Positions 1 to 64,000 of a DNA stretch of 64,000 bases are shown here, one piece after another. The position numbers and the translations under genes are program-made. The DNA comes from Candidatus Latescibacterota bacterium (lineage in GTDB: Bacteria; Latescibacterota; UBA2968; UBA8231). Each line of letters begins with the position of its first letter. Position 1 is the stretch's first letter. The DNA lies in contig OZ220089.1 in assembly GCA_964291625.2 (NCBI GenBank), forward strand, positions 2,368,001-2,432,000, given 5' to 3'. The notes under the pieces are model-generated. The model was not told the origin of the DNA. It searched no databases and saw only the letters and a program-made list of their open reading frames with translations.

Positions 1-309
1 CTCGACCTCGAGCGTCCCGTGGCCGGGGCCAAGCCGGCCATGGTCGCCGAGGTGATGCTCGTCCTCGAGGTCCATCCCGGCGCCATCGTGGTGCCGAACC
101 AGGCCCTTGTCCGCACCGAGGAGGGATTCTCCGCCTTCGTCGCGGCCGAGGGCGTGGAGGGCCCCGTCGCCCGGGCGCGTCCCGTCACCCTCGGCGCCTC
201 CGGCGGCGACGAGGTGGTGGCCACCTCCGGCCTGTCCCCGGCGGACCGCCTGATCGTCGTCGGCCAGCAGCAGGTGGCCGACGGCGACCGCCTGCGCATC
301 GTGCCATGA
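1..309 (+). CDS. RND efflux periplasmic adaptor (membrane fusion protein), C-terminal part; 5' end outside window
   Basis: AIVVPNQAL...RPVTLG...GLSPADRLIVVGQQQVADG is a typical MFP C-terminus; stop overlaps the next start (ATGA at 306-309). Confidence 0.85.
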   Translation, partial: LDLERPVAGAKPAMVAEVMLVLEVHPGAIVVPNQALVRTEEGFSAFVAAEGVEGPVARARPVTLGASGGDEVVATSGLSPADRLIVVGQQQVADGDRLRIVP

Positions 310-3300
310 CCGACCGTCCCGGCGTCGACGCCTTCGACGAGCTGCCCCTCACCTCCTGGGCCGTGCGCCACGGCACCAGCGTGCTCGTGCTCTTCGCCAT
401 CATCGCCCTGGCCGGCGTCGCGGCCTACCGCACCGTCCCCAAGGAGGCCTTCCCCCAGATCGAGATCCCCGTCATCGCGGTGAACACCATTTACCCGGGG
501 GTGTCGCCGAAGGACATGGAGTCCCTGGTGACGCGCGAGCTGGAGCAGGAGCTCAAGACGATCCCGGACCTGAAGGAGCTGACCTCGACCTCCGTCGAGG
601 GCTACTCCAGCATCGTCGCCGAGTTCAGCACCGATGTCGACCTCCACGAGGCCATGCGACTCGTGCGCGAGAAGGTCGACCTGGCCAAGGGCGAGCTCCC
701 CGCCGACGCCGAGGAGCCCCGGATCTACGAGTTCGACTTCGAGGACGTGCCGATCCTGCAGGTGAACCTCTCCGGCGACTACGGGCTGGTCCGCCTCAAG
801 CAGCTGGGCGAGGAGCTGCAGGACCGCCTGGAGCAGATCCCCTCGGTGCTGCGCGTCGACCTTCGCGGGGGGCGCGAGCGCGAGGTGCAGGTCGACGTCT
901 CCCTGCCGCGCCTGCTCTACTACGGTCTGACCCTGAAGGACGTGGTCGAGACGGTGCGCGACGAGAACGTCAACATCCCCGGCGGCTCCATCGACGTGGG
1001 GGAGCTGAAGTTCCTGGTTCGCGTCGACGGCGAGATCGACGACCCCCGGTCGATCGGCGACCTCGTGGTCGCCGCCCCGGAAGGCCGGCCGGTCTACGTG
1101 CGCGACCTGGCCGACGTCGACTTCGGATTTGCCGAGCGCCGCAGCTACGCCCGCCTCGACGGCCGGCCGGTGGTGACCCTCGACGTGATCAAGCGGACGG
1201 GGGAGAACATCATCGAGACGGCCGACGCCGTGCGCGCCGTCATCGCCGGCATGGAGCTGGAGCTGCCGCCGACGACGGTGGTCAAGACGACCTCCGACAT
1301 GTCCCGCGACATCCGCATGATGGTCAGCAGCCTCGAGAACAACATCCTCTCCGGCCTGCTGCTGATCGTGGGGGTGCTCCTGTTCTTCCTCGGCGTGCGC
1401 ACCTCGGTCTTCGTGGGCGTCGCCATCCCCACGTCGATGCTGCTCTCCTTCCTCGTTCTCGGGCTGCTCGGCGTGACCATGAACATGGTGGTCCTGTTCT
1501 CCCTGATCCTGGCCCTCGGCATGCTGGTGGACAACGCCATCGTCATCGTCGAGAACACCTACCGCTACGTCGAGGAGGGCTGGGACCGGGCCGAGGCGGC
1601 TCGCAAGGCCACGGGCGAGGTGGCCCTGCCCGTCATCGCCTCGACGCTGACGACCCTGGCCGCCTTCAGTCCGCTCCTGTTCTGGTCGGGCACCGTGGGG
1701 GAGTTCATGAGGTACCTCCCCATGACCCTGATCGTCACCCTCGCCAGCTCCCTCTTCGTGGCCCTCGTCATCGTCCCGGTCCTGTGCAGCCGCTGGCTGC
1801 GGCTGGAGGGAGAGCGTCCCCCCGGGCTGCCGCGCACGGGGCGCCTGGCGCTGATCGGGCTGGCCCTTCTGGCCGCCGCGGGTCTGGCCGCGGTCAACGC
1901 CCTGACCGCGGCCCTGCTGGCCGCCACCGCCGCCGCGGCCATCCTCGCTCATCGACTGGTCCTCGGCCCCCTGGCGCACCGCTTCCAGGGGGCGGACCTG
2001 CCGTGGCTGATCGACCGCTACGAGGGGGCCCTGAGCTGGGCCCTCGGCCACCGCCTCGTCGTGGTCGCAGGGTCCGTGGCGGTGCTCGTGGTCATGGTCG
2101 CCGCCTTCGGCCGCTTCAACAGCGGCATCGTGTTCTTCCCGGAGGACATCCCGCCGAGGCAGGTCTGGGTCGACGCCCAGGCGCCGGTGGGCACCCGCGT
2201 CGAGTACCTCGACGGCATCGCCCGCGACCTGGAGCTGCAGGTGCGCGATGTCGAGGGCTTCGAGGACGCCGAGTCCGCGGTGACCACCGTGGGCGCCGGC
2301 GGCAGCCCCCTCATCGGCGGCACCAGCGGGGCCAACGACGCGCGCGTCATGGTGAACTTCACCGAGTACCACGAGCGGCGGTTCGACAGCTTCGAGACCC
2401 TGGCGCGCATGCAGGAGCGGGTGGGCCGCGAGATCGCCGGCGCCGAGATCTCGGTGGACAAGCCGGTCGACGGCCCGCCCCAGGGGGCGCCGGTGAACAT
2501 CGAGATCGTCGGCAAGGACCCCCGGGTGCTCAAGGACCTCTCCGACCGCGTGCTGCAGATCCTCAGAAGCTCCCCCGTGGCGCCGAAGCTCAGCGGCCTG
2601 GAGAGCGACCTCGACGAGGCCCGTCCGGAGCTGGCCGTGCACGTGGACCGGGAGAGGGCGGCCATGTACGGACTGTCCACGGCGAAGGTGGCCGGCGTCG
2701 TGCGCACCGCCGTGCAGGGCATGGAGGCGAGCCGCTACCGCACCGGCAACGACGAGTACGACGTGGTCGTGCGCCTCGCGGAGCCTTGGCGGAAGGACCT
2801 CGAGTCGCTGCGCGACCTGGTCGTTCAGAACGGTCCGGGCGAGCCGATCCCCCTGGTCTCGGTCGCCCACTGGACGGTGGGAGAGGGCCTCGGATCGATC
2901 CGCCGCAAGGACATGGACCGCATGGCCACGATCAGCTCGGACGTGCGCGCCGGCCTCAACAAGAACGCCGTCTTCTTCGAGGTGCAGGAAACCCTCGCCC
3001 CCTTCGTCGCGAGCGAGCTGCCGCCGGGCTACACGGTCCGCTACACCGGCCAGCAGGAGGAACAAGGCGAGGCCATGGAGTTCCTGGCCACCGCCTTCCT
3101 GGCCGCCCTGGGCCTGATCGCCTTCATCCTCGTGACCCAGTTCAACTCGGTGATCAAGCCCGTCATCATCCTCACGTCGGTGATCATGTCCACCGCCGGC
3201 GTCCTCCTGGGTCTCATGGTCTTCCGCATGCCCTTCGGCATCATCATGACCGGCGTCGGCGTCATCTCCCTGGCGGGCATCGTCGTCAACAACGCCATCG

Positions 3301-3701
3301 TCCTCGTCCACTACATCGACATCCTGCGCCGCCGCGACGGGCTCGACCGCCAGGCCGCCCTCCTCCGCGCCGGCCGCACCCGCCTGCGCCCCGTGATCCT
3401 GACGGCGGTCACCACCGCCCTCGGCCTGGTGCCGCTGGCCATCGGCCTCAACTTCGACTTCTTCGGCCTCTTCGGCAGCCTCGACCCCAACCTCTACTGG
3501 GGCGGCGAGCAGGCCGCCTGGTGGGGCCCCATGGCGATCGCCGTCATCGTCGGCATCCTCTTCGCCACCTTCCTGACCCTGATCCTCGTGCCGGTCATGT
3601 ACTCGCTGACCGACGACATGGGGCGGTTCCTGTCCCGCCACTTCTCGGCGGGCGGAGGTCAGGCGGAGACGGGGGGAGGCGCTCCGGTTCCGGGCGGTTG
3701 A
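306..3701 (+). CDS. AcrB/AcrD/AcrF-family RND transporter permease
   Basis: 1131 aa, multiple hydrophobic TM segments, GMLVDNAIV, GIVVNNAIV and RLRPVILT motifs. Confidence 0.95.
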   Translation: MTDRPGVDAFDELPLTSWAVRHGTSVLVLFAIIALAGVAAYRTVPKEAFPQIEIPVIAVNTIYPGVSPKDMESLVTRELEQELKTIPDLKELTSTSVEGYSSIVAEFSTDVDLHEAMRLVREKVDLAKGELPADAEEPRIYEFDFEDVPILQVNLSGDYGLVRLKQLGEELQDRLEQIPSVLRVDLRGGREREVQVDVSLPRLLYYGLTLKDVVETVRDENVNIPGGSIDVGELKFLVRVDGEIDDPRSIGDLVVAAPEGRPVYVRDLADVDFGFAERRSYARLDGRPVVTLDVIKRTGENIIETADAVRAVIAGMELELPPTTVVKTTSDMSRDIRMMVSSLENNILSGLLLIVGVLLFFLGVRTSVFVGVAIPTSMLLSFLVLGLLGVTMNMVVLFSLILALGMLVDNAIVIVENTYRYVEEGWDRAEAARKATGEVALPVIASTLTTLAAFSPLLFWSGTVGEFMRYLPMTLIVTLASSLFVALVIVPVLCSRWLRLEGERPPGLPRTGRLALIGLALLAAAGLAAVNALTAALLAATAAAAILAHRLVLGPLAHRFQGADLPWLIDRYEGALSWALGHRLVVVAGSVAVLVVMVAAFGRFNSGIVFFPEDIPPRQVWVDAQAPVGTRVEYLDGIARDLELQVRDVEGFEDAESAVTTVGAGGSPLIGGTSGANDARVMVNFTEYHERRFDSFETLARMQERVGREIAGAEISVDKPVDGPPQGAPVNIEIVGKDPRVLKDLSDRVLQILRSSPVAPKLSGLESDLDEARPELAVHVDRERAAMYGLSTAKVAGVVRTAVQGMEASRYRTGNDEYDVVVRLAEPWRKDLESLRDLVVQNGPGEPIPLVSVAHWTVGEGLGSIRRKDMDRMATISSDVRAGLNKNAVFFEVQETLAPFVASELPPGYTVRYTGQQEEQGEAMEFLATAFLAALGLIAFILVTQFNSVIKPVIILTSVIMSTAGVLLGLMVFRMPFGIIMTGVGVISLAGIVVNNAIVLVHYIDILRRRDGLDRQAALLRAGRTRLRPVILTAVTTALGLVPLAIGLNFDFFGLFGSLDPNLYWGGEQAAWWGPMAIAVIVGILFATFLTLILVPVMYSLTDDMGRFLSRHFSAGGGQAETGGGAPVPGG

Positions 3702-3733
3702 CCAAGCCGGGACTCGAAAGAGCATCACAAATC

Positions 3734-4774
3734 ATGGACGGCAATAGGAACAAAAAACGACTCGGTCTGGCCGTTGCGTTAGTCCTGGCAGCGACCTCGG
3801 CAGAGGCGGAGACCGCCAGCAAACTCCTGTTTTCCGGATGTGGGGGTCTGTGCCTTCTGGACCCCGACAACGTCGAAGCGGGCCCGACTCCCTTCCTGTC
3901 TCCAGACCATATCGACGAGTTTGCCCGGGATTTTGCGGGGTGGTGTTTTCAGCATGCATGGTCGCTTGACGGCGATAGAGTCGTGTTCGTAACTGCTACT
4001 GGATTGCCGCCGAACAGCGACATATGGAGTATCCGTTCAGACGGTACCGACCTGCGGCAGCTTGTGCGACAGAGACGCAAGTGTGAGGTTGATGGCTCCT
4101 GGCGTACCGAGGATGAGAGATACGATCTGTGCCTGCCCAGCTTTTACTATGGGATTTCCTGGTCGCCCCATGGATCGGAGATTGCTTTCATGGATTACAA
4201 GACTATCTCCTTCCTGAAGCCGCAGGACGAGATCCAGGAAGAACCATCGGATTATGTGGATGTCTTCATGTTTGCAAGGCGCACAGGAAAACTGCAAGGG
4301 TACGCTCATTCTGTCGATTGGGCTCCCAGTGGCCGCATCTATTACTGTAGTGGCGATTGGGACGGTCGGGAGATATGGTCTGTTTCCCGGGACGGAACAG
4401 ATTCTCAGTTCGTACACCAGGGATGCTCTCCTGAGGTGTCTCCGGATGGGACGATGATTTCCTTCCTTAGCGCCGATGGGCTTGAGACCACTGGCGTGTT
4501 CGTTGTGAACATCGACGGCTCCAATCCGAGATTTGTTTCGAAGGGTGTACGTTCCTCCTGGTCTCCTGATTCCAGACGCCTTGCCGTTATTGAGGTCACG
4601 GGGAGACGGAGTGGACTGATCAAGCTCATCAATGCCGATGGAGCCAACCCGGTTGTTGTGCATGAGTTTACGGACGACGTTGTGGATGATGTAGACTGGT
4701 CTCCCTGGCTGGGCGCTCCCACCAAGGTATCCCCAGCCTCCTGGGGCCATCTGAAACAGGGGCTGGCTCCATGA
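3734..4774 (+). CDS. Secreted TolB-like/PD40 beta-propeller protein with C-terminal SWGxLK motif
   Basis: ATG 3734 in frame with ORF 1784..4774; signal peptide (KKRLGLAVALVLAATSAEA); repeated WSPDG-like motifs; ends PTKVSPASWGHLKQGLAP; visibly AT-richer than flanks. Confidence 0.8.
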   Translation: MDGNRNKKRLGLAVALVLAATSAEAETASKLLFSGCGGLCLLDPDNVEAGPTPFLSPDHIDEFARDFAGWCFQHAWSLDGDRVVFVTATGLPPNSDIWSIRSDGTDLRQLVRQRRKCEVDGSWRTEDERYDLCLPSFYYGISWSPHGSEIAFMDYKTISFLKPQDEIQEEPSDYVDVFMFARRTGKLQGYAHSVDWAPSGRIYYCSGDWDGREIWSVSRDGTDSQFVHQGCSPEVSPDGTMISFLSADGLETTGVFVVNIDGSNPRFVSKGVRSSWSPDSRRLAVIEVTGRRSGLIKLINADGANPVVVHEFTDDVVDDVDWSPWLGAPTKVSPASWGHLKQGLAP

Positions 4775-4965
4775 CATTGTACCCATCCCAACACCAACGG
4801 TCCGTGTAGGCAGATCCGGACCCCCAGATTGTGGTTGCGGACGAGGTCCTTCACCTCAACCAACCGGATGCTTCTCAGCAGTTCGAAGGCTCCCCCCTAC
4901 AGGTCCGGTCCACGATTCGGGTCCAGCCCCACGCGGGCCAGACCGGAGTGCCGCGAGGTTCGGCC

Positions 4966-5316
4966 ATGAGATTCGGTGACTTCGTCGAGGATCAGGTGTT
5001 TTCGCCTGCGCTCGTCGCCAACGCGTTGCGCACCACCAAGTCGGAGATCGCAGGCACGTTGGGCCTCGAAGAGGACGCATTTTCGAGCGCATCTCGGGTC
5101 AGGGCCCGGAAGACACAGACTCGTCTGCGCCAGATGCTGGAGATTCTGAACCGCGTCGAAGACGCCTCCGCATCCCCGCTTGCCGCATACACCTGGTTCC
5201 GCGCCGAGCCACTGCCCGGATTCGGTGGCGCCACCCCGGATCAGCTGCTGCGCGAAGGCAGGGCGGATCAGGTGCATGCCTGTCTCGACCGGATCATGGC
5301 CGGGGGCTATGCCTGA
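4966..5316 (+). CDS. Xre/MbcA/ParS-type antitoxin (DUF2384-like), no RES toxin partner
   Basis: N-terminal HTH-like segment plus C-terminal AYTWFRAEPLPGFGGATPDQLL...GGYA, typical of the MbcA/ParS toxin-binding domain; GAGG upstream of ATG 4966. Confidence 0.8.
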   Translation: MRFGDFVEDQVFSPALVANALRTTKSEIAGTLGLEEDAFSSASRVRARKTQTRLRQMLEILNRVEDASASPLAAYTWFRAEPLPGFGGATPDQLLREGRADQVHACLDRIMAGGYA

Positions 5317-5479
5317 GTCCCTGGCGGACCGTCTGATCGTCGGGAAGCCAGGCGGCTGCACCGGGACGGGCGACTGACACGCACCGCGGCTGCCGTACGG
5401 CTCCCGGGCTCCGGCCCAACGCGCCAGATGTTCCACAGGACCCCGGCGATTCCATCGGCGCATGTCCTCGGTGTAGTAG

Positions 5480-5701
5480 GCTGATGCGAAGGCCTGGACA
5501 GGCCTCCGAGATGGCCAGTCCCTTCTCCGCCGCCTCATCCTCGGACAGGCACAGCCGGCACCGACCCACCCCCCAGTCGTGATCACGGGACAGCTCGTCG
5601 TCCGTTCCCAGGCTGTCGGACCCGCCTCCCACGACGCCGGCGCTCAGCCGCTCCAGGACCCCGGGGAACTCCGACTCGAGGATGGGTACCTGGCAGTTCA
5701 T
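5480..5701 (-). pseudogene. Fragment of a DUF4037-like (nucleotidyltransferase-fold) gene
   Basis: GGGSDSLGTDDELSRDHDWG resembles the family N-terminal motif; similarity ends after about 70 codons; boundaries approximate. Confidence 0.5.
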
Positions 5702-5742
5702 TCCCCCGTTCTCCTTGGTTCGCCGAGACCACAAACGGTCCT

Positions 5743-5841
5743 GAAATGAGACGGAAACGAGACGTGTGCATCCCTTGCATCTTGACATGAAAAACAATGA
5801 CTTAGGAATGGATGGATCCCGAATCGGGACGGAAATGAGCC
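5743..5841 (+). promoter_or_regulatory. Promoter/operator region of the fic gene with paired 10-bp direct repeats
   Basis: GAAATGAGAC 5743, GAAACGAGAC 5754, GAATCGGGAC 5821, GAAATGAGCC 5832; TTGACA at 5782-5787; IHF-like AAACAATGACTTA at 5792-5804. Confidence 0.45.
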
Positions 5842-5845
5842 GAAA

Positions 5846-7093
5846 ATGGAGACCCCGGCCATCAGCCGCTACACGGTACCGCAGCGGTGGATCCGCTACG
5901 ACCCCACGGGGGTCTTCGATCTGCTGGTTCAGGCCAAGGCCGCCGCCGGAGTCCTGAATCGAATGCCGTATCTGCCCCGATGGATCGAGCAGGTCCACGA
6001 GGAACAGTTGCGGCTGGAGGCGGCCGGCACCTCGCGCATCGAAGGCGCCGAGTTCACGCAGAGGGAGCAGGAGGAGGCCCTCGCTCCCGACCCTCCCGCA
6101 CACGCCGGCCTGACCCATTCCCAGCGGCAACTGCGAGCCGCCGACGCCACCTACCGCTGGATGCGCTCACAGCCGGCCGACCGGTGGATCACCACCGACT
6201 TCATCCTGGACATTCACCGGCGCATCGTGACCGGCTGCGACGACGATCACTGCGATCCCGGAGCGCTGTGCCCCCAGGGCTGGAACGTCGCCTTCGGCAC
6301 GCCACCCTGCCGGGGGGCCGAAGGCGGCGCCGAGTGCCGCTTCGCCTTCGATTCTCTCTGTGCCGCCATCGCCGGCGAGTTCAGGCAACACGACCGGATC
6401 ATCCAGGCCATCGCCATCCACTACCACCTGGGATCGATGCACCCCTTCGGCGACGGCAACGGCCGCACCGCCCGCGCGCTGGAGGCGTTCATGCTGCGGC
6501 AGGCCGGGGTCAACGACATGGTGATGGTCAGCCTCTCCAACTACTACTACGAGCACAAGGATGAGTACCTGGCGGCCCTCTTCGCCTCGCGGAGCGGAGG
6601 ACACGACCTGACTCCCTTCCTCCGATTCGCCCTCGGGGCGGTCGCCGAGCGCTGCCACGCGGTCGTGGAGGCGATCGCCATCTACCACCGGCGCACCCTG
6701 TTCCGGGAGTTCGCCCGATCCTTGTTCGGACAGCTCCGCAGTCCCCGCCGCCGGGTCCTGGCTGGGCGCCAACTGAGAGTCCTGGATGTCCTGCTGGAGG
6801 GCGGTTCCATCAGCGTGAATGAACTGGCGGACACGGTCCGGGGCGACTACGACGGCCTCAAGTTCCCTCTGCGCGCCTTTGTGCGGGATCTCGTCGGGCT
6901 GCTCGAGCTGTCCGCGATCACGCTTGACAACAACCGGGTCGCGGCCAATCTGGACTGGCCAAGGCAGTCTTCGGAATCGGAGCTGTTGGAACGGTTGGAG
7001 AGCATGCCCGCCGCGGCATCGGCCAGGAATCCGGCTATGGCGAAGTTGTCCCGGCTGCTGGGCCGGGACCGTGGGCTCGGTCCTCCCAGGTGA
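5846..7093 (+). CDS. Fic-family AMPylase, class II type (N-terminal auto-inhibitory helix), with probable C-terminal wHTH
   Basis: Canonical HPFGDGNGRTAR catalytic motif; TSRIEG matches the (S/T)xxxE(G/N) inhibitory motif; C-terminal RQLRVLDVLLEGGSISVNELA is wHTH-like. Confidence 0.9.
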   Translation: METPAISRYTVPQRWIRYDPTGVFDLLVQAKAAAGVLNRMPYLPRWIEQVHEEQLRLEAAGTSRIEGAEFTQREQEEALAPDPPAHAGLTHSQRQLRAADATYRWMRSQPADRWITTDFILDIHRRIVTGCDDDHCDPGALCPQGWNVAFGTPPCRGAEGGAECRFAFDSLCAAIAGEFRQHDRIIQAIAIHYHLGSMHPFGDGNGRTARALEAFMLRQAGVNDMVMVSLSNYYYEHKDEYLAALFASRSGGHDLTPFLRFALGAVAERCHAVVEAIAIYHRRTLFREFARSLFGQLRSPRRRVLAGRQLRVLDVLLEGGSISVNELADTVRGDYDGLKFPLRAFVRDLVGLLELSAITLDNNRVAANLDWPRQSSESELLERLESMPAAASARNPAMAKLSRLLGRDRGLGPPR

Positions 7094-7105
7094 GTGGCAG
7101 GGAGA

Positions 7106-7843
7106 CTACTCCCCCTCCAGCGCCTTCAGCTCCGCCACCGCCCGTTCGTGGACGAACCCGTCGTAGACATCTCGCGCCGGGATTTCGACCGCCTTCTCCA
7201 GCAGCTCCCTCGCCCGTTCCCTGCCCTTCCTGCCGGCGAGCTTCGGCAGCCTGAGCGCATAGTCGAACAGCACCACCTTCGACCCCGGCGCCAGCTCCAG
7301 GGCGCGCTCGAAGTGGGCGGCCGCCTCCTTCTTGGTCGCCCCGTACATGACCCGGGCCATCATGCGCCCGGCGCGGCTGACGATGTCGGCGTTCCAGCCG
7401 CCGAGGGCCAAGTGCGCCAGGGCGTGGTCGGGATCGCGGGCGAGGGTGGCCTCGAACATCTTGCGAGTCTTGCCCCCGAGGCCCTTCCGGAGCGCCGTCA
7501 TGGTGCCGATGCTCTGCGCGTAGCGGCCGAGGGCGTGGCCCGACTGGAAGTACCCCTCGGGGTTGGCCGTATCCGCGCGCACCGCCTCCTCCCCCAGCTG
7601 CAGGGCGCGCTCGAACAGCTCCTTCTTCTCTTCCTCGGGAGCCGCGTAGTGCCCGTACACGGCGAGCGATCGCGCCGCCAGTGCATAGCCTTCCGTGGTC
7701 CCGGCGGCCTCGGCGATACCGGCCGCTTCGACGAAGCGGCCCTCCGCGAAAGCAGTCCTTGCCCCATCGATCGACTGCGCGTGGGCACCTGCCGCGAGCA
7801 CGAGCCCGACCGCGGCGACGCGGGCGAATCGGGAGTGGTTCAT
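7106..7843 (-). CDS. Secreted TPR-like helical repeat protein
   Basis: Start MNHSRFARVAAVGLVLAAGAHA (signal peptide); TPR-like repeats (ALARDPDHALAHLALG, FERALELAPGS). Confidence 0.7.
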   Translation of the reverse strand: MNHSRFARVAAVGLVLAAGAHAQSIDGARTAFAEGRFVEAAGIAEAAGTTEGYALAARSLAVYGHYAAPEEEKKELFERALQLGEEAVRADTANPEGYFQSGHALGRYAQSIGTMTALRKGLGGKTRKMFEATLARDPDHALAHLALGGWNADIVSRAGRMMARVMYGATKKEAAAHFERALELAPGSKVVLFDYALRLPKLAGRKGRERARELLEKAVEIPARDVYDGFVHERAVAELKALEGE

Positions 7844-7958
7844 CAGTGTAGCCTCCGTGTTCGGGCTGTTGGACGCGACACTCGCATCGGGAATAGCGTT
7901 CTGCCGCAATCTATGCCGGAACGAAACCAGAGGATAGACGGTCAGGAGACCTTCACCG

Positions 7959-9203
7959 ATGTCTGACGCAACCAGGTCACTCCTCGCCTTCCTGCTCGCG
8001 GCGTTCCTGGCAGGATGCGGCGGGGACAAACCCCTCCGCTTCGAGGCCGGGCCTCTCGGCGCTGTCGAGGTCGGCCCGGCCGATGCGGTGCAAGTGCGCT
8101 CCATGCTGCCGCTCCCGGGCCTGCAGGACGTCTCCGAATCGATCCGGAAAGCGATCGAGCTGGCCATCGAGGACTTTGGCCCCATTCATGGCCGCACGGT
8201 GTCGCTCGGGCAGCCGGTGGATACCATGTGCTCGAGAGAAGGCGGCGAAGAGGGCGCGCGGCGCATCGTTGCCGACCCCCAGGTGGCCGGCGTCATCGGC
8301 CCGGCCTGCTCCGAGGCGTCGGTGGGTGCCTCCCCCGTGCTCAGCGCCGCCGGGCTGGTGACGATCTCCCCGGCAAGCGCCTCCCCCGGTCTCACGTCGG
8401 ATCTCGCCGGAAACCCCGGACCCGACTACCACCCCGGCTTCTACCGCGTGTACAGCAACGGCCTCTACCAGGCCCGGGCGGTCGCCCGGTTCGCCCACGG
8501 CGAGCTGGGCCTGCGGCGGATGGCGACCGTCCACGACGGCGACTCGTTCACCCACGGGCTCGCCACCTCCTTCGCCAACGCTTTCGCCGCGCTCGGCGGG
8601 GAAGTCGTCGCCATCGCCTCGGTCGGCAAGGGGGACACGGACATGAGTGCCGTGCTGGAGGATCTCGCCGATTCCGGGCCCGACGGCATCTTCCTGCCCC
8701 TCTTCGCGGCCGAGGCCGCTCACCTCGTCAGGCAGCTGAGGGAGCTCGTCGCCCTGAGAGGGGCCACCCTCATCGCCGGCTCGGCTGCGGGCACGTCGGA
8801 GTTCCTCGGGAGCCCGCCATCGGAAGGGGTCTACCTGTCCGGGCACGACTCGGACTTCGGCTCCAACGTCAACGAAGTGACCGGCAAGAACGCGGCCGCC
8901 CTCGCGGCCGCGTACGAGGCCGCGACGGACGCCAACTTCTTCTTCCACGCCTACGACGCCGCGACGCTGCTCCTCAAGGCCATCGAATCGACTGCGGTCG
9001 AGGAGGGTGGAGTGCTGCACATGGACCGCGCCGCCCTGCGCGAGGAGATCGGGGCTGCAGCGGGATTCCAGGGGATCATCGGCAAGCTCAGCTGCGACGA
9101 GTTCGGAGACTGCGGCACCGGAAGGGTGAACATCTACTTCCACGCGGACTCCAGCATCACCGACGTGGCGCAACTGCCGGTGGTCTACCGGTACGAGCCT
9201 TGA
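7959..9203 (+). CDS. Branched-chain amino-acid ABC transporter substrate-binding lipoprotein (LivJ/K-like)
   Basis: AGGAG RBS; lipobox LAGC; GVIGPACS, ISPASASPGLT and AYDAATLLLKAIE motifs. Confidence 0.88.
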   Translation: MSDATRSLLAFLLAAFLAGCGGDKPLRFEAGPLGAVEVGPADAVQVRSMLPLPGLQDVSESIRKAIELAIEDFGPIHGRTVSLGQPVDTMCSREGGEEGARRIVADPQVAGVIGPACSEASVGASPVLSAAGLVTISPASASPGLTSDLAGNPGPDYHPGFYRVYSNGLYQARAVARFAHGELGLRRMATVHDGDSFTHGLATSFANAFAALGGEVVAIASVGKGDTDMSAVLEDLADSGPDGIFLPLFAAEAAHLVRQLRELVALRGATLIAGSAAGTSEFLGSPPSEGVYLSGHDSDFGSNVNEVTGKNAAALAAAYEAATDANFFFHAYDAATLLLKAIESTAVEEGGVLHMDRAALREEIGAAAGFQGIIGKLSCDEFGDCGTGRVNIYFHADSSITDVAQLPVVYRYEP

Positions 9204-9216
9204 ACTGCGCCCCCCT

Positions 9217-10263
9217 TCAGCGGCCAGCCCTCTCGAAGGGGGACGGCTCCGGCAGCGTATCCAGGAGCACCTCCACCGGGGGCGTGAGCCACTCCGCCCG
9301 CGCGGCGGGGAGCACCGCCGTCAACCGGGCCCGGCCGTTGCGCACGTAGCGCTCCCCCGCGGCGGCGGCTCCCCCGACCTCCAGCACGTCGCGCACCCCC
9401 TCCTCGTCGGTCAGCTCCACCCTCGCGGCGCCGAAGCCGTATCCGGCGGAGGCCGCCGGGTCGACGAGGCGCTCCACCCGCACCTGCCGCAGGTAGGTGA
9501 GGTACTCCCAGACGCTGGCGTCGACGCAGTCCTCCTCCACCCCCGGCTCCCGCTCCAGCAGCCAGCGGTAACGCTCGCGCTCGCCCGCGGGCAGGGGCAG
9601 GGCCGGTGCATCTTCCGGCAGGGGGGCCAGCACCCGCCGCAGCCGGTAGGCCCCCTCCGGCGGCGCCGTCACCCGCACCTCGACCACGGGACCGCCGCGC
9701 TCGTCGCGGGGCAGCAGGTGGGGGTCGAGCATGGGGGGGCGGGCGGCGCCCACGGTGAGCAGGGGGTTGGCGTGCAGATGGAGGACGCTGTCCGAGCCGG
9801 CCCTGCGGACGTAGCTCTCGTCGCCGGACGGCCCCGGGACCCCCCTTCCGATCCAGATCTCCCCGAGGGACTCCCCGGCGTTGCCGGCCAGGGTCAGGCG
9901 CACGGCGCTCTGCTCGGAGAGCCCGAGGTCGTCGAAGTCGTCCTCGTCGGTGGTGACCAGCGTGCCGGCGGCGCCGAGCACCCCGTGGAGGAGCCGGTCC
10001 ACGCGCCCGGAGTGGGCGTAGGCGCCGAAGTAGGCGGGGAAGCGCCAGGTGCCGCCGCGGCGCTCGTAGACCCAGGGGGACGACCCCGGGACCTGCAGGG
10101 AGAGGGTGCGGACCCGGTCGGGCTCGACCTGCCCGGAGGCCGGCAGGATCGTCCGCAGGACCGCCGCCTCGGCGCGGCCGCTGTCCCGGGCCCGGCGCAG
10201 CCAGCCGTCCGCAGCGGCCAAGGCGGCCAGGACCGCGGCCAGCAGCAGCAGGTGGCGGATCAC
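9217..10263 (-). CDS. DUF4340-like membrane-anchored protein of the GldAFG-type operon
   Basis: GTG start at 10263 followed by a TM helix; DLGLSE...IWIGRG...SYVRRAG pattern; last gene of a GldA/F/G-like operon. Confidence 0.7.
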   Translation of the reverse strand: MIRHLLLLAAVLAALAAADGWLRRARDSGRAEAAVLRTILPASGQVEPDRVRTLSLQVPGSSPWVYERRGGTWRFPAYFGAYAHSGRVDRLLHGVLGAAGTLVTTDEDDFDDLGLSEQSAVRLTLAGNAGESLGEIWIGRGVPGPSGDESYVRRAGSDSVLHLHANPLLTVGAARPPMLDPHLLPRDERGGPVVEVRVTAPPEGAYRLRRVLAPLPEDAPALPLPAGERERYRWLLEREPGVEEDCVDASVWEYLTYLRQVRVERLVDPAASAGYGFGAARVELTDEEGVRDVLEVGGAAAAGERYVRNGRARLTAVLPAARAEWLTPPVEVLLDTLPEPSPFERAGR

Positions 10264-10762
10264 GGGCGCGGCCTCCCGGCCGCCGCGCCAGGGCCAGACC
10301 GCCAGGGCGAGGGGAGCGCCGGTCGAGGCCGCGGCCTCCGGACGGACGGACGCCGCCGCCAGAGCCCCGCCAGCGCGGGCAGAGCGCCGTTGAGCACGGC
10401 CGCCGCCCCCGGGGCGAGAGGGCGCCACCACCCCCTGAGCCCACCAGCGCGAGAGAGGCGCCGTTGAGCACGGCCACGCCCGCTGGACGCCCGCCACCTC
10501 CAGAGTCCCGCCAGCGCGAGCGAAGCGCCGTCGAGCACGCCACCGCCCCCGGCCGAGAGGGCGCCACCACCCCCAGAGCTCCACCTGCGCGAGCGAGGCG
10601 CCGTTGAGCACGGCCGCGCCCGCTGGAAGGGACGCCCGCCACCCCCCGGAACCCCCGGCGCGAGCGGAGCGCCGTCGATCATGGCCGCCGCCCCCGGTGC
10701 AAGGACCGCCGCCAGCGCCAGAGCCCCACCAGCGCGAGGGCCAGCGGAGCCCCGCCGATCAC
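10263..10762. repeat. Degenerate tandem array of about 65-80-bp units copying the last ~26 codons of the gldG-like gene
   Basis: Unit boundaries GAGCAC/GATCAY at 10392, 10466, 10533, 10606, 10677 and 10757, plus a degenerate one near 10325; shared core GCGCCGTYGAGCACG. Confidence 0.85.
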
Positions 10763-13700
10763 CGCCAGACGCCAGACGGCGCGGTCGCCCCCACCCTGCA
10801 CCGGGAAGCCCCTGGCCGGCGCGCGGGCGCGCCCCTGCAACTCCGCCATCCGCGGTCCGAGAGCGGCCATGGCGGCAGCGTTCAGCAGCAGTTGGTCGTG
10901 GGCGAAGCCGGCGCTGAAGAGGCGGTGGCTCTTGAACATCTCCGAGGAGCCGAGGAGCAGCATCCAGCCGTCCCGGGCCCCGTCGACGGGAACCACCTGC
11001 AGGCGGGTGCCGCCACCCTCGGTCTCCACCGCCTCCACCGCGGGAAAGCGGCCCTCCAGGGTCAGGGCGAGGCTCTGCCGGCCGGGCAGGTAGCCGCCGG
11101 TCTCGCGGAGATCCTCCTCCTTCAGGAAGCCGCCGTTCCAGTCGTAGGACCAGGCGCGGTCCGTGGTCGTGGCCAGGACCTGCGCCCGCAGGCCGGCCTC
11201 GCCCAGGGCGCTGGGGTCCAGGCGGAAACGGTTCCCCCAGATGAACAGCAGGTCGCCGAGCCGGCCCGTCACCGGCGAGGAGCTGGAGTGGTTGGCCCCG
11301 AGGGCGCGGATCAGAAAGGGCAGGGCCACGCGCTGCGGATCGTACTCGCGCACGGCGGTGCGGTTCACCTGCGTGGCCAGCTCCAGGTGGTGGCGGCTGC
11401 GGTCCATCAGCACCTCGCGCACCTGCTCGACGCCGAAGAGCTCCAGGTAGCGGTCGAAGTCCTGGAACTGTGGCTGCGGCCAGTGCACGGTGCCGAAGCC
11501 GGTGCCGCGGTACTGGCGCTGCTGGATGTTGAAGTGCTGCATGGCCACCACGGCGCGCCCGCCCCCGGCCAGGTGCCGGCTCAGCCAGGTCAGGACCGGC
11601 GTCGAGTCCCGCCGCGGCTGGAACCAGATCACGGCTCCCGGCCGCTCCGGGAAGACCGGCTCCCGCAGCGGCACGTGCCGCACCTCGTACCCGTACTGCC
11701 GCAGCAACTCCTTGGCGCGGGCGTAGACGTCCACCCCCTGGGGCGCGCTCAGGCCCTTCTTCTGGTAGTCCTCGTGGGCCTCGGCCGGCGACAGGCGCGG
11801 CAGGTCCGAGACCACCGTGACCACGGGGGCGCGGCCCTCGTCGAGCCGCTTCAGGGCCGCGGCGAGGAGGAAGTCCAGGTGGGTGCCGGTGTGCCGGTCG
11901 AGGCGGGGGATCGTCGTCGAACGGCTGTCCTGGCGCAGCACGAGCCCGCTGTGGATCTCGGTGGTCACGCTCGTGTCCCGCTGTACGCGCTCCACCTCGA
12001 AGGCGGGCACCCCGGCGGCGCGGCCCTCCACGGGATGGCGCACCTCCACCCCGACCCCGGCCCCGGAGAGGATCTCCCGGAGGCGGTCGGTCACGTCGCG
12101 CACCCCCGGGGGCAGCTGCGACCGCAGCGACAGCACCAGTTCGGCCTTCAGCCTCCCCACCCGGCTGCGCAGGTCCGAGACCACCGAGTCGTCCGGGGTG
12201 TGCACACCGGCGGCCGTCAGGTCCCAACTCAGGCCGGACAGGGGTCCGCGCAGCGCCAGGAAGACCACGGCCGCCGCTGCCACCGCCACTCCGGCCGCGA
12301 GGGCCGGCCCGCGAGCCCGGCGATGGCGGGACCCGCCGGGACGGATGGAGCCGCGCAAGCTCCGCACGGCCAGCCCCACCCATAGCAGGGGCACGAGCCC
12401 CGCCACCGCCAGACGCCAGCCCACGCGGGCCCCGCCCGACAACGGCGGCAGACCCGCCGGCAGTCCCCGGTCGACCCGCAGCCGCGCCAGCCGCTCCGGG
12501 TCGGCGAAGGTGCGCGCCAGGTCGCGGACGAAGACGGCGTGGCCGTACCCGGGTTGCTCGAGGATCTCGTCGCGGAAGAGGCTGGCCGAGGCCAGTACCA
12601 GCAGCTGCCCCGCCCACGGGTCTTCCGGGGTGAGCAGGACCATCAGGCTCTGCTTGGGCACCCGCAGGTCTTCGGTCAGGTCCTCCAGGCCGAACTCGCC
12701 CTCCGGCAGCGGGCGCACCCGGGCGTGCTCGGTGGTGGTGGCCGCCACGTGGGCCTGGTACCCGGCCGCCGCCACCCGGCGCGGGTCGACGCGCAGGGGG
12801 CTGGCGGCGGTGAAGCTCAGGCCGCCCCGGGCCGGGGTCCGGAAGGGGCGGAAGTCCCGGAAGGCGGGCAGGTTGCGCAGGTGGAAGGGCGCGTCCACCT
12901 CACGCTGCACCCCGCCAACGGAGACCGTGACCGGGCCCGAGTTGCGGTCCATCAACAGGTCGGCCACCGGCTCCAGGCCGAAGGGCTCCAGGAGCCGTTC
13001 CCAGGCGCTGCCCATCCCCTCGACGCGGAAGCGGACCTCGCCCTCCTCGCCGTCGGAGTAGCCGACGCGATAGGCGCTGCCCGCCAGGACGGCGGTGCGC
13101 CCAGAGGCGAGGAAGCGGCGCAACTCGGCGATGTGCTGCCGCGTCACCCGTCGCGGCTCCAGCCAGAACAGGACGTCCACGTCGCGGGGGATGAAGCCGC
13201 CGCCGTCGACGTCGATCTCGACGACGGGGCCGTGCTGGCTCAGGTAGCGGGGGAACTTCCCGTACCCCGGCGGCGCCGAGAGGGCGAAGGAGGCCTGCGG
13301 CGCCGACTCCCCCGCGGTCAGGCGCGCCGCCACCAGGCGGGCCAGGTACGGCAGGTGGGCGTTCTCGATCCCCTGTATGAGGACGTCCTCCCGCCGCGGC
13401 CTCCCCTCCCGGGAGAAGACCAGGGACGACCAGATCTCCGCCTGGCTCTCGGCGTCGTCGACGACCCGGCGCACGCGGATCGGACTCGCCCGGCGCGAGG
13501 CGGCGTAGCGGGCGCCCGCCGCCCCGGAGAGGCCGGGATCGATGACCCGGTAGCTGAAGCGCCCCCGGGCGGCGTCCTCCATCTCCTCGAGCAGGGCCCG
13601 GGCCGTCTCCTCCACGTCCCTGAGATGCGACGGCATGACGTCGCGCCCGCTGACGAAGAGGGTGGCCGCCAGCTCGCCGTCGAGGCCGCGCAGGAAGCGC

Positions 13701-13852
13701 CGCAACTCGGCGGGCACGGTGGCCGGATGGCGCCCCCCGAGATCGATGCGGACCGCCGACCCGGCGGCGCCCAGCAGCCGGCCGGCGTAGACCGTGACCC
13801 CCAGGAGGAGGACGGCACCGATCAGGGCCTGGAGCAGGAAGGTCCGCTTCAA
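10679..13852 (-). CDS. GldG-family ABC transporter auxiliary protein, internally duplicated (two modules)
   Basis: TTG start; two similar halves (ATTTEHA/ATTTDRA, PFHLRNL/PFLIRAL, LVLASASLF/LLLGSSEMF) separated by TM helices; DLT...HT motif; follows an ABC ATPase and permease. Confidence 0.8.
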   Translation of the reverse strand: MKRTFLLQALIGAVLLLGVTVYAGRLLGAAGSAVRIDLGGRHPATVPAELRRFLRGLDGELAATLFVSGRDVMPSHLRDVEETARALLEEMEDAARGRFSYRVIDPGLSGAAGARYAASRRASPIRVRRVVDDAESQAEIWSSLVFSREGRPRREDVLIQGIENAHLPYLARLVAARLTAGESAPQASFALSAPPGYGKFPRYLSQHGPVVEIDVDGGGFIPRDVDVLFWLEPRRVTRQHIAELRRFLASGRTAVLAGSAYRVGYSDGEEGEVRFRVEGMGSAWERLLEPFGLEPVADLLMDRNSGPVTVSVGGVQREVDAPFHLRNLPAFRDFRPFRTPARGGLSFTAASPLRVDPRRVAAAGYQAHVAATTTEHARVRPLPEGEFGLEDLTEDLRVPKQSLMVLLTPEDPWAGQLLVLASASLFRDEILEQPGYGHAVFVRDLARTFADPERLARLRVDRGLPAGLPPLSGGARVGWRLAVAGLVPLLWVGLAVRSLRGSIRPGGSRHRRARGPALAAGVAVAAAAVVFLALRGPLSGLSWDLTAAGVHTPDDSVVSDLRSRVGRLKAELVLSLRSQLPPGVRDVTDRLREILSGAGVGVEVRHPVEGRAAGVPAFEVERVQRDTSVTTEIHSGLVLRQDSRSTTIPRLDRHTGTHLDFLLAAALKRLDEGRAPVVTVVSDLPRLSPAEAHEDYQKKGLSAPQGVDVYARAKELLRQYGYEVRHVPLREPVFPERPGAVIWFQPRRDSTPVLTWLSRHLAGGGRAVVAMQHFNIQQRQYRGTGFGTVHWPQPQFQDFDRYLELFGVEQVREVLMDRSRHHLELATQVNRTAVREYDPQRVALPFLIRALGANHSSSSPVTGRLGDLLFIWGNRFRLDPSALGEAGLRAQVLATTTDRAWSYDWNGGFLKEEDLRETGGYLPGRQSLALTLEGRFPAVEAVETEGGGTRLQVVPVDGARDGWMLLLGSSEMFKSHRLFSAGFAHDQLLLNAAAMAALGPRMAELQGRARAPARGFPVQGGGDRAVWRLAVIGGAPLALALVGLWRWRRSLHRGRRP

Positions 13853-13862
13853 CGCGACTCTC

Positions 13863-14645
13863 TCAGTACTTGAGGCGCTGCAGGCCGATCCGCGTCATCC
13901 ACAGGAAGAAGGCGCACAGGAGGGCGAAGTAGAGGAGGTGGTCGAGGCCGACCAGACCGCCGGTGAAGGCCTGGTAGTGGGGCAGGCAGGAGACGGACTC
14001 GGCCAGCCAGGTCCCCGGCTGCCAGGCCGGGGCCAGGCCGTCGAGGATCTCCACCACCCGGGGATGGCCGCTGAAGACGAGGAGGAAGGCGACCATGGCG
14101 GCCAGCACGAAGGCGACGATCTGGTTGTGGGTCAGGCTGGAGAGGAACTGGCCCGAGGCGAGGAAGAGGGCGCCGAGGAGCAGGGCCCCCAGGTAGCCGG
14201 ACAGGATCAGGCCCAGGTCGGGCTCTCCCAGCCACGCCAGCATGGCCACGATCGGCAGCGACCCGGCGATGACGACGACGAAGTAGAGGAGGGCCGCCGC
14301 GTACTTGCCGGCCACCACCTGCAGGGGCTCCAGGGGCAGGGTCAGCAGCAGCTCCACCGTCCCCTGGGCGTGCTCCTCCGACCAGGAGCGCATGGTGATG
14401 GCGGGCACGAAGGGGATCAGCAGGAAGGGCAGGACCTCGAACCAGGGGGACATGTCGACGACGCCCTCGAGAAAGAAGGCGTTCATGAAGGTGGTCCCCG
14501 AGAGCACGAGGAAGACGCCCGCATAGATGTAGGCGATGGGAGAATCGAAGATGGCGCGCAGCTCGCGGCCGGCCACCAGACCCGCGCCGGCGCCAAACTC
14601 GCGGAGGGCGCCGAGCCGCCCGCCGGTCTTAGCGTCCGATGCCAT
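13863..14645 (-). CDS. ABC-2 type permease (GldF-like)
   Basis: RELRAIFDSPIAY, PAITMRSWSEE..GTVELLLTLP and SSLTHNQIVAF motifs. Confidence 0.9.
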   Translation of the reverse strand: MASDAKTGGRLGALREFGAGAGLVAGRELRAIFDSPIAYIYAGVFLVLSGTTFMNAFFLEGVVDMSPWFEVLPFLLIPFVPAITMRSWSEEHAQGTVELLLTLPLEPLQVVAGKYAAALLYFVVVIAGSLPIVAMLAWLGEPDLGLILSGYLGALLLGALFLASGQFLSSLTHNQIVAFVLAAMVAFLLVFSGHPRVVEILDGLAPAWQPGTWLAESVSCLPHYQAFTGGLVGLDHLLYFALLCAFFLWMTRIGLQRLKY

Positions 14646-15387
14646 GATCGTCGCCGGAGGTGGAGACGAGGTGGGCGAAGAGGGTCTCCAGGTCCGCCCC
14701 GGGAATGCCGGCGGCCTCGGCCTGCGCCGCCAGGGGGCCGTCGCCGAGAAGGCGGCCCTGGTGGATGATGAGGACGCGGTCGCTCACGGCCTCCACGTCG
14801 GGGATGATGTGGGTGGAGAACAGGATGGCCCGGTCCTCCTTGAGGCCGGCAAGCTGTTGGCGGAAGGCGATCACCTGCAGCGGGTCGAAGCCGTGGGTCG
14901 GCTCGTCGAGGAGCAGCACCGGCGGGTCGTGGACCAGGGCGATGGACAGGCCCACGCGCTGGCGGAACCCGGTCGAGCACTGGCGCACCCTCAGGCTCCG
15001 GACCGGCTCGATGCCGCAGAGGTCGACGGTGCGCTCCACCGCCTCCTCGAGGCGGTCCCCGCGCAGGCCGTGGGCGCGCGCCGCGAAGCGCAGCAGGTCC
15101 TCGACCACCATGTCGCCGTAGAGGGGCGTGTCCCCCGGCAGGTAGCCGATGCGCCGGCGCACCTCCAGGGGGTCCTCGGCCGCGTCGTACCCGTCGACGG
15201 AGATGCTGCCCGAGGTGGGGAGCAGGTAGGTGGCCAGCATCTTCAGCATCGTCGACTTGCCGGCGCCGTTGGGCCCCACGAAGCCGACGACCTCCCCCCG
15301 CTCGACGCGGAAGGAGACGCCGTCCACGGCGGTGATGGCGCCGGCACCCGACCCGAAGACGCGGGTGACCGCTTCCACCGCGATCAC
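14629..15387 (-). CDS. ABC transporter ATP-binding protein (GldA-like)
   Basis: GTG start 15387 overlapping the upstream stop; GPNGAGKST, CSTGFRQRV, LLLDEPT and STH motifs. Confidence 0.92.
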   Translation of the reverse strand: MIAVEAVTRVFGSGAGAITAVDGVSFRVERGEVVGFVGPNGAGKSTMLKMLATYLLPTSGSISVDGYDAAEDPLEVRRRIGYLPGDTPLYGDMVVEDLLRFAARAHGLRGDRLEEAVERTVDLCGIEPVRSLRVRQCSTGFRQRVGLSIALVHDPPVLLLDEPTHGFDPLQVIAFRQQLAGLKEDRAILFSTHIIPDVEAVSDRVLIIHQGRLLGDGPLAAQAEAAGIPGADLETLFAHLVSTSGDDHGIGR

Positions 15388-17141
15388 GCCGGGACCTCCT
15401 CCGGGTGGCGCACCCGCAAGGTGCGCAGCCGGTTGAGGGCGGCGGCCAGCTCGAAGCGGCGGAAGCCGGCCAGGTCCCCCGAGGGCCGGGAGGAGAGGGC
15501 GTCGAGCCCCCCGGCGTCCACGTCGGCCATGAGCCGGTCGAGGATCTCGGCGAGGCTGCGCCGGCCATCGATGTAGCGTTCCCGCGCCCGAAGGATCGCC
15601 TCGGCGATGGCCCGCGTCTGGCCGGCGTCGACCAGCTGCCCCACGGCGGACAGGTCGATGCTCTCCTCCCCGAAGCGCAGCTCGAAGGGCCCCATCGCCT
15701 TCCAGCTCACCTCCCGGCGCCCGCGCCTCGGGTCGATGCTTTCGGGCAGGGGCACGCGCGAGGCGGCCCCCGCCACGGGTCCGTCGGTCTCGCGGGTGCG
15801 GTCCCCCCGGTGGGCGCCGGCGATGGCGTGGGCCCGGCCGGTCACGTCGACGGGTTCGTAGCGCTCCATGGCGATCACCGTGTCGGCCTCGCCGAAGTAG
15901 TCGCCGCTGCCGCCCATGACCAGGATCGTGGAGACGCCGGCCTCCTCGTGGAGCTGGCGCACCCGGTCGATGAAAGGCCGCACCGGCTCCTGCTCCCGGG
16001 CCACGAGCTGCTGCATGCGTCCGTCGCGGATCATGAAGTTGGTCGCCGCCGTGTCCTCGTCGATCAGCAGGCACCGGGTGCCGGCTTCCAGGGCCTCGAC
16101 GATCGCCGCCGCCTGCGACGTCGATCCCGAGGCGTGGCCGGTGCAGAAGAAGGCGTTGTCGTGGTTGAAGGGAAGGTCGCCGATGAAGGGGCTCAGGTCG
16201 ACGCCGGCGGTGCTGCGGCCGTCCTCGGCGCGCACGGCCACCGCCGTCGGGTCGGTGACCACCCGCTCGCGCCCGTCCCCGGGCCGGTGGTCGTAGACGC
16301 CGCGGGCCAGGGCCGACAGCAGCGTCGACTTGCCGTGGAACCCGCCCCCCACGATCAGGGTCACGCCCTCCGGCACGGCCATGCCCGTCACCGGACCCGC
16401 GTTCGGCGTCTCCAGCTCCACCCGCAGCGACGGGGGGGAGCTGAAGGGGACGGCGCCGCTCAGCGGGCGGTCGTCGACCCCGGACCGGCGGGGCAGCACC
16501 GCCCCGTCGGCGACGAAGGCGGCCCAGCCGCCCCCGGCCAGGGCCTGGCGCAGGGCGGCGGCGTCCTCGGCGGTGCGGGTCCACGCGTCGATCTCGTCCC
16601 CGTCGCAGCTCTCGCAGCGCAGGGCGGCGGCGACGATCCCGGGCAGGCGGCGGCACAGCAGGTCGGCGGCGGCCCGTCCCAACACCCGGCGGCCGGCCGC
16701 GGGCAACCCGACGACGAAGCGGGCCTCCACCCGGCCCTCGTCGTCGACGAGGACGCAGGTCCGCTCCAGCACCTGCTGTCCCGGGCGGTCGATGGCGATC
16801 AGGCCGGAGGTGGCCCGATCCGGCGCCCCGGCGCCCGAATCACCGGCCTCGTCGGAGAACCGTAGCGCCAGGTAGTTGCACAGGGCGCGCCGCCTCGGTC
16901 CGGGTGCGAAGGTGTGGCCGGGGAAACCGGCCACGTCTGGATCGATCTGGACGCGCATCCGGCTCGGGGCCGCGAAGGGATCGGCCTGCACGTGATCGAC
17001 GAGCAAGCGGAAGGGGGTCCCCGCCCGGTCGAGGGTCCAGGCGCCGCGCAGGTCGCGGTAGGCCCGGTAGCCGGAACCGTCGATCCGCTCCAGCAGGGCC
17101 CCCAGCCGTCCGGCGTCACGCGTATCACAACTCTCAGACAC
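15384..17141 (-). CDS. Predicted ABC-class ATPase (ABC_ATPase / COG3044-like family)
   Basis: DHVQADPFAAPS, GGGFHGKSTLL, RAEDGR, ASGSTSQAA and LIDEDTAATNFMIRD are hallmark motifs. Confidence 0.88.
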   Translation of the reverse strand: MSESCDTRDAGRLGALLERIDGSGYRAYRDLRGAWTLDRAGTPFRLLVDHVQADPFAAPSRMRVQIDPDVAGFPGHTFAPGPRRRALCNYLALRFSDEAGDSGAGAPDRATSGLIAIDRPGQQVLERTCVLVDDEGRVEARFVVGLPAAGRRVLGRAAADLLCRRLPGIVAAALRCESCDGDEIDAWTRTAEDAAALRQALAGGGWAAFVADGAVLPRRSGVDDRPLSGAVPFSSPPSLRVELETPNAGPVTGMAVPEGVTLIVGGGFHGKSTLLSALARGVYDHRPGDGRERVVTDPTAVAVRAEDGRSTAGVDLSPFIGDLPFNHDNAFFCTGHASGSTSQAAAIVEALEAGTRCLLIDEDTAATNFMIRDGRMQQLVAREQEPVRPFIDRVRQLHEEAGVSTILVMGGSGDYFGEADTVIAMERYEPVDVTGRAHAIAGAHRGDRTRETDGPVAGAASRVPLPESIDPRRGRREVSWKAMGPFELRFGEESIDLSAVGQLVDAGQTRAIAEAILRARERYIDGRRSLAEILDRLMADVDAGGLDALSSRPSGDLAGFRRFELAAALNRLRTLRVRHPEEVPA

Positions 17142-17156
17142 GGCTATATTCTACCC

Positions 17157-17816
17157 ATGGCCAGCGACGAAGGCAGGGACGGCGACAAGCTCAGCGGACT
17201 GCAGTGGCTGTCGCGGGAGCGCCCCGAGGCGATGGGACACCTCCTCGCCTTCTTCCGCGAGTCGGGGCGCCACCTCGACCCCAAGACCCGCTTCCTGATC
17301 TCCATCGTCACCAAGGTCGTGCGCCTGTCGCCGCGCGGCCTGCGCCAGTACATCCCGCGCGCCATTCGCGAGGGGGCCACCCGCGACGAGGTCCTCGACG
17401 CCATCCTCTGCGCCTACCCCGCGGCGGGGCTGACCAACGTGATCGAGGCGGTGCAGGTGCTGCGCTCCCTCGACCTGCCGGCCCCCGCGGAGGACGCCGA
17501 GCCGGAGGGAGACCCCGAGTGGACCACGGTGGCCCGGGCCGGCGACCTGCCTCCGGGGCGCGCCGCCGTGGTCGAGGCCCGGGGCCGCTCCCTGGCCCTG
17601 TTCAACGTGGACGGCACCTTCCACGCCACCTCCAACACCTGCCTCCACGAGGGGAGCGAGCTGGGCTGCGGCTCCCTGGACGGCAGCGTCGTCACCTGCT
17701 ACCGCCACGGCTGGACCTTCGACGTCACCACCGGCGCCTGCCTCACCCGACCCGGGCGCAGCGTGGCCAGCTACCCGGTGCGCGTCGAGGACGGCGAGGT
17801 GCGGGTCCTGGCCTGA
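17157..17816 (+). CDS. CMD/AhpD-like domain fused to a Rieske [2Fe-2S] ferredoxin
   Basis: N-terminal LDPKTRFLISI...AIREGATRDEV (CMD fold); C-terminal CLHEG...CYRHGWTFD Rieske ligands. Confidence 0.8.
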   Translation: MASDEGRDGDKLSGLQWLSRERPEAMGHLLAFFRESGRHLDPKTRFLISIVTKVVRLSPRGLRQYIPRAIREGATRDEVLDAILCAYPAAGLTNVIEAVQVLRSLDLPAPAEDAEPEGDPEWTTVARAGDLPPGRAAVVEARGRSLALFNVDGTFHATSNTCLHEGSELGCGSLDGSVVTCYRHGWTFDVTTGACLTRPGRSVASYPVRVEDGEVRVLA

Positions 17817-17861
17817 GGGTCCCCGGCGGAGCACTCGCGCCGGCCCCGCCCTTCGAGTCGC

Positions 17862-18004
17862 CGCGGCACAGCCGGGCTCGATTCGGCCCCCAACACTCCG
17901 GCCGAGCCCGCCCGGACCCACCCGGGATCGATTCGGCCCGGCCTGCAACCCCGCCGCGCCGAGCCCGCCGTCACTCCGCGAAACAACCAGGATCGATCCG
18001 CCCC
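17862..18004. repeat. Two degenerate copies of the 3' end of the NUDIX gene
   Basis: Gene end encodes GRIDPGC (about 17983-18004); downstream segments encode GRIDPGW (about 17919-17941) and GRIEPGC (about 17862-17890). Confidence 0.55.
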
Positions 18005-18633
18005 GTGCGCGCCCAGCCCCGGATGGAGGCGAGGCTGCGCCGGAAGGTGTCGAGGATCTCGTCCGGATAGCCGGTCACCGCCGCCCTCGGCAACTCCTGC
18101 TCGATGACCTCCTCCTCCTCGCCGGCGAAGCGAACCCGGCCCCGCAGGCTCGCCCGCCGCCCGAGGACCAGCTCCGAGAACTCCTCCAGGTCGACCTCGG
18201 CCAGCCCGTCCACCTCGTCGCTGAACCGCAGCCGCTCCAGGTCGAGGGGAACCGGATACAGCAGTAGATGCTGCAGGATGCTGCGGCAGTCGCCCATGGG
18301 CCGCTCCTTGCGGCTCGACCCCAGGTAGAGCAGGTCCGCCGGGGCCGCCGCCAGACCCACCTCCTCCAGCAGCTCCCTCCGCCCGGCGTCCACGGGGGTC
18401 TCGCCGGCGAGGATGTGACCTCCCGCCAGGGCGTCGACCTGGCCGGCGTAGGGGTCCCCCGGGCGCCCGCGGCGTTGCAGGACCATCACCGGCCGCTCCC
18501 CGCGGACGAAGGCGGACCACACGAAGACGAGTCCGTGCAGGTCGTGGTCCCGGTGCACGAGGTGGCGCGGTTTCCGGCCTACGACGCGGCCGTCCTCGGC
18601 GAGCACGTCGAGCAGCTCGGGGGCGGTGCTCAA
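17971..18633 (-). CDS. NUDIX hydrolase (IPP-isomerase-like subfamily)
   Basis: TTG start overlapping the rhomboid stop; ELLDVL...VH...LH and GGHILAGETPVDAGRRELLEEVGL Nudix box. Confidence 0.82.
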   Translation of the reverse strand: MSTAPELLDVLAEDGRVVGRKPRHLVHRDHDLHGLVFVWSAFVRGERPVMVLQRRGRPGDPYAGQVDALAGGHILAGETPVDAGRRELLEEVGLAAAPADLLYLGSSRKERPMGDCRSILQHLLLYPVPLDLERLRFSDEVDGLAEVDLEEFSELVLGRRASLRGRVRFAGEEEEVIEQELPRAAVTGYPDEILDTFRRSLASIRGWARTGRIDPGCFAE

Positions 18634-19436
18634 GAGCTGATGGCGGCGAAGAACTGGAAGAGGAAGGCGAGGACCGTGGCCACGGCGCAGAGGCCGGCCA
18701 GGAGGTAGGTGCCGATGCCCTCGCGCTCGTCCGGCGAGCGGCTGAACATCCAGGCCGCGGCATAGCCGCCGACGAAGCCGCCGCCGTGGGCCCAGTTGTC
18801 GATGTTCGGCATGAGGAGGCCGAAGATGAAGAGCAGCACCGCCCACTGCAGGTACTGGCGGGTGAACAGGTCGGCGCCCCGCCGGCGGCCGTAGGCGATG
18901 GCGGCGGCCAGGAGGCCGAAGATCGACCCCGAGGCTCCCAGGGTGGCGGCGCTGCCCATGGCCACCGAGGCGATGAAGCCGACCGTCCCGGAGATGGTGA
19001 AGATGGCGAACAGCCGCCACGGGCCGAAGAGCTCGCCCACCAGGGGACCGAGCTGCCGCACCCACATGAGGTTGAAGAAGATGTGGAGCAGGCTGCCGTG
19101 GAGGTAGATGGCGGTGATCACCGTCCACCAGCGGCCGAGGTAGAGCACCGGGTACGCGCCCGTCATGCCCGCCTCCAGGGAGGCCCTCGACGACGGCGCC
19201 AGGATGCTCATCAGGCCCCGCGGCTGCAGGACGGCGCCAGGGTCCAGGGCCAGGCACAGCAGGTAGAGGCCGGCGCAGACCACCGTGATCACATGGGGGA
19301 AGTCGAGGCTCAGGCCGAGCTGCCGCATGCGGCTGGCGAGGCCGAACATGCCGGGGCGGATCTGGCCGCAGTACGGACACCGCGGCTCGTCGGCGCTGAT
19401 CAGCTTGTGGCAGCGGGGGCAGAGGATGGCGGCCAT
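18630..19436 (-). CDS. Rhomboid intramembrane serine protease with N-terminal Zn ribbon
   Basis: CPRC..CPYC; HGSLLHIFFN, GASG and AHGGG motifs. Confidence 0.92.
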   Translation of the reverse strand: MAAILCPRCHKLISADEPRCPYCGQIRPGMFGLASRMRQLGLSLDFPHVITVVCAGLYLLCLALDPGAVLQPRGLMSILAPSSRASLEAGMTGAYPVLYLGRWWTVITAIYLHGSLLHIFFNLMWVRQLGPLVGELFGPWRLFAIFTISGTVGFIASVAMGSAATLGASGSIFGLLAAAIAYGRRRGADLFTRQYLQWAVLLFIFGLLMPNIDNWAHGGGFVGGYAAAWMFSRSPDEREGIGTYLLAGLCAVATVLAFLFQFFAAISS

Positions 19437-20710
19437 CAGATCCCCAGACTCTCGTTGATGTCGTCCTGGTACTCGTGCAGCCGGTCCTGCAGGACCTCGT
19501 CCACCGAGACCGCCCGCCCGGCCGCCTGCGACTCCATCCGGGCGTAGGCCAAGGCCACCGAGCGGGCCCCCAGCCCGCCGTCGACCTCGGGGCGTCCGGC
19601 CTCGCCGGCGATGGCGGCGCCGAAGTCGGCGTACTCCACGGCGATGACCTTGCGGTCGATCACCGCGAACTCGAAGCCGTACTCCCCTAACCGGTCGCCG
19701 CCGAAGAGGGCCGCCGTGGGCCCGTCGAGGCGGAACCCGGGCACCAGGTCGAGCAGCGCGGAGCCGCTCACCGGGTCCTGCCCGGGCAGGTGCAGGGTGA
19801 CGGGCCGGCCGCTGCGGTCGCCCGGCAGGTCCAGCGAGCCGAGGGAGCCGTAGATCGCCCGCTTGCCCAGGTCCTGGCCGCGGGCGGCGTGGTCCTCGAT
19901 GTAGGAGGCCACGGCCCCCGACTGGAAGAGAATCGTGGCGTAGGCGGCGTCATCGGCGGTGGCCTCGAACTCGGCGGGCATGTCCTTCTGCCAGCGGCCG
20001 TACACACCGGCGGGTCCGCCATCGCCGGGCTCCCGGCCCGCGGCCGGGTTCTTGCGCACCGGCTCGTGGAGCCGCGTCTGGGCGTAGACGGTGGTCGCCG
20101 GACCGAGGTAGTACTCGAGGATGTCGGCGAAGTGGACGCCCACGTCGAGCAGCACGCCGCTGGCGTCCTTGCGGTGGCGCCAGACCGAGATCAGCATGCG
20201 GTCGCCGCCGCCGAGGGAGTGCTGCAGCATCAGCCGGGGCTCGCCGATGACGCCGGCGTCGAGGAGCGCCTTGCCGAGGCGGTTCATCGGGTCGCGGCGG
20301 TAGTTCTCGGCCGTGGACAGGACCCGCCCCGCCGCCTCCGCGGCGTCGACCATGATCCGGCAGGCGCGGGCCGTCAGCCCCAGGGGCTTCTCGCACATGA
20401 CGTGCCAGCCCCGGCCGAAGGCCTCCGCCGCGACGGTGTGGTGGGCCCGCGGCGTCGTGGTCAGGTCGATGGCGTGCACCTCGGCGACGGCCGCCAGGGC
20501 CTCCAGCGAGCCGGCCGCCTCCGGGCGCCGGCCGAGCAGCTTCTCCGCCTGGTCCGCCAGGGATGCCGCGTTCTCCTCCACCGGGTCGCAGGCGCCCACC
20601 AGCTCGAAGGGGGACAGACCGGCGCGGGCCAGCTCCGCGAGCCCGTAGAGGTGCCGGTGGCCCATGCCGCCGCAGCCGACGATGGCCAGATGGATGCGCG
20701 ACTCGCTCAT
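19436..20710 (-). CDS. Gfo/Idh/MocA oxidoreductase
   Basis: IVGCGGMG, CEKP, AENYR and DVGVH motifs; ATG at 20710. Confidence 0.9.
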   Translation of the reverse strand: MSESRIHLAIVGCGGMGHRHLYGLAELARAGLSPFELVGACDPVEENAASLADQAEKLLGRRPEAAGSLEALAAVAEVHAIDLTTTPRAHHTVAAEAFGRGWHVMCEKPLGLTARACRIMVDAAEAAGRVLSTAENYRRDPMNRLGKALLDAGVIGEPRLMLQHSLGGGDRMLISVWRHRKDASGVLLDVGVHFADILEYYLGPATTVYAQTRLHEPVRKNPAAGREPGDGGPAGVYGRWQKDMPAEFEATADDAAYATILFQSGAVASYIEDHAARGQDLGKRAIYGSLGSLDLPGDRSGRPVTLHLPGQDPVSGSALLDLVPGFRLDGPTAALFGGDRLGEYGFEFAVIDRKVIAVEYADFGAAIAGEAGRPEVDGGLGARSVALAYARMESQAAGRAVSVDEVLQDRLHEYQDDINESLGI

Positions 20711-20900
20711 GCTCGATCCGGGAATAGAGAAACAGCCCTGCCCACCGGGGGTGAGAAGGGCTGCGCCACCTGCGCTGCCAGAAAATAGGGGGCCCGGGGG
20801 ATTCACTCCAGCAGCACCCCCCGGAAAGAGGCCCCGTTGCCTATACTCCTCTGCCTCCTCCACCCGGCCCTCTTCACGGCTGAAGACAGCCGCCAAGTGC

Positions 20901-23825
20901 ATGCCTGATCTCACCCTCCTGGTCGGCGGTCCCGGCAGCGGCAAGACGGACCGGATCATCTCGAGGCTGGCCGCCCGGTACGAAGCCGACCCCTTCTCCG
21001 AAGCGGCCGTGCTGGTCCCGACGGTGCGCCACGGAGACCAGTTCCGCCGCCGTCTCGTCGGCCGATGCGGGGTGGCCCTGCGGCTGCGTGTCGAGACGAT
21101 CGCCCAGTTCAGCCGCTCCCTGGCCTCCAACGCGAGGGTCCCCTCCCACTCGCTGGCCGAGGAACTCCTGCGGCGGACCATCCGCCGTGCGATCGAGAGC
21201 GGGCCCGCCGCCTACTTCAAGCCTGTGGCCGAGACCCGGGGGCTGGGGAGCCTCCTCGGCGGCGCCATCGGCGACCTGCTGGCGGAGGGCGTGGATCCCC
21301 GGTCCCTGTCGGAAGCCGCCGGGAGGTCGGGATCACGAAGCCTGCAGGCACTCGGTGCCATCTACGGGGAGTACAGCGACGAACTGAGAGAGGGAGGCTG
21401 GACTCACCCGGTGCAGCTCGGCGCGGCGGCAGCGGACGCCGTCAGGGCGGGTGCGGCCCTGCCCGGCACGATCCTGCTCGACGGCTTCCATCTCTTCCGA
21501 GCGACGGAGATGGACCTCCTCGAAGCCCTCGCCGGGAAGGCCGATGTCGTCGTCACGCTGGACCCGGGTGCTGGCGAGCGTGCGGCGCACGACTGCGAGC
21601 GCCTGCGCCGGCGGTTCCCGAAGGCGGAAGTGACAGAGCTCGCGGAGGATGGTGCAGCACCCCCAACCGTCGTGGCCGGCGCCGCGGCCGACAGGGAAGC
21701 CCAGCTGCGGGCCATGGCGCGCCAGGTCAAGCAGCGCCTGGCCGACGAGCCGTCCCTGCGCCCTTCCGACTTCGCCGTCGCCTTCCGGCAGGCATCGCCC
21801 CACCTGGGCATGGCCCGGCAGGTGTTCTCCGAGTACGACCTGCCCCTCGACCCGGCCGCCGGAGAGCCGTTGAGCGCCCGCCCCCTGGGGGCCTGGCTGC
21901 GCCGCCTGATGCACCTGGCCCGGGACGGCTGGCGCCTGCGCGACGTCGTCGCCGTGCTCTCCAGCGGCTTCGTCGATCGCCGCCGCTGGGGGCTCTCCCG
22001 CGGAGACCTGGCCGCCTTTGCCCGCCGGGCGCGCGGGAACAACCTCTGGGCGAGACTCGACGCGCTGGGCCGCGCCGTGGACGGGCTGCGCACGGAGGCG
22101 GAGGACCCCAAGAGGAGCGACCGGGACCGCGAGTGGCGCCGGGGAGCTGCATCGGCCATGTCGGCCGCCCTGGAGGATCTGCGCACGCTGCTGGAGCGGC
22201 CGGGCGGGACGATGGCGGAGCACGCGCGCCATCTCGACGAAGCGCTCTTCGGCGCTCAGGCCCTGGTCGATCCCCGCTCCAGGAAGGAGCCCGGCGTCGA
22301 CGTGGAGCTCGACGCGCTGCGAGGCCAGCTTCGGGAGCTGATCCATACGCACGAGGTGTTGGGAGGCGGGCCCGAGTCCTTCGAGTCGTTTCTGGCGCGG
22401 CTCGAAGGGAAGTTCGACGCGCCGACGGTGTTGCTGCGCGAGCCCGGCGGCGTCCTCCTCGCGCCGATGCACACCCTGCACGGCCTGCGCTTCGACTTCG
22501 TGGCCATAGGGGGCCTGGTGGAGGGAGAGTTCCCGGCGCCGAGGAGCCACCACTCCCTTCTCGACAGAGAGGCCATCGAGGCGCTGAATCGCTGCGGCCT
22601 CGGAGTCCCCCCGCTGGCCCGGCTCTCGGAGGATGAGCTGTGGAAGTCGGTCTCCACTCGCGCCGACCGTGTGCTGTCCCTGTGGAGGACCCGGCTCAAC
22701 GAACGCGGCCGATCGGTGGCGGCTTCCTACTACTACGACAGCCTGCCGTCCGACGCGCGCATCGAGGCGGGAACGTCCACGCCCGAAACAGCCGGCTCGG
22801 CGCGCGAGCTGGCCATCGCCTGCACCTGGCAGTGGCCGAACCATGGCCGGCTGCGGCCGCGTGCGGAGCCCGCCTGGCCCATCGTGCGCTCTGCCGTCGC
22901 GGTCGAGCAGCTCCGCCGTTCGTTCTCGGATGCGGGTGAGTACGAGGGCCGCCTGACCGATGGATTGGTGCCCAGGCTCACGGGTGCCTGCGCCACCTGG
23001 AGCGCCAGCCGGATCGAGTCCTACCAGACCTGCGCCTTCCAGTTCTTCGGCCAGTACGCCCTCCGCCTGCGGGAGGTCGAGGAGGAACTGGAGAGCGCTG
23101 ACGCCGCCATCCGGGGCAGCGTCGTTCACGACATCCTGCAGGACGCAGTCGCTCCCCTTGTGGAGCAGGGCCGCCCGCTGGTTTCCGATACACTTCCCGA
23201 GGTGCTGGCGCGTCTCCGGGCCAACGGCCCCGGCCTGTGGAACAGCGCCCCCGCGCGGATGGGCTTCGGCCGGGCCGCCCTCTGGCGGCTGGATGCGGAG
23301 GACACCTTCCGGAAGATGGAGCTGCTCCTGCAGCGGGAGGCCGAGCGGAGCGGGCAGTCGGGAGTGACACGGATCATCGGCGCCGAGCAGGAGGTCGAGG
23401 CCTCGCTCCCGCTGGATCCGCCCTTGCGCCTGAAGGCCACCATCGACCGACTGGAGGAGGGCGAGGGAAAAGTGGTGATCGTCGACTACAAGTCAGGCAG
23501 ACCGTTCTCGCGGGCCGACCTCGCGGAAGGACGCCGTGTCCAGCTTCAGCTCTATGGGTACGCCGGACGCGACGGGACAGGGGCGGAGAGGATCATCGCC
23601 CGCTACGCCTGGCTCGATCCCCAGGCCAGGGAGTGGGATCTCGACTCCTCGCGCCCCGAGGACTCCCTGCTGCTGGACCATGTCGCCGAGGTCGCCCGGC
23701 AGGTTCGCGATGCCGTCGACTCGGGCGACTTCCGAGTCAACCCAAAGGTGAAGCCCTGTCCGACCTACTGCTCGTTCCGCCACGTCTGCCGGGTCAACGG
23801 ATTCAGTCGATGGAAATGGGAGTGA
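20901..23825 (+). CDS. addB: AddB/RexB-like helicase-nuclease subunit (PD-(D/E)xK nuclease, Fe-S staple)
   Basis: GGPGSGKT Walker A; WSASRIESYQTCAFQFF; IDRLE...IVDYKSG; C-terminal CPTYCSFRHVC; paired with a UvrD-like gene. Confidence 0.8.
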   Translation: MPDLTLLVGGPGSGKTDRIISRLAARYEADPFSEAAVLVPTVRHGDQFRRRLVGRCGVALRLRVETIAQFSRSLASNARVPSHSLAEELLRRTIRRAIESGPAAYFKPVAETRGLGSLLGGAIGDLLAEGVDPRSLSEAAGRSGSRSLQALGAIYGEYSDELREGGWTHPVQLGAAAADAVRAGAALPGTILLDGFHLFRATEMDLLEALAGKADVVVTLDPGAGERAAHDCERLRRRFPKAEVTELAEDGAAPPTVVAGAAADREAQLRAMARQVKQRLADEPSLRPSDFAVAFRQASPHLGMARQVFSEYDLPLDPAAGEPLSARPLGAWLRRLMHLARDGWRLRDVVAVLSSGFVDRRRWGLSRGDLAAFARRARGNNLWARLDALGRAVDGLRTEAEDPKRSDRDREWRRGAASAMSAALEDLRTLLERPGGTMAEHARHLDEALFGAQALVDPRSRKEPGVDVELDALRGQLRELIHTHEVLGGGPESFESFLARLEGKFDAPTVLLREPGGVLLAPMHTLHGLRFDFVAIGGLVEGEFPAPRSHHSLLDREAIEALNRCGLGVPPLARLSEDELWKSVSTRADRVLSLWRTRLNERGRSVAASYYYDSLPSDARIEAGTSTPETAGSARELAIACTWQWPNHGRLRPRAEPAWPIVRSAVAVEQLRRSFSDAGEYEGRLTDGLVPRLTGACATWSASRIESYQTCAFQFFGQYALRLREVEEELESADAAIRGSVVHDILQDAVAPLVEQGRPLVSDTLPEVLARLRANGPGLWNSAPARMGFGRAALWRLDAEDTFRKMELLLQREAERSGQSGVTRIIGAEQEVEASLPLDPPLRLKATIDRLEEGEGKVVIVDYKSGRPFSRADLAEGRRVQLQLYGYAGRDGTGAERIIARYAWLDPQAREWDLDSSRPEDSLLLDHVAEVARQVRDAVDSGDFRVNPKVKPCPTYCSFRHVCRVNGFSRWKWE

Positions 23826-26800
23826 CATCGGAGCAGGCGGGGATCCTGGCCGAGCGCGGCCGTGACGTGCTGGTCACCGCCGGCGCCGGCAGCGGCAAGA
23901 CGAGTGTCCTCGTCGATCGCTACGTCTCCCTCCTCGCGGAGCACCGCATCTCCGAGATGGCGGCCGTCACCTTCACCGACGCCGCCGCCACCGAGATGCG
24001 CGAGCGCGTGCGGCGGGAGGTGCTCACGAGGGAGGAGCTGAGCCATCACCGGGCGGAGATCGACGACGCCATCATCGGCACCATCCACTCCTTCTGCCTC
24101 CGGATCCTGCGGGAGCATCCCGTGGAGGCGGCCATCGATCCGGCCACGAGGGTCCTCTCCGATGACGAGGCCGAGTTCGAGCTGACCAGGGCCTGCATCG
24201 ATGCCCTGGAGGCGGCCGCCGACGCCGACGACCAGCGGGCCCTGGCGCTGCGGGAGCTCGGTCTGTACGCGGCGACCCTCCAGCTTCCCCTGATGGTTGC
24301 CCGACGCGACGAGGTCGAGGACGCGTACCAGGCGCTTCCGGGAGACTCGGTGGAGGAGTGGGCGGACCATGTCCGGGGGCTGCTGGACGAGACGCTCCGG
24401 GCGGCGGTGGAAGAGGCGCGCCCGCAGCTGGCGGAGCGGGCGGCGTGGCTGAGAGCTGCCCTTGAAGGCTCCGGAGACGATGCCCTGTCCTCGCGCCTGC
24501 GCGACTGTCTGGCGGCCTTGGGCGACCCAAATGCCGGAGACTGGTCCGAGCTGCTGGCCCGCGTCGAGGAGGCGGGGGGCAGAGTCAACCTGAGAGGCGG
24601 CAGTGCGCGGAACTGGGCGGTGGACATCAAGGAGGTCAAAGAGGCCATGGGCTCGATCCGGGACATGGTCAAGGGGTTCAATGCCCTCCCTCGCTGGAAC
24701 GAGCACGACCAGATCGCCCTCGAGGCCCTCGCATCCCTGCGGACTCTCTTCAGGGACGCCTGCCATCGCTACGCCGCCCGCAAGCGGGAGCTGGTGGCCC
24801 TGGACTATCTCGACCTCGAGATCATGGCCACGCAGCTGCTCGGCTCCCATCCGGAGATCGCCGCCTCCTACGGGTCCCGCCTGCGCCACCTGATGGTGGA
24901 CGAGCTTCAGGACACCAACCCCACCCAGATCGCATTCCTCGACCTCCTGAAGGGACCCGAGCGGTTCTTCGTCGGCGACGTGAAGCAGGCGATCTACCGC
25001 TTCCGCGGAAGCGATGTCCGCAACTTCACGCGCCTCCACAAACAGATCGCGGCCTCCGGCGCCATCCACTCCCTGAGCCAGTCCTTCCGCGCCCACGACC
25101 CGCTCGTCGACTCGCTCAACACCCTCTTCGAGCATGTCTTCGCGGACCCGCGGGAGGAGTTCGAGGCGCCGATGCAGGCGATGACCGGACGAGGGGATGA
25201 TGCGCCCCAGTCGCCGCACCTGGTGCTGCTGCCGGTCGCCAATCAAACGCCCGCGGGCGACAAGACCGGCGACGACGACCGCCGAAGGGTCGAGGCGGAT
25301 GCCGTGGCCGCCGAGGTGGCGAGGCTGCTGCGCCGTCCCGCCATCGTGTGGGACAGGGACGAGGGCGGACACCGCCCTGCACGGGCGTCCGACGTGGCGG
25401 TCCTGCTCCGCCGCCTGACGAACGTCCACCTCTTCGAGCAGGCCCTGGAGAGCCACGACGTCTCCTGCCGCACCGTGGCCGGCGCCGGGTTCTTCACCAG
25501 GCAGGAGGTCCTCGACCTCACCAACCTCCTGGGGTGGCTGGCCGAGTCGGACGACACCATCGCCCTGGCGGGAGCCCTGCGGTCGCCGCTGTTCACGATC
25601 GACGACCAGTCCCTGCTGGCGCTCCGGTCCCATGGCCCGAATCTCCTCAGAGCGCTCGGGGACCCGCCCGAGTCCCTGCCCCCGGAGGTGCGCCAGCTCT
25701 GCCGGCATGCCACCGAGGTGCTCCAGGAACTGCGACGCGGTGTCGCATTCCTGCCGGCCGACGCGCTCCTCGAGAGAGCCCTGGCCCTCACGGGATTCGA
25801 GGCCGCGTGGGCGCCTCTGCAGGGAGGCGATCAGGCGCTGGCCAACATCCGCAAGTTCGTGGACCTGGCCCGGCAGCTGGCCGGCAACTCCCTCGACGAG
25901 TTCGTGACCTACGTCCGGCGCCGGCGGGACGAGCTGCAGGCCCGCGAAGGCCAGGCCGTCCTCGACCAGTCCGACGCCGTGCGGCTGCTGACCGTGCACG
26001 GAGCCAAGGGCCTCCAGTTCCCCATCGTCTTCGTGCCGGAAGCCCATCTGCCGTCGCGTGTGAGCTACGAGGCGGTCCGCTGGCGTACCGGGGAGGGCAT
26101 CTCCGTCACGCTGCAGAAGGAGGTCGAGTCGGACGAGACCAGCCGCCGGCGCCCGGGGTTCTACTCCTACCTCGTGGAACGGGACAAGGCGGAAGAGGCG
26201 GCCGAGCACAAGCGGCTGTTCTACGTGGCGGCCACCCGTGCGGCCGACGTGCTGTACATCACCGGCGATGATTCGACACGGTCCGATGCATGGCTCACGG
26301 CCGCTCGGAGTGCCCTCGGCGCGGCCCCGGGAGGAGTGGAGATCCGTTCACCCATGCCCGTGGACCTCAAGGCGGTCGCCGACCGGGTGCCGCCCAGGTC
26401 GGTGGAGGTCCCCCCGGAGGACGAGGAAGAGGACTTCACGGCGCCGCTGGCGGCCCGGCCGCCGGTGATCCCCCTGCGCTCCAGCACCCCGGTGACCTCC
26501 CTGCGACTGGAGGAGCCCTCCCGCGGCGGCTACTTCCACCACGGCGACGGTCTCGGCCTGGTCCGCGGCAGCCTCGCCCACGATGCCATCGAGGACTGGT
26601 TCAGGACCGGAGAGCGTCCCGCCCTGGACGAGTTGACCCGCAAGATCGACAGCGGTCTGGGAGAGCAGGCCGTGCGCAGGGTTGCCGCCGAAGTCGACGG
26701 CATGCTGGACATCTTCGACGCCAGCCCGCTGGCGGAGACCCTGCGGGACGGGGGTACCCGCGCCTGGTGCGAGCTGCCCTTTTCGTGGAACTGGGACGGC

Positions 26801-27121
26801 GTGCCGGTACACGGCACCATCGACCTCGCCTACGAGACCGAGGGCACCTGGCATGTTCTCGACTTCAAGACCGACGATCTGCGGGGCCGGTCGCTGGCCG
26901 AGGCTTCGCAGGCCTACCTGCCTCAGCTAGCCCTCTACGCTGCCGCCCTGGAGAGGGCCGTCGGTGGCTCCCCGGTCCCGGGGCTGATGTTCCTGCGGAC
27001 CGGCGATGTGTACCTCCCGCCGCCCGCGGACCTGGTCCAGGCGCTGGCAACCACCCGCGGCCGGATCGATCACGGGGACCTGGTCGATGCGCCACCACAG
27101 GATCGCGATCATGTCATCTGA
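23816..27121 (+). CDS. addA: AddA/RexA-like UvrD helicase with C-terminal nuclease
   Basis: AGAGSGKT, TIHSFC, VDELQDT, VGDVKQAIYRFRG, TVHGAKGLQF, RLFYVAATRA; nuclease GTIDL...LDFKTD. Confidence 0.85.
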   Translation: MGVTSEQAGILAERGRDVLVTAGAGSGKTSVLVDRYVSLLAEHRISEMAAVTFTDAAATEMRERVRREVLTREELSHHRAEIDDAIIGTIHSFCLRILREHPVEAAIDPATRVLSDDEAEFELTRACIDALEAAADADDQRALALRELGLYAATLQLPLMVARRDEVEDAYQALPGDSVEEWADHVRGLLDETLRAAVEEARPQLAERAAWLRAALEGSGDDALSSRLRDCLAALGDPNAGDWSELLARVEEAGGRVNLRGGSARNWAVDIKEVKEAMGSIRDMVKGFNALPRWNEHDQIALEALASLRTLFRDACHRYAARKRELVALDYLDLEIMATQLLGSHPEIAASYGSRLRHLMVDELQDTNPTQIAFLDLLKGPERFFVGDVKQAIYRFRGSDVRNFTRLHKQIAASGAIHSLSQSFRAHDPLVDSLNTLFEHVFADPREEFEAPMQAMTGRGDDAPQSPHLVLLPVANQTPAGDKTGDDDRRRVEADAVAAEVARLLRRPAIVWDRDEGGHRPARASDVAVLLRRLTNVHLFEQALESHDVSCRTVAGAGFFTRQEVLDLTNLLGWLAESDDTIALAGALRSPLFTIDDQSLLALRSHGPNLLRALGDPPESLPPEVRQLCRHATEVLQELRRGVAFLPADALLERALALTGFEAAWAPLQGGDQALANIRKFVDLARQLAGNSLDEFVTYVRRRRDELQAREGQAVLDQSDAVRLLTVHGAKGLQFPIVFVPEAHLPSRVSYEAVRWRTGEGISVTLQKEVESDETSRRRPGFYSYLVERDKAEEAAEHKRLFYVAATRAADVLYITGDDSTRSDAWLTAARSALGAAPGGVEIRSPMPVDLKAVADRVPPRSVEVPPEDEEEDFTAPLAARPPVIPLRSSTPVTSLRLEEPSRGGYFHHGDGLGLVRGSLAHDAIEDWFRTGERPALDELTRKIDSGLGEQAVRRVAAEVDGMLDIFDASPLAETLRDGGTRAWCELPFSWNWDGVPVHGTIDLAYETEGTWHVLDFKTDDLRGRSLAEASQAYLPQLALYAAALERAVGGSPVPGLMFLRTGDVYLPPPADLVQALATTRGRIDHGDLVDAPPQDRDHVI

Positions 27122-27944
27122 ACCGATGCTGTACGAAATGCACATGCACACCCCGCTCTGCAACCACGCCCGCGGCGAACCGGAGGAGTATGCCGAAGTG
27201 GCCCTGCAACGGGGCCTGAAGGGGATCGTGGTCACCGACCACAACCCCACGAACGACGGCTGGTCGCCGGAGGCGCGGATGGGCGTGGACGAACTCGACG
27301 ACTACGTGGCCATGGTCGAGCGCGCCCGCCAGGCCTGGGCCGGCCGGGTCGATGTCCGCCTTGGCATGGAGAGCGATTACGTGCCCGGCATGGAGCCCTG
27401 GCTGGAGAAGCTGCACGGCATGGCCGGATTCCACCACGTGCTCGGTTCGGTCCATCCCCAGCTCCCTCAATACCTCGACCGCTTCGACCGGGGGGATGTG
27501 GACGCCTTTCGCGGCACCTATTTCGAGCATCTGGCCCTGGCCGCCGAGACCGGCCTGTTCGACACCCTCGCCCATCCCGATCTGGTCAAGAATTCCTCGC
27601 CGTCGGACTGGTGCCCGGAGCGGGCCATGGACCATATCCTCCCCTGTCTCGACCGCATCGCCGCCACCGGCGTGGCCATGGAGCTGAACACCTCGGGCCG
27701 CAACAAGGCGTATGCCGAGATGAACCCGGGACCGGCCATGTTGGCGGAGATGGCGAGGCGCCGCATTCCGGTGGTCATCGGCGCGGACGCCCACGACCCC
27801 CGGCGGGTCGGCGACGGTCACGTCGACGCCCTCGGCATGCTCCAGGAGGCCGGATACAGCCATGTGAGCATGTTCCTCCACCGGCGGCGTCAGGACCTGC
27901 CCATCGACCGGGTGCGAGCCAGTCTGACCCCGGGGCCGCGTTAG
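27111..27944 (+). CDS. hisJ: Histidinol-phosphatase, HisJ/PHP family
   Basis: HMHTPLCNHA, TDH, LGSVH, AHPDLVK, ELNTSG and GADAH motifs. Confidence 0.82.
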   Translation: MSSEPMLYEMHMHTPLCNHARGEPEEYAEVALQRGLKGIVVTDHNPTNDGWSPEARMGVDELDDYVAMVERARQAWAGRVDVRLGMESDYVPGMEPWLEKLHGMAGFHHVLGSVHPQLPQYLDRFDRGDVDAFRGTYFEHLALAAETGLFDTLAHPDLVKNSSPSDWCPERAMDHILPCLDRIAATGVAMELNTSGRNKAYAEMNPGPAMLAEMARRRIPVVIGADAHDPRRVGDGHVDALGMLQEAGYSHVSMFLHRRRQDLPIDRVRASLTPGPR

Positions 27945-27976
27945 GACATGTTCAGGGCAGGGAGTATCGTTCCCCC

Positions 27977-28738
27977 ATGCGAGCACTGATCCTGGGAGCG
28001 GGCCGGGGCCGCCGCCTCAAGGCCCTCACCGACGAGCAGCCGAAGCCGTACGCCCCCATCGGCGGCCGGCGCATCCTCGACTGGCTGCTGCAGGCCCTGG
28101 GCGAAGCCGGCGTCAGCGACTTCGTCTTCATCGGCGGTTACCGCATCGACCAGGTCCGCGGCGACTACCCGCACCTGACCTTCTGCCACAACCCCGACTG
28201 GGAGAGCACCAACATCCTCGCCTCCCTCATGTGCGCCGAGGATCACATGGACGGCGGCTTCCTCGTCACCTACGCCGACATCCTCTACCGGTCCTCCGTC
28301 GTGGGCCGGGCCCTCGACCATCCCGGCGACGCCGTCCTCTGCGTCGACACCCGCTGGCGGGAGCGCTACGCCGACCGCAGCCAGCACCCCGAGGACGACG
28401 CCGAGAAGGTCCTCGCCGAGGGCGACCGCGTGCTGCGGATCAGCCGCGGGCTCCCCTCCTCCGAGGCCTGCGGCGAGTACATCGGCGTGGCCCGGTTCTC
28501 GGCCGCCGGCGCCGCCGCCCTGCGCCGCCACTACCACCGGGTGCGGGCCAGCTACAACGGGCAGGTCTGGAAGGACGGGACCACCTTCCGCCAGGCCTAC
28601 CTCATCCATCTCTACGAGGACATGCTCGAACAGGGAGAGAGGTTCCACATGGTGACCACCGGAGGCGAGTACGCCGAAGTCGACACCGAGGAGGACTACG
28701 CCCTCGCCAACGAGAGCTGGCCCCGGAGGTACTCCTGA
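27977..28738 (+). CDS. NTP transferase (phosphocholine cytidylyltransferase/LicC-like family)
   Basis: MRALILGAGRGRRL..LT..QPK, YADI, GEYIG and EVDTEED motifs. Confidence 0.82.
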   Translation: MRALILGAGRGRRLKALTDEQPKPYAPIGGRRILDWLLQALGEAGVSDFVFIGGYRIDQVRGDYPHLTFCHNPDWESTNILASLMCAEDHMDGGFLVTYADILYRSSVVGRALDHPGDAVLCVDTRWRERYADRSQHPEDDAEKVLAEGDRVLRISRGLPSSEACGEYIGVARFSAAGAAALRRHYHRVRASYNGQVWKDGTTFRQAYLIHLYEDMLEQGERFHMVTTGGEYAEVDTEEDYALANESWPRRYS

Positions 28739-29826
28739 TGCCCACCCTCGTCGAACGTCGCGGAAGCCTCTTCCCCACATCGGTCGTCGGCTCCCTGCCC
28801 AGGCCCGGGTACGTGCGCGAGATCGTCGTCGACGGACGCCGGGACGAAGGCTGGCAGCGGCGCCTCGACACCGCCGTGGCCCACGCCGTCTCGCTGCAGG
28901 AGGCGGCCGGCCTCGACGTCGTCTCCGACGGCGAGTGGAGGCGCGCTTCCTACATCGGGATCATCGCCGAGCTGGCCGACGGCTTCGAGGTGAGCCAGAC
29001 CGAGGACGGCCGCCCGTGGACGGTGGTCACCGGGGCGGTGGAGGTCCGGGACCAGGGAGTCGTGGCCGCCGAGGTCGAGCACCTGCGCTCGCTGACCGAC
29101 CGCCTGATCAAGGTGGCCTTGCCGTCGCCGGCCCTGCTGGCCGAGCGCATGTGGGACGAGGATCTGTCCATCGAAGCCTACGAGACGCCCCGCGCCTTCG
29201 CCGAGGCCGTGGCGCCGGTCCTGCGGCGCGAGGCCGAGCTGGTCGTCGAAGCCGGCGCCGACATCGTGCAGGTCGACGACCCCCACCTGTGCCTGCTCGT
29301 CGACCCCGAGGTCCGCGCCCACTACGACGACGAGGATTGGGACGCCGACGAGGAGGCCGCCTTCTCGGTGGACATGGACAACGAGGTCCTCGTGGGCATC
29401 GCCGGCGAGGCCGTGCGCGCCGTGCACCTCTGCCGCCGCGCCGGCGCCCGCGTCCGCGGCGAGGCCTACCACAGCGGCGACTACACCGCCATCGTCCCCG
29501 CCCTGGAGCAGCTCGACACCGACCACCTGACCCTGGAGTTCACCAACCCCGGCGCCGGCGCCGTGGAAGTCCTGGAGCAGTTACCCGATCACCTGGAGAT
29601 CGGCCTCGGCTGCGTCAGCGTCCACCCCGGCGAGATCGACGACGCCGCCCAGATCGTGGAGCGAGTGGAGCAGGCCGTGGAGGTGATCGGCGCCGAGCGC
29701 ATCGTCCTCAACCCCGACTGCGGCTTCGCGCCGGGGTCGGCGGCGCGGGTGGATCTGGATGAGGTTTATCGGAAGCTGCAGTACCAGGCGGAGGCGGCGC
29801 GGCGGTTGAGGGGGATCTACGGGTGA
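28738..29826 (+). CDS. Cobalamin-independent methionine synthase II (MetE C-terminal-like) family protein
   Basis: VVGSLPRP, DGEWRR, QVDDP, Zn ligands HLC..E..NPDCGF; TGATG overlap with the upstream gene. Confidence 0.85.
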   Translation: MPTLVERRGSLFPTSVVGSLPRPGYVREIVVDGRRDEGWQRRLDTAVAHAVSLQEAAGLDVVSDGEWRRASYIGIIAELADGFEVSQTEDGRPWTVVTGAVEVRDQGVVAAEVEHLRSLTDRLIKVALPSPALLAERMWDEDLSIEAYETPRAFAEAVAPVLRREAELVVEAGADIVQVDDPHLCLLVDPEVRAHYDDEDWDADEEAAFSVDMDNEVLVGIAGEAVRAVHLCRRAGARVRGEAYHSGDYTAIVPALEQLDTDHLTLEFTNPGAGAVEVLEQLPDHLEIGLGCVSVHPGEIDDAAQIVERVEQAVEVIGAERIVLNPDCGFAPGSAARVDLDEVYRKLQYQAEAARRLRGIYG

Positions 29827-29964
29827 GGGAAGGCTGGACGTACCATGGCCAGCGCGGATTGGTCGACGGCGATTTCGCGAATGGGGTCGTTCTACGACAA
29901 TCTCTCGCGGAATCTCAGGTCACTCTGCGGTAAACTCTCGCCAAATCCCAGGAGGTATGGGCGT

Positions 29965-30324
29965 ATGACCTGCGGCACCTGCAACGAGACCGTGAAGTCT
30001 GTGGGCACCATCCGGGTGGATCTGTCGACGGACCAGAAGATCTACTTCTCACCAAACGCTGAACACTCTGCTTCGGGCAACGGCAAGCACTACGCAGTGT
30101 TCCTTCCGGACGGCGGATGCACGAACGGGGTCGCAATCCCTTTCTGCGACCCGCTCCGAGGTCTTCCGATTAAGTTGGGATGCTCCCCTAAGCTGTCCGA
30201 CCTTGTCGCAGCCGCTGCGCAGCAGACAGCGGTCGAAGTCAAAGTCAAAGCCAAAGTCACCAAGAAGGCAGAGAACTTGACTTTGGAGAGCATCGTCATT
30301 CCTGGCCCCCGTACGAAGAGATGA
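29965..30324 (+). CDS. Hypothetical 119-aa protein, translationally coupled to the SIR2-like gene
   Basis: AGGAGG at 29950-29955, ATG 29965; stop overlaps the next start (ATGA 30321-30324); no motif recognised. Confidence 0.7.
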   Translation: MTCGTCNETVKSVGTIRVDLSTDQKIYFSPNAEHSASGNGKHYAVFLPDGGCTNGVAIPFCDPLRGLPIKLGCSPKLSDLVAAAAQQTAVEVKVKAKVTKKAENLTLESIVIPGPRTKR

Positions 30325-32003
30325 GATCCCGCTCCCCAACGGTCCTGTTCTGGGGGGCCGGTGCGACTGCATCCCTCGGGATTCACATGACGGAGCACCA
30401 AGGGCAATTCCTCCGTGCGCTCACACCCCTTCCTGAACGGTCGGAGAGACTCGAGGACCGAGTTCGCAGTGCCCTCGCGGAAGACATTTCGGACAAGTGG
30501 GTATCGGCGTTCTGCGACCTCCTCAAGATTCTCGGAGACAGCGAGGAGGGCACCGAGGACAGGCTCTCAGCTGCTGACGTCCGCACCGAGCAGATAGAGG
30601 CGATGAAGGACAACTGGGAATCCCAAGAGGATGAGGCGCTCCGCCAACGCATTGTCGAGCTGCGCGGCCTTTACGACTGGCCAGCGCTGGTGGCCGCCAT
30701 CAACGTGTGCCCAAGGGGCGTCCCCCGCGACGCCGGGGGCGAGCGGCATGAGCCCCAATTCAAGCTAGTTGACCTCTTCAACCTTCTGGACATGCACGAG
30801 CAGAGCGGTCATGGGTTCCCGGACCGACAGCAGAGGTTTCTCCCCCCGCAACGGGTCATCGGTGCCCGGGGGGCATTGGTACTGCTCATCCAAGCCCTGA
30901 TCTACGTTGACTGGCATTCCCGCGCCCGAGACTGCCCGGACCTTCAGCACCACTTGGCGTTCGGCCTCGAGCTCGGTCGCAAGGTGCAACGTGAAGGCCT
31001 GAGGTTCGACACGGAGGCTGGACCTGACGACTTCGAGCTGGACGACTTCATCCAGGGGGACGTGAGCGTCGTGAGCATGAACTGGGACCCGGTAGGGCTA
31101 TGGGCCCAATTCTTGGCGAATCGCTCCCTAAACCAAGCTTCCAATGTGCCGCACGTCGGTTGTCCGGCCTATAGGCTACAGCTCTACCACGATCTCGGCT
31201 ACTTCGTGGCGGGGCCCAGAGTTGACAAGGGGCACGCCGGAAACAGCGTCTGGCAACCCATGAACATCTCGTCCGCCAGGCAACTCAATGATCGCACCCA
31301 CGGAGCGAACCTGCGGATTCGCGTGAGCAAGTATCTCTTTCCGCACGGGTGCCTGTGGTGGCGCGAGTGCCCGAACTGCGGAAAGCTGTCATCCTACATT
31401 GGGGACAAGTGGGAGATGAGTTCGGAATCGCTGCTCCCCCCGCCCCCGCTCAGGGCCTTCGTGCAAGACCGGCACTTTGAGAGCTGGCTCGAAAATGACA
31501 AGGAGAGATGTAGATGGCACATGGGTGAAGTTGATGTCCGCGCTTGCGTCCATTGCAGGCACTTGACCTATGCGCACCACACACCCCTGATGATGCAAAC
31601 GAGCTTCAAAACCGCGCCACCGCCTTTCCTTGAGGAGATACAGCGCGAAATGCGTGTGGTAGTGCAGGAAGCAAAACACGTCGTTCTAGTCGGATACTCC
31701 CTGCCTCCCGACGACGTCACCTACCGCGCCTTCCTCGCTGCAAGAATCCGTAAGAGTTCCGAGCACGGAGAGGACGCGGTTCGGTGCAGCGTGATCGGCA
31801 AGGAAGTCGGCTACGAGAGCCGATGGCTCTATCCCGAAGAGCTCGATACCAAGGGCAGACTCCCTGATGCGGTGAAGCACGCACGTGAGGTTTTCCAGGC
31901 CAAGAACGTCAGATTTTTCGGTTCCGGGGTCCCTGATGTCTTCCTGGACGGCGCCGAAGGCGTCTCCCAAAGTGCTGTCGAGCGAGTGCTCACTTGGGAA
32001 TGA
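30321..32003 (+). CDS. SIR2-like (sirtuin/NADase-fold) protein with Zn-binding CxxC pairs
   Basis: FWGAGATAS, SMNWD, FPHGCLWW, CPNC...CVHC and VLVGYSLPPDD occur in canonical SIR2 order. Confidence 0.75.
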   Translation: MRSRSPTVLFWGAGATASLGIHMTEHQGQFLRALTPLPERSERLEDRVRSALAEDISDKWVSAFCDLLKILGDSEEGTEDRLSAADVRTEQIEAMKDNWESQEDEALRQRIVELRGLYDWPALVAAINVCPRGVPRDAGGERHEPQFKLVDLFNLLDMHEQSGHGFPDRQQRFLPPQRVIGARGALVLLIQALIYVDWHSRARDCPDLQHHLAFGLELGRKVQREGLRFDTEAGPDDFELDDFIQGDVSVVSMNWDPVGLWAQFLANRSLNQASNVPHVGCPAYRLQLYHDLGYFVAGPRVDKGHAGNSVWQPMNISSARQLNDRTHGANLRIRVSKYLFPHGCLWWRECPNCGKLSSYIGDKWEMSSESLLPPPPLRAFVQDRHFESWLENDKERCRWHMGEVDVRACVHCRHLTYAHHTPLMMQTSFKTAPPPFLEEIQREMRVVVQEAKHVVLVGYSLPPDDVTYRAFLAARIRKSSEHGEDAVRCSVIGKEVGYESRWLYPEELDTKGRLPDAVKHAREVFQAKNVRFFGSGVPDVFLDGAEGVSQSAVERVLTWE

Positions 32004-32250
32004 TGCTAAGGGCTTGGCGGATCGTGAAGATCCTCACCGTAGCTGAAGTGTCCCCGTCCGATAGAACTGGTCGCAACCCCGGTGCCGTTCGACGTGCGCC
32101 TATTATGGACGCGGTCCCCCCGTTGAACGAGTTGAGGATCCAGGTGCATCCTCGAGACCGGCTGCGAAAGCAGATGGAGGGGGTTGACCGCGGACCTGTC
32201 CGAAGACCGGGACGCAGTTCCGGGCGCGCTGCGCCAGCATGGTCCATGAC

Positions 32251-35079
32251 ATGACACCGGGCGACTTCATCGCCAAGTGGCGGGCCTCGGAGCTGAAGGA
32301 GCGCTCGGCTTCGCAGGAGCACTTCATCGACTTGTGCCGGCTCCTGGACGAGCCGACGCCGGCCGAGGCCGATCCGACCGGCGAAACCTACTGCTTCGAG
32401 AAGGGCGCCCGCAGGGAGACCGGCGGCGACGGCTGGGCGGACGTGTGGAAGCGGCACTGCTTCGCCTGGGAGTACAAGGGTCTGCGCGCCAACCTCGACG
32501 CCGCCTTCGACCAGCTCCGGCAGTACGCTCTCGCCCTTGAGAACCCGCCGCTCCTGATCGTCTCCGACATGCGGCGGTTCCGCATCCGCACCAACTGGAC
32601 CAACAGCGTCAGCGAGATCCACGACTTCGACATCGAGGACCTCGCCGATGCCTCCGTGCGCGACAAGCTCAAGTGGGCGGTCTCCGACCCCGAACGGCTG
32701 CGGCCCGGTGAAACCCGCCAAGCCCTCACCGAGCGCGCCGCCAAGGCCTTCGCTTCGCTGGCACAGTTTCTGCGCGAACGCGGCAACGATCCGCGGCCGG
32801 TGGCCCACTTCGTCAACCGCCTCGTGTTCTGCATGTTCGCCGAAGATGTGGGCCTGCTGCCGAACGACATGTTCACGCGGATGCTGCAGCAGGCGCGCGG
32901 TCGGCCGGACGAGTTCGCCAACATGGCCCGCGACCTGTTCGGGGCAATGTGCCAGGGCGGCCGGGTCGGCTTCGAGACCGTGGAGTGGTTCAACGGTGGC
33001 CTCTTCGACGACGACACCTCACTGTCCCTCGAGAAGCCCGAGATCGACATCGTGCTGGAGGCGGCGGACCTCGACTGGTCAGAGATCGATCCCTCGATCC
33101 TTGGGACCCTGTTCGAGCGCGGCCTCGACCCGGACAAGCGCTCCCAGCTCGGGGCGCACTATACCGACCGCGACAAGATCATGCGCATCGTTGAGCCCGT
33201 GGTCGTCCGTCCCCTCCTCGCCGAATGGCAGAAGGTGAAGGGAGAGATCGCAGCGGCTCTGGAGCGCGCCGACCAGGCCCGGTCGAGGGCGGCGGCCACA
33301 CGGCAGCGGGGACAGGCGAACCGGCTATTGCGCACCTTCCTCGAAGGTCTGCGGGGCTTCACGGTCCTCGACCCCGCCTGCGGCTCAGGCAACTTCCTCT
33401 ACCTGGCGCTGCAGTCGCTCAAGGACCTGGAGCACCGCGTGCAGCTGGAGGCGGACGCCATGGGCCTTCAGCGGGAGTTCCCAGGGGTCGGGCCCGCCAA
33501 CGTCCAGGGGATCGAGATCAACCCCTACGCCGCCGAGCTTGCCCGCGTGTCGGTGTGGGTCGGCGAGATCCAGTGGATGCGGCGCAACGGATTCGGCGAG
33601 CTGCGCGATCCGATCCTCAAGCCTCTCGACACCATCGAATGCCGGGACGCGATCCTGACGCCGGAGAACGGTGAGCCGGATTGGCCGCAGGCTGACGTGG
33701 TGATCGGTAACCCGCCCTTTCTCGGGGGGAAGCTCCTGAACGCCCACCTCGGGGAGGAGTACGTCTCGCGAATGTTCCAGGTGTATGAAGGCCGCGTGCC
33801 GGCCGAGGCCGATCTCGTCTGCTACTGGTTCGTGAAGGCCGGACAGCACCTCGCCGCCGGTCAGGCGAAGCGGGCCGGACTCGTCTCGACCAATTCCATT
33901 CGCGGAGGCGCCAACAGACGGGCTTTGCAGGCCGCCGTCGAGGGCCGGCCGATCTTCGATGCCTGGAGCGACGAACCGTGGGTGATCGATGGCGCGGCCG
34001 TACGGGTTTCCATGGTCTGCTTCTCGCGGCCGGAGGACGGATCGGTGTCGGAACGGCGGCTCGATGGCGAGCCCGTCGATGCGATCCATGCCGACCTGAC
34101 CGCGACCCGAGGAGACTCTGGCATCGATCTGACAGCTACGCGGCGCCTACCTCGGAACATGGGCGTCGCCTTCATGGGGGACACGAAGGGCGGACCCTTC
34201 GACGTCCCGGGTGCAGTCGCCCGCGAATGGCTACAGGAGCCCACCAACCCGAACGGACGACCCAACTCCGACGTCTTGGAACCATGGATGAACGGCAGGG
34301 ACGTGACCCGGCGTCCGGCGGACAAGTGGATCGTCGATTTCGGCTGCAGCATGGTGCGGGAAGAGGCTGCGCTCTACGAGGCGCCGTTCCAGCACGCCAT
34401 GGAGCACGTCTATCCGATGCGCCAGCGCAACCGCCGGGAAGCCTACCGCACCTATTGGTGGCGGCATGTCGAGCCGAGGCGTGGCATGTGGGATGCGCTC
34501 GACGGCCTAACGCGCTACATCGCCACACCTACGGTGGCTAAACACAGGCTGTTCACCTGGCTTGACGTGCGCGTCTGTCCTGACCACCAACTCATCGTCA
34601 TCGCCCGCGACGACGATACCACCTTCGGCATCCTCCACAGCCGCTTCCACGAGGCGTGGTCCCTTCGCCTCGGCACTTGGCTCGGCAAGGGAAACGACCC
34701 CCGATACACGCCCACCACCACCTTCGAGACCTTCCCCTTCCCCGAGGGGCTGTCGCCCGACGTTCCCGCCGCCGACTATGCGAACGATCCGCGCCCGGTC
34801 GCCATTGCTGAGGCATCCCGCCGGCTCGTCGAACTGCGGGACCGCTGGCTGAACCCGCCTGAATTGGTAGAATGGGTGGACGAGCCTGTGACAGGCTATC
34901 CCCCGCGGGCGGTACCGCGCAACGAAGAGGCGGAGAAGGAGCTGAAGAAGCGTACGCTGACCAACCTCTACAACACCCGCCCGCAGTGGCTCGTAGACAC
35001 ACACGCGGTACTCGATGCGGCCGTGGCCGAGGCCTACGGGGTGGGAGGTGGGAATCTCCGTAGACCGGGCACTGAATGA
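32251..35079 (+). CDS. MmeI-like Type IIG/IIL fused restriction endonuclease-N6A methyltransferase; frameshift near C-terminus (restored frame ends 35134)
   Basis: ADVW...WEYK nuclease motif, DPACGSGNFL (motif I), GNPPF (motif IV), TRD region; removing one G from GGGG 35038-35041 restores AYGW...ALNELLSMN. Confidence 0.88.
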   Translation: MTPGDFIAKWRASELKERSASQEHFIDLCRLLDEPTPAEADPTGETYCFEKGARRETGGDGWADVWKRHCFAWEYKGLRANLDAAFDQLRQYALALENPPLLIVSDMRRFRIRTNWTNSVSEIHDFDIEDLADASVRDKLKWAVSDPERLRPGETRQALTERAAKAFASLAQFLRERGNDPRPVAHFVNRLVFCMFAEDVGLLPNDMFTRMLQQARGRPDEFANMARDLFGAMCQGGRVGFETVEWFNGGLFDDDTSLSLEKPEIDIVLEAADLDWSEIDPSILGTLFERGLDPDKRSQLGAHYTDRDKIMRIVEPVVVRPLLAEWQKVKGEIAAALERADQARSRAAATRQRGQANRLLRTFLEGLRGFTVLDPACGSGNFLYLALQSLKDLEHRVQLEADAMGLQREFPGVGPANVQGIEINPYAAELARVSVWVGEIQWMRRNGFGELRDPILKPLDTIECRDAILTPENGEPDWPQADVVIGNPPFLGGKLLNAHLGEEYVSRMFQVYEGRVPAEADLVCYWFVKAGQHLAAGQAKRAGLVSTNSIRGGANRRALQAAVEGRPIFDAWSDEPWVIDGAAVRVSMVCFSRPEDGSVSERRLDGEPVDAIHADLTATRGDSGIDLTATRRLPRNMGVAFMGDTKGGPFDVPGAVAREWLQEPTNPNGRPNSDVLEPWMNGRDVTRRPADKWIVDFGCSMVREEAALYEAPFQHAMEHVYPMRQRNRREAYRTYWWRHVEPRRGMWDALDGLTRYIATPTVAKHRLFTWLDVRVCPDHQLIVIARDDDTTFGILHSRFHEAWSLRLGTWLGKGNDPRYTPTTTFETFPFPEGLSPDVPAADYANDPRPVAIAEASRRLVELRDRWLNPPELVEWVDEPVTGYPPRAVPRNEEAEKELKKRTLTNLYNTRPQWLVDTHAVLDAAVAEAYGVGGGNLRRPGTE

Positions 35080-35143
35080 ACTGCTGTCCATGAACTATGC
35101 CAGAGGGGAAGCGTCCTTCCCGGCATCTCACTGAAGGGAATGC

Positions 35144-36139
35144 ATGAAAGAGTCTGCGAAGTGTCCTATCTGTCAGAACAAAGATGGTGGCCAGTGCTTG
35201 CGTTACCCCGAGGACGGCACAGACGCCCTCAAGTTCAACTGCGCTACGTGTGGCCAGTACGCAATAGCCAGGACGGCATTCTGCGGCATGTTGAGTCAAG
35301 AGGCTGATGCGCTGACAGTAGTTCAGCGCGCGACTCTAAGTCATCTATTGCGAACGAAGCATGAGAACAACGAGCGCTTCATGGTAGACACCATCTGGCT
35401 TGGAAAATTCCTATCGAATTGTCGACTTCCCACCCCGCATGAACGAACTGCCAATCTGATCCGGTATGTCGGCGACCACGTTTCCCAAACCGGCGATAGC
35501 ATATCCGTTCCTCCAGATCATATCCATGCGATCATCGGGGCGCCGAACCGCGAGGCTGTCATTCGGCTGATGAAGGAGTTGGTCGAGCGTGGAACACTTA
35601 TCGCCGACCCACCTGGTACCGCCGTCCGTGTGGATCCGACTAATGGACCCCCTCTCCGCTTGTTTACCAACATCGATCTCAGTCTGGAAGGGTGGGAACG
35701 CTACGACGAAGAGAAACGTGGGAAGTTCCAAGGAAGCTATGGATTCATGGCCATGAAGTTTGGAGATCCCGATCTCGATCCTTTCGTAAGGGACGTTGTG
35801 AAACCTGCTCTGAGTGATGACCTCGGCTACGATCTTGTGGATATGCGCGATGTATCTCGTGCCGGGGTAGTCGACGACATCATGCGGACCCAGATTCGGG
35901 ATGCAGCCTTTGTCATTGCCGATCTAACACACGATAACCCTGGCGCTTACTGGGAAGCCGGCTATGCAGAGGGTTTGGGAAAGCCCGTCATTTATATTTG
36001 CGAGAAGGAGAAGTTCAAAGAAGAGAGCACTCACTTTGATACGAACCATTGCATGACTGTCCCTTGGTGCCAAGATGATCCCGGTGACTTCCGCGAGAAG
36101 CTGATCGCGACCCTTCGCCGGTCGCTTGAGCCGGTCTGA
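35144..36139 (+). CDS. Zn-ribbon plus helical linker plus nucleoside 2-deoxyribosyltransferase-like (NDT/TIR-like) domain protein
   Basis: CPIC...CATCGQY; C-terminal FMAMKF...IADLTHDNPGAYWEAGYAEGLGKPVIY...HFD; AT-rich. Confidence 0.72.
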   Translation: MKESAKCPICQNKDGGQCLRYPEDGTDALKFNCATCGQYAIARTAFCGMLSQEADALTVVQRATLSHLLRTKHENNERFMVDTIWLGKFLSNCRLPTPHERTANLIRYVGDHVSQTGDSISVPPDHIHAIIGAPNREAVIRLMKELVERGTLIADPPGTAVRVDPTNGPPLRLFTNIDLSLEGWERYDEEKRGKFQGSYGFMAMKFGDPDLDPFVRDVVKPALSDDLGYDLVDMRDVSRAGVVDDIMRTQIRDAAFVIADLTHDNPGAYWEAGYAEGLGKPVIYICEKEKFKEESTHFDTNHCMTVPWCQDDPGDFREKLIATLRRSLEPV

Positions 36140-36168
36140 ATCGGCTACATCCCGGGTTGCACTCCGCA

Positions 36169-36459
36169 TCAGCTCGCTGGCCACACCCGCTCAACCTCAG
36201 TTTCCTCAGCATGCTTCATCGCCTGCGCCAAGTCGTAGGCAGCCTGGAGCCGCAGCCACGTTCCGGCTCCACCCCCAAAGGCCTTGTCGAGCCGGATCGC
36301 CATCTCGGGCGAGATGCCCGCCCTGCAGTTCACGATGTCGGAAAGCCGCTTGCGGCTGACCCCCAGGTGCCTGGCCGCTTCCGTGACGTTCAGCCCCAAA
36401 GGCTCCAGGCAATCGTTCCGCACCGAAAGCCCTGGATGGGGCGGGTTCTTCATCGGCAT
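36169..36459 (-). CDS. higA: HigA-family antitoxin
   Basis: MKNPPHPG...[18 protein letters not shown]...ISPEMAIRL...[10 protein letters not shown]. Confidence 0.92.
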
Positions 36460-36462
36460 AGC

Positions 36463-36498
36463 TCATCCCTTCCATTGATGGTCGATCAGGTACACCTC
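36463..36498 (-). pseudogene. Relic of the last codons of a higB toxin gene
   Basis: Immediately upstream of higA the minus strand reads EVYLIDHQWKG-stop, resembling the HigB ending (D/E)VDLxDYH. Confidence 0.4.
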
Positions 36499-36511
36499 GC
36501 TCGGGATCGTC

Positions 36512-37267
36512 TCAACCGGCACGCAGCACAAAGAACTCGTAGCCGTAGTACTCCGAGTAGGCATACCAGATGTCGATTTCCCTCTGGCACTGGTCCGCCA
36601 GCTCCAGCGCGTCCGGCGCGTCGTGGTGGCGCTTGCGGAATGTGGTCACATTGTCCTGCAGTGGCCGGTAGTAGTCGTCCCACCATGCGGACGCGGGGAG
36701 CGGAAAGTGCCCGACCGTCTCGTAGCCGCACGCCTCGATGGCCTCCAGAAGCGCGGAGGTGTCGCGGATGGCCGGGTACTCCCGGTTCCAGAACGCGGCG
36801 CATGCGGCCGGAGGGTTGGGCTTCTGCCAGCACACCTCCGTAAGCGCGATGTGCCCATTGCGCCGCAGCAGGCGGCGCCAGTCGCGCAGGCCCGCTTCGA
36901 CCCCCATGATGTAGATGGCGCCTTCGCACCAGATCAGGTCGAAGGAACCGTCGGCGAAGTCGAGTCGGCGCATGTCGGCCACGCGGGCTTCCAGTCGATC
37001 CGCGATGCCCAGTTCCTGCGCCTTGCCGTTCAGCGCGTCGATGAACGGGGAATGGTTGTCGATGGCGACGATGCGCGACGGTGAGCTTTCCGCCAGGACC
37101 AGTGTCTGGGCGCCGGGTCCACAGCCGATGTCGAGCACGCGGGTCCCCGGCCCGAGGTCCGGCACGAGCCCGAGGGCGCGACGCGTGCTGGCTGCGCTCC
37201 CGGGTCCCTGCCGGGGCAGCCCACTGTGCAGCTCCCAGAACAGCGACATTGCTCGATCCTCCGGCAT
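36512..37267 (-). CDS. Class I SAM-dependent methyltransferase
   Basis: AGGAGGAG RBS; LPRQGPGS, VLDIGCGPG and FDLIWCEGAIY motifs. Confidence 0.9.
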   Translation of the reverse strand: MPEDRAMSLFWELHSGLPRQGPGSAASTRRALGLVPDLGPGTRVLDIGCGPGAQTLVLAESSPSRIVAIDNHSPFIDALNGKAQELGIADRLEARVADMRRLDFADGSFDLIWCEGAIYIMGVEAGLRDWRRLLRRNGHIALTEVCWQKPNPPAACAAFWNREYPAIRDTSALLEAIEACGYETVGHFPLPASAWWDDYYRPLQDNVTTFRKRHHDAPDALELADQCQREIDIWYAYSEYYGYEFFVLRAG

Positions 37268-37373
37268 GACTCCTCCTGTCGATGGTCTTCGAGACGTGCG
37301 GCCCGGGCCGCCCCGGCCGAGCCCCACAGAGATTACCAGGCGTTCTGCACCGGTGCACGAGTGGGGCCGGTTC

Positions 37374-37401
37374 TTGACAGAGGGTTCCCAGAAGGTATGC
37401 T
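37374..37401 (+). promoter_or_regulatory. Sigma70-type promoter of the MNT-HEPN locus
   Basis: TTGACA-16 nt-TATGCT, followed by GGGAGGGAG and ATG 37426. Confidence 0.6.
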
Positions 37402-37425
37402 GGTCCTCTTCACTCGGGAGGGAGC

Positions 37426-37809
37426 ATGGCTGTCGATCCTGCCGCCGCCGCCCGCTGGATTGTCAGCCGGCACGAGCGGCGGCGTAAGGCCCTTCGCCGG
37501 CGGTTGCAGTCGGCCCAGGAGGACGCGGCCCGGATCATTTCCGCAATTGCCGCGCAGTACCGGCCCCTGCGCATCTACCAGTGGGGATCCCTCGTCCGTA
37601 CCGAACGCTTCACCGAGATCTCCGATATCGACATCGCCGTCGAGGGGATGGACTGCGACGAGCCGACCCTGGCGGCCATCCGCACGCAGGCGGATTCGAT
37701 GACCGACTTCCACGTCGACCTGGTGGCCATGGAGCGCCTCGAGCCCGGGAGGGCCGACCTCATCCGGCGGTTCGGCACAGTGGCATGGGAAGATGGAGAC
37801 CGGGGCTGA
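37426..37809 (+). CDS. Minimal nucleotidyltransferase (MNT/MntA-type antitoxin)
   Basis: WGS...SDIDIAVEG...VDLV (GSx10DxD) motif; overlaps the HEPN start. Confidence 0.85.
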   Translation: MAVDPAAAARWIVSRHERRRKALRRRLQSAQEDAARIISAIAAQYRPLRIYQWGSLVRTERFTEISDIDIAVEGMDCDEPTLAAIRTQADSMTDFHVDLVAMERLEPGRADLIRRFGTVAWEDGDRG

Positions 37810-39574
37810 ACGCGCCATCGACGAGCTGACCGCGGAGCTCGAACGGGCGCGAGAGCGAGTGGAGGCAATCTACTCGAAGCTCGGCCAGGCCCGGGCCACG
37901 ACGCTTCCGCGCATCGGCCGCACCGATGACGGCGCTCTGGTCGTGGCCGGCTACCTCGAAACCTACTACACCGCCCTCGAGACTTTCTTCGTCCGGGTCT
38001 CGGGTTACTTCGAGAGCGACCTGCCGCGGGGGTGTGGCATGCCACCCTGCTGGAGAAGATGAACCTCGAGATCGAAGGGGTACGGGCGAAGGTGGTGGGG
38101 GACCGCAGCCTCGTCCGCCTCCGCGAGTTGCTCCGATGGAGTACGACTGGGCTCGCATCGACTTCCTGCTGGCGACCCTGGACGAGGCCCATCCGGCGGT
38201 GCTGAGCGATCTCGGGGCGTTTGGTGCATTCCTCCGCGAGGTTCGCGACCGCACGGGCCGCGGATAGTAAGCCCCCTCGGGCAACCGTCGCACCCACACC
38301 TTCACCTGGCCCCGCGTCGGCACCCGGCCCTGCGAGTCCTCGGCTCGCAGCCTCTCCCACAGCTCCCCGGCGCTCCAGCCGCGCAGGCTCTCCAGGGAGG
38401 TGAACCCCGCCGCGGCCAGGCGGTTGCCGTACTCCGTCCCGATCCCCTGATGCAGGTACAGCGCCACCACCTGCCGCAGATCCGTTGCGCTCGAATGGTC
38501 CAGCTTCGCCTCGACCTCGGCCCAGCGGCGCTCGCTTCTCCATCCCGTCAGCTGCGTCAGGTGTGACACGCCGGCCGCCTGCAGGGCCTGCCGCTGCTCC
38601 GGACTGATGGCCGCGGCATCGGCCACCCTCGGCGTGCGCGAGGTGACGACCACGCGGTCGACGGCGAGATAGCCAGTCACCGATACGATCACGGCCACGG
38701 CGATGGCGGCCGTCCGCGCCAGCCATCCCGCGGCGGGACCCTGCTGAGCGAAGCAGCCGAAGGGGGGCGCCAGCCGGTGCCAGACGAGCAGCCGGTACAC
38801 GGTGGCGCATCCCAGGGCGAAGGGCGGGAAGCCGAGGAATCCCAGCAGGGGCATCTCGAAGAGCTTGAGCTCGTCGAAGAAGGGGACCGTGTAGATCCAC
38901 TTGGCCCGGGCCCAGTAGTTGAAGAACTCCCAGAAGCCGCCGGCGATGGCGCCGGCCAGCAGCATGCGCAGGGTGGGGCCGTACTCGCCGCGCTCCCACT
39001 GGCGCAGCCAGCCGTCCGCTCCACGGCGGTAGACCGTCGGCGCGAGGATCAGGGGCGCGACACCCCAGATCAGCGGGTAGAACCGCGTCGGATCGAGCAG
39101 GCACAGCGCCAGGCTGGCGGCGCCGGCGGCCTGCAGGGCGAGCAGGGATCGCGAACCGAAGCGCAGGGGACGGAGGCGCACCGACGCGGCGACGCCTCGG
39201 GCGCTGAGCCAGTGGTCGATCCAGAACACGCCCGGAAGTACCGTGCCGAAGGCGAGGATGGTCCCCGCCAGGCGCGCGGCGTCCACATCGGTGACCATGA
39301 CGTAGTGCCAGTTCTGCAGCCGCAGGTTGGCCAGCTCGCAGGCGAACCAGAGCACGGCGGACCACGCCATCAGCATGGCGAAGGATCGCGCGCCGAGGCG
39401 GGCGATCAGCGAACGGCCCTCGGCCCGGGCGATGAGCTGGTCGAAGGTGAAGAGGAGGCCGGCCCAGGCGAAGAGGAAGAAGAAGGTGGCCACCGGCTCC
39501 ACGCCGAGGGCGGCGAGCCCGTAGAAGCCGGCCATCCAGGCCACGCCCAGGGACACCGGAACGGGGGATCTCAT
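37760..39574 (-). CDS. Multi-TM membrane protein with C-terminal HhH/DUF4332-like domain; natural stop apparently lost near 38280
   Basis: ELANLRLQNWHY, GGFWEFFNYWARAKWIYTVP..KLFEMPLLGFLGFPPF, GIGTEYGNRLAAAGF; residues after VKVWVRRLP are antisense to the HEPN gene. Confidence 0.7.
   Translation of the reverse strand: MRSPVPVSLGVAWMAGFYGLAALGVEPVATFFFLFAWAGLLFTFDQLIARAEGRSLIARLGARSFAMLMAWSAVLWFACELANLRLQNWHYVMVTDVDAARLAGTILAFGTVLPGVFWIDHWLSARGVAASVRLRPLRFGSRSLLALQAAGAASLALCLLDPTRFYPLIWGVAPLILAPTVYRRGADGWLRQWERGEYGPTLRMLLAGAIAGGFWEFFNYWARAKWIYTVPFFDELKLFEMPLLGFLGFPPFALGCATVYRLLVWHRLAPPFGCFAQQGPAAGWLARTAAIAVAVIVSVTGYLAVDRVVVTSRTPRVADAAAISPEQRQALQAAGVSHLTQLTGWRSERRWAEVEAKLDHSSATDLRQVVALYLHQGIGTEYGNRLAAAGFTSLESLRGWSAGELWERLRAEDSQGRVPTRGQVKVWVRRLPEGAYYPRPVRSRTSRRNAPNAPRSLSTAGWASSRVASRKSMRAQSYSIGATRGGGRGCGPPPPSPVPLRSRGSSSPAGWHATPPRQVALEVTRDPDEESLEGGVVGFEVAGHDQSAVIGAADARKRRGPGLAELRVDCLHSLSRPFELRGQLVDGAFSPGLHLPMPLCRTAG
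37793..38267 (+). pseudogene. HEPN/HepT-like RNase toxin, frameshifted and missing its catalytic motif
   Basis: Three frames: YYTALETFFVRV..LPRG / WHATLLEKMNLEIEGVR...LRELLR / MEYDWARIDFL; no RH-containing motif between ELLR and EYDW. Confidence 0.75.
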
Positions 39575-39590
39575 CCCATCAGAGATCGGT

Positions 39591-39851
39591 TCACTGCCAC
39601 AGTTCGGGATCGACTCGCCGCCCGGAGTCGATCTTCCGCTGAATCCGGGAGAACTCCTCCTCGTCCCAGCGTCCGAAGAGGTGATCCATGTCTCTGTGGA
39701 CCTCGGTGAAGCGGCGGGACTTGGCCAGTCCGAAGTGCCTTCGCAGGGCATCCAGCGCTACCTGGTTCACGCTCTTGCCTTCCCGCTCGGCTACCTCATT
39801 CAACTTGGCGGCGAGTTGGGGATCCAGACCACGCAGAGTCATGCTCTTCAC
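39591..39851 (-). CDS. Ribbon-helix-helix (FitA/VapB-like) antitoxin without PIN toxin
   Basis: MTLRGLDPQLAAKL...AEREGKSVNQV and DMDHLFGRW...RVDPELW. Confidence 0.72.
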   Translation of the reverse strand: MKSMTLRGLDPQLAAKLNEVAEREGKSVNQVALDALRRHFGLAKSRRFTEVHRDMDHLFGRWDEEEFSRIQRKIDSGRRVDPELWQ

Positions 39852-39943
39852 TCGGTCCGCGAAGGAGTGCCTCCTTTGAGTGCCATGAGTGTGTAGTATC
39901 GGTATGATCTCGTCAGATGAAATCCTACAGGGAGCATCGACCG

Positions 39944-40252
39944 ATGAGCAACGACGATGGCCGTGCGCGCCCCATGCTGAACCCCCCGCATCTGGGCGAA
40001 CTGATCCGTGAGAGCATGGATGAGACCGGATGGAACGTCACGGAGACGGCCGTCCATCTCGGCTGCGAACGCGGAACCCTGTCGCGCGTGCTGAACGGCA
40101 AGGCGGGCGTCTCTGCGAACATGGCGCTGGCCCTCGAAGCCATCGGCTGGGGCACCGCCGAGCACTGGATGCGGATGCAGGCGAGCTACGAAGTCGCACA
40201 GGCACGGCGGAACCAGGCGGCGACCGCCCCGGCGGCGGCAGACTACAAGTAG
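39944..40252 (+). CDS. higA: HigA-family antitoxin
   Basis: NPPHLGELIRE...VTETAVHLG..RGTLSRVLNGKAGVSANMAL...WMRMQASY. Confidence 0.88.
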   Translation: MSNDDGRARPMLNPPHLGELIRESMDETGWNVTETAVHLGCERGTLSRVLNGKAGVSANMALALEAIGWGTAEHWMRMQASYEVAQARRNQAATAPAAADYK

Positions 40253-40261
40253 TAGACCACC

Positions 40262-40555
40262 GTGAAGCGAACCTACATCGGGTTGGTACACAAGGAGCAA
40301 CAGAGCGACTACGGGGTGAGCTTCCCCGACTTGCCCGGATGTGTCACCGCCGGCCGCACCCTTGAGGAGGCCAAGGAAGTGGCCGCCGAAGCTCTGGCAC
40401 TCCATCTCGAAGGCCTGGCCTGCTCGGACAACGAGATCCCCGAGCCCAGTTCCGCCGATGCCGTTGTTGCGCACCCCGATGCCGGCAGCGCCGTCGCTCT
40501 GCTCCTTGTCGATGCTCTTCCAGAGCAAGCCGGGGTGCAGGTTCCGAGCAGTTAG
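40262..40555 (+). CDS. hicB: HicB-family antitoxin (no C-terminal DNA-binding domain, no hicA)
   Basis: YGVSFPDLPGCVTAGRTLEEA...AEALALHL...IPEPS. Confidence 0.85.
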   Translation: MKRTYIGLVHKEQQSDYGVSFPDLPGCVTAGRTLEEAKEVAAEALALHLEGLACSDNEIPEPSSADAVVAHPDAGSAVALLLVDALPEQAGVQVPSS

Positions 40556-40589
40556 GGGGGCATCCAGCGCCGTCTGGTTCACCCTCCCC

Positions 40590-42428
40590 TCAGCGCAGCG
40601 GCCCCCGGCTCGAATCCGCCAGCGGCACGGGCGCCGACAGCCTCACCAGGTCGGGCAGGTCGATCTCCTGCAGCAGTCCGAAGCAGAGCAGTGGCGCGTC
40701 GGCCGCGTAGGACGAGGGCCACTCCACCAGCCGGTCCAGCGAGTCGATCAGACCGGCGGTGACGATCCCGGCGAAGCGCCGGGGCTGCAGGGCCGCCGCC
40801 AGCAGGCAGAGGACCGGCGAGGTCCGGCCCCCGGCGCGCAGGTACAGGTCGCCGGGGTAGTGCCGGGACGCCCAGTCGGCCACGGCCAGCAGCTGGCCGG
40901 CCATGATGCCCAGGGACCGCTCCCCGGCGCTGGCCAGGAGCATGTGGAACTGGAAGGCGCAGGCGTTCTCCCCGGCGCCGAAGAGGTCGAAGGCCAGCAC
41001 CCGGCGCCTCTCCTCCAGGGCCTGCCGCGCCAGGGCCGCCGCCCCGCGGCGCCCGCCGTCGTTGACCACGATCTCCGTGCCCTTCGCCCTTCCCCCCGGC
41101 TCCAGGACCGTGACCGGCACCGACCAAGGGCCGACGCGCAGGGCCCCGTCGCTCAGGGCCAGGCCGCCCCTCGGGGCCCGCCTCGCCAGGGCGCCCTCCG
41201 CCTCGTAGCGGCCCAGGTGCAGGACCCGCTCCAGTCTCCGGCGGGTCACCGCCGCCGCCGGCCGGGCCTTCTCGCGCCGGCGGCGGATCCGCCGCAGGTG
41301 GTCCTGCGCCAGCGAGTAGAGGGTGGCGTTGTCGGCGGGCAGCCCCACGTTCAGCTCGCTCTCCGGGAGCAGCTCCTCCTCGTACGGCAGGTCGTCGTCC
41401 GGCGTGTCCAGGCCCCAGTGCTTGTTCAGGAAGCGGTAGAGCTGGCCGCGGTTGTCGCTCTCGTAGTTGTGGGTCCCGGGGTCGACGTTGTCGTGCAGCT
41501 CGATGTCGCCGCCGGCGCCCAGGCTCTCGAAGACGGCGCGGGCCGGCCGGTACACGGAGAGCCGCGTGCGCCGGGTCTGGAAGCAGCAGTCGTCCTCGCG
41601 GTTGTAGATCAGCAGCGTCGGCCGCGGCGCGAACATGGCGGTGAGCACGTCGTAGTCGGCGGCCGTGCACAGGTCGGCGGGGCACTGCTCCAGGTCGCCC
41701 ATGTCCGCGGCGCACCGGCACCGCTGCCACACCGGCGAGTGGCCGGCCACGGGCACGGGCACGGTGACCCGCTCGTCGAGGGCGGCCAGGACCGCGGTCT
41801 GCCAGCCGCCGCCGGAGAGCCCGGTCATGGCCACCCGCTCCGGGTCGGCGTGGCGGTGGGCGAGGAGCACGTCGAGGCCGCGCTTCATCAGCAGGTAGAA
41901 CACGCCGACGCCTTCGACGCCGCAGAAGTCGAGGAGGCTGATTCGCATGTGGTCGCTGTCGGAGCGCAGCTCCCCCATGCCGATGAACTCGGTGTTCAGG
42001 GCCAGCATGCCGCGCCTGGCCAGGTTGATGCAGCGCGCCTGCTTGTAGTCCATCGCCTTGCCGCCGGCGTGGTGCCCGTTCGGGTTGAGCACGGCGGGCA
42101 CCTTGCCGCGCAGGCCCGTGGGCTCGTAGAGCAGGGCCGGCACCCACAAGCCGGGGTAGCCCTCGTAGCGCAGCTTGCGGATGCGGTACCCCGGGCCGGC
42201 CTCGATGACGCCGCGCTGCTCGACGCGGGGCTGCTCCTCCAGGATGCCGGCGGGATGGCCGCGCAGGAACAACTCGAGGACGGCGGCGCGGGCCTTGGCG
42301 GCGCGTCGCTTCCAGGCCGCGGGGGAGGAGGGTTTCTCCAGGCGGGGAAGGCGCTCGTCGAGGAAGGCGAGCAGCTCCCGGCTGGCGGTGCGCTGGCCGA
42401 GGAGGCGGCGGGACAGGTGGCGTTCCAT
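40590..42428 (-). CDS. Alpha/beta hydrolase (acetylxylan-esterase-like)
   Basis: VPALLYEP..PAVLNPNGH, GLSGGG nucleophile elbow, DDCCF and GTHNY motifs. Confidence 0.8.
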   Translation of the reverse strand: MERHLSRRLLGQRTASRELLAFLDERLPRLEKPSSPAAWKRRAAKARAAVLELFLRGHPAGILEEQPRVEQRGVIEAGPGYRIRKLRYEGYPGLWVPALLYEPTGLRGKVPAVLNPNGHHAGGKAMDYKQARCINLARRGMLALNTEFIGMGELRSDSDHMRISLLDFCGVEGVGVFYLLMKRGLDVLLAHRHADPERVAMTGLSGGGWQTAVLAALDERVTVPVPVAGHSPVWQRCRCAADMGDLEQCPADLCTAADYDVLTAMFAPRPTLLIYNREDDCCFQTRRTRLSVYRPARAVFESLGAGGDIELHDNVDPGTHNYESDNRGQLYRFLNKHWGLDTPDDDLPYEEELLPESELNVGLPADNATLYSLAQDHLRRIRRRREKARPAAAVTRRRLERVLHLGRYEAEGALARRAPRGGLALSDGALRVGPWSVPVTVLEPGGRAKGTEIVVNDGGRRGAAALARQALEERRRVLAFDLFGAGENACAFQFHMLLASAGERSLGIMAGQLLAVADWASRHYPGDLYLRAGGRTSPVLCLLAAALQPRRFAGIVTAGLIDSLDRLVEWPSSYAADAPLLCFGLLQEIDLPDLVRLSAPVPLADSSRGPLR

Positions 42429-42507
42429 CTGCATTCTCCGGTGGCAGGTCCGCCGAAGGCTAGGCCGCGGGAGGCCCGGGGCAAAGCCGCCGAGACCCCG
42501 GCCTGGC

Positions 42508-42545
42508 AAAGAGAAAGGCGCCGGCGGGAAGGACCCGCCGGCGCC
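42508..42545 (-). terminator. Rho-independent terminator
   Basis: Perfect 12-bp stem GGCGCCGGCGGG/CCCGCCGGCGCC (42517-42545) followed on the minus strand by TTTCTCTTT. Confidence 0.85.
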
Positions 42546-42578
42546 GGAAATGCCTGGTCTCTCTTCCGAGAGTGGGGA

Positions 42579-42776
42579 CTAGCTGTTGCGCTTGAGCACC
42601 GGAAGGCCGTTGCGGCTCTCGGCCACCTGGTAGCCGTCGGGCACCGCGTCGAGGGCGCCCTCGCGCGCCTCCTTGGCGAAGAAGAAGATGTTCTGGGTGT
42701 TCCCGTTCTTCAGGGTCGTGGTCTTCTGGTGGAGGATGTAGGACGTTCCCTTCGAGTTCGTGAACGAAAACGGCAT
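42579..42776 (-). CDS. Small basic hypothetical protein (65 aa)
   Basis: GAGGAG RBS, strongly biased codons, own terminator; sequence MPFSFTNSKGTSYILH...GLPVLKRNS. Confidence 0.8.
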   Translation of the reverse strand: MPFSFTNSKGTSYILHQKTTTLKNGNTQNIFFFAKEAREGALDAVPDGYQVAESRNGLPVLKRNS

Positions 42777-42913
42777 GGGCGAGAGCTCCTCTCGTCGGTT
42801 GAGTGTGGATCGATGGGCCAAAAGTACCCAAGTTCGCCGAAATCTGCCACGTCCCCGGCGTCCTTGACATGCCTTGAGCCGCCGGGCTACATCTACCGCC
42901 CCAAAGGTCCCCC

Positions 42914-43690
42914 GTGACAGACGAACCGAACGTCATCCCCGCCGGCGAGAATCCCTTCGGGGGCGTCATCCCCGAACCGGGCGCCCTCGACCCCGACCCG
43001 GCGCGCTTCGCCGCCCAACTCGAGGCCTCCATGGCCCGCTGGCGCGACCAGGAATACCGCGTCGTCTGGCTCGAGATCTCCCTCGACCGGGCGGCGCTGA
43101 TCCCCGTGGCCGCGGCGGCCGGGTTCACCTTCCACCACTCCAACGACGACAGCCTGATGATGACGGCGCGCCTCGAAGAGGACGCCTTCATCCCCGCCCA
43201 CGCCTCGCACTACATCGGCGTCGGCGGCGTGGCCATCAACGACCGCGACGAGCTGCTCGTGGTCAGCGAGAGGTACCACCGCACCCCCCGCCGGCGCGGG
43301 AGCTACAAGCTGCCCGGCGGCGCCCTGCACGAAGGGGAGCACCTGGTGGAAGGCATCGTCCGCGAGGTCTTCGAGGAGACGGGGGTACGCACCGAGTTCG
43401 ACGCCCTCGTCTGCTTCCGCCACTGGCACGGCTACCGCTACGGCAAGTCGGACATCTACTTCGTCTGCCGCCTGCGGCCCCTCGACGAGCGCATCACCAT
43501 CCAGGAGGAGGAGATCGCCGAGAGCCGCTGGATGCCGGTGCAGGAGTACTACGAGGCCGAGGGCGTGAGCGACTTCAACAAGAAGATCGTGCGCGCCGCC
43601 CGCGACAGCGCCGGCATCCGCCCCACCGAGCTGGAGGGCTACGGCGACCCGGCGCGGTTCGAGTTCTTCATGCCCCACCCCGGCCAGTAG
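42914..43690 (+). CDS. NUDIX hydrolase (NUDT6-like)
   Basis: VWLEI...GFTFHH N-domain; KLPGGALHEGEHLVEGIVREVFEETG Nudix box; GKSDIYF; TTGACA at 42864 upstream. Confidence 0.9.
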   Translation: MTDEPNVIPAGENPFGGVIPEPGALDPDPARFAAQLEASMARWRDQEYRVVWLEISLDRAALIPVAAAAGFTFHHSNDDSLMMTARLEEDAFIPAHASHYIGVGGVAINDRDELLVVSERYHRTPRRRGSYKLPGGALHEGEHLVEGIVREVFEETGVRTEFDALVCFRHWHGYRYGKSDIYFVCRLRPLDERITIQEEEIAESRWMPVQEYYEAEGVSDFNKKIVRAARDSAGIRPTELEGYGDPARFEFFMPHPGQ

Positions 43691-43702
43691 GGACCGCCCC
43701 TG

Positions 43703-44848
43703 ATGCGCCTCGACGTCGTGCAGCTCACCGGCGCCGAATTCGACGAGGCGATCGGGTTCCTCGACGGCGTCTTCGGCGAGCACCGGCCCCACGACTTCGC
43801 CACCCTCCTGCCGTCGATCTACCAGCCCTGCGACGAGTTGATGTCCTGCAACCACGCCCTGCGCGTGGACGGGCGGATCCGCGCCATCGTCGGCCTCTTC
43901 CCCATCGACTGGCAGGTGGGCGGCCGCCTGCTGAAGGTCGGCGGCATCGGCGGCGTCTCCACCCACCCCGGCGACCGCGGCAAGGGCTACATGGGGGTTC
44001 TCATGCGCCACTGCGTGGAGCGCATGAAGGCCGAGGGATTCCACCTCTCCTGGCTCGGCGGACAGCGCCAGCGCTACGGCTACTTCGGGTACGAGAAGTG
44101 CGGCCAGACGGTCTCCTTCGACCTGGGGCCGGCCAACCTGCGCCACGCCGGCCCGGAGACGGCGGGTCTGCGCTTCGAAGCTCTGGAGCCGGGCCACTCC
44201 GAGCGACTGGAGCAGGCCTGGGTGATGCACCGGGCCCAGCGGGTCCACTGCCGGCGCCGCAAGCCCTGGTTCCACCGCTACCTGCGCGCCTGGTACAACC
44301 GCCCCCACGCGGCCCTCGACGGTTCCGGCGAGATGGCCGGTTACCTGGTGGCCGGCGGAGAGGGCGGCCAGGTGGTCGAGCTGGTCGGCCGCGACCAGGA
44401 GACGGCCCTGGCCATGGCCCCGGCGTGGGTGCAGGCGCGAGACGCCGGCTCCGTGCGCTTCACCCTGCCGCCGGAGCGGCGGGGCCTGGTGCGAGGGCTG
44501 GGCGCGGTGGCCGAGTCGGTGAGCGTGGCCTCCTCCGGGAACTGGCAGGTCTTCGACTGGGCGGCCACGGTGGAGGCCCTGATGGGGGTCTGCGACGGTC
44601 TGCCGGAGGGCGAGGCCGACCTCGGCATCGAGGGCTACGGGAAGCTGAGAGTCCGCGTGCGGGACGGAAGGGTCGAGTGCCGGCGGGAGGATGCCGGCGG
44701 CGGCGTCACCTGGGACCCGCGAACGGCGATGCGCGTCCTCTTCGGACCGCTGGCGCCGGAGCTTGTGACCGACGTGCCCCCGGCCCTGGACGCGCTCCGG
44801 GCCTGGTGCCCGCTGCCCCTCGGCTGGCTGCGTCCGGACGGAGTCTGA
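43703..44848 (+). CDS. GNAT acetyltransferase (Eis-like)
   Basis: GIGGVSTHPGDRGKGYM acetyl-CoA motif; RYGYFGYE. Confidence 0.85.
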   Translation: MRLDVVQLTGAEFDEAIGFLDGVFGEHRPHDFATLLPSIYQPCDELMSCNHALRVDGRIRAIVGLFPIDWQVGGRLLKVGGIGGVSTHPGDRGKGYMGVLMRHCVERMKAEGFHLSWLGGQRQRYGYFGYEKCGQTVSFDLGPANLRHAGPETAGLRFEALEPGHSERLEQAWVMHRAQRVHCRRRKPWFHRYLRAWYNRPHAALDGSGEMAGYLVAGGEGGQVVELVGRDQETALAMAPAWVQARDAGSVRFTLPPERRGLVRGLGAVAESVSVASSGNWQVFDWAATVEALMGVCDGLPEGEADLGIEGYGKLRVRVRDGRVECRREDAGGGVTWDPRTAMRVLFGPLAPELVTDVPPALDALRAWCPLPLGWLRPDGV

Positions 44849-44942
44849 GGGAGCCCCGGCCCCGCCCGGGCCACCCGGCCCTGGAAGCCCTGCGGGCCTG
44901 GTGCCCGCTGCCCCTCGCTGGCTGCTCCCCGACGGGGTCTAG
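44780..44942 (+). repeat. Diverged duplicate of the last 23 codons of the GNAT gene
   Basis: 44780-44848 aligns with 44875-44942, with mostly third-position changes and a 1-nt deletion. Confidence 0.9.
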
Positions 44943-45931
44943 GCCAGCCCCGCCTTCTCCAGCACCTCCGGGTTGACCACGTTGCGGGGCCTGCGCCCTT
45001 CGAGGACGGCGACGATCTCCCGCGCCCCGAGCTCGGCCATGCGGGTCCGGGCGGTGACCGTGTTCGAGCCGCTGTGGGGCGTCGCGACAACCTGCTCGAG
45101 GGCGACGAGCCGCGACGAGTCGCCGGCGGGCGGTTCCGTGGCCTGGCAGTCGAGGCCGGCTCCGGCCAGATGGCCGTCCTCCAGGGCCGCGACCAAGGCC
45201 GGCTCGTCGACGAGGCCGCCGCGGGCGGTGTTGATCAGCCAGCCCCCCCGCTTCATGCGGCGCAGGAAGCCGGCGTCGACGATGCCGGCGTTCTCCGGCG
45301 ACATGGGCAGGTGCAGGCTGACGGCGTCGGAGCCGGCCAGCAGGCCGTCGAGGTCGACCGGCTCGGCGCCGATCTCGCGCAGCCTCTCCGGATCGACCCA
45401 GGGATCGTGGACCAGGACCCGCATGCGGAAGCCGAGGGCCCGCCGGACCACCTCGGCGCCGATGCGCCCGCAGCCGAGCAGGCCCAGGGTCATCGATGCC
45501 AGGTCCTCGCCCATGAAGGCCTCGTAGCCCCCGGCCTTCACGTGCCGGTCCTGCGCGGAGAGGCCGCGCACCACGGCCAGCAGCAGGCCCATGGCGAGGT
45601 CGGCCACGGCGTCGGCCATGACGCCCGGGGTGTAGCAGACCACGATCCCCCGCCGCGTGCAGTAGTCGACGTCGACCCGGTCGTAGCCGACGCCGTTGCG
45701 GCAGACGACCTTCAGGCGCTCGGCGGCGGCCATGGTCGACTCGTCCAGGCGCTCGGCGCCGGCGAGGATGGCGTCGGCGCCGCTCAGCGATTCGCGGGTG
45801 TCGTCGTCGAGCCAGTCGGGTCCGCCGTAGCGGTGCTCCCAGTCGATGCCGGCGGCGTCGAAGATCTCCGCCGAGGGCCGGCGGCCGGCGATGTCGAGGT
45901 TGACGGTGATGACGGCCCGTGGCCTGCCCAT
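44939..45931 (-). CDS. D-isomer-specific 2-hydroxyacid dehydrogenase (SerA-like)
   Basis: GVGYD, GCGRIG, INTARGGLVDE and TPHSG motifs. Confidence 0.9.
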   Translation of the reverse strand: MGRPRAVITVNLDIAGRRPSAEIFDAAGIDWEHRYGGPDWLDDDTRESLSGADAILAGAERLDESTMAAAERLKVVCRNGVGYDRVDVDYCTRRGIVVCYTPGVMADAVADLAMGLLLAVVRGLSAQDRHVKAGGYEAFMGEDLASMTLGLLGCGRIGAEVVRRALGFRMRVLVHDPWVDPERLREIGAEPVDLDGLLAGSDAVSLHLPMSPENAGIVDAGFLRRMKRGGWLINTARGGLVDEPALVAALEDGHLAGAGLDCQATEPPAGDSSRLVALEQVVATPHSGSNTVTARTRMAELGAREIVAVLEGRRPRNVVNPEVLEKAGLA

Positions 45932-46023
45932 GGACGCTCCTATATTTGGTCGTGGAAATCGAGCGCCTGAATAAGGCCCGCCCGCCAGCTCCGCGCCATG
46001 GCCCGCCATCCCGGAGGAGACCG

Positions 46024-47091
46024 ATGCTGCACCCGACGGACGACCTGCGCATTGCCGGGATCAAGCCGCTGATCCCGCCGGCGATCCTGATGGAGGAACT
46101 GCCGATCTCGGAGCCGGCCTCGGCCACGGTGAGCCACCGCCGCGACGAGGTCCGCGCCGCCCTCGAAGGGCGCGACGACCGACTGGTGGTGATCGCCGGT
46201 CCGTGCTCCATCCACGAGCCGGAGTCGGCCCACGAGTACGCGGAGCGCCTGACCGGGGCCGCCGGCCCCTACGCCGGCGACCTGATCGTCCTCATGCGCG
46301 TCTACTTCGAGAAGCCTCGCACCACGGTGGGGTGGAAGGGGCTGATCAACGACCCCGGTCTCGACGACACCTTCCGCATCAACGAGGGCCTGCGCACCGC
46401 CCGCAGGCTGCTCCTCGACCTGGCCGACCGAGGCCTTGGCGCCGGCACCGAGTTCCTCGACACGATCACCCCCCAGTTCATCGCCGACCTCGTCTCCTGG
46501 GGGGCGATCGGCGCCCGCACCACCGAGAGCCAGGTCCACCGCGAGCTGGCCTCGGGTCTGTCCATGCCGGTGGGCTTCAAGAACGGCACCGGCGGCAGCA
46601 CCCAGCTGGCCATCGACGCCATCAAGGCCGCCCGGGGCGCCCACCACTTCCTCTCGGTCACCAAGCAGGGGATCTCGGCGATCGTGGCCACCACCGGCAA
46701 CGACGCCTGCCACGTGATCCTGCGCGGCGCCGGCTCCGGCCCGAACTACGACCGCGCCACCGTCGACGCCCTGGCCGCGCGCCTCGACGAGGAAGATCTG
46801 CCGCACCGGGTGGTGATCGACTGCAGCCACGGCAACAGCGACAAGGACCACCTCCGGCAGGCCGCCGTCGCCGAGGAGGTGGCGGCCCAGGTCGCCGGCG
46901 GGTCGGACCACCTCTTCGGCGTCATGATGGAGAGCCACCTCGTCGAGGGCCGTCAGGACCTGGTGCCGGGGCGGACCCCGGCCTACGGACAGAGCATCAC
47001 CGACGCCTGCATGTCCTGGGAGCAGACGACGCAGATCCTGGAGCTGCTGGCCGGGGCGGTCCGCCAGCGCCGCGCCGGCCGGACCGGTTGA
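46024..47091 (+). CDS. aroG: 3-deoxy-7-phosphoheptulonate (DAHP) synthase, class I-alpha
   Basis: GPCSIH, RVYFEKPRTTVGWKGLINDP, IGARTTESQVHR and DCSHGNS motifs; the aroF/G/H isoform cannot be distinguished. Confidence 0.93.
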   Translation: MLHPTDDLRIAGIKPLIPPAILMEELPISEPASATVSHRRDEVRAALEGRDDRLVVIAGPCSIHEPESAHEYAERLTGAAGPYAGDLIVLMRVYFEKPRTTVGWKGLINDPGLDDTFRINEGLRTARRLLLDLADRGLGAGTEFLDTITPQFIADLVSWGAIGARTTESQVHRELASGLSMPVGFKNGTGGSTQLAIDAIKAARGAHHFLSVTKQGISAIVATTGNDACHVILRGAGSGPNYDRATVDALAARLDEEDLPHRVVIDCSHGNSDKDHLRQAAVAEEVAAQVAGGSDHLFGVMMESHLVEGRQDLVPGRTPAYGQSITDACMSWEQTTQILELLAGAVRQRRAGRTG

Positions 47092-48326
47092 CCGGCCCTC
47101 CGGCCGAAGGGCCGTCCAGCCCCTACCTGCAAGTGGGGCTGCTGTTCGTCTGCGAGGCCCTGACCCGCACCTCCGCCGTCATCCTGCTGACCACCATGGG
47201 CCTGGCGGGGAGCCGCCTGACGCCGGACCCCTCGCTGACGACCCTGCCCCTGGCGCTGGTGCCGGTGGCCACCACCCTGACCACGATCCCGGCCGCCCAC
47301 TGGATGCGCCGCCACGGCCGCCGGGCCGGCTTCCTCACCGGCGGCGCCCTCGGCGTGGCCGGGGCCCTGGTGGCCGCGGCGGCGGCCTGGCGCGGGGAGT
47401 TCCTGCTGCTCTGCGCCGGCGCCCTGCTCATCGGCACGGTGAACGGCTTCGCCACCTACTACCGGTTCGCCGCGGCCGAGGTCTCGCCGCCGGCCTTCCG
47501 CAGCCGCGCCATCTCGCTGGTCATGGCCGGCGGCGTAATCGCCGCCGTGGCCGGAGCGACGATGGCCGCCGAGACCCGCTTCCTCTGGGAGGGCCGCGAG
47601 TTCGCCGGCTCCTTCGGCTGCATCGTCGTCCTCCAGGCCCTGATCCTGCTGGTCATGTCCTTCACCCGCCTGCCGCCGCCGACGCCGCGCTCCGAGGCCG
47701 GAGGCGGCCGGCCCCTGACCCGCATCGCCGCCCACCCCACCTTCCGCATGGCCCTCCTCGGCGCCGTGGCCAGTTGGGGCCTCATGTCCCTGCTGATGAA
47801 CGCCACGCCCCTGTCGATGGAGCGCCACCACCACGCCTTCCACGACACGGCGCGGGTGATCCAGTGGCACGTCCTCGGCATGTACGTGCCTTCCTTCTTC
47901 ACCGGGAGCATCGTGCAGCGGCTCGGCGAGCGGCCCGTCATGTTCGCCGGCATCCTGCTCATCGGCGTCTCCGCCCTCGTCAACCTCGGCGGCACCGAGG
48001 TGGTCTGGTACATGGCCGGCCTGACCCTGCTCGGCGTCGGCTGGAACTTCCTCTTCGTCTCGTGCACCAGCCTGCTCACCGGCACCTACTCCGGCGAAGG
48101 CGAGAAGACGCGGGTGCAGTCGGCCAACGATTTCCTGATCTTTGCCACCATGATCCTGTCGTCGTTCTCGTCCGGGGCCCTGGAGGCGCGCATCGGCTGG
48201 TACCAGCTGAACCTGGCCGCCCTGGTGGCGACTGCCCTGGTGGCGGCCACCCTCGCGGGGCTGGCCTGGCGGGAGCGGCGGCTGGCCGGAGAGGAGGCGC
48301 GTCATGCGGCACCGGAACCTCGGTAA
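47088..48326 (+). CDS. MFS transporter
   Basis: TTG start overlapping the upstream TGA; about 12 TM segments; YRFAAAE, IQWHVLGMYVPSFFTG and GWNFLF motifs. Confidence 0.85.
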   Translation: MTGPPAEGPSSPYLQVGLLFVCEALTRTSAVILLTTMGLAGSRLTPDPSLTTLPLALVPVATTLTTIPAAHWMRRHGRRAGFLTGGALGVAGALVAAAAAWRGEFLLLCAGALLIGTVNGFATYYRFAAAEVSPPAFRSRAISLVMAGGVIAAVAGATMAAETRFLWEGREFAGSFGCIVVLQALILLVMSFTRLPPPTPRSEAGGGRPLTRIAAHPTFRMALLGAVASWGLMSLLMNATPLSMERHHHAFHDTARVIQWHVLGMYVPSFFTGSIVQRLGERPVMFAGILLIGVSALVNLGGTEVVWYMAGLTLLGVGWNFLFVSCTSLLTGTYSGEGEKTRVQSANDFLIFATMILSSFSSGALEARIGWYQLNLAALVATALVAATLAGLAWRERRLAGEEARHAAPEPR

Positions 48327-49209
48327 GGGCGGACCCCGCATCCCGGTGATCGGCCTGGGCGCCTGGCCGATCGGCGGCGGCATGGGAGGCGTGGACGAGG
48401 CGGAGGCGGTCCGCACGGTGCGCGGCGCCATCGACGCCGGCGTCACCCTCGTGGACACGGCCCAGGCCTACGGCCCCAGCGAGTCGATCGTCGGCCGGGC
48501 CCTGCGCGACGGCTACCGCGAGCGCTGCTTCCTGGCCACCAAGGTCAGCGGCGACTACTCCCCGGCCGGGGTGCGCGCCGCCATGGACGACTCCCTGCGC
48601 GCCCTCGGCGTCGACCACGTCGACCTCTACCAGGTGCACTCCTGGCGCGGCGAGCGGGACCCGATCGAGGAAACGATGGCCGCCATGGCCCGCCTCCAGG
48701 AGGAGGGCAAGACCCGGCACCTGGGAGTCTCCAACTTCGACGCCGCCCAGATGGAGGCCGCCCGCGCGGCCGCCCCCTTCGTCTCCTCCCAGCCGCGCTA
48801 CAGCATGCTCCACCGGGAGATCGAGGCGGCCGACCTGCCGTGGTGCGAGGCCAACGGCGTCGGCAACCTGGCCCACAGCCCCTTGGCCAAGGGTCTGCTC
48901 ACCGGCCGCTACGCCCCCGGCCACGTCTTCCCCGACGATGACGAGCGGTCGAAGTCCCCCCGCTTCCAGGGGGAGAGCTTCGCCCGCAGCTGCGCCGTGG
49001 CCGCGCGCCTGGGCGAGGTCGCCGCCGACAAGCGAATCACCCTCGTGCAGATGGCCATCGCCTGGTGCCTGCGGCAGCCGGCGGTCAGCTGCGTCCTCGT
49101 CGGCGCCAAGAGCCTCGAGCAGGTTCAGGAGCACGTGGGCGCGGCGGAGGTCTCCTTCGACGCCGGCGAGCTCGCCCGCATCGACGCGATCCTGCGGGAG
49201 GCACCCTGA
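48304..49209 (+). CDS. Aldo/keto reductase
   Basis: IGLGAW, DTAQAYG, ATK, DLYQVH, GVSNF and SPLAKGLLTG motifs. Confidence 0.93.
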   Translation: MRHRNLGKGGPRIPVIGLGAWPIGGGMGGVDEAEAVRTVRGAIDAGVTLVDTAQAYGPSESIVGRALRDGYRERCFLATKVSGDYSPAGVRAAMDDSLRALGVDHVDLYQVHSWRGERDPIEETMAAMARLQEEGKTRHLGVSNFDAAQMEAARAAAPFVSSQPRYSMLHREIEAADLPWCEANGVGNLAHSPLAKGLLTGRYAPGHVFPDDDERSKSPRFQGESFARSCAVAARLGEVAADKRITLVQMAIAWCLRQPAVSCVLVGAKSLEQVQEHVGAAEVSFDAGELARIDAILREAP

Positions 49210-49235
49210 CCTCTCCCCCCGCCAGCGACGGATCC

Positions 49236-49685
49236 GTGCGCGTCCGGTCCGCCCGCCCCGGGGACCTGGAGTCCCTGGTCGACTTCAACTGCCGCCTGGC
49301 GCGGGAGACCGAGGACCACGAGCTGGACCCGGCGACCGTGCGCCGCGGCCTCTCCAGGCTCTTCGACAACCCCGCGGCCGGGTTCTACACCGTGGCCGAG
49401 CTGGAGGGCCGCGTCGTCGGCTGCCTGCTGATCACCTTCGAGTGGTCGGACTGGCGCGACGGCTGGCTGTGGTGGATCCAGAGCGTCTACGTCGAGGCGG
49501 CCGCCCGGCGCCGGGGCGTGTTCCGGCAGCTCTTCGAGCACGTCCGCGCCAAGGCCGAGACCGACGGCGACGTGCGCGGCCTGCGGCTCTACGTGGAGCG
49601 CGAGAACGGCCGGGCCCAGGCGACCTACGCCTCCATGGGCCTCGAGGAGGCGCCCTACAAGCTCTACGAGCGGTTCTTCCCCTGA
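49236..49685 (+). CDS. GNAT N-acetyltransferase (start uncertain)
   Basis: TFEWSDWRDG.WWIQSVYV..RRRGVF and RLYVEREN..AQATY motifs. Confidence 0.85.
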   Translation: MRVRSARPGDLESLVDFNCRLARETEDHELDPATVRRGLSRLFDNPAAGFYTVAELEGRVVGCLLITFEWSDWRDGWLWWIQSVYVEAAARRRGVFRQLFEHVRAKAETDGDVRGLRLYVERENGRAQATYASMGLEEAPYKLYERFFP

Positions 49686-49744
49686 GCCCTTGCCCCCATT
49701 CAGCCCCGTCCGCTTATTCGAGAAGCTGTTCCTGCAACACAGAT

Positions 49745-49821
49745 GGCGGCGTAGCTCAGCTGGTTAGAGCATCGGAATCATAATCCGAGTGTCCGGGGTT
49801 CGAGTCCCTGCGCCGCTACCA
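49745..49821 (+). tRNA. tRNA-Met (CAT), elongator type
   Basis: Acceptor stem GGCGGCG/CGCCGCT, D arm, anticodon stem TCGGA/TCCGA with loop ATCATAA, GGTTCGAGTCC T loop, encoded CCA; lacks the initiator GGG/CCC anticodon stem. Confidence 0.95.
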
Positions 49822-49836
49822 GATGCCCTGCACCGA

Positions 49837-49876
49837 CAGGCCCCCGACGATCGACCGCCGGGGGCTTGTTGCGTTT
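49837..49876 (+). terminator. Probable rho-independent terminator after the tRNA
   Basis: CAGGCCCCCG...CGGGGGCTTG stem followed by TTGCGTTT. Confidence 0.6.
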
Positions 49877-49890
49877 CTGGCCCTGAGCCC

Positions 49891-51432
49891 ATGACCCCGC
49901 GTATACAGCGGCAGGTGGATCACCCCGGGGGCGGGGTCCGCGGCAAGGTGGCGGGCGGGGCGCTCCTGGCCCTGGCCCTTGCCGGCTGCGCCTCGGAGCC
50001 GAAACTCCCGAGCGGTCCGGACCCGGATGGGACCGGTGATCCCGTCACCCTGGCCTTCGCCGATTCGGCACTGCAGGCGGCCGTGGACGAGGCCGGGGCC
50101 GGCGCCGAGGTGGTCTCCCTGACCGCCGAGGACCGGGGCATCGCCGACCTCGGCGGGATCGAGCAGCTCACCCGGCTCGAGGCCCTGGACCTGTCCCACA
50201 ACGAAATCACCGACATCTCCCCCCTGGCCGGCCTTCGCCGCCTGCGCTTCCTCGACCTGGAGAGCAACCGCATCGAGGACGTGTCGCCGCTGGCCTCCCT
50301 GAAGCGGTTGCAGGTCCTGCTCCTGGCGGACAACGCGGTGCGGGATGTGTCGGCCCTCGCGGGTCTGGACAGCCTGCAGAGCCTGTCCTTGACCGGCAAT
50401 CCCCTGAGTGACACGGAGATGGAGGAGTTCCTAGCCGGCCTGCGCGAGCGGGGGGTGACCGTCGACTTCGAGGCTCCTGGGGCACCCGGCGCGAGCGAAG
50501 ACGGCGTCGCGCCTTTGAAGGAGACACAGTTGCTGTTCTCCTCGACGCGGGGCACGGGGTACCAGGCCCACCCCGAGCTGTTCTCCCTGGACCTGGAGAC
50601 TGGGCAGGTCGTGAACCTGTCCGCCGAGCTGGCCCTGGCACCTCTTGCAGACGGCTCGCTGCCGGAAACCGTGACGGTCCAGCTGAGCGATGGCGAGCAG
50701 CCGGCCCGGTCCCCCGACGGGTCGAGGGTGGCCTTTTCTTCGTACAGGGACCGAAACAACGAGATCTACGTAATGCGAGCCGATGGCAGCCGGCCGGAGA
50801 ACCTCACTCGGCACGAGGCACAGGACTGGGGACCTTGCTGGTCCCCCGACGGGCGCCGAATCGCCTTCACCTCGGATCGCCACGGTGAACGGGAGAGGCC
50901 CCCCGGAAGCGGCCACTACAACAGCGATGTCTTCATCATGGACGCCGACGGATCGGGCGTTCAGCAACTGACCTTCGATCCCGTGGAAGCCCGGGACCCG
51001 GCCTGGTCCCCCGACGGTCTGTCCATCGTCTACATCAGCTACCGGGATATTCCCGCCGGCCCCCCGGCGATCTACCGCATCGACCTGGCCAGCGGCGTCG
51101 ACCAGCGCCTCTCCAGCGACCATTGGGTGTCGGACCCATCCTGGTCCCCCGACGGCGCCCGAATCGCCTTTGTCAGGCAATCGGGTCTCACGAGCCACGT
51201 TTGGGTGATGGCTGCCGACGGCAGCGACGCCCGGAAGGTGACCTCCGTCGAGGCCTGGGTTTGGGGCCTCACCTGGTCCCCCGACGGCACCCGCATCGCT
51301 TACGGACGCGAGGACGACTGGGGTGACGACGTGGGATCCGACATCTACATAGTCTCGGTAGACTCCGGTGCCGAAGAGCGGATCACCGATCACCCAGGCT
51401 GGGACAACGACCCGAACTGGACACCCTTCTGA
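49891..51432 (+). CDS. Lipoprotein with internalin-like LRRs and a TolB/PD40 beta-propeller
   Basis: Lipobox LAGC; four 22-aa LRRs (LxxLxLxxNxIxDISPL); about six WSPDG repeats. Confidence 0.85.
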   Translation: MTPRIQRQVDHPGGGVRGKVAGGALLALALAGCASEPKLPSGPDPDGTGDPVTLAFADSALQAAVDEAGAGAEVVSLTAEDRGIADLGGIEQLTRLEALDLSHNEITDISPLAGLRRLRFLDLESNRIEDVSPLASLKRLQVLLLADNAVRDVSALAGLDSLQSLSLTGNPLSDTEMEEFLAGLRERGVTVDFEAPGAPGASEDGVAPLKETQLLFSSTRGTGYQAHPELFSLDLETGQVVNLSAELALAPLADGSLPETVTVQLSDGEQPARSPDGSRVAFSSYRDRNNEIYVMRADGSRPENLTRHEAQDWGPCWSPDGRRIAFTSDRHGERERPPGSGHYNSDVFIMDADGSGVQQLTFDPVEARDPAWSPDGLSIVYISYRDIPAGPPAIYRIDLASGVDQRLSSDHWVSDPSWSPDGARIAFVRQSGLTSHVWVMAADGSDARKVTSVEAWVWGLTWSPDGTRIAYGREDDWGDDVGSDIYIVSVDSGAEERITDHPGWDNDPNWTPF

Positions 51433-51442
51433 GAGGGATGCG

Positions 51443-52582
51443 ATGAAGATCACGAGAATCAAGTCGATGCGGATCCAGGGGGTGCCCTGGACCTGGACCC
51501 TGGTCAAGGTGGAGACCGACGAGGGGATCCACGGCATCGGCGAGGCGCAACTGCCCATCGGCGTGGCCGACGTCCTGCAACGAATCGAGCAGATCATCGC
51601 CGGCGAGGACCCGCGCCAGGTGGTCCCGCTGGCGCAGAAGATCTACCGGTCCCTCTCCGGCGCCGGGTCAACCGGCGGCAGCATCGTCCTCGCGCTGTCC
51701 GGCGTGGAGCTGGCCCTGTGGGATCTGCACGGCAAGATCACCGGGCTGCCCCTGTGGCAGCTGCTCGGCGGCAAGTACCGCGACCGGGTGCGGATCTACG
51801 CCGACACCGGCCGCCCCGGCGACCGGTCGCCCGAGGCCTACGGGGACGCCGTCCGCGAGCGGGTGGAGGCGGGCTACTCGGTGGTCAAAGTGGACATCGA
51901 CAACAGCGCCCCCGCGGAGTACCGGACCGATGCCCACAACCGCGCCCTCTCCCGGCGGGAGGTCGACTACATGAGCGCCGTGAGCCACGCCGCCTACGAG
52001 GCCCTGCCCGCCCACGCCGAGCTGTGCCTCGACCTGCACTGGTGCTACCAGACGGCCGACGCCCTGAGGGTGGCCCGCCGGCTGGAGGAGATCGACATCC
52101 TCTGGCTCGAGGACCCGACCCCGCCCGAGGACCTGGACGCCCTGAAGTACGTCACCGACCACACGTCGGTGCCGATCGCCTGCGGCGAGAACCACTGGAT
52201 GAGCCACGGACTGCGGCCGATGATCGAGCGCCGGGCCGCCGACATCATCACCCCCGACATCCCACGCTTCGGCGGCATCCAGGAGGCCCGCAAGGTGGCC
52301 GAGCTGTGCGAGCAGCACTACCTCGGCTTCGCCCCCCACAACATCTGCACCCCCGTGGGCACGGTCGCCTCCGCCCACGTCTGCGCCAACGCCCCCAACT
52401 TCCTCGCCCTCGAGCACCACGGCCTCGACTGCCCCTGGTGGGACGACATCGCCGCCGACTGGGGCGGACCCGTCGTCGTCGACGGCCACATCACCCTGCC
52501 GGACCGTCCGGGGATCGGGGTGGAGCTGAACGAGGAGCTGCTGCGGGCCCACCTCGCCGAGGGCGAGAGCTGGTGGGACTGA
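51443..52582 (+). CDS. Mandelate racemase/muconate lactonizing enzyme family (galactonate dehydratase-like)
   Basis: ELALWDL.GK, KVD, D.H, WLEDP, GEN and APHN motifs. Confidence 0.9.
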   Translation: MKITRIKSMRIQGVPWTWTLVKVETDEGIHGIGEAQLPIGVADVLQRIEQIIAGEDPRQVVPLAQKIYRSLSGAGSTGGSIVLALSGVELALWDLHGKITGLPLWQLLGGKYRDRVRIYADTGRPGDRSPEAYGDAVRERVEAGYSVVKVDIDNSAPAEYRTDAHNRALSRREVDYMSAVSHAAYEALPAHAELCLDLHWCYQTADALRVARRLEEIDILWLEDPTPPEDLDALKYVTDHTSVPIACGENHWMSHGLRPMIERRAADIITPDIPRFGGIQEARKVAELCEQHYLGFAPHNICTPVGTVASAHVCANAPNFLALEHHGLDCPWWDDIAADWGGPVVVDGHITLPDRPGIGVELNEELLRAHLAEGESWWD

Positions 52583-52603
52583 GGGGCTGAGGCCGCCCGG
52601 CCT

Positions 52604-53401
52604 CTACGAGTCGTCCACCCAGTGGCGGAAGAGGGGCTTCACCTTTTCCGGCAGGCCGGCGAAGACCCCGGCCGGCACCAGGGGCACCTCGTTCTCCGAC
52701 ATGCCCCCCGCGGTGAGCCGCTCGCGCTCGTCCGATGCCGGCCTCAGGGAGTCCAGGTTCAGCCACCAGGGGGCGAAGCGGATCGGCATGGCCACCCGCG
52801 GCTCACGCGTCTCGTTGGGGCTGATGGCGTGCCACAGGCGGCTGTCCATGACCAGCACCGATCCCGCCGCACCCTCCACCGGGATCTCCTCCGGATGGGG
52901 CCGGTCCGCATCGACGTCGACGCCCCCCGTGGGGTTGTCGTCCCTCCGGTGCGACCCGGGCACCACTCGGGTGCCGGTCTCGGCCGTGAAGGGGGTGAGC
53001 ATCCAGATCGTCGTCAGGTGCATCACGGCGTCGGGGTAGGGGGCCGGCACGTGGCCGGCGTTGTTCTGATTGAAGGGCCAGTCGGCGTGCCAGCCGCCGC
53101 GCGGGTTGCCCGGCCAGGTGACCATGCAGGTCGTGTAGGAGACGCGTACGTGCTCGCCCAGGAGCGCCTTGCACACCCCCATCAGGCGGGGCTCGGCCAA
53201 GTAGGGGGCGAAGGACTGATCGACGTTGATCGTGCCCGAGACCTTGTCCACGTAGCTGCGCGGATCGTCGATCTTGTGCTCCGCCACCGAGGCCCGCAGG
53301 CTGGCGCAGACCCCGCCCACGGCGCCGGCGGGGATCACCCCTTCGAGCACGCAGAACCCGTCTTCGGCGATGCGTTCCAGGTACGGCTGGATCTCTGACA
53401 T
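52604..53401 (-). CDS. Phytanoyl-CoA dioxygenase (PhyH) family Fe(II)/2OG oxygenase
   Basis: WHAD, TRVVPGSH, DSRLWH and N..R motifs. Confidence 0.9.
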   Translation of the reverse strand: MSEIQPYLERIAEDGFCVLEGVIPAGAVGGVCASLRASVAEHKIDDPRSYVDKVSGTINVDQSFAPYLAEPRLMGVCKALLGEHVRVSYTTCMVTWPGNPRGGWHADWPFNQNNAGHVPAPYPDAVMHLTTIWMLTPFTAETGTRVVPGSHRRDDNPTGGVDVDADRPHPEEIPVEGAAGSVLVMDSRLWHAISPNETREPRVAMPIRFAPWWLNLDSLRPASDERERLTAGGMSENEVPLVPAGVFAGLPEKVKPLFRHWVDDS

Positions 53402-53641
53402 GGGGATCTCCGGGAAGCTGAACGGCCGGGGCGGGTCAGCCTGACAGGATAGAAGCCCACCCGGCCGCCGGCAACGCCAGGGAAGACCGATGGCGTCCCC
53501 GTGTCGCCACGAGGCCACAAGGCCGTCACCCAGGGCACCCAACCCGGCCTTCCGCGCACACGGCCCCGGCCCGGCCTCCCGGCTGCCGATCCTCCGCCGC
53601 CGCAGGAGGTTGCGGCAACCCCACCGGGATCCCGGCGGGCA

Positions 53642-53658
53642 TGGCACGACCCCTGCTA
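53642..53658 (+). promoter_or_regulatory. Sigma54 (-24/-12) promoter
   Basis: TGGCACGACCCCTGCTA fits GG-N10-GC with a TGGCACG core; AGGAGG at 53687 and ATG 53701 downstream. Confidence 0.6.
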
Positions 53659-53700
53659 CGGCCTGCCTCCACCACCTTTCGCGGCCAGGAGGACCGTGCC

Positions 53701-56397
53701 ATGACACGCTCCCATCTCCACCGGATCGACTCCAGCGGATGGTCCCGCCGCCGTCCCCGCTGCCAGGGGCCGCCGACGCGGCGGCGGCCTTCGAACCGCC
53801 GGACCCGCCGCCCTCCGGGAGCGGCCGGTGTGGTCGTCACCGCGGCGGTGGCCGCCGCCGCGCTCCTCGCCGCCGCTCCCGCGGCCGCCCAGGTGCGGAT
53901 CCAGGAGGTCCTCTACGACGGCGCCGGCTCCGACGTCGTCGATGTCTTCACCGAGTTGTCCGGCCCGCCCGGCACGTCGCTGGACGGCTGGTCCCTCGTC
54001 GGGGTCAACGGCGGCGACGGGGAACCGTACCGCACCGTCGATCTCAGCGGCGCCGCCATACCCGCCGACGGCATCCTGGTCGTGGCCGCCAGCAAGGCCA
54101 ACCCCGGGCTGGCCGCGATCCGGGATCTCACCGGCTCCGTGGACTGGCAGAACGGTCCGGACGCGGTGCAGCTGCGCGACTCCAACGACCAGATCGTGGA
54201 CGCCCTGCAGTTCGGCGACGCCGGTGCCTTCAACGCCGGGGAGGGCACCCCCGCGCCCCTGACCCCGGCCGGCCACAGCCTGTCCCGGGACGTGGCCGGC
54301 ACCGACACCGGCGACAACGCCGCCGACTTCTCCATTCTCCAGGTGCCCACCCCCGGAACCGCGGCGACGGAGGGCTTCACCATCTCCCTGCCCGACACCA
54401 CCGCCGGCGGGGGCGACACCCTGGCCGTACCCGTGCGCTTCACCGACTCCAGCGCCGGCGACGTGCTGGCGGCCGAGCTGTTCGTGGCCTACGACGGCGG
54501 CCTGCTCTCTCCGCTCGGGGTGAAGCCGGCGGGGCTCTTCGACGCCCGGCAGTGGCAGCTGGCCAGCAACACCCTGGAGGGAGACGGCGCCGACGCCGAC
54601 ACCCTGCGCATCGCCATGGCCACCGACACCAACCCCCTCTCGGGCGACGGCACCCTCGTGCGGGCGCGCTTCGTGGTCGCCGACCTGCGCCGCCCCGCGG
54701 CCACGGGACTCACCATCGAGCACCTCTCCCTCAACGACGGCAGCCTGCCCGCCGGGGGCCGCGACGGCGCCGTGACCCTCCTGGGCTCCGACGCGAGCCT
54801 GGTCCACACCCCCGCCCGGGTGGTGATGCACGACTCCCTGAGCATCGCCGTCACCGATCCCGATGTGGACCGGGATCCGCAGAAGCCGGACACCCTGGCG
54901 ATCTACCTCCGTCAGAGAACCTCCAGGAGTGCCGTCGGCAAGCCGGACACCCTCGCGGCTGTCGAGACCGGGATCTCCTCGGGGATCTTCGCCAGCCGCC
55001 TGGCCGTCCTCCACCAGGGCGGGGCCGCGAAAGGGGAGACCGTCTCCGCCGATGCGGTCCGGACCTGGCCCGGCCGCCGGCTCCAGCTCTGCTTCGACGA
55101 CTCCCTCGACGCGGGCGGCGCAACGACCCGGCGCTGCACGGTGCTGGCCGTGCCCGCCCACGACGCCCGGCTGGACGCCACCGTCGTCGCCGAGCCGGGC
55201 GACACCCTGTGGATGCGCCTGATCGACGCCGACGCCAACGAGCGGCCGAAGGCCGTCGACACGGCCTCCATCAGACTCATCAACGGAGAGGACACGCGTA
55301 CCGTGTCCCTCGAGGAGACCGGCCTGAGCGACAGCGTGTTCTTCGGCCACCTCGTGACCGGCGACCGTCTGTCGGTGGCCGGCGGCGACACCCTGCGTCC
55401 GACCTACCGGGACCTGCACAACACCGGCGGCACGGAGAGACTGGTCTCCGACACCACTCACGTCCTCGGCCTCTTCGGCGACGCCGACGCCAACGCCCGG
55501 CTGCAGGCCTACGACGCCTCCCGGATCCTCAACCACGTGCTGGGGCCCCTGCTGACCGAGCGCGACTCCCTCGCCGCCAACGTCGACTCCCTCGCTCCCT
55601 TCGGCGCCATCACCCCCTACGACGCAGCCCTCGTGCTGCAACAGCGAGTCGGCCTGCTGGGGCGGTTTCCCGTCCAGGAACCGGTGGCCGTCAACCATCC
55701 CCCGTCCACCCCGGACCCCCCCGCCGAATCCAGCTCGGAAGCCGGGCGGCCCCTGGCGGCGACTCGCCGCCTGGAGCTGCGGGACCGGGGCGACCACCTC
55801 GCCCTGTGGCTGGACGAGCGCTCCGGGATCGTCGCCGGGGACGTGCTGCTCCAGTGGCCGGAGGGGCTGGAGACGCGCTTCGAGCCGGCCCCCGACCTGC
55901 AGGGTTTCCTGCTCGCCTCGGCCCCGGCGGCGGGGGATTCCCACGGTCTGCGCGTCGTCCTGGCCGGCGCCACGCCGGCGACCGGTCCCGGCGAGCTCTT
56001 CCGCATCCACGCGCCGGGCGGCGACGGGCTCTCCGGCGGGGCGGTGACGGGTGCCCGCTTCAACGACGGCCGCATCCCGGCGCGGGTAGCCGCACCAGCT
56101 CCGGGCCCGCCCGTGCCCACCAGGTTCGCCCTGCACGCCAACCACCCGAACCCCTTCAACGCCGGCACCGTGATCCCCTTCGAGCTGGCCGATGCGGGAC
56201 AGGTCCGGCTGTCGGTGGTCAACCTGGTGGGCCAGGAGGTGCGCAAGCTGGTGCGGGAGAGCCGGCGGGCGGGCGCCCACCGGGTCCGCTGGGACGGACG
56301 CGACGAGGGGGGCCGGGCGGCGGCGACCGGGGTCTACCTCGTGCGGCTGCAGGCCGGGGACCGGGAGCGCACGCGGCGGATGCTGTTGCTGCGGTAG
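53701..56397 (+). CDS. Secreted multidomain protein: lamin-tail-like, cohesin-like, dockerin-like and FlgD-Ig/T9SS-like C-terminal domains
   Basis: AxA signal then IQEVLYD...FTEL...QNGPDAVQL; GDADAN..AYDA../ANVD..ITPYDA duplicated motif; NHPNPFN...WDGRD...ATGVY...MLLLR tail. Confidence 0.8.
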   Translation: MTRSHLHRIDSSGWSRRRPRCQGPPTRRRPSNRRTRRPPGAAGVVVTAAVAAAALLAAAPAAAQVRIQEVLYDGAGSDVVDVFTELSGPPGTSLDGWSLVGVNGGDGEPYRTVDLSGAAIPADGILVVAASKANPGLAAIRDLTGSVDWQNGPDAVQLRDSNDQIVDALQFGDAGAFNAGEGTPAPLTPAGHSLSRDVAGTDTGDNAADFSILQVPTPGTAATEGFTISLPDTTAGGGDTLAVPVRFTDSSAGDVLAAELFVAYDGGLLSPLGVKPAGLFDARQWQLASNTLEGDGADADTLRIAMATDTNPLSGDGTLVRARFVVADLRRPAATGLTIEHLSLNDGSLPAGGRDGAVTLLGSDASLVHTPARVVMHDSLSIAVTDPDVDRDPQKPDTLAIYLRQRTSRSAVGKPDTLAAVETGISSGIFASRLAVLHQGGAAKGETVSADAVRTWPGRRLQLCFDDSLDAGGATTRRCTVLAVPAHDARLDATVVAEPGDTLWMRLIDADANERPKAVDTASIRLINGEDTRTVSLEETGLSDSVFFGHLVTGDRLSVAGGDTLRPTYRDLHNTGGTERLVSDTTHVLGLFGDADANARLQAYDASRILNHVLGPLLTERDSLAANVDSLAPFGAITPYDAALVLQQRVGLLGRFPVQEPVAVNHPPSTPDPPAESSSEAGRPLAATRRLELRDRGDHLALWLDERSGIVAGDVLLQWPEGLETRFEPAPDLQGFLLASAPAAGDSHGLRVVLAGATPATGPGELFRIHAPGGDGLSGGAVTGARFNDGRIPARVAAPAPGPPVPTRFALHANHPNPFNAGTVIPFELADAGQVRLSVVNLVGQEVRKLVRESRRAGAHRVRWDGRDEGGRAAATGVYLVRLQAGDRERTRRMLLLR

Positions 56398-56421
56398 TGC
56401 CGCGCCCGGGTACCCAGGCCC

Positions 56422-57195
56422 TCAGCCCTTGGGCACCACCAGGGCGCGGTCGCCGTACGGGATCGAGTCCATGCCGGTGTCGTAGATGCGCTCGAGAAAG
56501 TCCCGGTCCCAGGGCCGCTCGGCTGCCGGCAGACGCTCCACCGCGCCGTCCTTCAGAAAGATGAAGTGGTCGCCGTAGAGGAAGGCGCTGTTGGGGTCGT
56601 GGAGGACGGCGAGGACGGTGAGGTCGGCGTCCACCAGCTCGCGGATCAGGCGCAGGAGGTGGGCCGAGTTGAGGAAGTCGAGGTGGGAGGTCGGCTCGTC
56701 GAGGAGGATGAGGCGGGGCTGCTGCGCCAGGACCCGGGCGATGCGCACCATCTGCTGCTCGCCCCCCGACAGCTCGGTGTAGGGGCGCTCCCTCAGGTGC
56801 AGGATGCCGACCCGCCGCAGGGCGTCGACGGCGATCTCCAGGTCCTCCTTCTTGGGCGCGTAGCTCACGTAGCTGGCGCGCCCGGTGAGCACCACGTCCT
56901 CCACGGCGAAGGGGAAGACCGCGCGGTGGTGCTGCGGCAGGTAGCCGAGGACCTTGGCCCGCCCCCGGGTGGAGAAGGAGAGCAGCTCCTCGCCCATGAT
57001 GCGCACCTCGCCGCGCTCGAACTCCAGCATGCCGCCGAGGATGCGCATGAGGGTCGACTTGCCGCTGCCGTTCTTGCCCAGCAGGACCGTGAACTGCCCC
57101 TGCGGGATCTCCAGGGAGATGTCGTCGAGGATCGGCCTCCCCTCGTAGGCGAAGGAGAGTCCGTCGACCTGGATCGCGGGCCCTAGTTCTCCCAT
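56422..57195 (-). CDS. Iron-siderophore/cobalamin ABC transporter ATP-binding protein
   Basis: GKNGSGKST, LSGGEQQ and LLDEPTSHLD motifs. Confidence 0.92.
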   Translation of the reverse strand: MGELGPAIQVDGLSFAYEGRPILDDISLEIPQGQFTVLLGKNGSGKSTLMRILGGMLEFERGEVRIMGEELLSFSTRGRAKVLGYLPQHHRAVFPFAVEDVVLTGRASYVSYAPKKEDLEIAVDALRRVGILHLRERPYTELSGGEQQMVRIARVLAQQPRLILLDEPTSHLDFLNSAHLLRLIRELVDADLTVLAVLHDPNSAFLYGDHFIFLKDGAVERLPAAERPWDRDFLERIYDTGMDSIPYGDRALVVPKG

Positions 57196-58184
57196 CCGAT
57201 CCGCGCCTTCTTGAGGAGGAAGATGAAGAACGGCCCGCCGAGGAGGGTGGTGAAGACCCCCACGGGGATCTCGAAGGCGGCCAGTGTCCGCGAGCAGGTG
57301 TCGACCAGCAGCAGGAAGGCCCCGCCGAAGGCGAAGGAGGCCGGCAGGGTGTGGCGGTTGTCCGGCCCCAGCAGCATGCGCACCATGTGCGGGACCGCCA
57401 GCCCGATCATGCCGATGACGCCGGCCACGGCGATCGCCGCCGACGCGGCCAGGGTCGCCGGAATGAGCACCAGGACCCGCTCGCGCTCCGGGTTGAGACC
57501 CACGGCCCGGGCCTCTTCGTCGCCCTGGGCGAGCACGTTCATGCGCCAGCGGAACAGGAACAGCCAGACCACCCCGACCCCCACGCCCGGGGCCGCCGAG
57601 CGCAGCTTGGACCAGCTCGAGTTGTGCAGGTTGCCCATGGTCCAGTGGACGATCGTCTGCAGCTTGTAGGGGTCGGTGAGGAACTGCACGATCGTCAGCA
57701 GGGCGGTGAAGATGCCGGTGACGATCACCCCCGAGAGGATGAGGGAGACGACCGACACGGTCTTGCGGGTGCGGGCCAGGAAGTAGGCGAGGCCGACGGC
57801 GAGGAGGGCGAAGGCGAAAGCCGACGGCTGCACCGGCAGCAACGGCAGGGTCAGGGCCAGGGCGGCGCCGAAGGCGGCCCCCGAGGAGAGGCCGAGGATG
57901 TAGGGGGCCACGAGGGGGTTGCGGAACAGCGCCTGCAGGGCGTTGCCGGCCGCGGCCAGGGACCCTCCCACGAGGAAGGTGAGGAGGATGCGCGGCATCC
58001 GCACCTCCCAGACGATGGTGCCCACCAGCGACTCCTCGCCGCCGGCCTCGCCGAAGACCAGGCCCCAGAGCCAGGCGAGGATCTTCCCCGCCTCGGCGCT
58101 CGCCGAGGGGCCCAGGAGCAGGGACCCGAAGAGGACGGGCAGGGGGAAGAAGTAGATGATGCGGCGCCGCAGGGTGACGTTCAC
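57183..58184 (-). CDS. FecCD/BtuC-family ABC permease
   Basis: RMPRI, QALFRNPL..P.ILG, GDEEARAVG and EIPVGVFT..GGPFF motifs; GTG start 58184. Confidence 0.92.
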   Translation of the reverse strand: MNVTLRRRIIYFFPLPVLFGSLLLGPSASAEAGKILAWLWGLVFGEAGGEESLVGTIVWEVRMPRILLTFLVGGSLAAAGNALQALFRNPLVAPYILGLSSGAAFGAALALTLPLLPVQPSAFAFALLAVGLAYFLARTRKTVSVVSLILSGVIVTGIFTALLTIVQFLTDPYKLQTIVHWTMGNLHNSSWSKLRSAAPGVGVGVVWLFLFRWRMNVLAQGDEEARAVGLNPERERVLVLIPATLAASAAIAVAGVIGMIGLAVPHMVRMLLGPDNRHTLPASFAFGGAFLLLVDTCSRTLAAFEIPVGVFTTLLGGPFFIFLLKKARIGWEN

Positions 58185-58353
58185 GGGCCGCCTTCCGGTG
58201 AGTACATTCCTACCTGAGAACCGTAATGCGGTGGGATCACGGAGGCCCAAGAATAACGCCGTCAGTCTCTCCGGGCGACCCCATGCAAGAAGCGCAGCAC
58301 GAGCCGGCACTGCTCAGTCCAGCACCATCTAGTGCAGAGAAGGAATCAATCCC

Positions 58354-59904
58354 ATGATTGAGAAACGACTCAGGGACCTCTGGGAGCAGTTGCAGGGCAA
58401 GAAACCCCACTTCCCGCACTTCCTCGCAGAGATCCACCTGGCGGGCCTTAGAGGTATCAATGGCCTACGAGTAGTGTTCGACTACCCGGTTAGTGTCATC
58501 GCCGGGGGCAACGCCAGCGGGAAGTCGACCGTGCTTTTCGCGGCCGCCTGCGCCTACAAGGTGCCAGGTGCGGGAGTCAAGGACTTCGTACCCTCCACGC
58601 TCTTTCCCGACTATCGCCCCAAGCTCGGGGGACGCGCGGACGAGAAAAGCGAAGTCCTCATCGACTTCGACTTTTCGACTCCCGACGGCCGGAGCTCAAT
58701 GCGGTGGAGGCGGTCCAAAGGATGGAATCGCAGTTTCCTCGGCCGCAAGAACGCCAGCCAGCCCGAGCGGCCGGTCTATCTCAGGACGCTCAGCAATCTC
58801 AGCAATCCGTCCGAGGTGCGAGGCGTTCTAAGCATGTCGCGCCTGAGTTCCGCGCCGCAGGAAACTCCCTTGTCCGCCTCCCAAATCGAACTCGCCCAGC
58901 AAATCCTGCCCTTCACGTACTCAGAGGTCGTCACCTTGTCCAGCGGCAGCAAGAACCTCCTCTTCGCCGCCCAAGAGAGCGGCGCAGAGTACTCTGAACT
59001 GCACATGGCCGCCGGCGAACGGGCAATCTTCCGCTTGTCGCAGGAGATCGCTCAGTTGAAACGTGCGCTGATCCTCATCGATGAAGTGGAAGCAGGGCTA
59101 CATCCTTGGGTGCAGCAGCTTCTCATGCTACAGCTACAACAGCTCGCCCTTCGCAACGACCTTCAGGTCATTGTCACCACTCATAGCGCAACGGTTCTCG
59201 ATTCGGTGCCACCCCACGGCCGCATCTTCCTGGAGCGCGAGGAAACAGGTCGGGTTGCGGTGCGCCCAGCCTATCGGGATGTGGTTCAAGATGCGCTCTA
59301 TGGCCGCTCAGGCGATGCCCTCAATCTCCTTTGCGAGGACGAGGCGGCAGAAGGCATTCTGCAGGGCGTGTTCGATGTCCTCCTGCCCCGGCAGAGAATC
59401 AAGCGAGAGTCGGTGCGCGTAGGCCGGAACACAGGGGTTGACGAATTTCCCGCCCACGCCACTGCTTTCAGGAAATTCGGCCAGATACAGAACTTCGCTT
59501 TCATACTCGACGGGGACGGGCGGGACAGTGACATGGAACGGAAAATCCAGGAGAAAGCGGGAAGCGACGTTCCGGTCTTTTATCTTCCCGGCCGCGCTGC
59601 ACCTGAACTCTGGGTGTGGGATGGGCTGCGCGAGAACCTCGGGGACGCGGCCAAGGAAATCGGTATCGAGATGGGCGATCTGTCTGGACGGATGAACCGG
59701 CTTGATTCAGTGTACGATTCAGCCTCTGATTCTCCGGCACAGATCGCCAAGACAAAGCTCCACGGTCTCGCCGAACCTCTGAATTGGAATCCACAGGACA
59801 TTTGTAGAGTCCTCGCCCGGTTGGAAACCAACCGACAGGAGAGTGCCATCCAGCCCCTTGTGGAAGGACTGGAGAGCACTCTGCTGCAATGGCGAGCAAG
59901 CTGA
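58354..59904 (+). CDS. ABC-family (AAA_21-like) ATPase with C-terminal TOPRIM-like domain (OLD-family-like nuclease)
   Basis: GGNASGKST, MAAGE signature, LIDEVEAGLHP, TTHS; TOPRIM-like LCEDEAAE...ILDGD; AT-richer than flanks. Confidence 0.75.
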   Translation: MIEKRLRDLWEQLQGKKPHFPHFLAEIHLAGLRGINGLRVVFDYPVSVIAGGNASGKSTVLFAAACAYKVPGAGVKDFVPSTLFPDYRPKLGGRADEKSEVLIDFDFSTPDGRSSMRWRRSKGWNRSFLGRKNASQPERPVYLRTLSNLSNPSEVRGVLSMSRLSSAPQETPLSASQIELAQQILPFTYSEVVTLSSGSKNLLFAAQESGAEYSELHMAAGERAIFRLSQEIAQLKRALILIDEVEAGLHPWVQQLLMLQLQQLALRNDLQVIVTTHSATVLDSVPPHGRIFLEREETGRVAVRPAYRDVVQDALYGRSGDALNLLCEDEAAEGILQGVFDVLLPRQRIKRESVRVGRNTGVDEFPAHATAFRKFGQIQNFAFILDGDGRDSDMERKIQEKAGSDVPVFYLPGRAAPELWVWDGLRENLGDAAKEIGIEMGDLSGRMNRLDSVYDSASDSPAQIAKTKLHGLAEPLNWNPQDICRVLARLETNRQESAIQPLVEGLESTLLQWRAS

Positions 59905-59922
59905 ACAGGCTGGTTCGGGCCC

Positions 59923-61425
59923 TCAGGCAATCCCCAACTCTGCCAGGCGGTCCGGCTCGCCCAGGTAGTAGCCGGCCTCCGCCAGGGCCCGCTGCAGGGA
60001 GCGGATGTCCACCTCGCGCGGCGCAACGCCGGCGGCGGCGGCCTCGGCCGCGGCCATGCCGGCCACGCCCCCGGTGACCTTGGCGATCCAGCGCCAGCGC
60101 AGGCTGGCGGTGCGCTCCCGGCCGATCGACCGGCCGGCGGCCAGCAGGCCCTCCACCCCCCGGGGCAGGAACTGCCTCAGGGGCATGTCGAAGTAGTGGC
60201 CCTCCTCGCGGTTCTTCAGATCGATCAGCCGCCGCTTGCTCCCCCCGCGCCGGGCCTCGTCGTCGTACTTGTAGAGGGTGGTGAGCACGTGGACCACGTC
60301 GTCGAACCGGCGCTCGTCGACGATGTCCCTCTCGGTCAGGGTGTAGTCGGGGACGATGGTGCGGCTCCAGCGGTTGCCCATGTAGGGCGCCGTCTGGCTC
60401 ACCCGGGCGTCGCCGAAGCCGGGCACGTGGCGGCTGTAGAAGTCGATCGTGTCGTAGGCGTGCTGGCGGGCGGCCGCCTCGATGGTGGAGCGGTCCAGGG
60501 CGTTGAGGACCGACAGCTTGCCCGGCGGCCAGCGCACCTCGACGGTGGTCACGTCCTGGTCGTGGGTCCCGAAGGGGATCTTGTAGGCGTAGGCCCCGCC
60601 CGGTACCGGCGCCACGTACCGGAAGGCACCCGACTCCCAGTCCGCCATGATGAAGGGCAGCAGCTCCCGGGGGTAGTTCTTCCAGACCATCTGCATCGCC
60701 TCGACCAGGACCTCGTCGACCCAGCGCTGCTCGCCGGCGGACAGGGGCCTGTCCCGCTCGCGGGCCCGGAACGCCTCGTACTCCTCCCAGTCCACGCCCT
60801 CGACGCGGAAGAACAGCCCCATGCCGGACTCGTCGCTGGCGTGGCGCTCGTCGGTCTCGGCGCCGGCGGCGGCGGCCACGTCGGCCTCCCCCGTGGTGTC
60901 GACCACGACCCGGGCGAGCACCGCACGCCGGCCCTCGGGGGTCTCCACGAAGACGCCGCGGACGGTGCCGTCCTCGACGATCGCCCCCGCCACCGTGGTG
61001 GACAGCAGCAGGGCGACGCCCCGCTCCCGCAGGCGCTGCAGGGCCAGCCGCTGGAACTCGTTGCGGTCGATCACCGGGATCGGCGCCATGCCGTTCCAGC
61101 GCCAGGGCACGTTGTCGCCGCCGCTGATGAAGTCGAAGGTGCGGATGCCGCCGCGGCGGTCCAGCTCGGCCAGGAAGTCGCCCACCTGGCCGCCCAGGCC
61201 GCGGTCGTGAAGCCTCGGGCTCTGCCAGAGGTCGTGGCGTGACCCCAGGCCCGGGCCGTAGTTGCCGCCCACGGCGGAGTACTCGTCGACCAGGGTCGTG
61301 CGGGCCCCGTGGGCGGCGGATTCCAGGGCCGCGTAGAGTCCGGCGATCCCGGCTCCCGCCACCAGTACCTCGGTCTCGTGAAGAACCGGCACCTCCCGCG
61401 CCGGCTCGTGTACCGCTCTGCTCAC
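59923..61425 (-). CDS. FAD-dependent oxidoreductase (FAD_oxidored-like family)
   Basis: GGGAGG RBS and GTG; VLVAGAGIAG, DTTGEADVA..AG and LLAAGRSI motifs. Confidence 0.85.
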   Translation of the reverse strand: MSRAVHEPAREVPVLHETEVLVAGAGIAGLYAALESAAHGARTTLVDEYSAVGGNYGPGLGSRHDLWQSPRLHDRGLGGQVGDFLAELDRRGGIRTFDFISGGDNVPWRWNGMAPIPVIDRNEFQRLALQRLRERGVALLLSTTVAGAIVEDGTVRGVFVETPEGRRAVLARVVVDTTGEADVAAAAGAETDERHASDESGMGLFFRVEGVDWEEYEAFRARERDRPLSAGEQRWVDEVLVEAMQMVWKNYPRELLPFIMADWESGAFRYVAPVPGGAYAYKIPFGTHDQDVTTVEVRWPPGKLSVLNALDRSTIEAAARQHAYDTIDFYSRHVPGFGDARVSQTAPYMGNRWSRTIVPDYTLTERDIVDERRFDDVVHVLTTLYKYDDEARRGGSKRRLIDLKNREEGHYFDMPLRQFLPRGVEGLLAAGRSIGRERTASLRWRWIAKVTGGVAGMAAAEAAAAGVAPREVDIRSLQRALAEAGYYLGEPDRLAELGIA

Positions 61426-61566
61426 TCCGACCTCCCTTTCGACCGGCGGCGTCCCTGCCGCGGGCGGGGGTAACAAAGGCGATCGCCGGACCGACGGCGA
61501 GAGCGGGGCCGCCAGGTTGCCCGCCTCTCCGCCGCCGATAGATTGGCGGCAAGGAGGATCTCGCGA

Positions 61567-62934
61567 ATGCCGATGCCGACGGGCTGGCCCGACCCCCACC
61601 TGCACCTCTTCCTGGGCGACGAGGAGATCGACTCCCTCGCCGGGGTGACGCGGCTGATCAACCCGATGCGCCGCGAGTCGCTCGAGCCGGTGCTGCGCCC
61701 CGACCAGCCCTGGGAGATGGGACAGATCGTGCCCCGCCGCGTCCTCCACGACCCGGCGGACGGGCTCTACAAGTGCTGGTACCTGGGGGCGACCACCAAC
61801 GAGCCCTCGCCCTGCCGCTACGGGACCGGCTACGCCACCTCCCCCGACGGCATCGCCTGGGAGAAGCCCGCCCTCGACGTGATGCGCGACGGGGACGGGT
61901 CGCCCACCAACATCGTCGACCTGCCGCGGGACTCGAACGCGCGGCTGCTCTTCCCCTGGCTCGACGCGCCGGGCGCCGCCCCCGGCGAGCGCTTTGTCGC
62001 CACCCTCTATCAGAGCGGGAACTTGCGGCGCCGGGGCATCTACCGGGCCGCCTCCCCGGACGGGATCCACTGGTCCGTAGGCGAGGAGCCGGTGATCCGC
62101 GCCGGCGACCGCTACTCCATCTCCCGCGATCCGGTGCGCGAGATGTGGATGCTTACAACCCGCAGGGCCACCGCCGCCGGGGTCCTGCGCCAGCGGGAGG
62201 TCTCCCTCTGGGAGAGCGAGGACCTGGATACCTGGTCCTTCCAGGGGCACCTGCTGAGGGCCGACGAGCACGACCGCCCCGGCACCGAGTTCTACAGCAT
62301 GTTCCCCCTGCGCTACGGTCCCGGGATGATCGGCTTCCTGGAGGTCTACCACCGCGCCGTGGAGCGCCTGGACACGCAGCTCTGCTGGAGCCGCGACGGC
62401 CGCCGCTGGCAGCGCGTGGGACACCGCGACCCGGTGCTCCCCCGCGGCGGCGAGGGCAGCTGGGACTCCCATTGGGTGGTCCCCACCAACAACGCCCCGG
62501 AGGCCGTGGGCGGCCGCCTGCGCTTCTGGTACTCGGGGGGCGGCACCCACCACGGCTCCAAGGGCGGGCACCAGCGGGCCATGGGGCTGGCCTCGATCCG
62601 GCGGGATGGCTTCGTCTCCATCGAGGGCCGGATGGACCCAGGCTTCCTGCTCACCGCGGCCCTCGACGCCACCGTGCCGCGGCGGCTCACGGTGAACCTG
62701 AACGCCGGCACCGGCGACGCCGGCGTCGAGGTCCTGCGCCCCGACGGCGGGGCGATCGACGGATACGGCGCCGAGGAGGGACGGCTCTCGGGACGGGACG
62801 GGACCGCCCTGACCCCGGGCTGGGCCGCCGGCGGCGTCGTCCCGCCCCAGGCCGGGGGGCGCGTGCACCTGAAGTTCACCCTCCGCAACGCCAGCCTCTA
62901 CTCCTACCGCTGGGCGCCCGCGGGGGAGGAATGA
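61567..62934 (+). CDS. Five-bladed beta-propeller glycoside-hydrolase-like protein (GH32/43/130-like)
   Basis: AGGAGG RBS; YATSPDGIAWEKP, SPDGIHW, WSRDGRRW and GLASIRRDGF motifs. Confidence 0.7.
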   Translation: MPMPTGWPDPHLHLFLGDEEIDSLAGVTRLINPMRRESLEPVLRPDQPWEMGQIVPRRVLHDPADGLYKCWYLGATTNEPSPCRYGTGYATSPDGIAWEKPALDVMRDGDGSPTNIVDLPRDSNARLLFPWLDAPGAAPGERFVATLYQSGNLRRRGIYRAASPDGIHWSVGEEPVIRAGDRYSISRDPVREMWMLTTRRATAAGVLRQREVSLWESEDLDTWSFQGHLLRADEHDRPGTEFYSMFPLRYGPGMIGFLEVYHRAVERLDTQLCWSRDGRRWQRVGHRDPVLPRGGEGSWDSHWVVPTNNAPEAVGGRLRFWYSGGGTHHGSKGGHQRAMGLASIRRDGFVSIEGRMDPGFLLTAALDATVPRRLTVNLNAGTGDAGVEVLRPDGGAIDGYGAEEGRLSGRDGTALTPGWAAGGVVPPQAGGRVHLKFTLRNASLYSYRWAPAGEE

Positions 62935-62956
62935 CGCCATCCACGGGAGGACAGCG

Positions 62957-64000
62957 ATGCAGCGGATTCCCTTGCTCCTCGCCGGCGGCATCGCCGCCGC
63001 CGTGACGGCCCATGCCGCCGGGCTGACCGGCGTGGACCTCACCCTGCTCGACGCCGAGGCCGGGGGGTACGCCACCTTCCAGTCCCACAACCAGAAGGTG
63101 ACCGCCAACGCCCGGGGCATCTTCACCACCCACCTCCGCTCCCGCAACGAGGCCTTCACCGCCCAGCAGTGGCGCCTCTCCCGCAGCGTCGACGGCGGGG
63201 CCACCTTCGAGACCGTGTACGAGTCGGTGGACGCCACCAACCCCCCGGCCATCGAGACCGACGCCGCCGGCAACCTCTACCTCGTGCGCTCCGACTTCGT
63301 CGACGGCAGCGCCAGCCTTTACCGCTTCCAGGCCGGCGACGGCTACGCTCAACCCGGCGTGACCCGCATCCCCGGCGCCAGCGCCGGCAAGTACTGCATG
63401 AACCTCGACGAGGCCCGGGGCCGGCTCTACTACTTCGCCTGGGGCCGTTCCCTCTTCGTCCTCGACCTCGAAGGCGGTCTCCTGGAGCGCCAGGAGCTGA
63501 CCGTGGACGGCGACAACGCGGTTCCCCAGTACCCGCTTTCCTTCCTCGACCCTTCCGGCGTGCTGCACGCCGCCTGGACCACGCTCCAGCACGGCGTCTA
63601 CATGTACTGGGACATCCACTACATGGCCTCCGACGACGGCGCCCGAAGCTGGCGCGGCATGGACGGCACCCCGCTGCAGATCCCGCTTCCGGTAGACGAC
63701 ACCGGCCCCACGGACCGCATCACCCTCGACGACGAGTTCGAGGTCCACACCTGGCTGTCGAACCTGCTGGTGAAGGACGGCAAGGCCCACTTCGCCTACG
63801 CCGCCCAGGCCGAGTCCTGGCGGCAGCACTACGTGCGCTACGACCTGGCCACGGCGGCGCGTGACGTCGACCTCTACCCCACCTTCGAGGGCGAGGAGAT
63901 CCGCCTCGCCAGCCTGGACGGATTCTTCGCCAGCCGGGCCACCCTGCCCGAGGCCCCCCTCTACTACGTGTCGAGCGCCGGCGGTCGCCTGGGCTGCCTG
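62957..64000 (+). CDS. Secreted BNR/Asp-box (sialidase-like) protein, runs off the window end
   Basis: GGGAGG RBS, ATG 62957, signal peptide; SVDGGATF and SDDGARSW Asp boxes; open frame to the end. Confidence 0.72.
   Translation, partial: MQRIPLLLAGGIAAAVTAHAAGLTGVDLTLLDAEAGGYATFQSHNQKVTANARGIFTTHLRSRNEAFTAQQWRLSRSVDGGATFETVYESVDATNPPAIETDAAGNLYLVRSDFVDGSASLYRFQAGDGYAQPGVTRIPGASAGKYCMNLDEARGRLYYFAWGRSLFVLDLEGGLLERQELTVDGDNAVPQYPLSFLDPSGVLHAAWTTLQHGVYMYWDIHYMASDDGARSWRGMDGTPLQIPLPVDDTGPTDRITLDDEFEVHTWLSNLLVKDGKAHFAYAAQAESWRQHYVRYDLATAARDVDLYPTFEGEEIRLASLDGFFASRATLPEAPLYYVSSAGGRLGCL

Follow-up and report, generated by a model that had tools for sequence, protein, structure and literature searches.

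Do two overlapping genes, one coding for a 119-aa protein of an unnamed family and the other for a 560-aa SIR2-like protein, make up a defence system of their own? SIR2 effectors that deplete NAD+ recur in bacterial immunity, and each known system has a different sensor. An earlier note had proposed such a pair, found in a stretch of 64,000 nucleotides from a Latescibacterota genome (the whole stretch is called the window below), as a new anti-phage system. Our follow-up suggests that the pair is probably an undescribed candidate anti-phage system. It is more than a chance feature, because the large protein has 690 homologues (E<=1e-3 in a word-indexed search; 304 cluster representatives) and the small ORF is conserved alongside.

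Gene layout and the variable locus

The small subunit gene, 119 aa, lies at 29965..30324 on the forward strand, and the gene of the 560-aa SIR2-fold protein at 30321..32003 on the same strand. The strong ribosome binding site and the ATGA overlap described in the earlier note can both be read from the sequence: a Shine-Dalgarno-like AGGAGG stands at 29950..29955 (+), 9 nt before the ATG of the small ORF at 29965, and the stop/start overlap at 30321..30324 (+) has the form of translational coupling. A scan for promoter and terminator signals gave one terminator-like site, where 1.9 are expected by chance, and no promoter-like site. The pair is AT-richer than its surroundings, as had been claimed, with GC values of 0.615 and 0.591 over 30001-32000, whereas the 3 kb upstream have 0.68-0.71; in round figures, the pair has about 0.60 and the backbone 0.70.

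The two genes form a cassette of roughly 2.4 kb (29828..32248, +) that is missing from G007, a genome of the same genus. When the window was compared with the G007 locus (L037) by blastn, 27926-29827 aligned with 1144-3045 and 32249-34562 with 3071-5384. In the junction alignment, 25 bp of G007 take the place of the cassette, between the MetE-like gene and the MmeI homologue. A 5-bp CATGG lies near both ends of the cassette; no convincing target-site duplication was seen at the junction.

What kind of locus is this? A variable hotspot downstream of the MetE-like gene covers 29828..36163 (no strand) and is context, outside the system itself. Homology to genomes G002, G006 and G007 ends at 29827-29836 and restarts at 36164-36187, and the hotspot has a GC of 0.55-0.67, where the backbone has about 0.70. 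The R-M enzyme that had been placed in the same island is the next gene after the pair, an MmeI-type type IIG R-M gene at 32239-35079 (found by Pfam, and by PADLOC as REase_MTase_IIG with E 2.6e-297). A TIR-like gene follows at 35144-36139 (PADLOC Effector TIR, 2.4e-10). At the same locus, the relative G006 carries Druantia (DruE E 0, DruF 3.5e-200, DruM 1.1e-124, DruK 1e-26), and G002 carries a PLD-like gene (ZacB 3.1e-11). The pair sits in a variable locus where a sister genome has Druantia. Around the 30 homologous loci the flanking genes are mixed, and housekeeping genes are among them. Raw counts over 118 flanking ORFs gave Eco57I 3, AbiEii 2, Dynamin_N/LeoA-like 3, Bpu10I RE 1, integrases 2 and IS66 1; UbiD (2), FGE-sulfatase (3), glycosyltransferases (2), amidase and CPSase were also common.

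Coupling of the two genes

Is the small ORF a regular companion of the large one? An HMM of the small protein matched in 27 of the 30 homologous loci (E<=3.2e-12), always upstream of the SIR2 gene and on the same strand; 12 of these 27 loci were non-seeds, not used in building the HMM. Among 6204 ORFs there was no match elsewhere, and in five whole genomes all seven matches fell at SIR2 loci. Conservation of the gene pair, a check that the note had proposed, was thus found. The stop/start overlap is kept in 25 of 26 adjacent pairs, as a 4-nt NTGA in 22 and a 1-nt overlap in 3. All-against-all clustering of the flanking ORFs of the 30 loci and the window gave no third conserved gene: the loci share only the SIR2 and small-ORF families. 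The two proteins also diverge together (Mantel r 0.61, reached by 0 of 2000 permutations), at different rates. Mean identity is 0.55 for SIR2 and 0.29 for the small protein, which was the lower of the two in 275 of 276 comparisons, so the small protein diverges about twice as fast. The two genes are one unit.

Complex prediction gave an ipSAE of 0.59 for SIR2 and the small protein (0.66, 0.51 and 0.59 in single runs) against 0.00 for the best control; of 80 solved complexes 58 pass the mark used, and of 110 mismatched pairs 2 do, while only 7 of these 80 complexes, and both passing mismatches, do so with an ipSAE of 0.60 or lower. The runs had at least 84% of their contacts in common, with partner pLDDT of at least 72. 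These predictions weakly suggest physical binding of the two proteins. A fused OB-SIR2 form was absent from the seven longest large-protein representatives, and a search for longer members of the small-protein family gave no fusion, which is weak evidence. One family fragment (P0270) is joined to a long repeat-like region that looks ankyrin-like by eye.

Distribution and mobility

How far has the unit spread? Homologues of the pair in the 30 loci span at least five phyla, and their carriers are mostly uncultured lineages. Within the genus, the pair is present in 0 of 9 other genomes; 5 of 168 genomes of the phylum have a match, and two of these five are fragments. The phylum of genome G170, as sampled, has a match in 1 of 401 genomes, that one being the centre itself. 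Phyla are intermixed on the tree, where, for example, a Chloroflexota and a Pseudomonadales are sisters with 100* support. One genome carries three paralogous copies of the pair (L011, L013, L028). Decayed copies are seen: one is split by an IS (L027), two are broken (L017, L028), and remnants occur in G098 and G142. Searches of phages (50,697 records), plasmids (72,556 records) and IMG/VR yielded no copy. The distribution is patchy, crosses phyla and comes with frequent decay, and the pair is accessory and mobile.

Could such a unit be a toxin-antitoxin-like addiction module? The SIR2 protein would then be a growth-arresting toxin and the small protein its labile antitoxin, and the pair would persist by stabilising mobile DNA, with no dedicated phage sensing. 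A small gene placed first with the larger enzyme second, the overlap in 25 of 26 pairs, strict 1:1 pairing of co-diverging proteins, and a mobile, patchy spread with frequent decay of copies all agree with this explanation. However, neither a DNA-binding nor an autoregulatory domain can be recognised in the small protein, the searched plasmids and phages, on which addiction modules are common, gave no match to the cassette, and its chromosomal locus is otherwise home to dedicated defence systems. We consider this explanation unlikely; note that it overlaps with a role in defence, because many toxin-antitoxin pairs also act in defence.

The large protein: SIR2 assignment

Is the large protein really a SIR2 enzyme? 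Because no sequence model ties it to SIR2, the assignment rests on predicted fold and motif order. At a threshold as loose as E<=1, Pfam SIR2 (PF02146) and SIR2_2 (PF13289) match neither the large protein nor a single one of the 26 members of its family; on these 26, Pfam gave a weak Zn_ribbon_3 only (10 of 26, best E 0.042). No PADLOC or NCBIfam model matches the large protein, and Pfam, PADLOC and NCBIfam together gave nothing on both proteins except a sub-threshold PAS_4 match (E 0.14). Searches of PDB sequences by phmmer and profile gave chance matches (E>=0.2). When the alignment of the 26 homologues (A1, 51-80% identity) was compared by hhalign with a SIR2_2 alignment made for this analysis, 29 columns aligned, at the GAG loop only, with probability 2.6% and E 0.017; the large inserts probably interfere.

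The motifs themselves are clear. The protein has G12-A-G-A-T16, M253-N-W-D256, H342-G343, C350xxC353, C409xxC412 and G458-Y-S460, and G12, G14, T16, N254, D256, H342, G343, C350, C353, C409, C412, G458, Y459 and S460 are invariant in A1. The ordered SIR2 motifs and the two CxxC pairs named in the earlier note are thus present, with GAGAT, NWD, HG, the CxxC pairs and GYS conserved across the family. Their order is that of the invariant G-G-S / TTN-D / HG / G-S-D in 13 bona fide SIR2_2 domains. The four cysteines C350, C353, C409 and C412 would form a Cys4 zinc ribbon.

The AF2 model of the large protein is only moderately confident (pLDDT 75, pTM 0.80; residues 275-313 and 421-436 below 50). 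It places a helical insert of about 230 residues (about residues 20-245) between the strands 7-11 and 248-252, which agrees with the long insert after the GAG loop that had been noticed before. In VIA-align, where the SIR2 fold covers residues 2-552, each of the top 21 matches is a SIR2 protein, with Z from 14.3 to 7.4, and the first match to another fold has Z 6.7. The best is PsSIR2 of SIR2-HerA (8w9l_A; Z 14.3, rmsd 4.1, 299/360 residues aligned), and the Nezha Sir2 8j4u_A has Z 11.4. Foldseek gave nine matches at E<=1e-3, all of them chains of SIR2-HerA systems (8sub, 8uae, 8suw, 8yhx), seven from E. coli SIR2-HerA complexes and two from 8yhx ('trimeric HerA'); the best was 8sub with E 2.3e-4. 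In the ESM Atlas, the clusters that lie nearest are 'SIR2-like domain-containing' (0.97) and one with SIR2_2 on 39% of its members (0.94). With this predicted fold and the ordered GxGxS/T, NxD, His-Gly and GxS motifs, the large protein appears to be a divergent SIR2-fold enzyme. The genome of the window has, elsewhere, a separate 1276-aa DSR-like SIR2_2 protein (L052).

Then what would such an enzyme do with NAD+? In sirtuins the Cys4 zinc module sits right after the catalytic His, and the canonical enzymes that carry a zinc ribbon there act as deacylases and not as NADases. The ribbon of the large protein, directly after its catalytic His, has this canonical arrangement, and in the fold search the scores of deacylase sirtuins come close to those of defence SIR2s (VIA-align: 1ici_A Z 11.4, 3u31_A Z 11.0, SirTM 5a3a_A Z 9.5). 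SirTM, moreover, has a small operon-encoded partner, GcvH-L, which recalls the present pair. It could be proposed, then, that the large protein modifies proteins as a sirtuin, by deacylation or, like SirTM, by ADP-ribosylation, that it takes as substrate or carrier the small barrel or a cell protein that the barrel recruits, and that it acts in regulation or stress response and not in immunity. We find this quite unlikely. The small protein offers no invariant modifiable residue, since only G14, F28, F46 and P113 are invariant in its family alignment (A2, 28 members), and no macrodomain, lipoate ligase or other gene of the SirTM operon is conserved nearby. A regulatory enzyme is also not expected from a gene with 0/9 occurrence in sister genomes, a clean cassette indel and a locus that bears Druantia in a sister genome.

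The small protein: a putative OB-like barrel

What is the small protein? Pfam, PADLOC and NCBIfam give it no name. A word-indexed search with it returned three entries, one of them the small protein itself, and its family became visible only via the loci of the SIR2 homologues. Family lengths are 105-214 aa. The AF2 model (pLDDT 86, pTM 0.76) has eight strands and one helix, so the earlier description of a beta-rich ORF was right, and the five Cys of the translation agree with the description of it as Cys-containing. Its best structural match is SilF, a metal-binding OB protein (8bwv_B; Z 7.4, rmsd 2.8, 79 residues aligned), followed by SSB, PriB, RPA, MCM-OB and AB5 B-subunits at Z 5-6, nearly all of them OB domains. 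Foldseek gave no match at E<=1e-3 in PDB or BFVD; phage SSBs in BFVD matched weakly (E 6e-3 to 6e-2), and ESM Atlas scores, at most 0.87, are a lead only. These models weakly suggest an OB-like barrel of a new family. The fold searches proposed in the earlier note returned SIR2 folds for the 560-aa protein and point, for the 119-aa one, to an OB-like barrel. In A2 no Lys, Arg, Asp, Glu, Cys or Ser is invariant. The small Cys-containing ORF was also considered as a RiPP precursor or metal carrier, and this was rejected, since the family has no conserved Cys, His or Met.

Does the OB-like fold point to nucleic acid? The small protein could sense or present phage ssDNA or RNA, and the SIR2 protein would then ADP-ribosylate that nucleic acid or the proteins bound to it, with no depletion of NAD+. 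Nearly all structural neighbours are OB folds and many bind ssDNA (SSB, PriB, RPA, MCM-OB, and the phage SSBs), as such a binder would predict. However, all of these matches are weak (Z<=7.4, with no Foldseek E<=1e-3), the best of them is the metal-binding SilF and not an SSB, and A2 has no conserved aromatic or basic surface residues beyond two Phe that possibly belong to the core. This explanation appears very improbable to us.

Proposed function

The reading that we favour, and hold to be somewhat probable, is a mobile two-gene abortive-infection module in which a putative NAD+-consuming SIR2 effector would be gated by a fast-evolving OB-like subunit. The 560-aa protein, with an intact GxGxT / NxD / HG / GYS set and a Cys4 ribbon at the canonical position, may use NAD+, most likely as an NADase. 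The 119-aa barrel would be made in a fixed ratio with the enzyme and be bound to it, held there by its conserved core strands and the C-terminal I-P-A-P tail. The hypervariable, often Cys-rich middle loops may then make contact with a trigger from the phage, or be pushed aside by it. Once released by such a trigger, the SIR2 activity would lower NAD+, and the infected cell would no longer sustain the growth of phage.

A bolder form of the proposal can be put forward only tentatively, and we think it rather doubtful: that the pair is a minimal sensor-effector complex of a new kind, in which a barrel of about 120 aa directly recognises a phage component and gates a zinc-ribbon SIR2 of a lineage invisible to existing models, exchanged among at least five phyla and almost only among uncultured lineages.

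If the favoured reading is true, the OB-like barrel would be a new and very small sensor or regulator for a SIR2 effector, and the enzyme would represent a further SIR2 lineage, one that has retained the zinc ribbon of sirtuins and escapes detection by Pfam, PADLOC and NCBIfam. The pair is invisible to these three resources, and therefore defence annotation of its mostly uncultured carrier genomes misses it. With two small genes, invariant catalytic residues and hypervariable partner loops, the pair would make a compact case in which to study how a SIR2 enzyme is restrained and then activated.

Comparison with known systems

Does the pair belong to a system that already has a name? The earlier note recognised none, and neither protein is named by PADLOC, Pfam or NCBIfam. 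Its observation that the partners TIR, HerA, Ago and STAND are absent also agrees with the loci, where no such gene is conserved. The pair matches no named system among those tested. In full-text searches of the literature no system of SIR2 plus OB or SIR2 plus small protein was found, although supplementary tables, such as Table S2 of PMC13069673, could list one.

Several SIR2-fold effectors resemble the large protein in structure (VIA-align: ThsA 7uxt_A Z 9.4, Avs5 9jap_A Z 10.1, KomBC 9v0g_E Z 10.6), but their systems have other parts. Thoeris combines ThsA (SIR2-SLOG) with ThsB (TIR), while the large protein has no SLOG or other Pfam domain and no TIR gene is conserved at the loci. Between the pair and the TIR-like gene of the window lies the R-M gene, and this TIR-like gene has no counterpart in the gene families common to at least three of the 30 homologous loci. 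In SPARSA (SIR2-APAZ with short pAgo) and Avs5 (SIR2-STAND), the additional parts are pAgo/APAZ and a STAND NTPase, which here are neither fused nor conserved nearby, and the same is true of KomA and KomB of Kongming (KomBC). The SirTM operon consists of a sirtuin, a macrodomain, GcvH-L and LplA2; no such genes are conserved near the present pair, and its small protein has no invariant polar residue. Canonical sirtuins (CobB, Sir2Tm, Af1 Sir2; PF02146) have the Rossmann core and the Cys4 module in common with the present enzyme (Z 9-11.4). Unlike them, the present gene gives no PF02146 match, is accessory and horizontally moved, lies in a defence hotspot and has a private partner.

DSR1/DSR2 and other SIR2_2 (PF13289) defence sirtuins have the order GxGxS/T, NxD, HG, GxSxxD in common with the present enzyme, and the chemistry, NAD+ depletion, is presumed to be alike. 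However, a DSR system consists of one large protein, about 1000 aa or longer, in which SIR2 is N-terminal and sensor repeats are C-terminal, whereas the present enzyme has 560 aa, no sensor extension and a separate small partner, and PADLOC DSR models and PF13289 do not match it. The large protein finds its best structural match in the SIR2 subunit (8w9l, 8j4u, 8sub) of SIR2-HerA (Nezha), which is described as a two-gene system with SIR2 as the NAD+-consuming effector (PMC11472057, PMC11514289). This system has a HerA-type ATPase, while no HerA adjoins the present pair in the 30 loci and the window, nor is there a PADLOC Sir2/HerA match. Compared with SIR2-HerA, the present enzyme adds a predicted Cys4 zinc ribbon and a helical insert of about 230 residues, and its partner is a putative OB-like barrel of 105-214 aa.

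The gene pair in the window

Both genes lie on the forward strand. An AGGAGG at 29950-29955, 9 nt before the ATG, precedes a small ORF of 119 aa (29965-30324), and the TGA of this ORF shares an ATGA (30321-30324) with the ATG of a large ORF of 560 aa (30321-32003); signal and overlap were read from the sequence, the two ORFs from translation. The large protein carries GAGAT (residues 12-16), MNWD (253-256), HG (342-343), CPNC (350-353), CVHC (409-412) and GYS (458-460). All sequence features listed in the earlier note, from the AGGAGG to the SIR2 motifs and CxxC pairs, are thus present. Its remark that the pair is AT-richer than the backbone also holds, as GC is 0.615 and 0.591 over 30001-32000 versus 0.68-0.71 directly upstream, in a high-GC window with a backbone of about 0.70. 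The next gene (32239-35079) is by family-library match an MmeI-type type IIG restriction-modification enzyme, the R-M enzyme that had been placed in the same island. Other acquired segments may lie at two further GC dips, 4001-5000 (0.565) and 58001-60000 (0.627/0.600), compared with about 0.70-0.74 for the backbone.

The large protein

What kind of protein is the large one? Library scans gave it no Pfam, PADLOC or NCBIfam match, 26 homologues had no Pfam match except a weak zinc-ribbon in 10 of them, and nothing relevant was found among PDB sequences by single-protein or profile search. A word-indexed search gave 690 related proteins at E<=1e-3, and an exhaustive search 304 cluster representatives, 115 at E<=1e-30; nearly all are without a name, and those few that have one are listed as 'hypothetical protein'. 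One database homologue, P0270 (824 aa), joins the C-terminal third of the family to a long repeat-like region, ankyrin-like by eye; a chimeric gene call would explain it, or else a family remnant fused to a repeat protein.

An AlphaFold2 model from the 26-sequence alignment (pLDDT 75, pTM 0.80) has a SIR2 fold. The best 21 VIA-align matches are all SIR2 proteins, headed by PsSIR2 of SIR2-HerA (8w9l_A, Z 14.3, rmsd 4.1, 299 aligned) and including Nezha Sir2 (8j4u_A, Z 11.4), Af1 Sir2 (1ici_A, Z 11.4), KomBC (Z 10.6), Avs5 (Z 10.1) and ThsA (Z 9.4); the first non-SIR2 fold appears at Z 6.7. Foldseek gave 9 matches at E<=1e-3, all chains of SIR2-HerA-system entries (7 from E. coli SIR2-HerA complexes, 2 from 8yhx, 'trimeric HerA'). 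G12, G14, T16, N254, D256, H342, G343, four Cys, G458, Y459 and S460 are invariant in 26 sequences of 51-80% identity, and the motif order is that of the invariant G-G-S, TTN-D, HG and G-S-D in a comparison set of 13 genuine SIR2_2 domains gathered from related genomes. Note that a profile-profile comparison of the family with the SIR2_2 alignment aligned the GAG loop alone (probability 2.6%), so the assignment to the SIR2 fold is based on predicted fold and motif order, not on sequence statistics. The model places a helical insert of about 230 residues between strand 7-11 and strand 248-252, and the Cys4 module comes after the catalytic His, the position it has in classical sirtuins. Fold and motifs therefore agree with the earlier reading of a SIR2-like protein with a long insert after the GAG loop.

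The small protein

A word-indexed search found two relatives of the small protein, and the loci of large-protein homologues told more. Scanning genome contigs with the large protein gave 30 loci in 28 records, all metagenome-assembled genomes, whose titles name Pseudomonadota (Gamma- and Alphaproteobacteria), Acidobacteriota, Chloroflexota, Latescibacterota and Spirochaetia. In almost all of these loci a short ORF stops where SIR2 starts. An HMM made from 16 seed ORFs (15 loci and the window), chosen by simple motifs, was run against all six-frame ORFs of these loci and the window, 6204 in number. It matches 27 of the 30 loci at E<=3.2e-12, 12 of them non-seeds; every match lies upstream on the SIR2 strand, and none occurs elsewhere among the 6204 ORFs. 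The small ORF is thus conserved beside SIR2 homologues, as had been proposed. The small gene is a 35-codon remnant in L025 (E 0.034), a divergent 144-aa ORF without HMM match holds its position in L022, and none is recognisable in L024. Insertions put it about 3 kb upstream of SIR2 in L017 and L027. In L027 the SIR2 gene is interrupted by a 490-aa ORF (4485-5957), a transposase by eye; the small gene of L017 is parted into a body and a C-terminal remnant by an insertion of about 3 kb (~3047-5900).

The 28-sequence alignment shows strand-like blocks (N-terminal S-x-G-T-I, F-x-P-x-x-x-H-S, Y-A-V-F, V-E-V-x-V), a hypervariable, often Cys-rich middle, and a C-terminal tail I-T-I-P-A-P with a basic end. 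Invariance is limited to G14, F28, F46 and P113, and polar residues show no conservation. The large protein might instead be a protein-modifying sirtuin with a private substrate; this alternative still stands, but the lack of a conserved acceptor residue in the small protein argues against it.

The predicted structure (pLDDT 86, pTM 0.76) consists of eight strands and one helix, in line with the beta-rich look noted earlier. Its structural neighbours are nearly all OB folds and all weak, the best being SilF (Z 7.4), with pertussis toxin S4/S5-like subunits, SSB, PriB, MCM-OB and RPA at Z 5-6; Foldseek against PDB and BFVD gave no match at E<=1e-3. The protein belongs to a new family, and its model weakly suggests an OB-like fold. 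A nucleic-acid-directed system based on an ssDNA-binding OB protein likewise stands as an alternative, but it is unsupported, the OB matches being weak.

The pair as one unit

Do the two genes form one unit? When flanking ORFs were clustered over the 30 loci and the window, only the SIR2 and small-protein families were common across loci, other neighbour families being common to close relatives only (e.g. L014, L015, L016). Stop and start overlap in a 4-nt NTGA in 22 of 26 adjacent pairs and by 1 nt in 3, while one locus (L011) has no in-frame start at the junction, perhaps through an indel. All 7 small-protein profile matches in five whole genomes fall at SIR2 loci, and one genome (G168) has three separate pairs. 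L011, L013 and L028 are the three separate pairs of one Pseudomonadales genome (record OZ220737.1): L011 and L013 share 61% SIR2 identity and 31% small-protein identity, and the SIR2 of L028 is broken into pieces of 411 aa and 211 aa. Such paralogous pairs, whose small subunits diverge, would fit a diversification of specificity.

The two proteins co-diverge over 24 intact pairs (Mantel r 0.61, 0 of 2000 permutations as high), with L028 and L029 excluded for SIR2 genes broken or cut by a contig end. Mean identity is 0.29 for the small protein versus 0.55 for SIR2, the small one being lower in 275 of 276 comparisons. A predicted complex reached ipSAE 0.59 (runs 0.66, 0.51, 0.59; best control 0.00), rated 'weak support': 58 of 80 solved complexes and 2 of 110 mismatches reach the mark, and at <=0.60 stand only 7 of the 80 solved complexes and both passing mismatches. 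The runs have at least 84% of contacts in common, with partner pLDDT at least 72. The prediction gives weak support to the idea that the two proteins bind each other. No fused OB-SIR2 form was seen among the longest representatives or in a search for longer small-protein relatives.

The locus and its defence hotspot

The locus was compared with 30 related genomes and by direct alignment. In G007, of the same genus, the MetE-like gene ends at window-equivalent 29827, and 25 bp further on is window-equivalent 32249, the start of an MmeI homologue frameshifted there; the missing 2.4 kb or so holds the two genes alone. The MmeI-type gene of G007 (L037, 3073-5502) runs in at least 2 frames (328 aa, then 438 aa), has more fragments rearranged downstream, and looks like a decaying restriction gene. 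In the related genome G006, 12.8 kb replaces window-equivalents 29836-36168 and encodes Druantia (DruE E 0, DruF 3.5e-200, DruM 1.1e-124, DruK 1e-26), complete-looking with DruM, DruK, DruE (1895 aa) and DruF at about 1580-13720 of its segment (L036, G006:C6:1928000-1942500). A further relative, G002, has 8 kb at the same stretch (L035, G002:C20:81500-91000, 1604-8279), with an 864-aa PLD-like protein (ZacB 3.1e-11, DrmC 4.6e-6) and unassigned ORFs of 554, 148, 199 and 384 aa; none of these four has a Pfam match, nor do the 554- and 384-aa ORFs have a PADLOC match, and the content may be another uncatalogued system.

In the window the variable stretch (29828-36163) is made up of the pair, the MmeI-type enzyme and a gene of low GC at 35144-36139 (forward strand). 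This gene, a TIR-like ORF of 331 aa, lies in the kilobase with the lowest GC of the region (0.549). Its C-terminal residues 211-311 match PADLOC 'Effector TIR' (E 2.4e-10), Pfam gives a sub-threshold Nuc_deoxyrib_tr match, and the N-terminal two thirds have no assignment. It has no blastn match in the hotspot segments of G002, G006 and G007, and may be a separate single-gene defence candidate.

The site downstream of the MetE-like gene is a defence hotspot, with Druantia in G006 where the window has the pair. From the G007 indel and the contents in G006, G002 and the window, it follows that the pair is a cassette complete in itself, lying in a hotspot of defence genes, which bears out the island that the earlier note had described. 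Among 118 flanking ORFs (up to two on either side at each of the 30 loci, as far as the contig reached), Pfam found Eco57I 3, N6_Mtase 2, Bpu10I endonuclease 1, C5 methylase 1, AbiEii 2, Dynamin_N 3, Peptidase_M78 2, integrase 2 and IS66 1, mixed with UbiD, FGE-sulfatase, glycosyltransferases, amidase and others; PADLOC found mad2 4, type II methylases 3, type IIG enzymes 2, IetA 2, capP 2, LeoA/BC 2 and RmrA 2. The defence link is an association within this genus's hotspot, not a statistical enrichment.

Distribution and possible transfer

None of the other 9 genomes of the genus has the family. Of 168 genomes in the phylum, the window's own included, 5 have a match, two of these matches being 75-107-aa remnants. 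A sample of the phylum of G170 has it in 1 of 401 genomes, the centre genome. A quick maximum-likelihood tree built from 24 SIR2 proteins mixes the phyla: it makes sisters of a Chloroflexota and a Pseudomonadales copy (support 100*), spreads two Latescibacterota copies over the two main clades, and puts the window SIR2 beside a Latescibacterota copy to which it is 79% identical. This is suggestive of horizontal transfer between phyla, short of proof since bins can be chimeric. Broken copies are frequent (L017, L025, L027, L028, remnants in G098 and G142), a turnover expected of accessory conflict genes.

The family was not found in phage, plasmid and IMG/VR collections. A pure toxin-antitoxin addiction pair still stands as a rival explanation, but the absence from plasmids and the residence in a defence hotspot argue against it.

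Possible mechanism and comparison with known systems

The features of the pair at the level of genes are shown; we infer its NAD+ chemistry, its direction of control (inhibitor or activator) and its role in defence. The pair would be an abortive-infection module whose SIR2 enzyme, with its full set of catalytic residues, consumes NAD+. Translational coupling would fix the ratio at which the small barrel is made, and the barrel would bind the enzyme, its conserved core and tail holding the enzyme and its fast-evolving loops facing the phage; a phage trigger would release the SIR2 activity.

Is such a system already known? PADLOC has no model that matches the pair, and PADLOC, Pfam and NCBIfam are all silent on the large protein, in keeping with the earlier view that the pair fits no named system. 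Full-text literature searches yielded no description of a matching SIR2 pair; supplementary tables may list it as an unvalidated candidate. Elsewhere in the window's own genome, a 1276-aa frame (L052, G000:C1:3949542-3949913 and around) has an N-terminal SIR2_2 (E 5.5e-20) and resembles DSR-type single-protein defence sirtuins. In its presumed action the large enzyme comes nearest to the effectors of SIR2-HerA, DSR, Thoeris, SPARSA, Avs5 and Kongming, all of them SIR2 proteins, the SIR2 of SIR2-HerA being the closest structural match to its predicted model. The partners or fused domains that define these systems are neither present nor conserved at the pair; in line with the earlier note, none of HerA, TIR, Ago and STAND is conserved beside it. 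We rate the pair as a candidate for SIR2-based immunity with a new partner, and its enzyme as a SIR2 lineage missed by current models.
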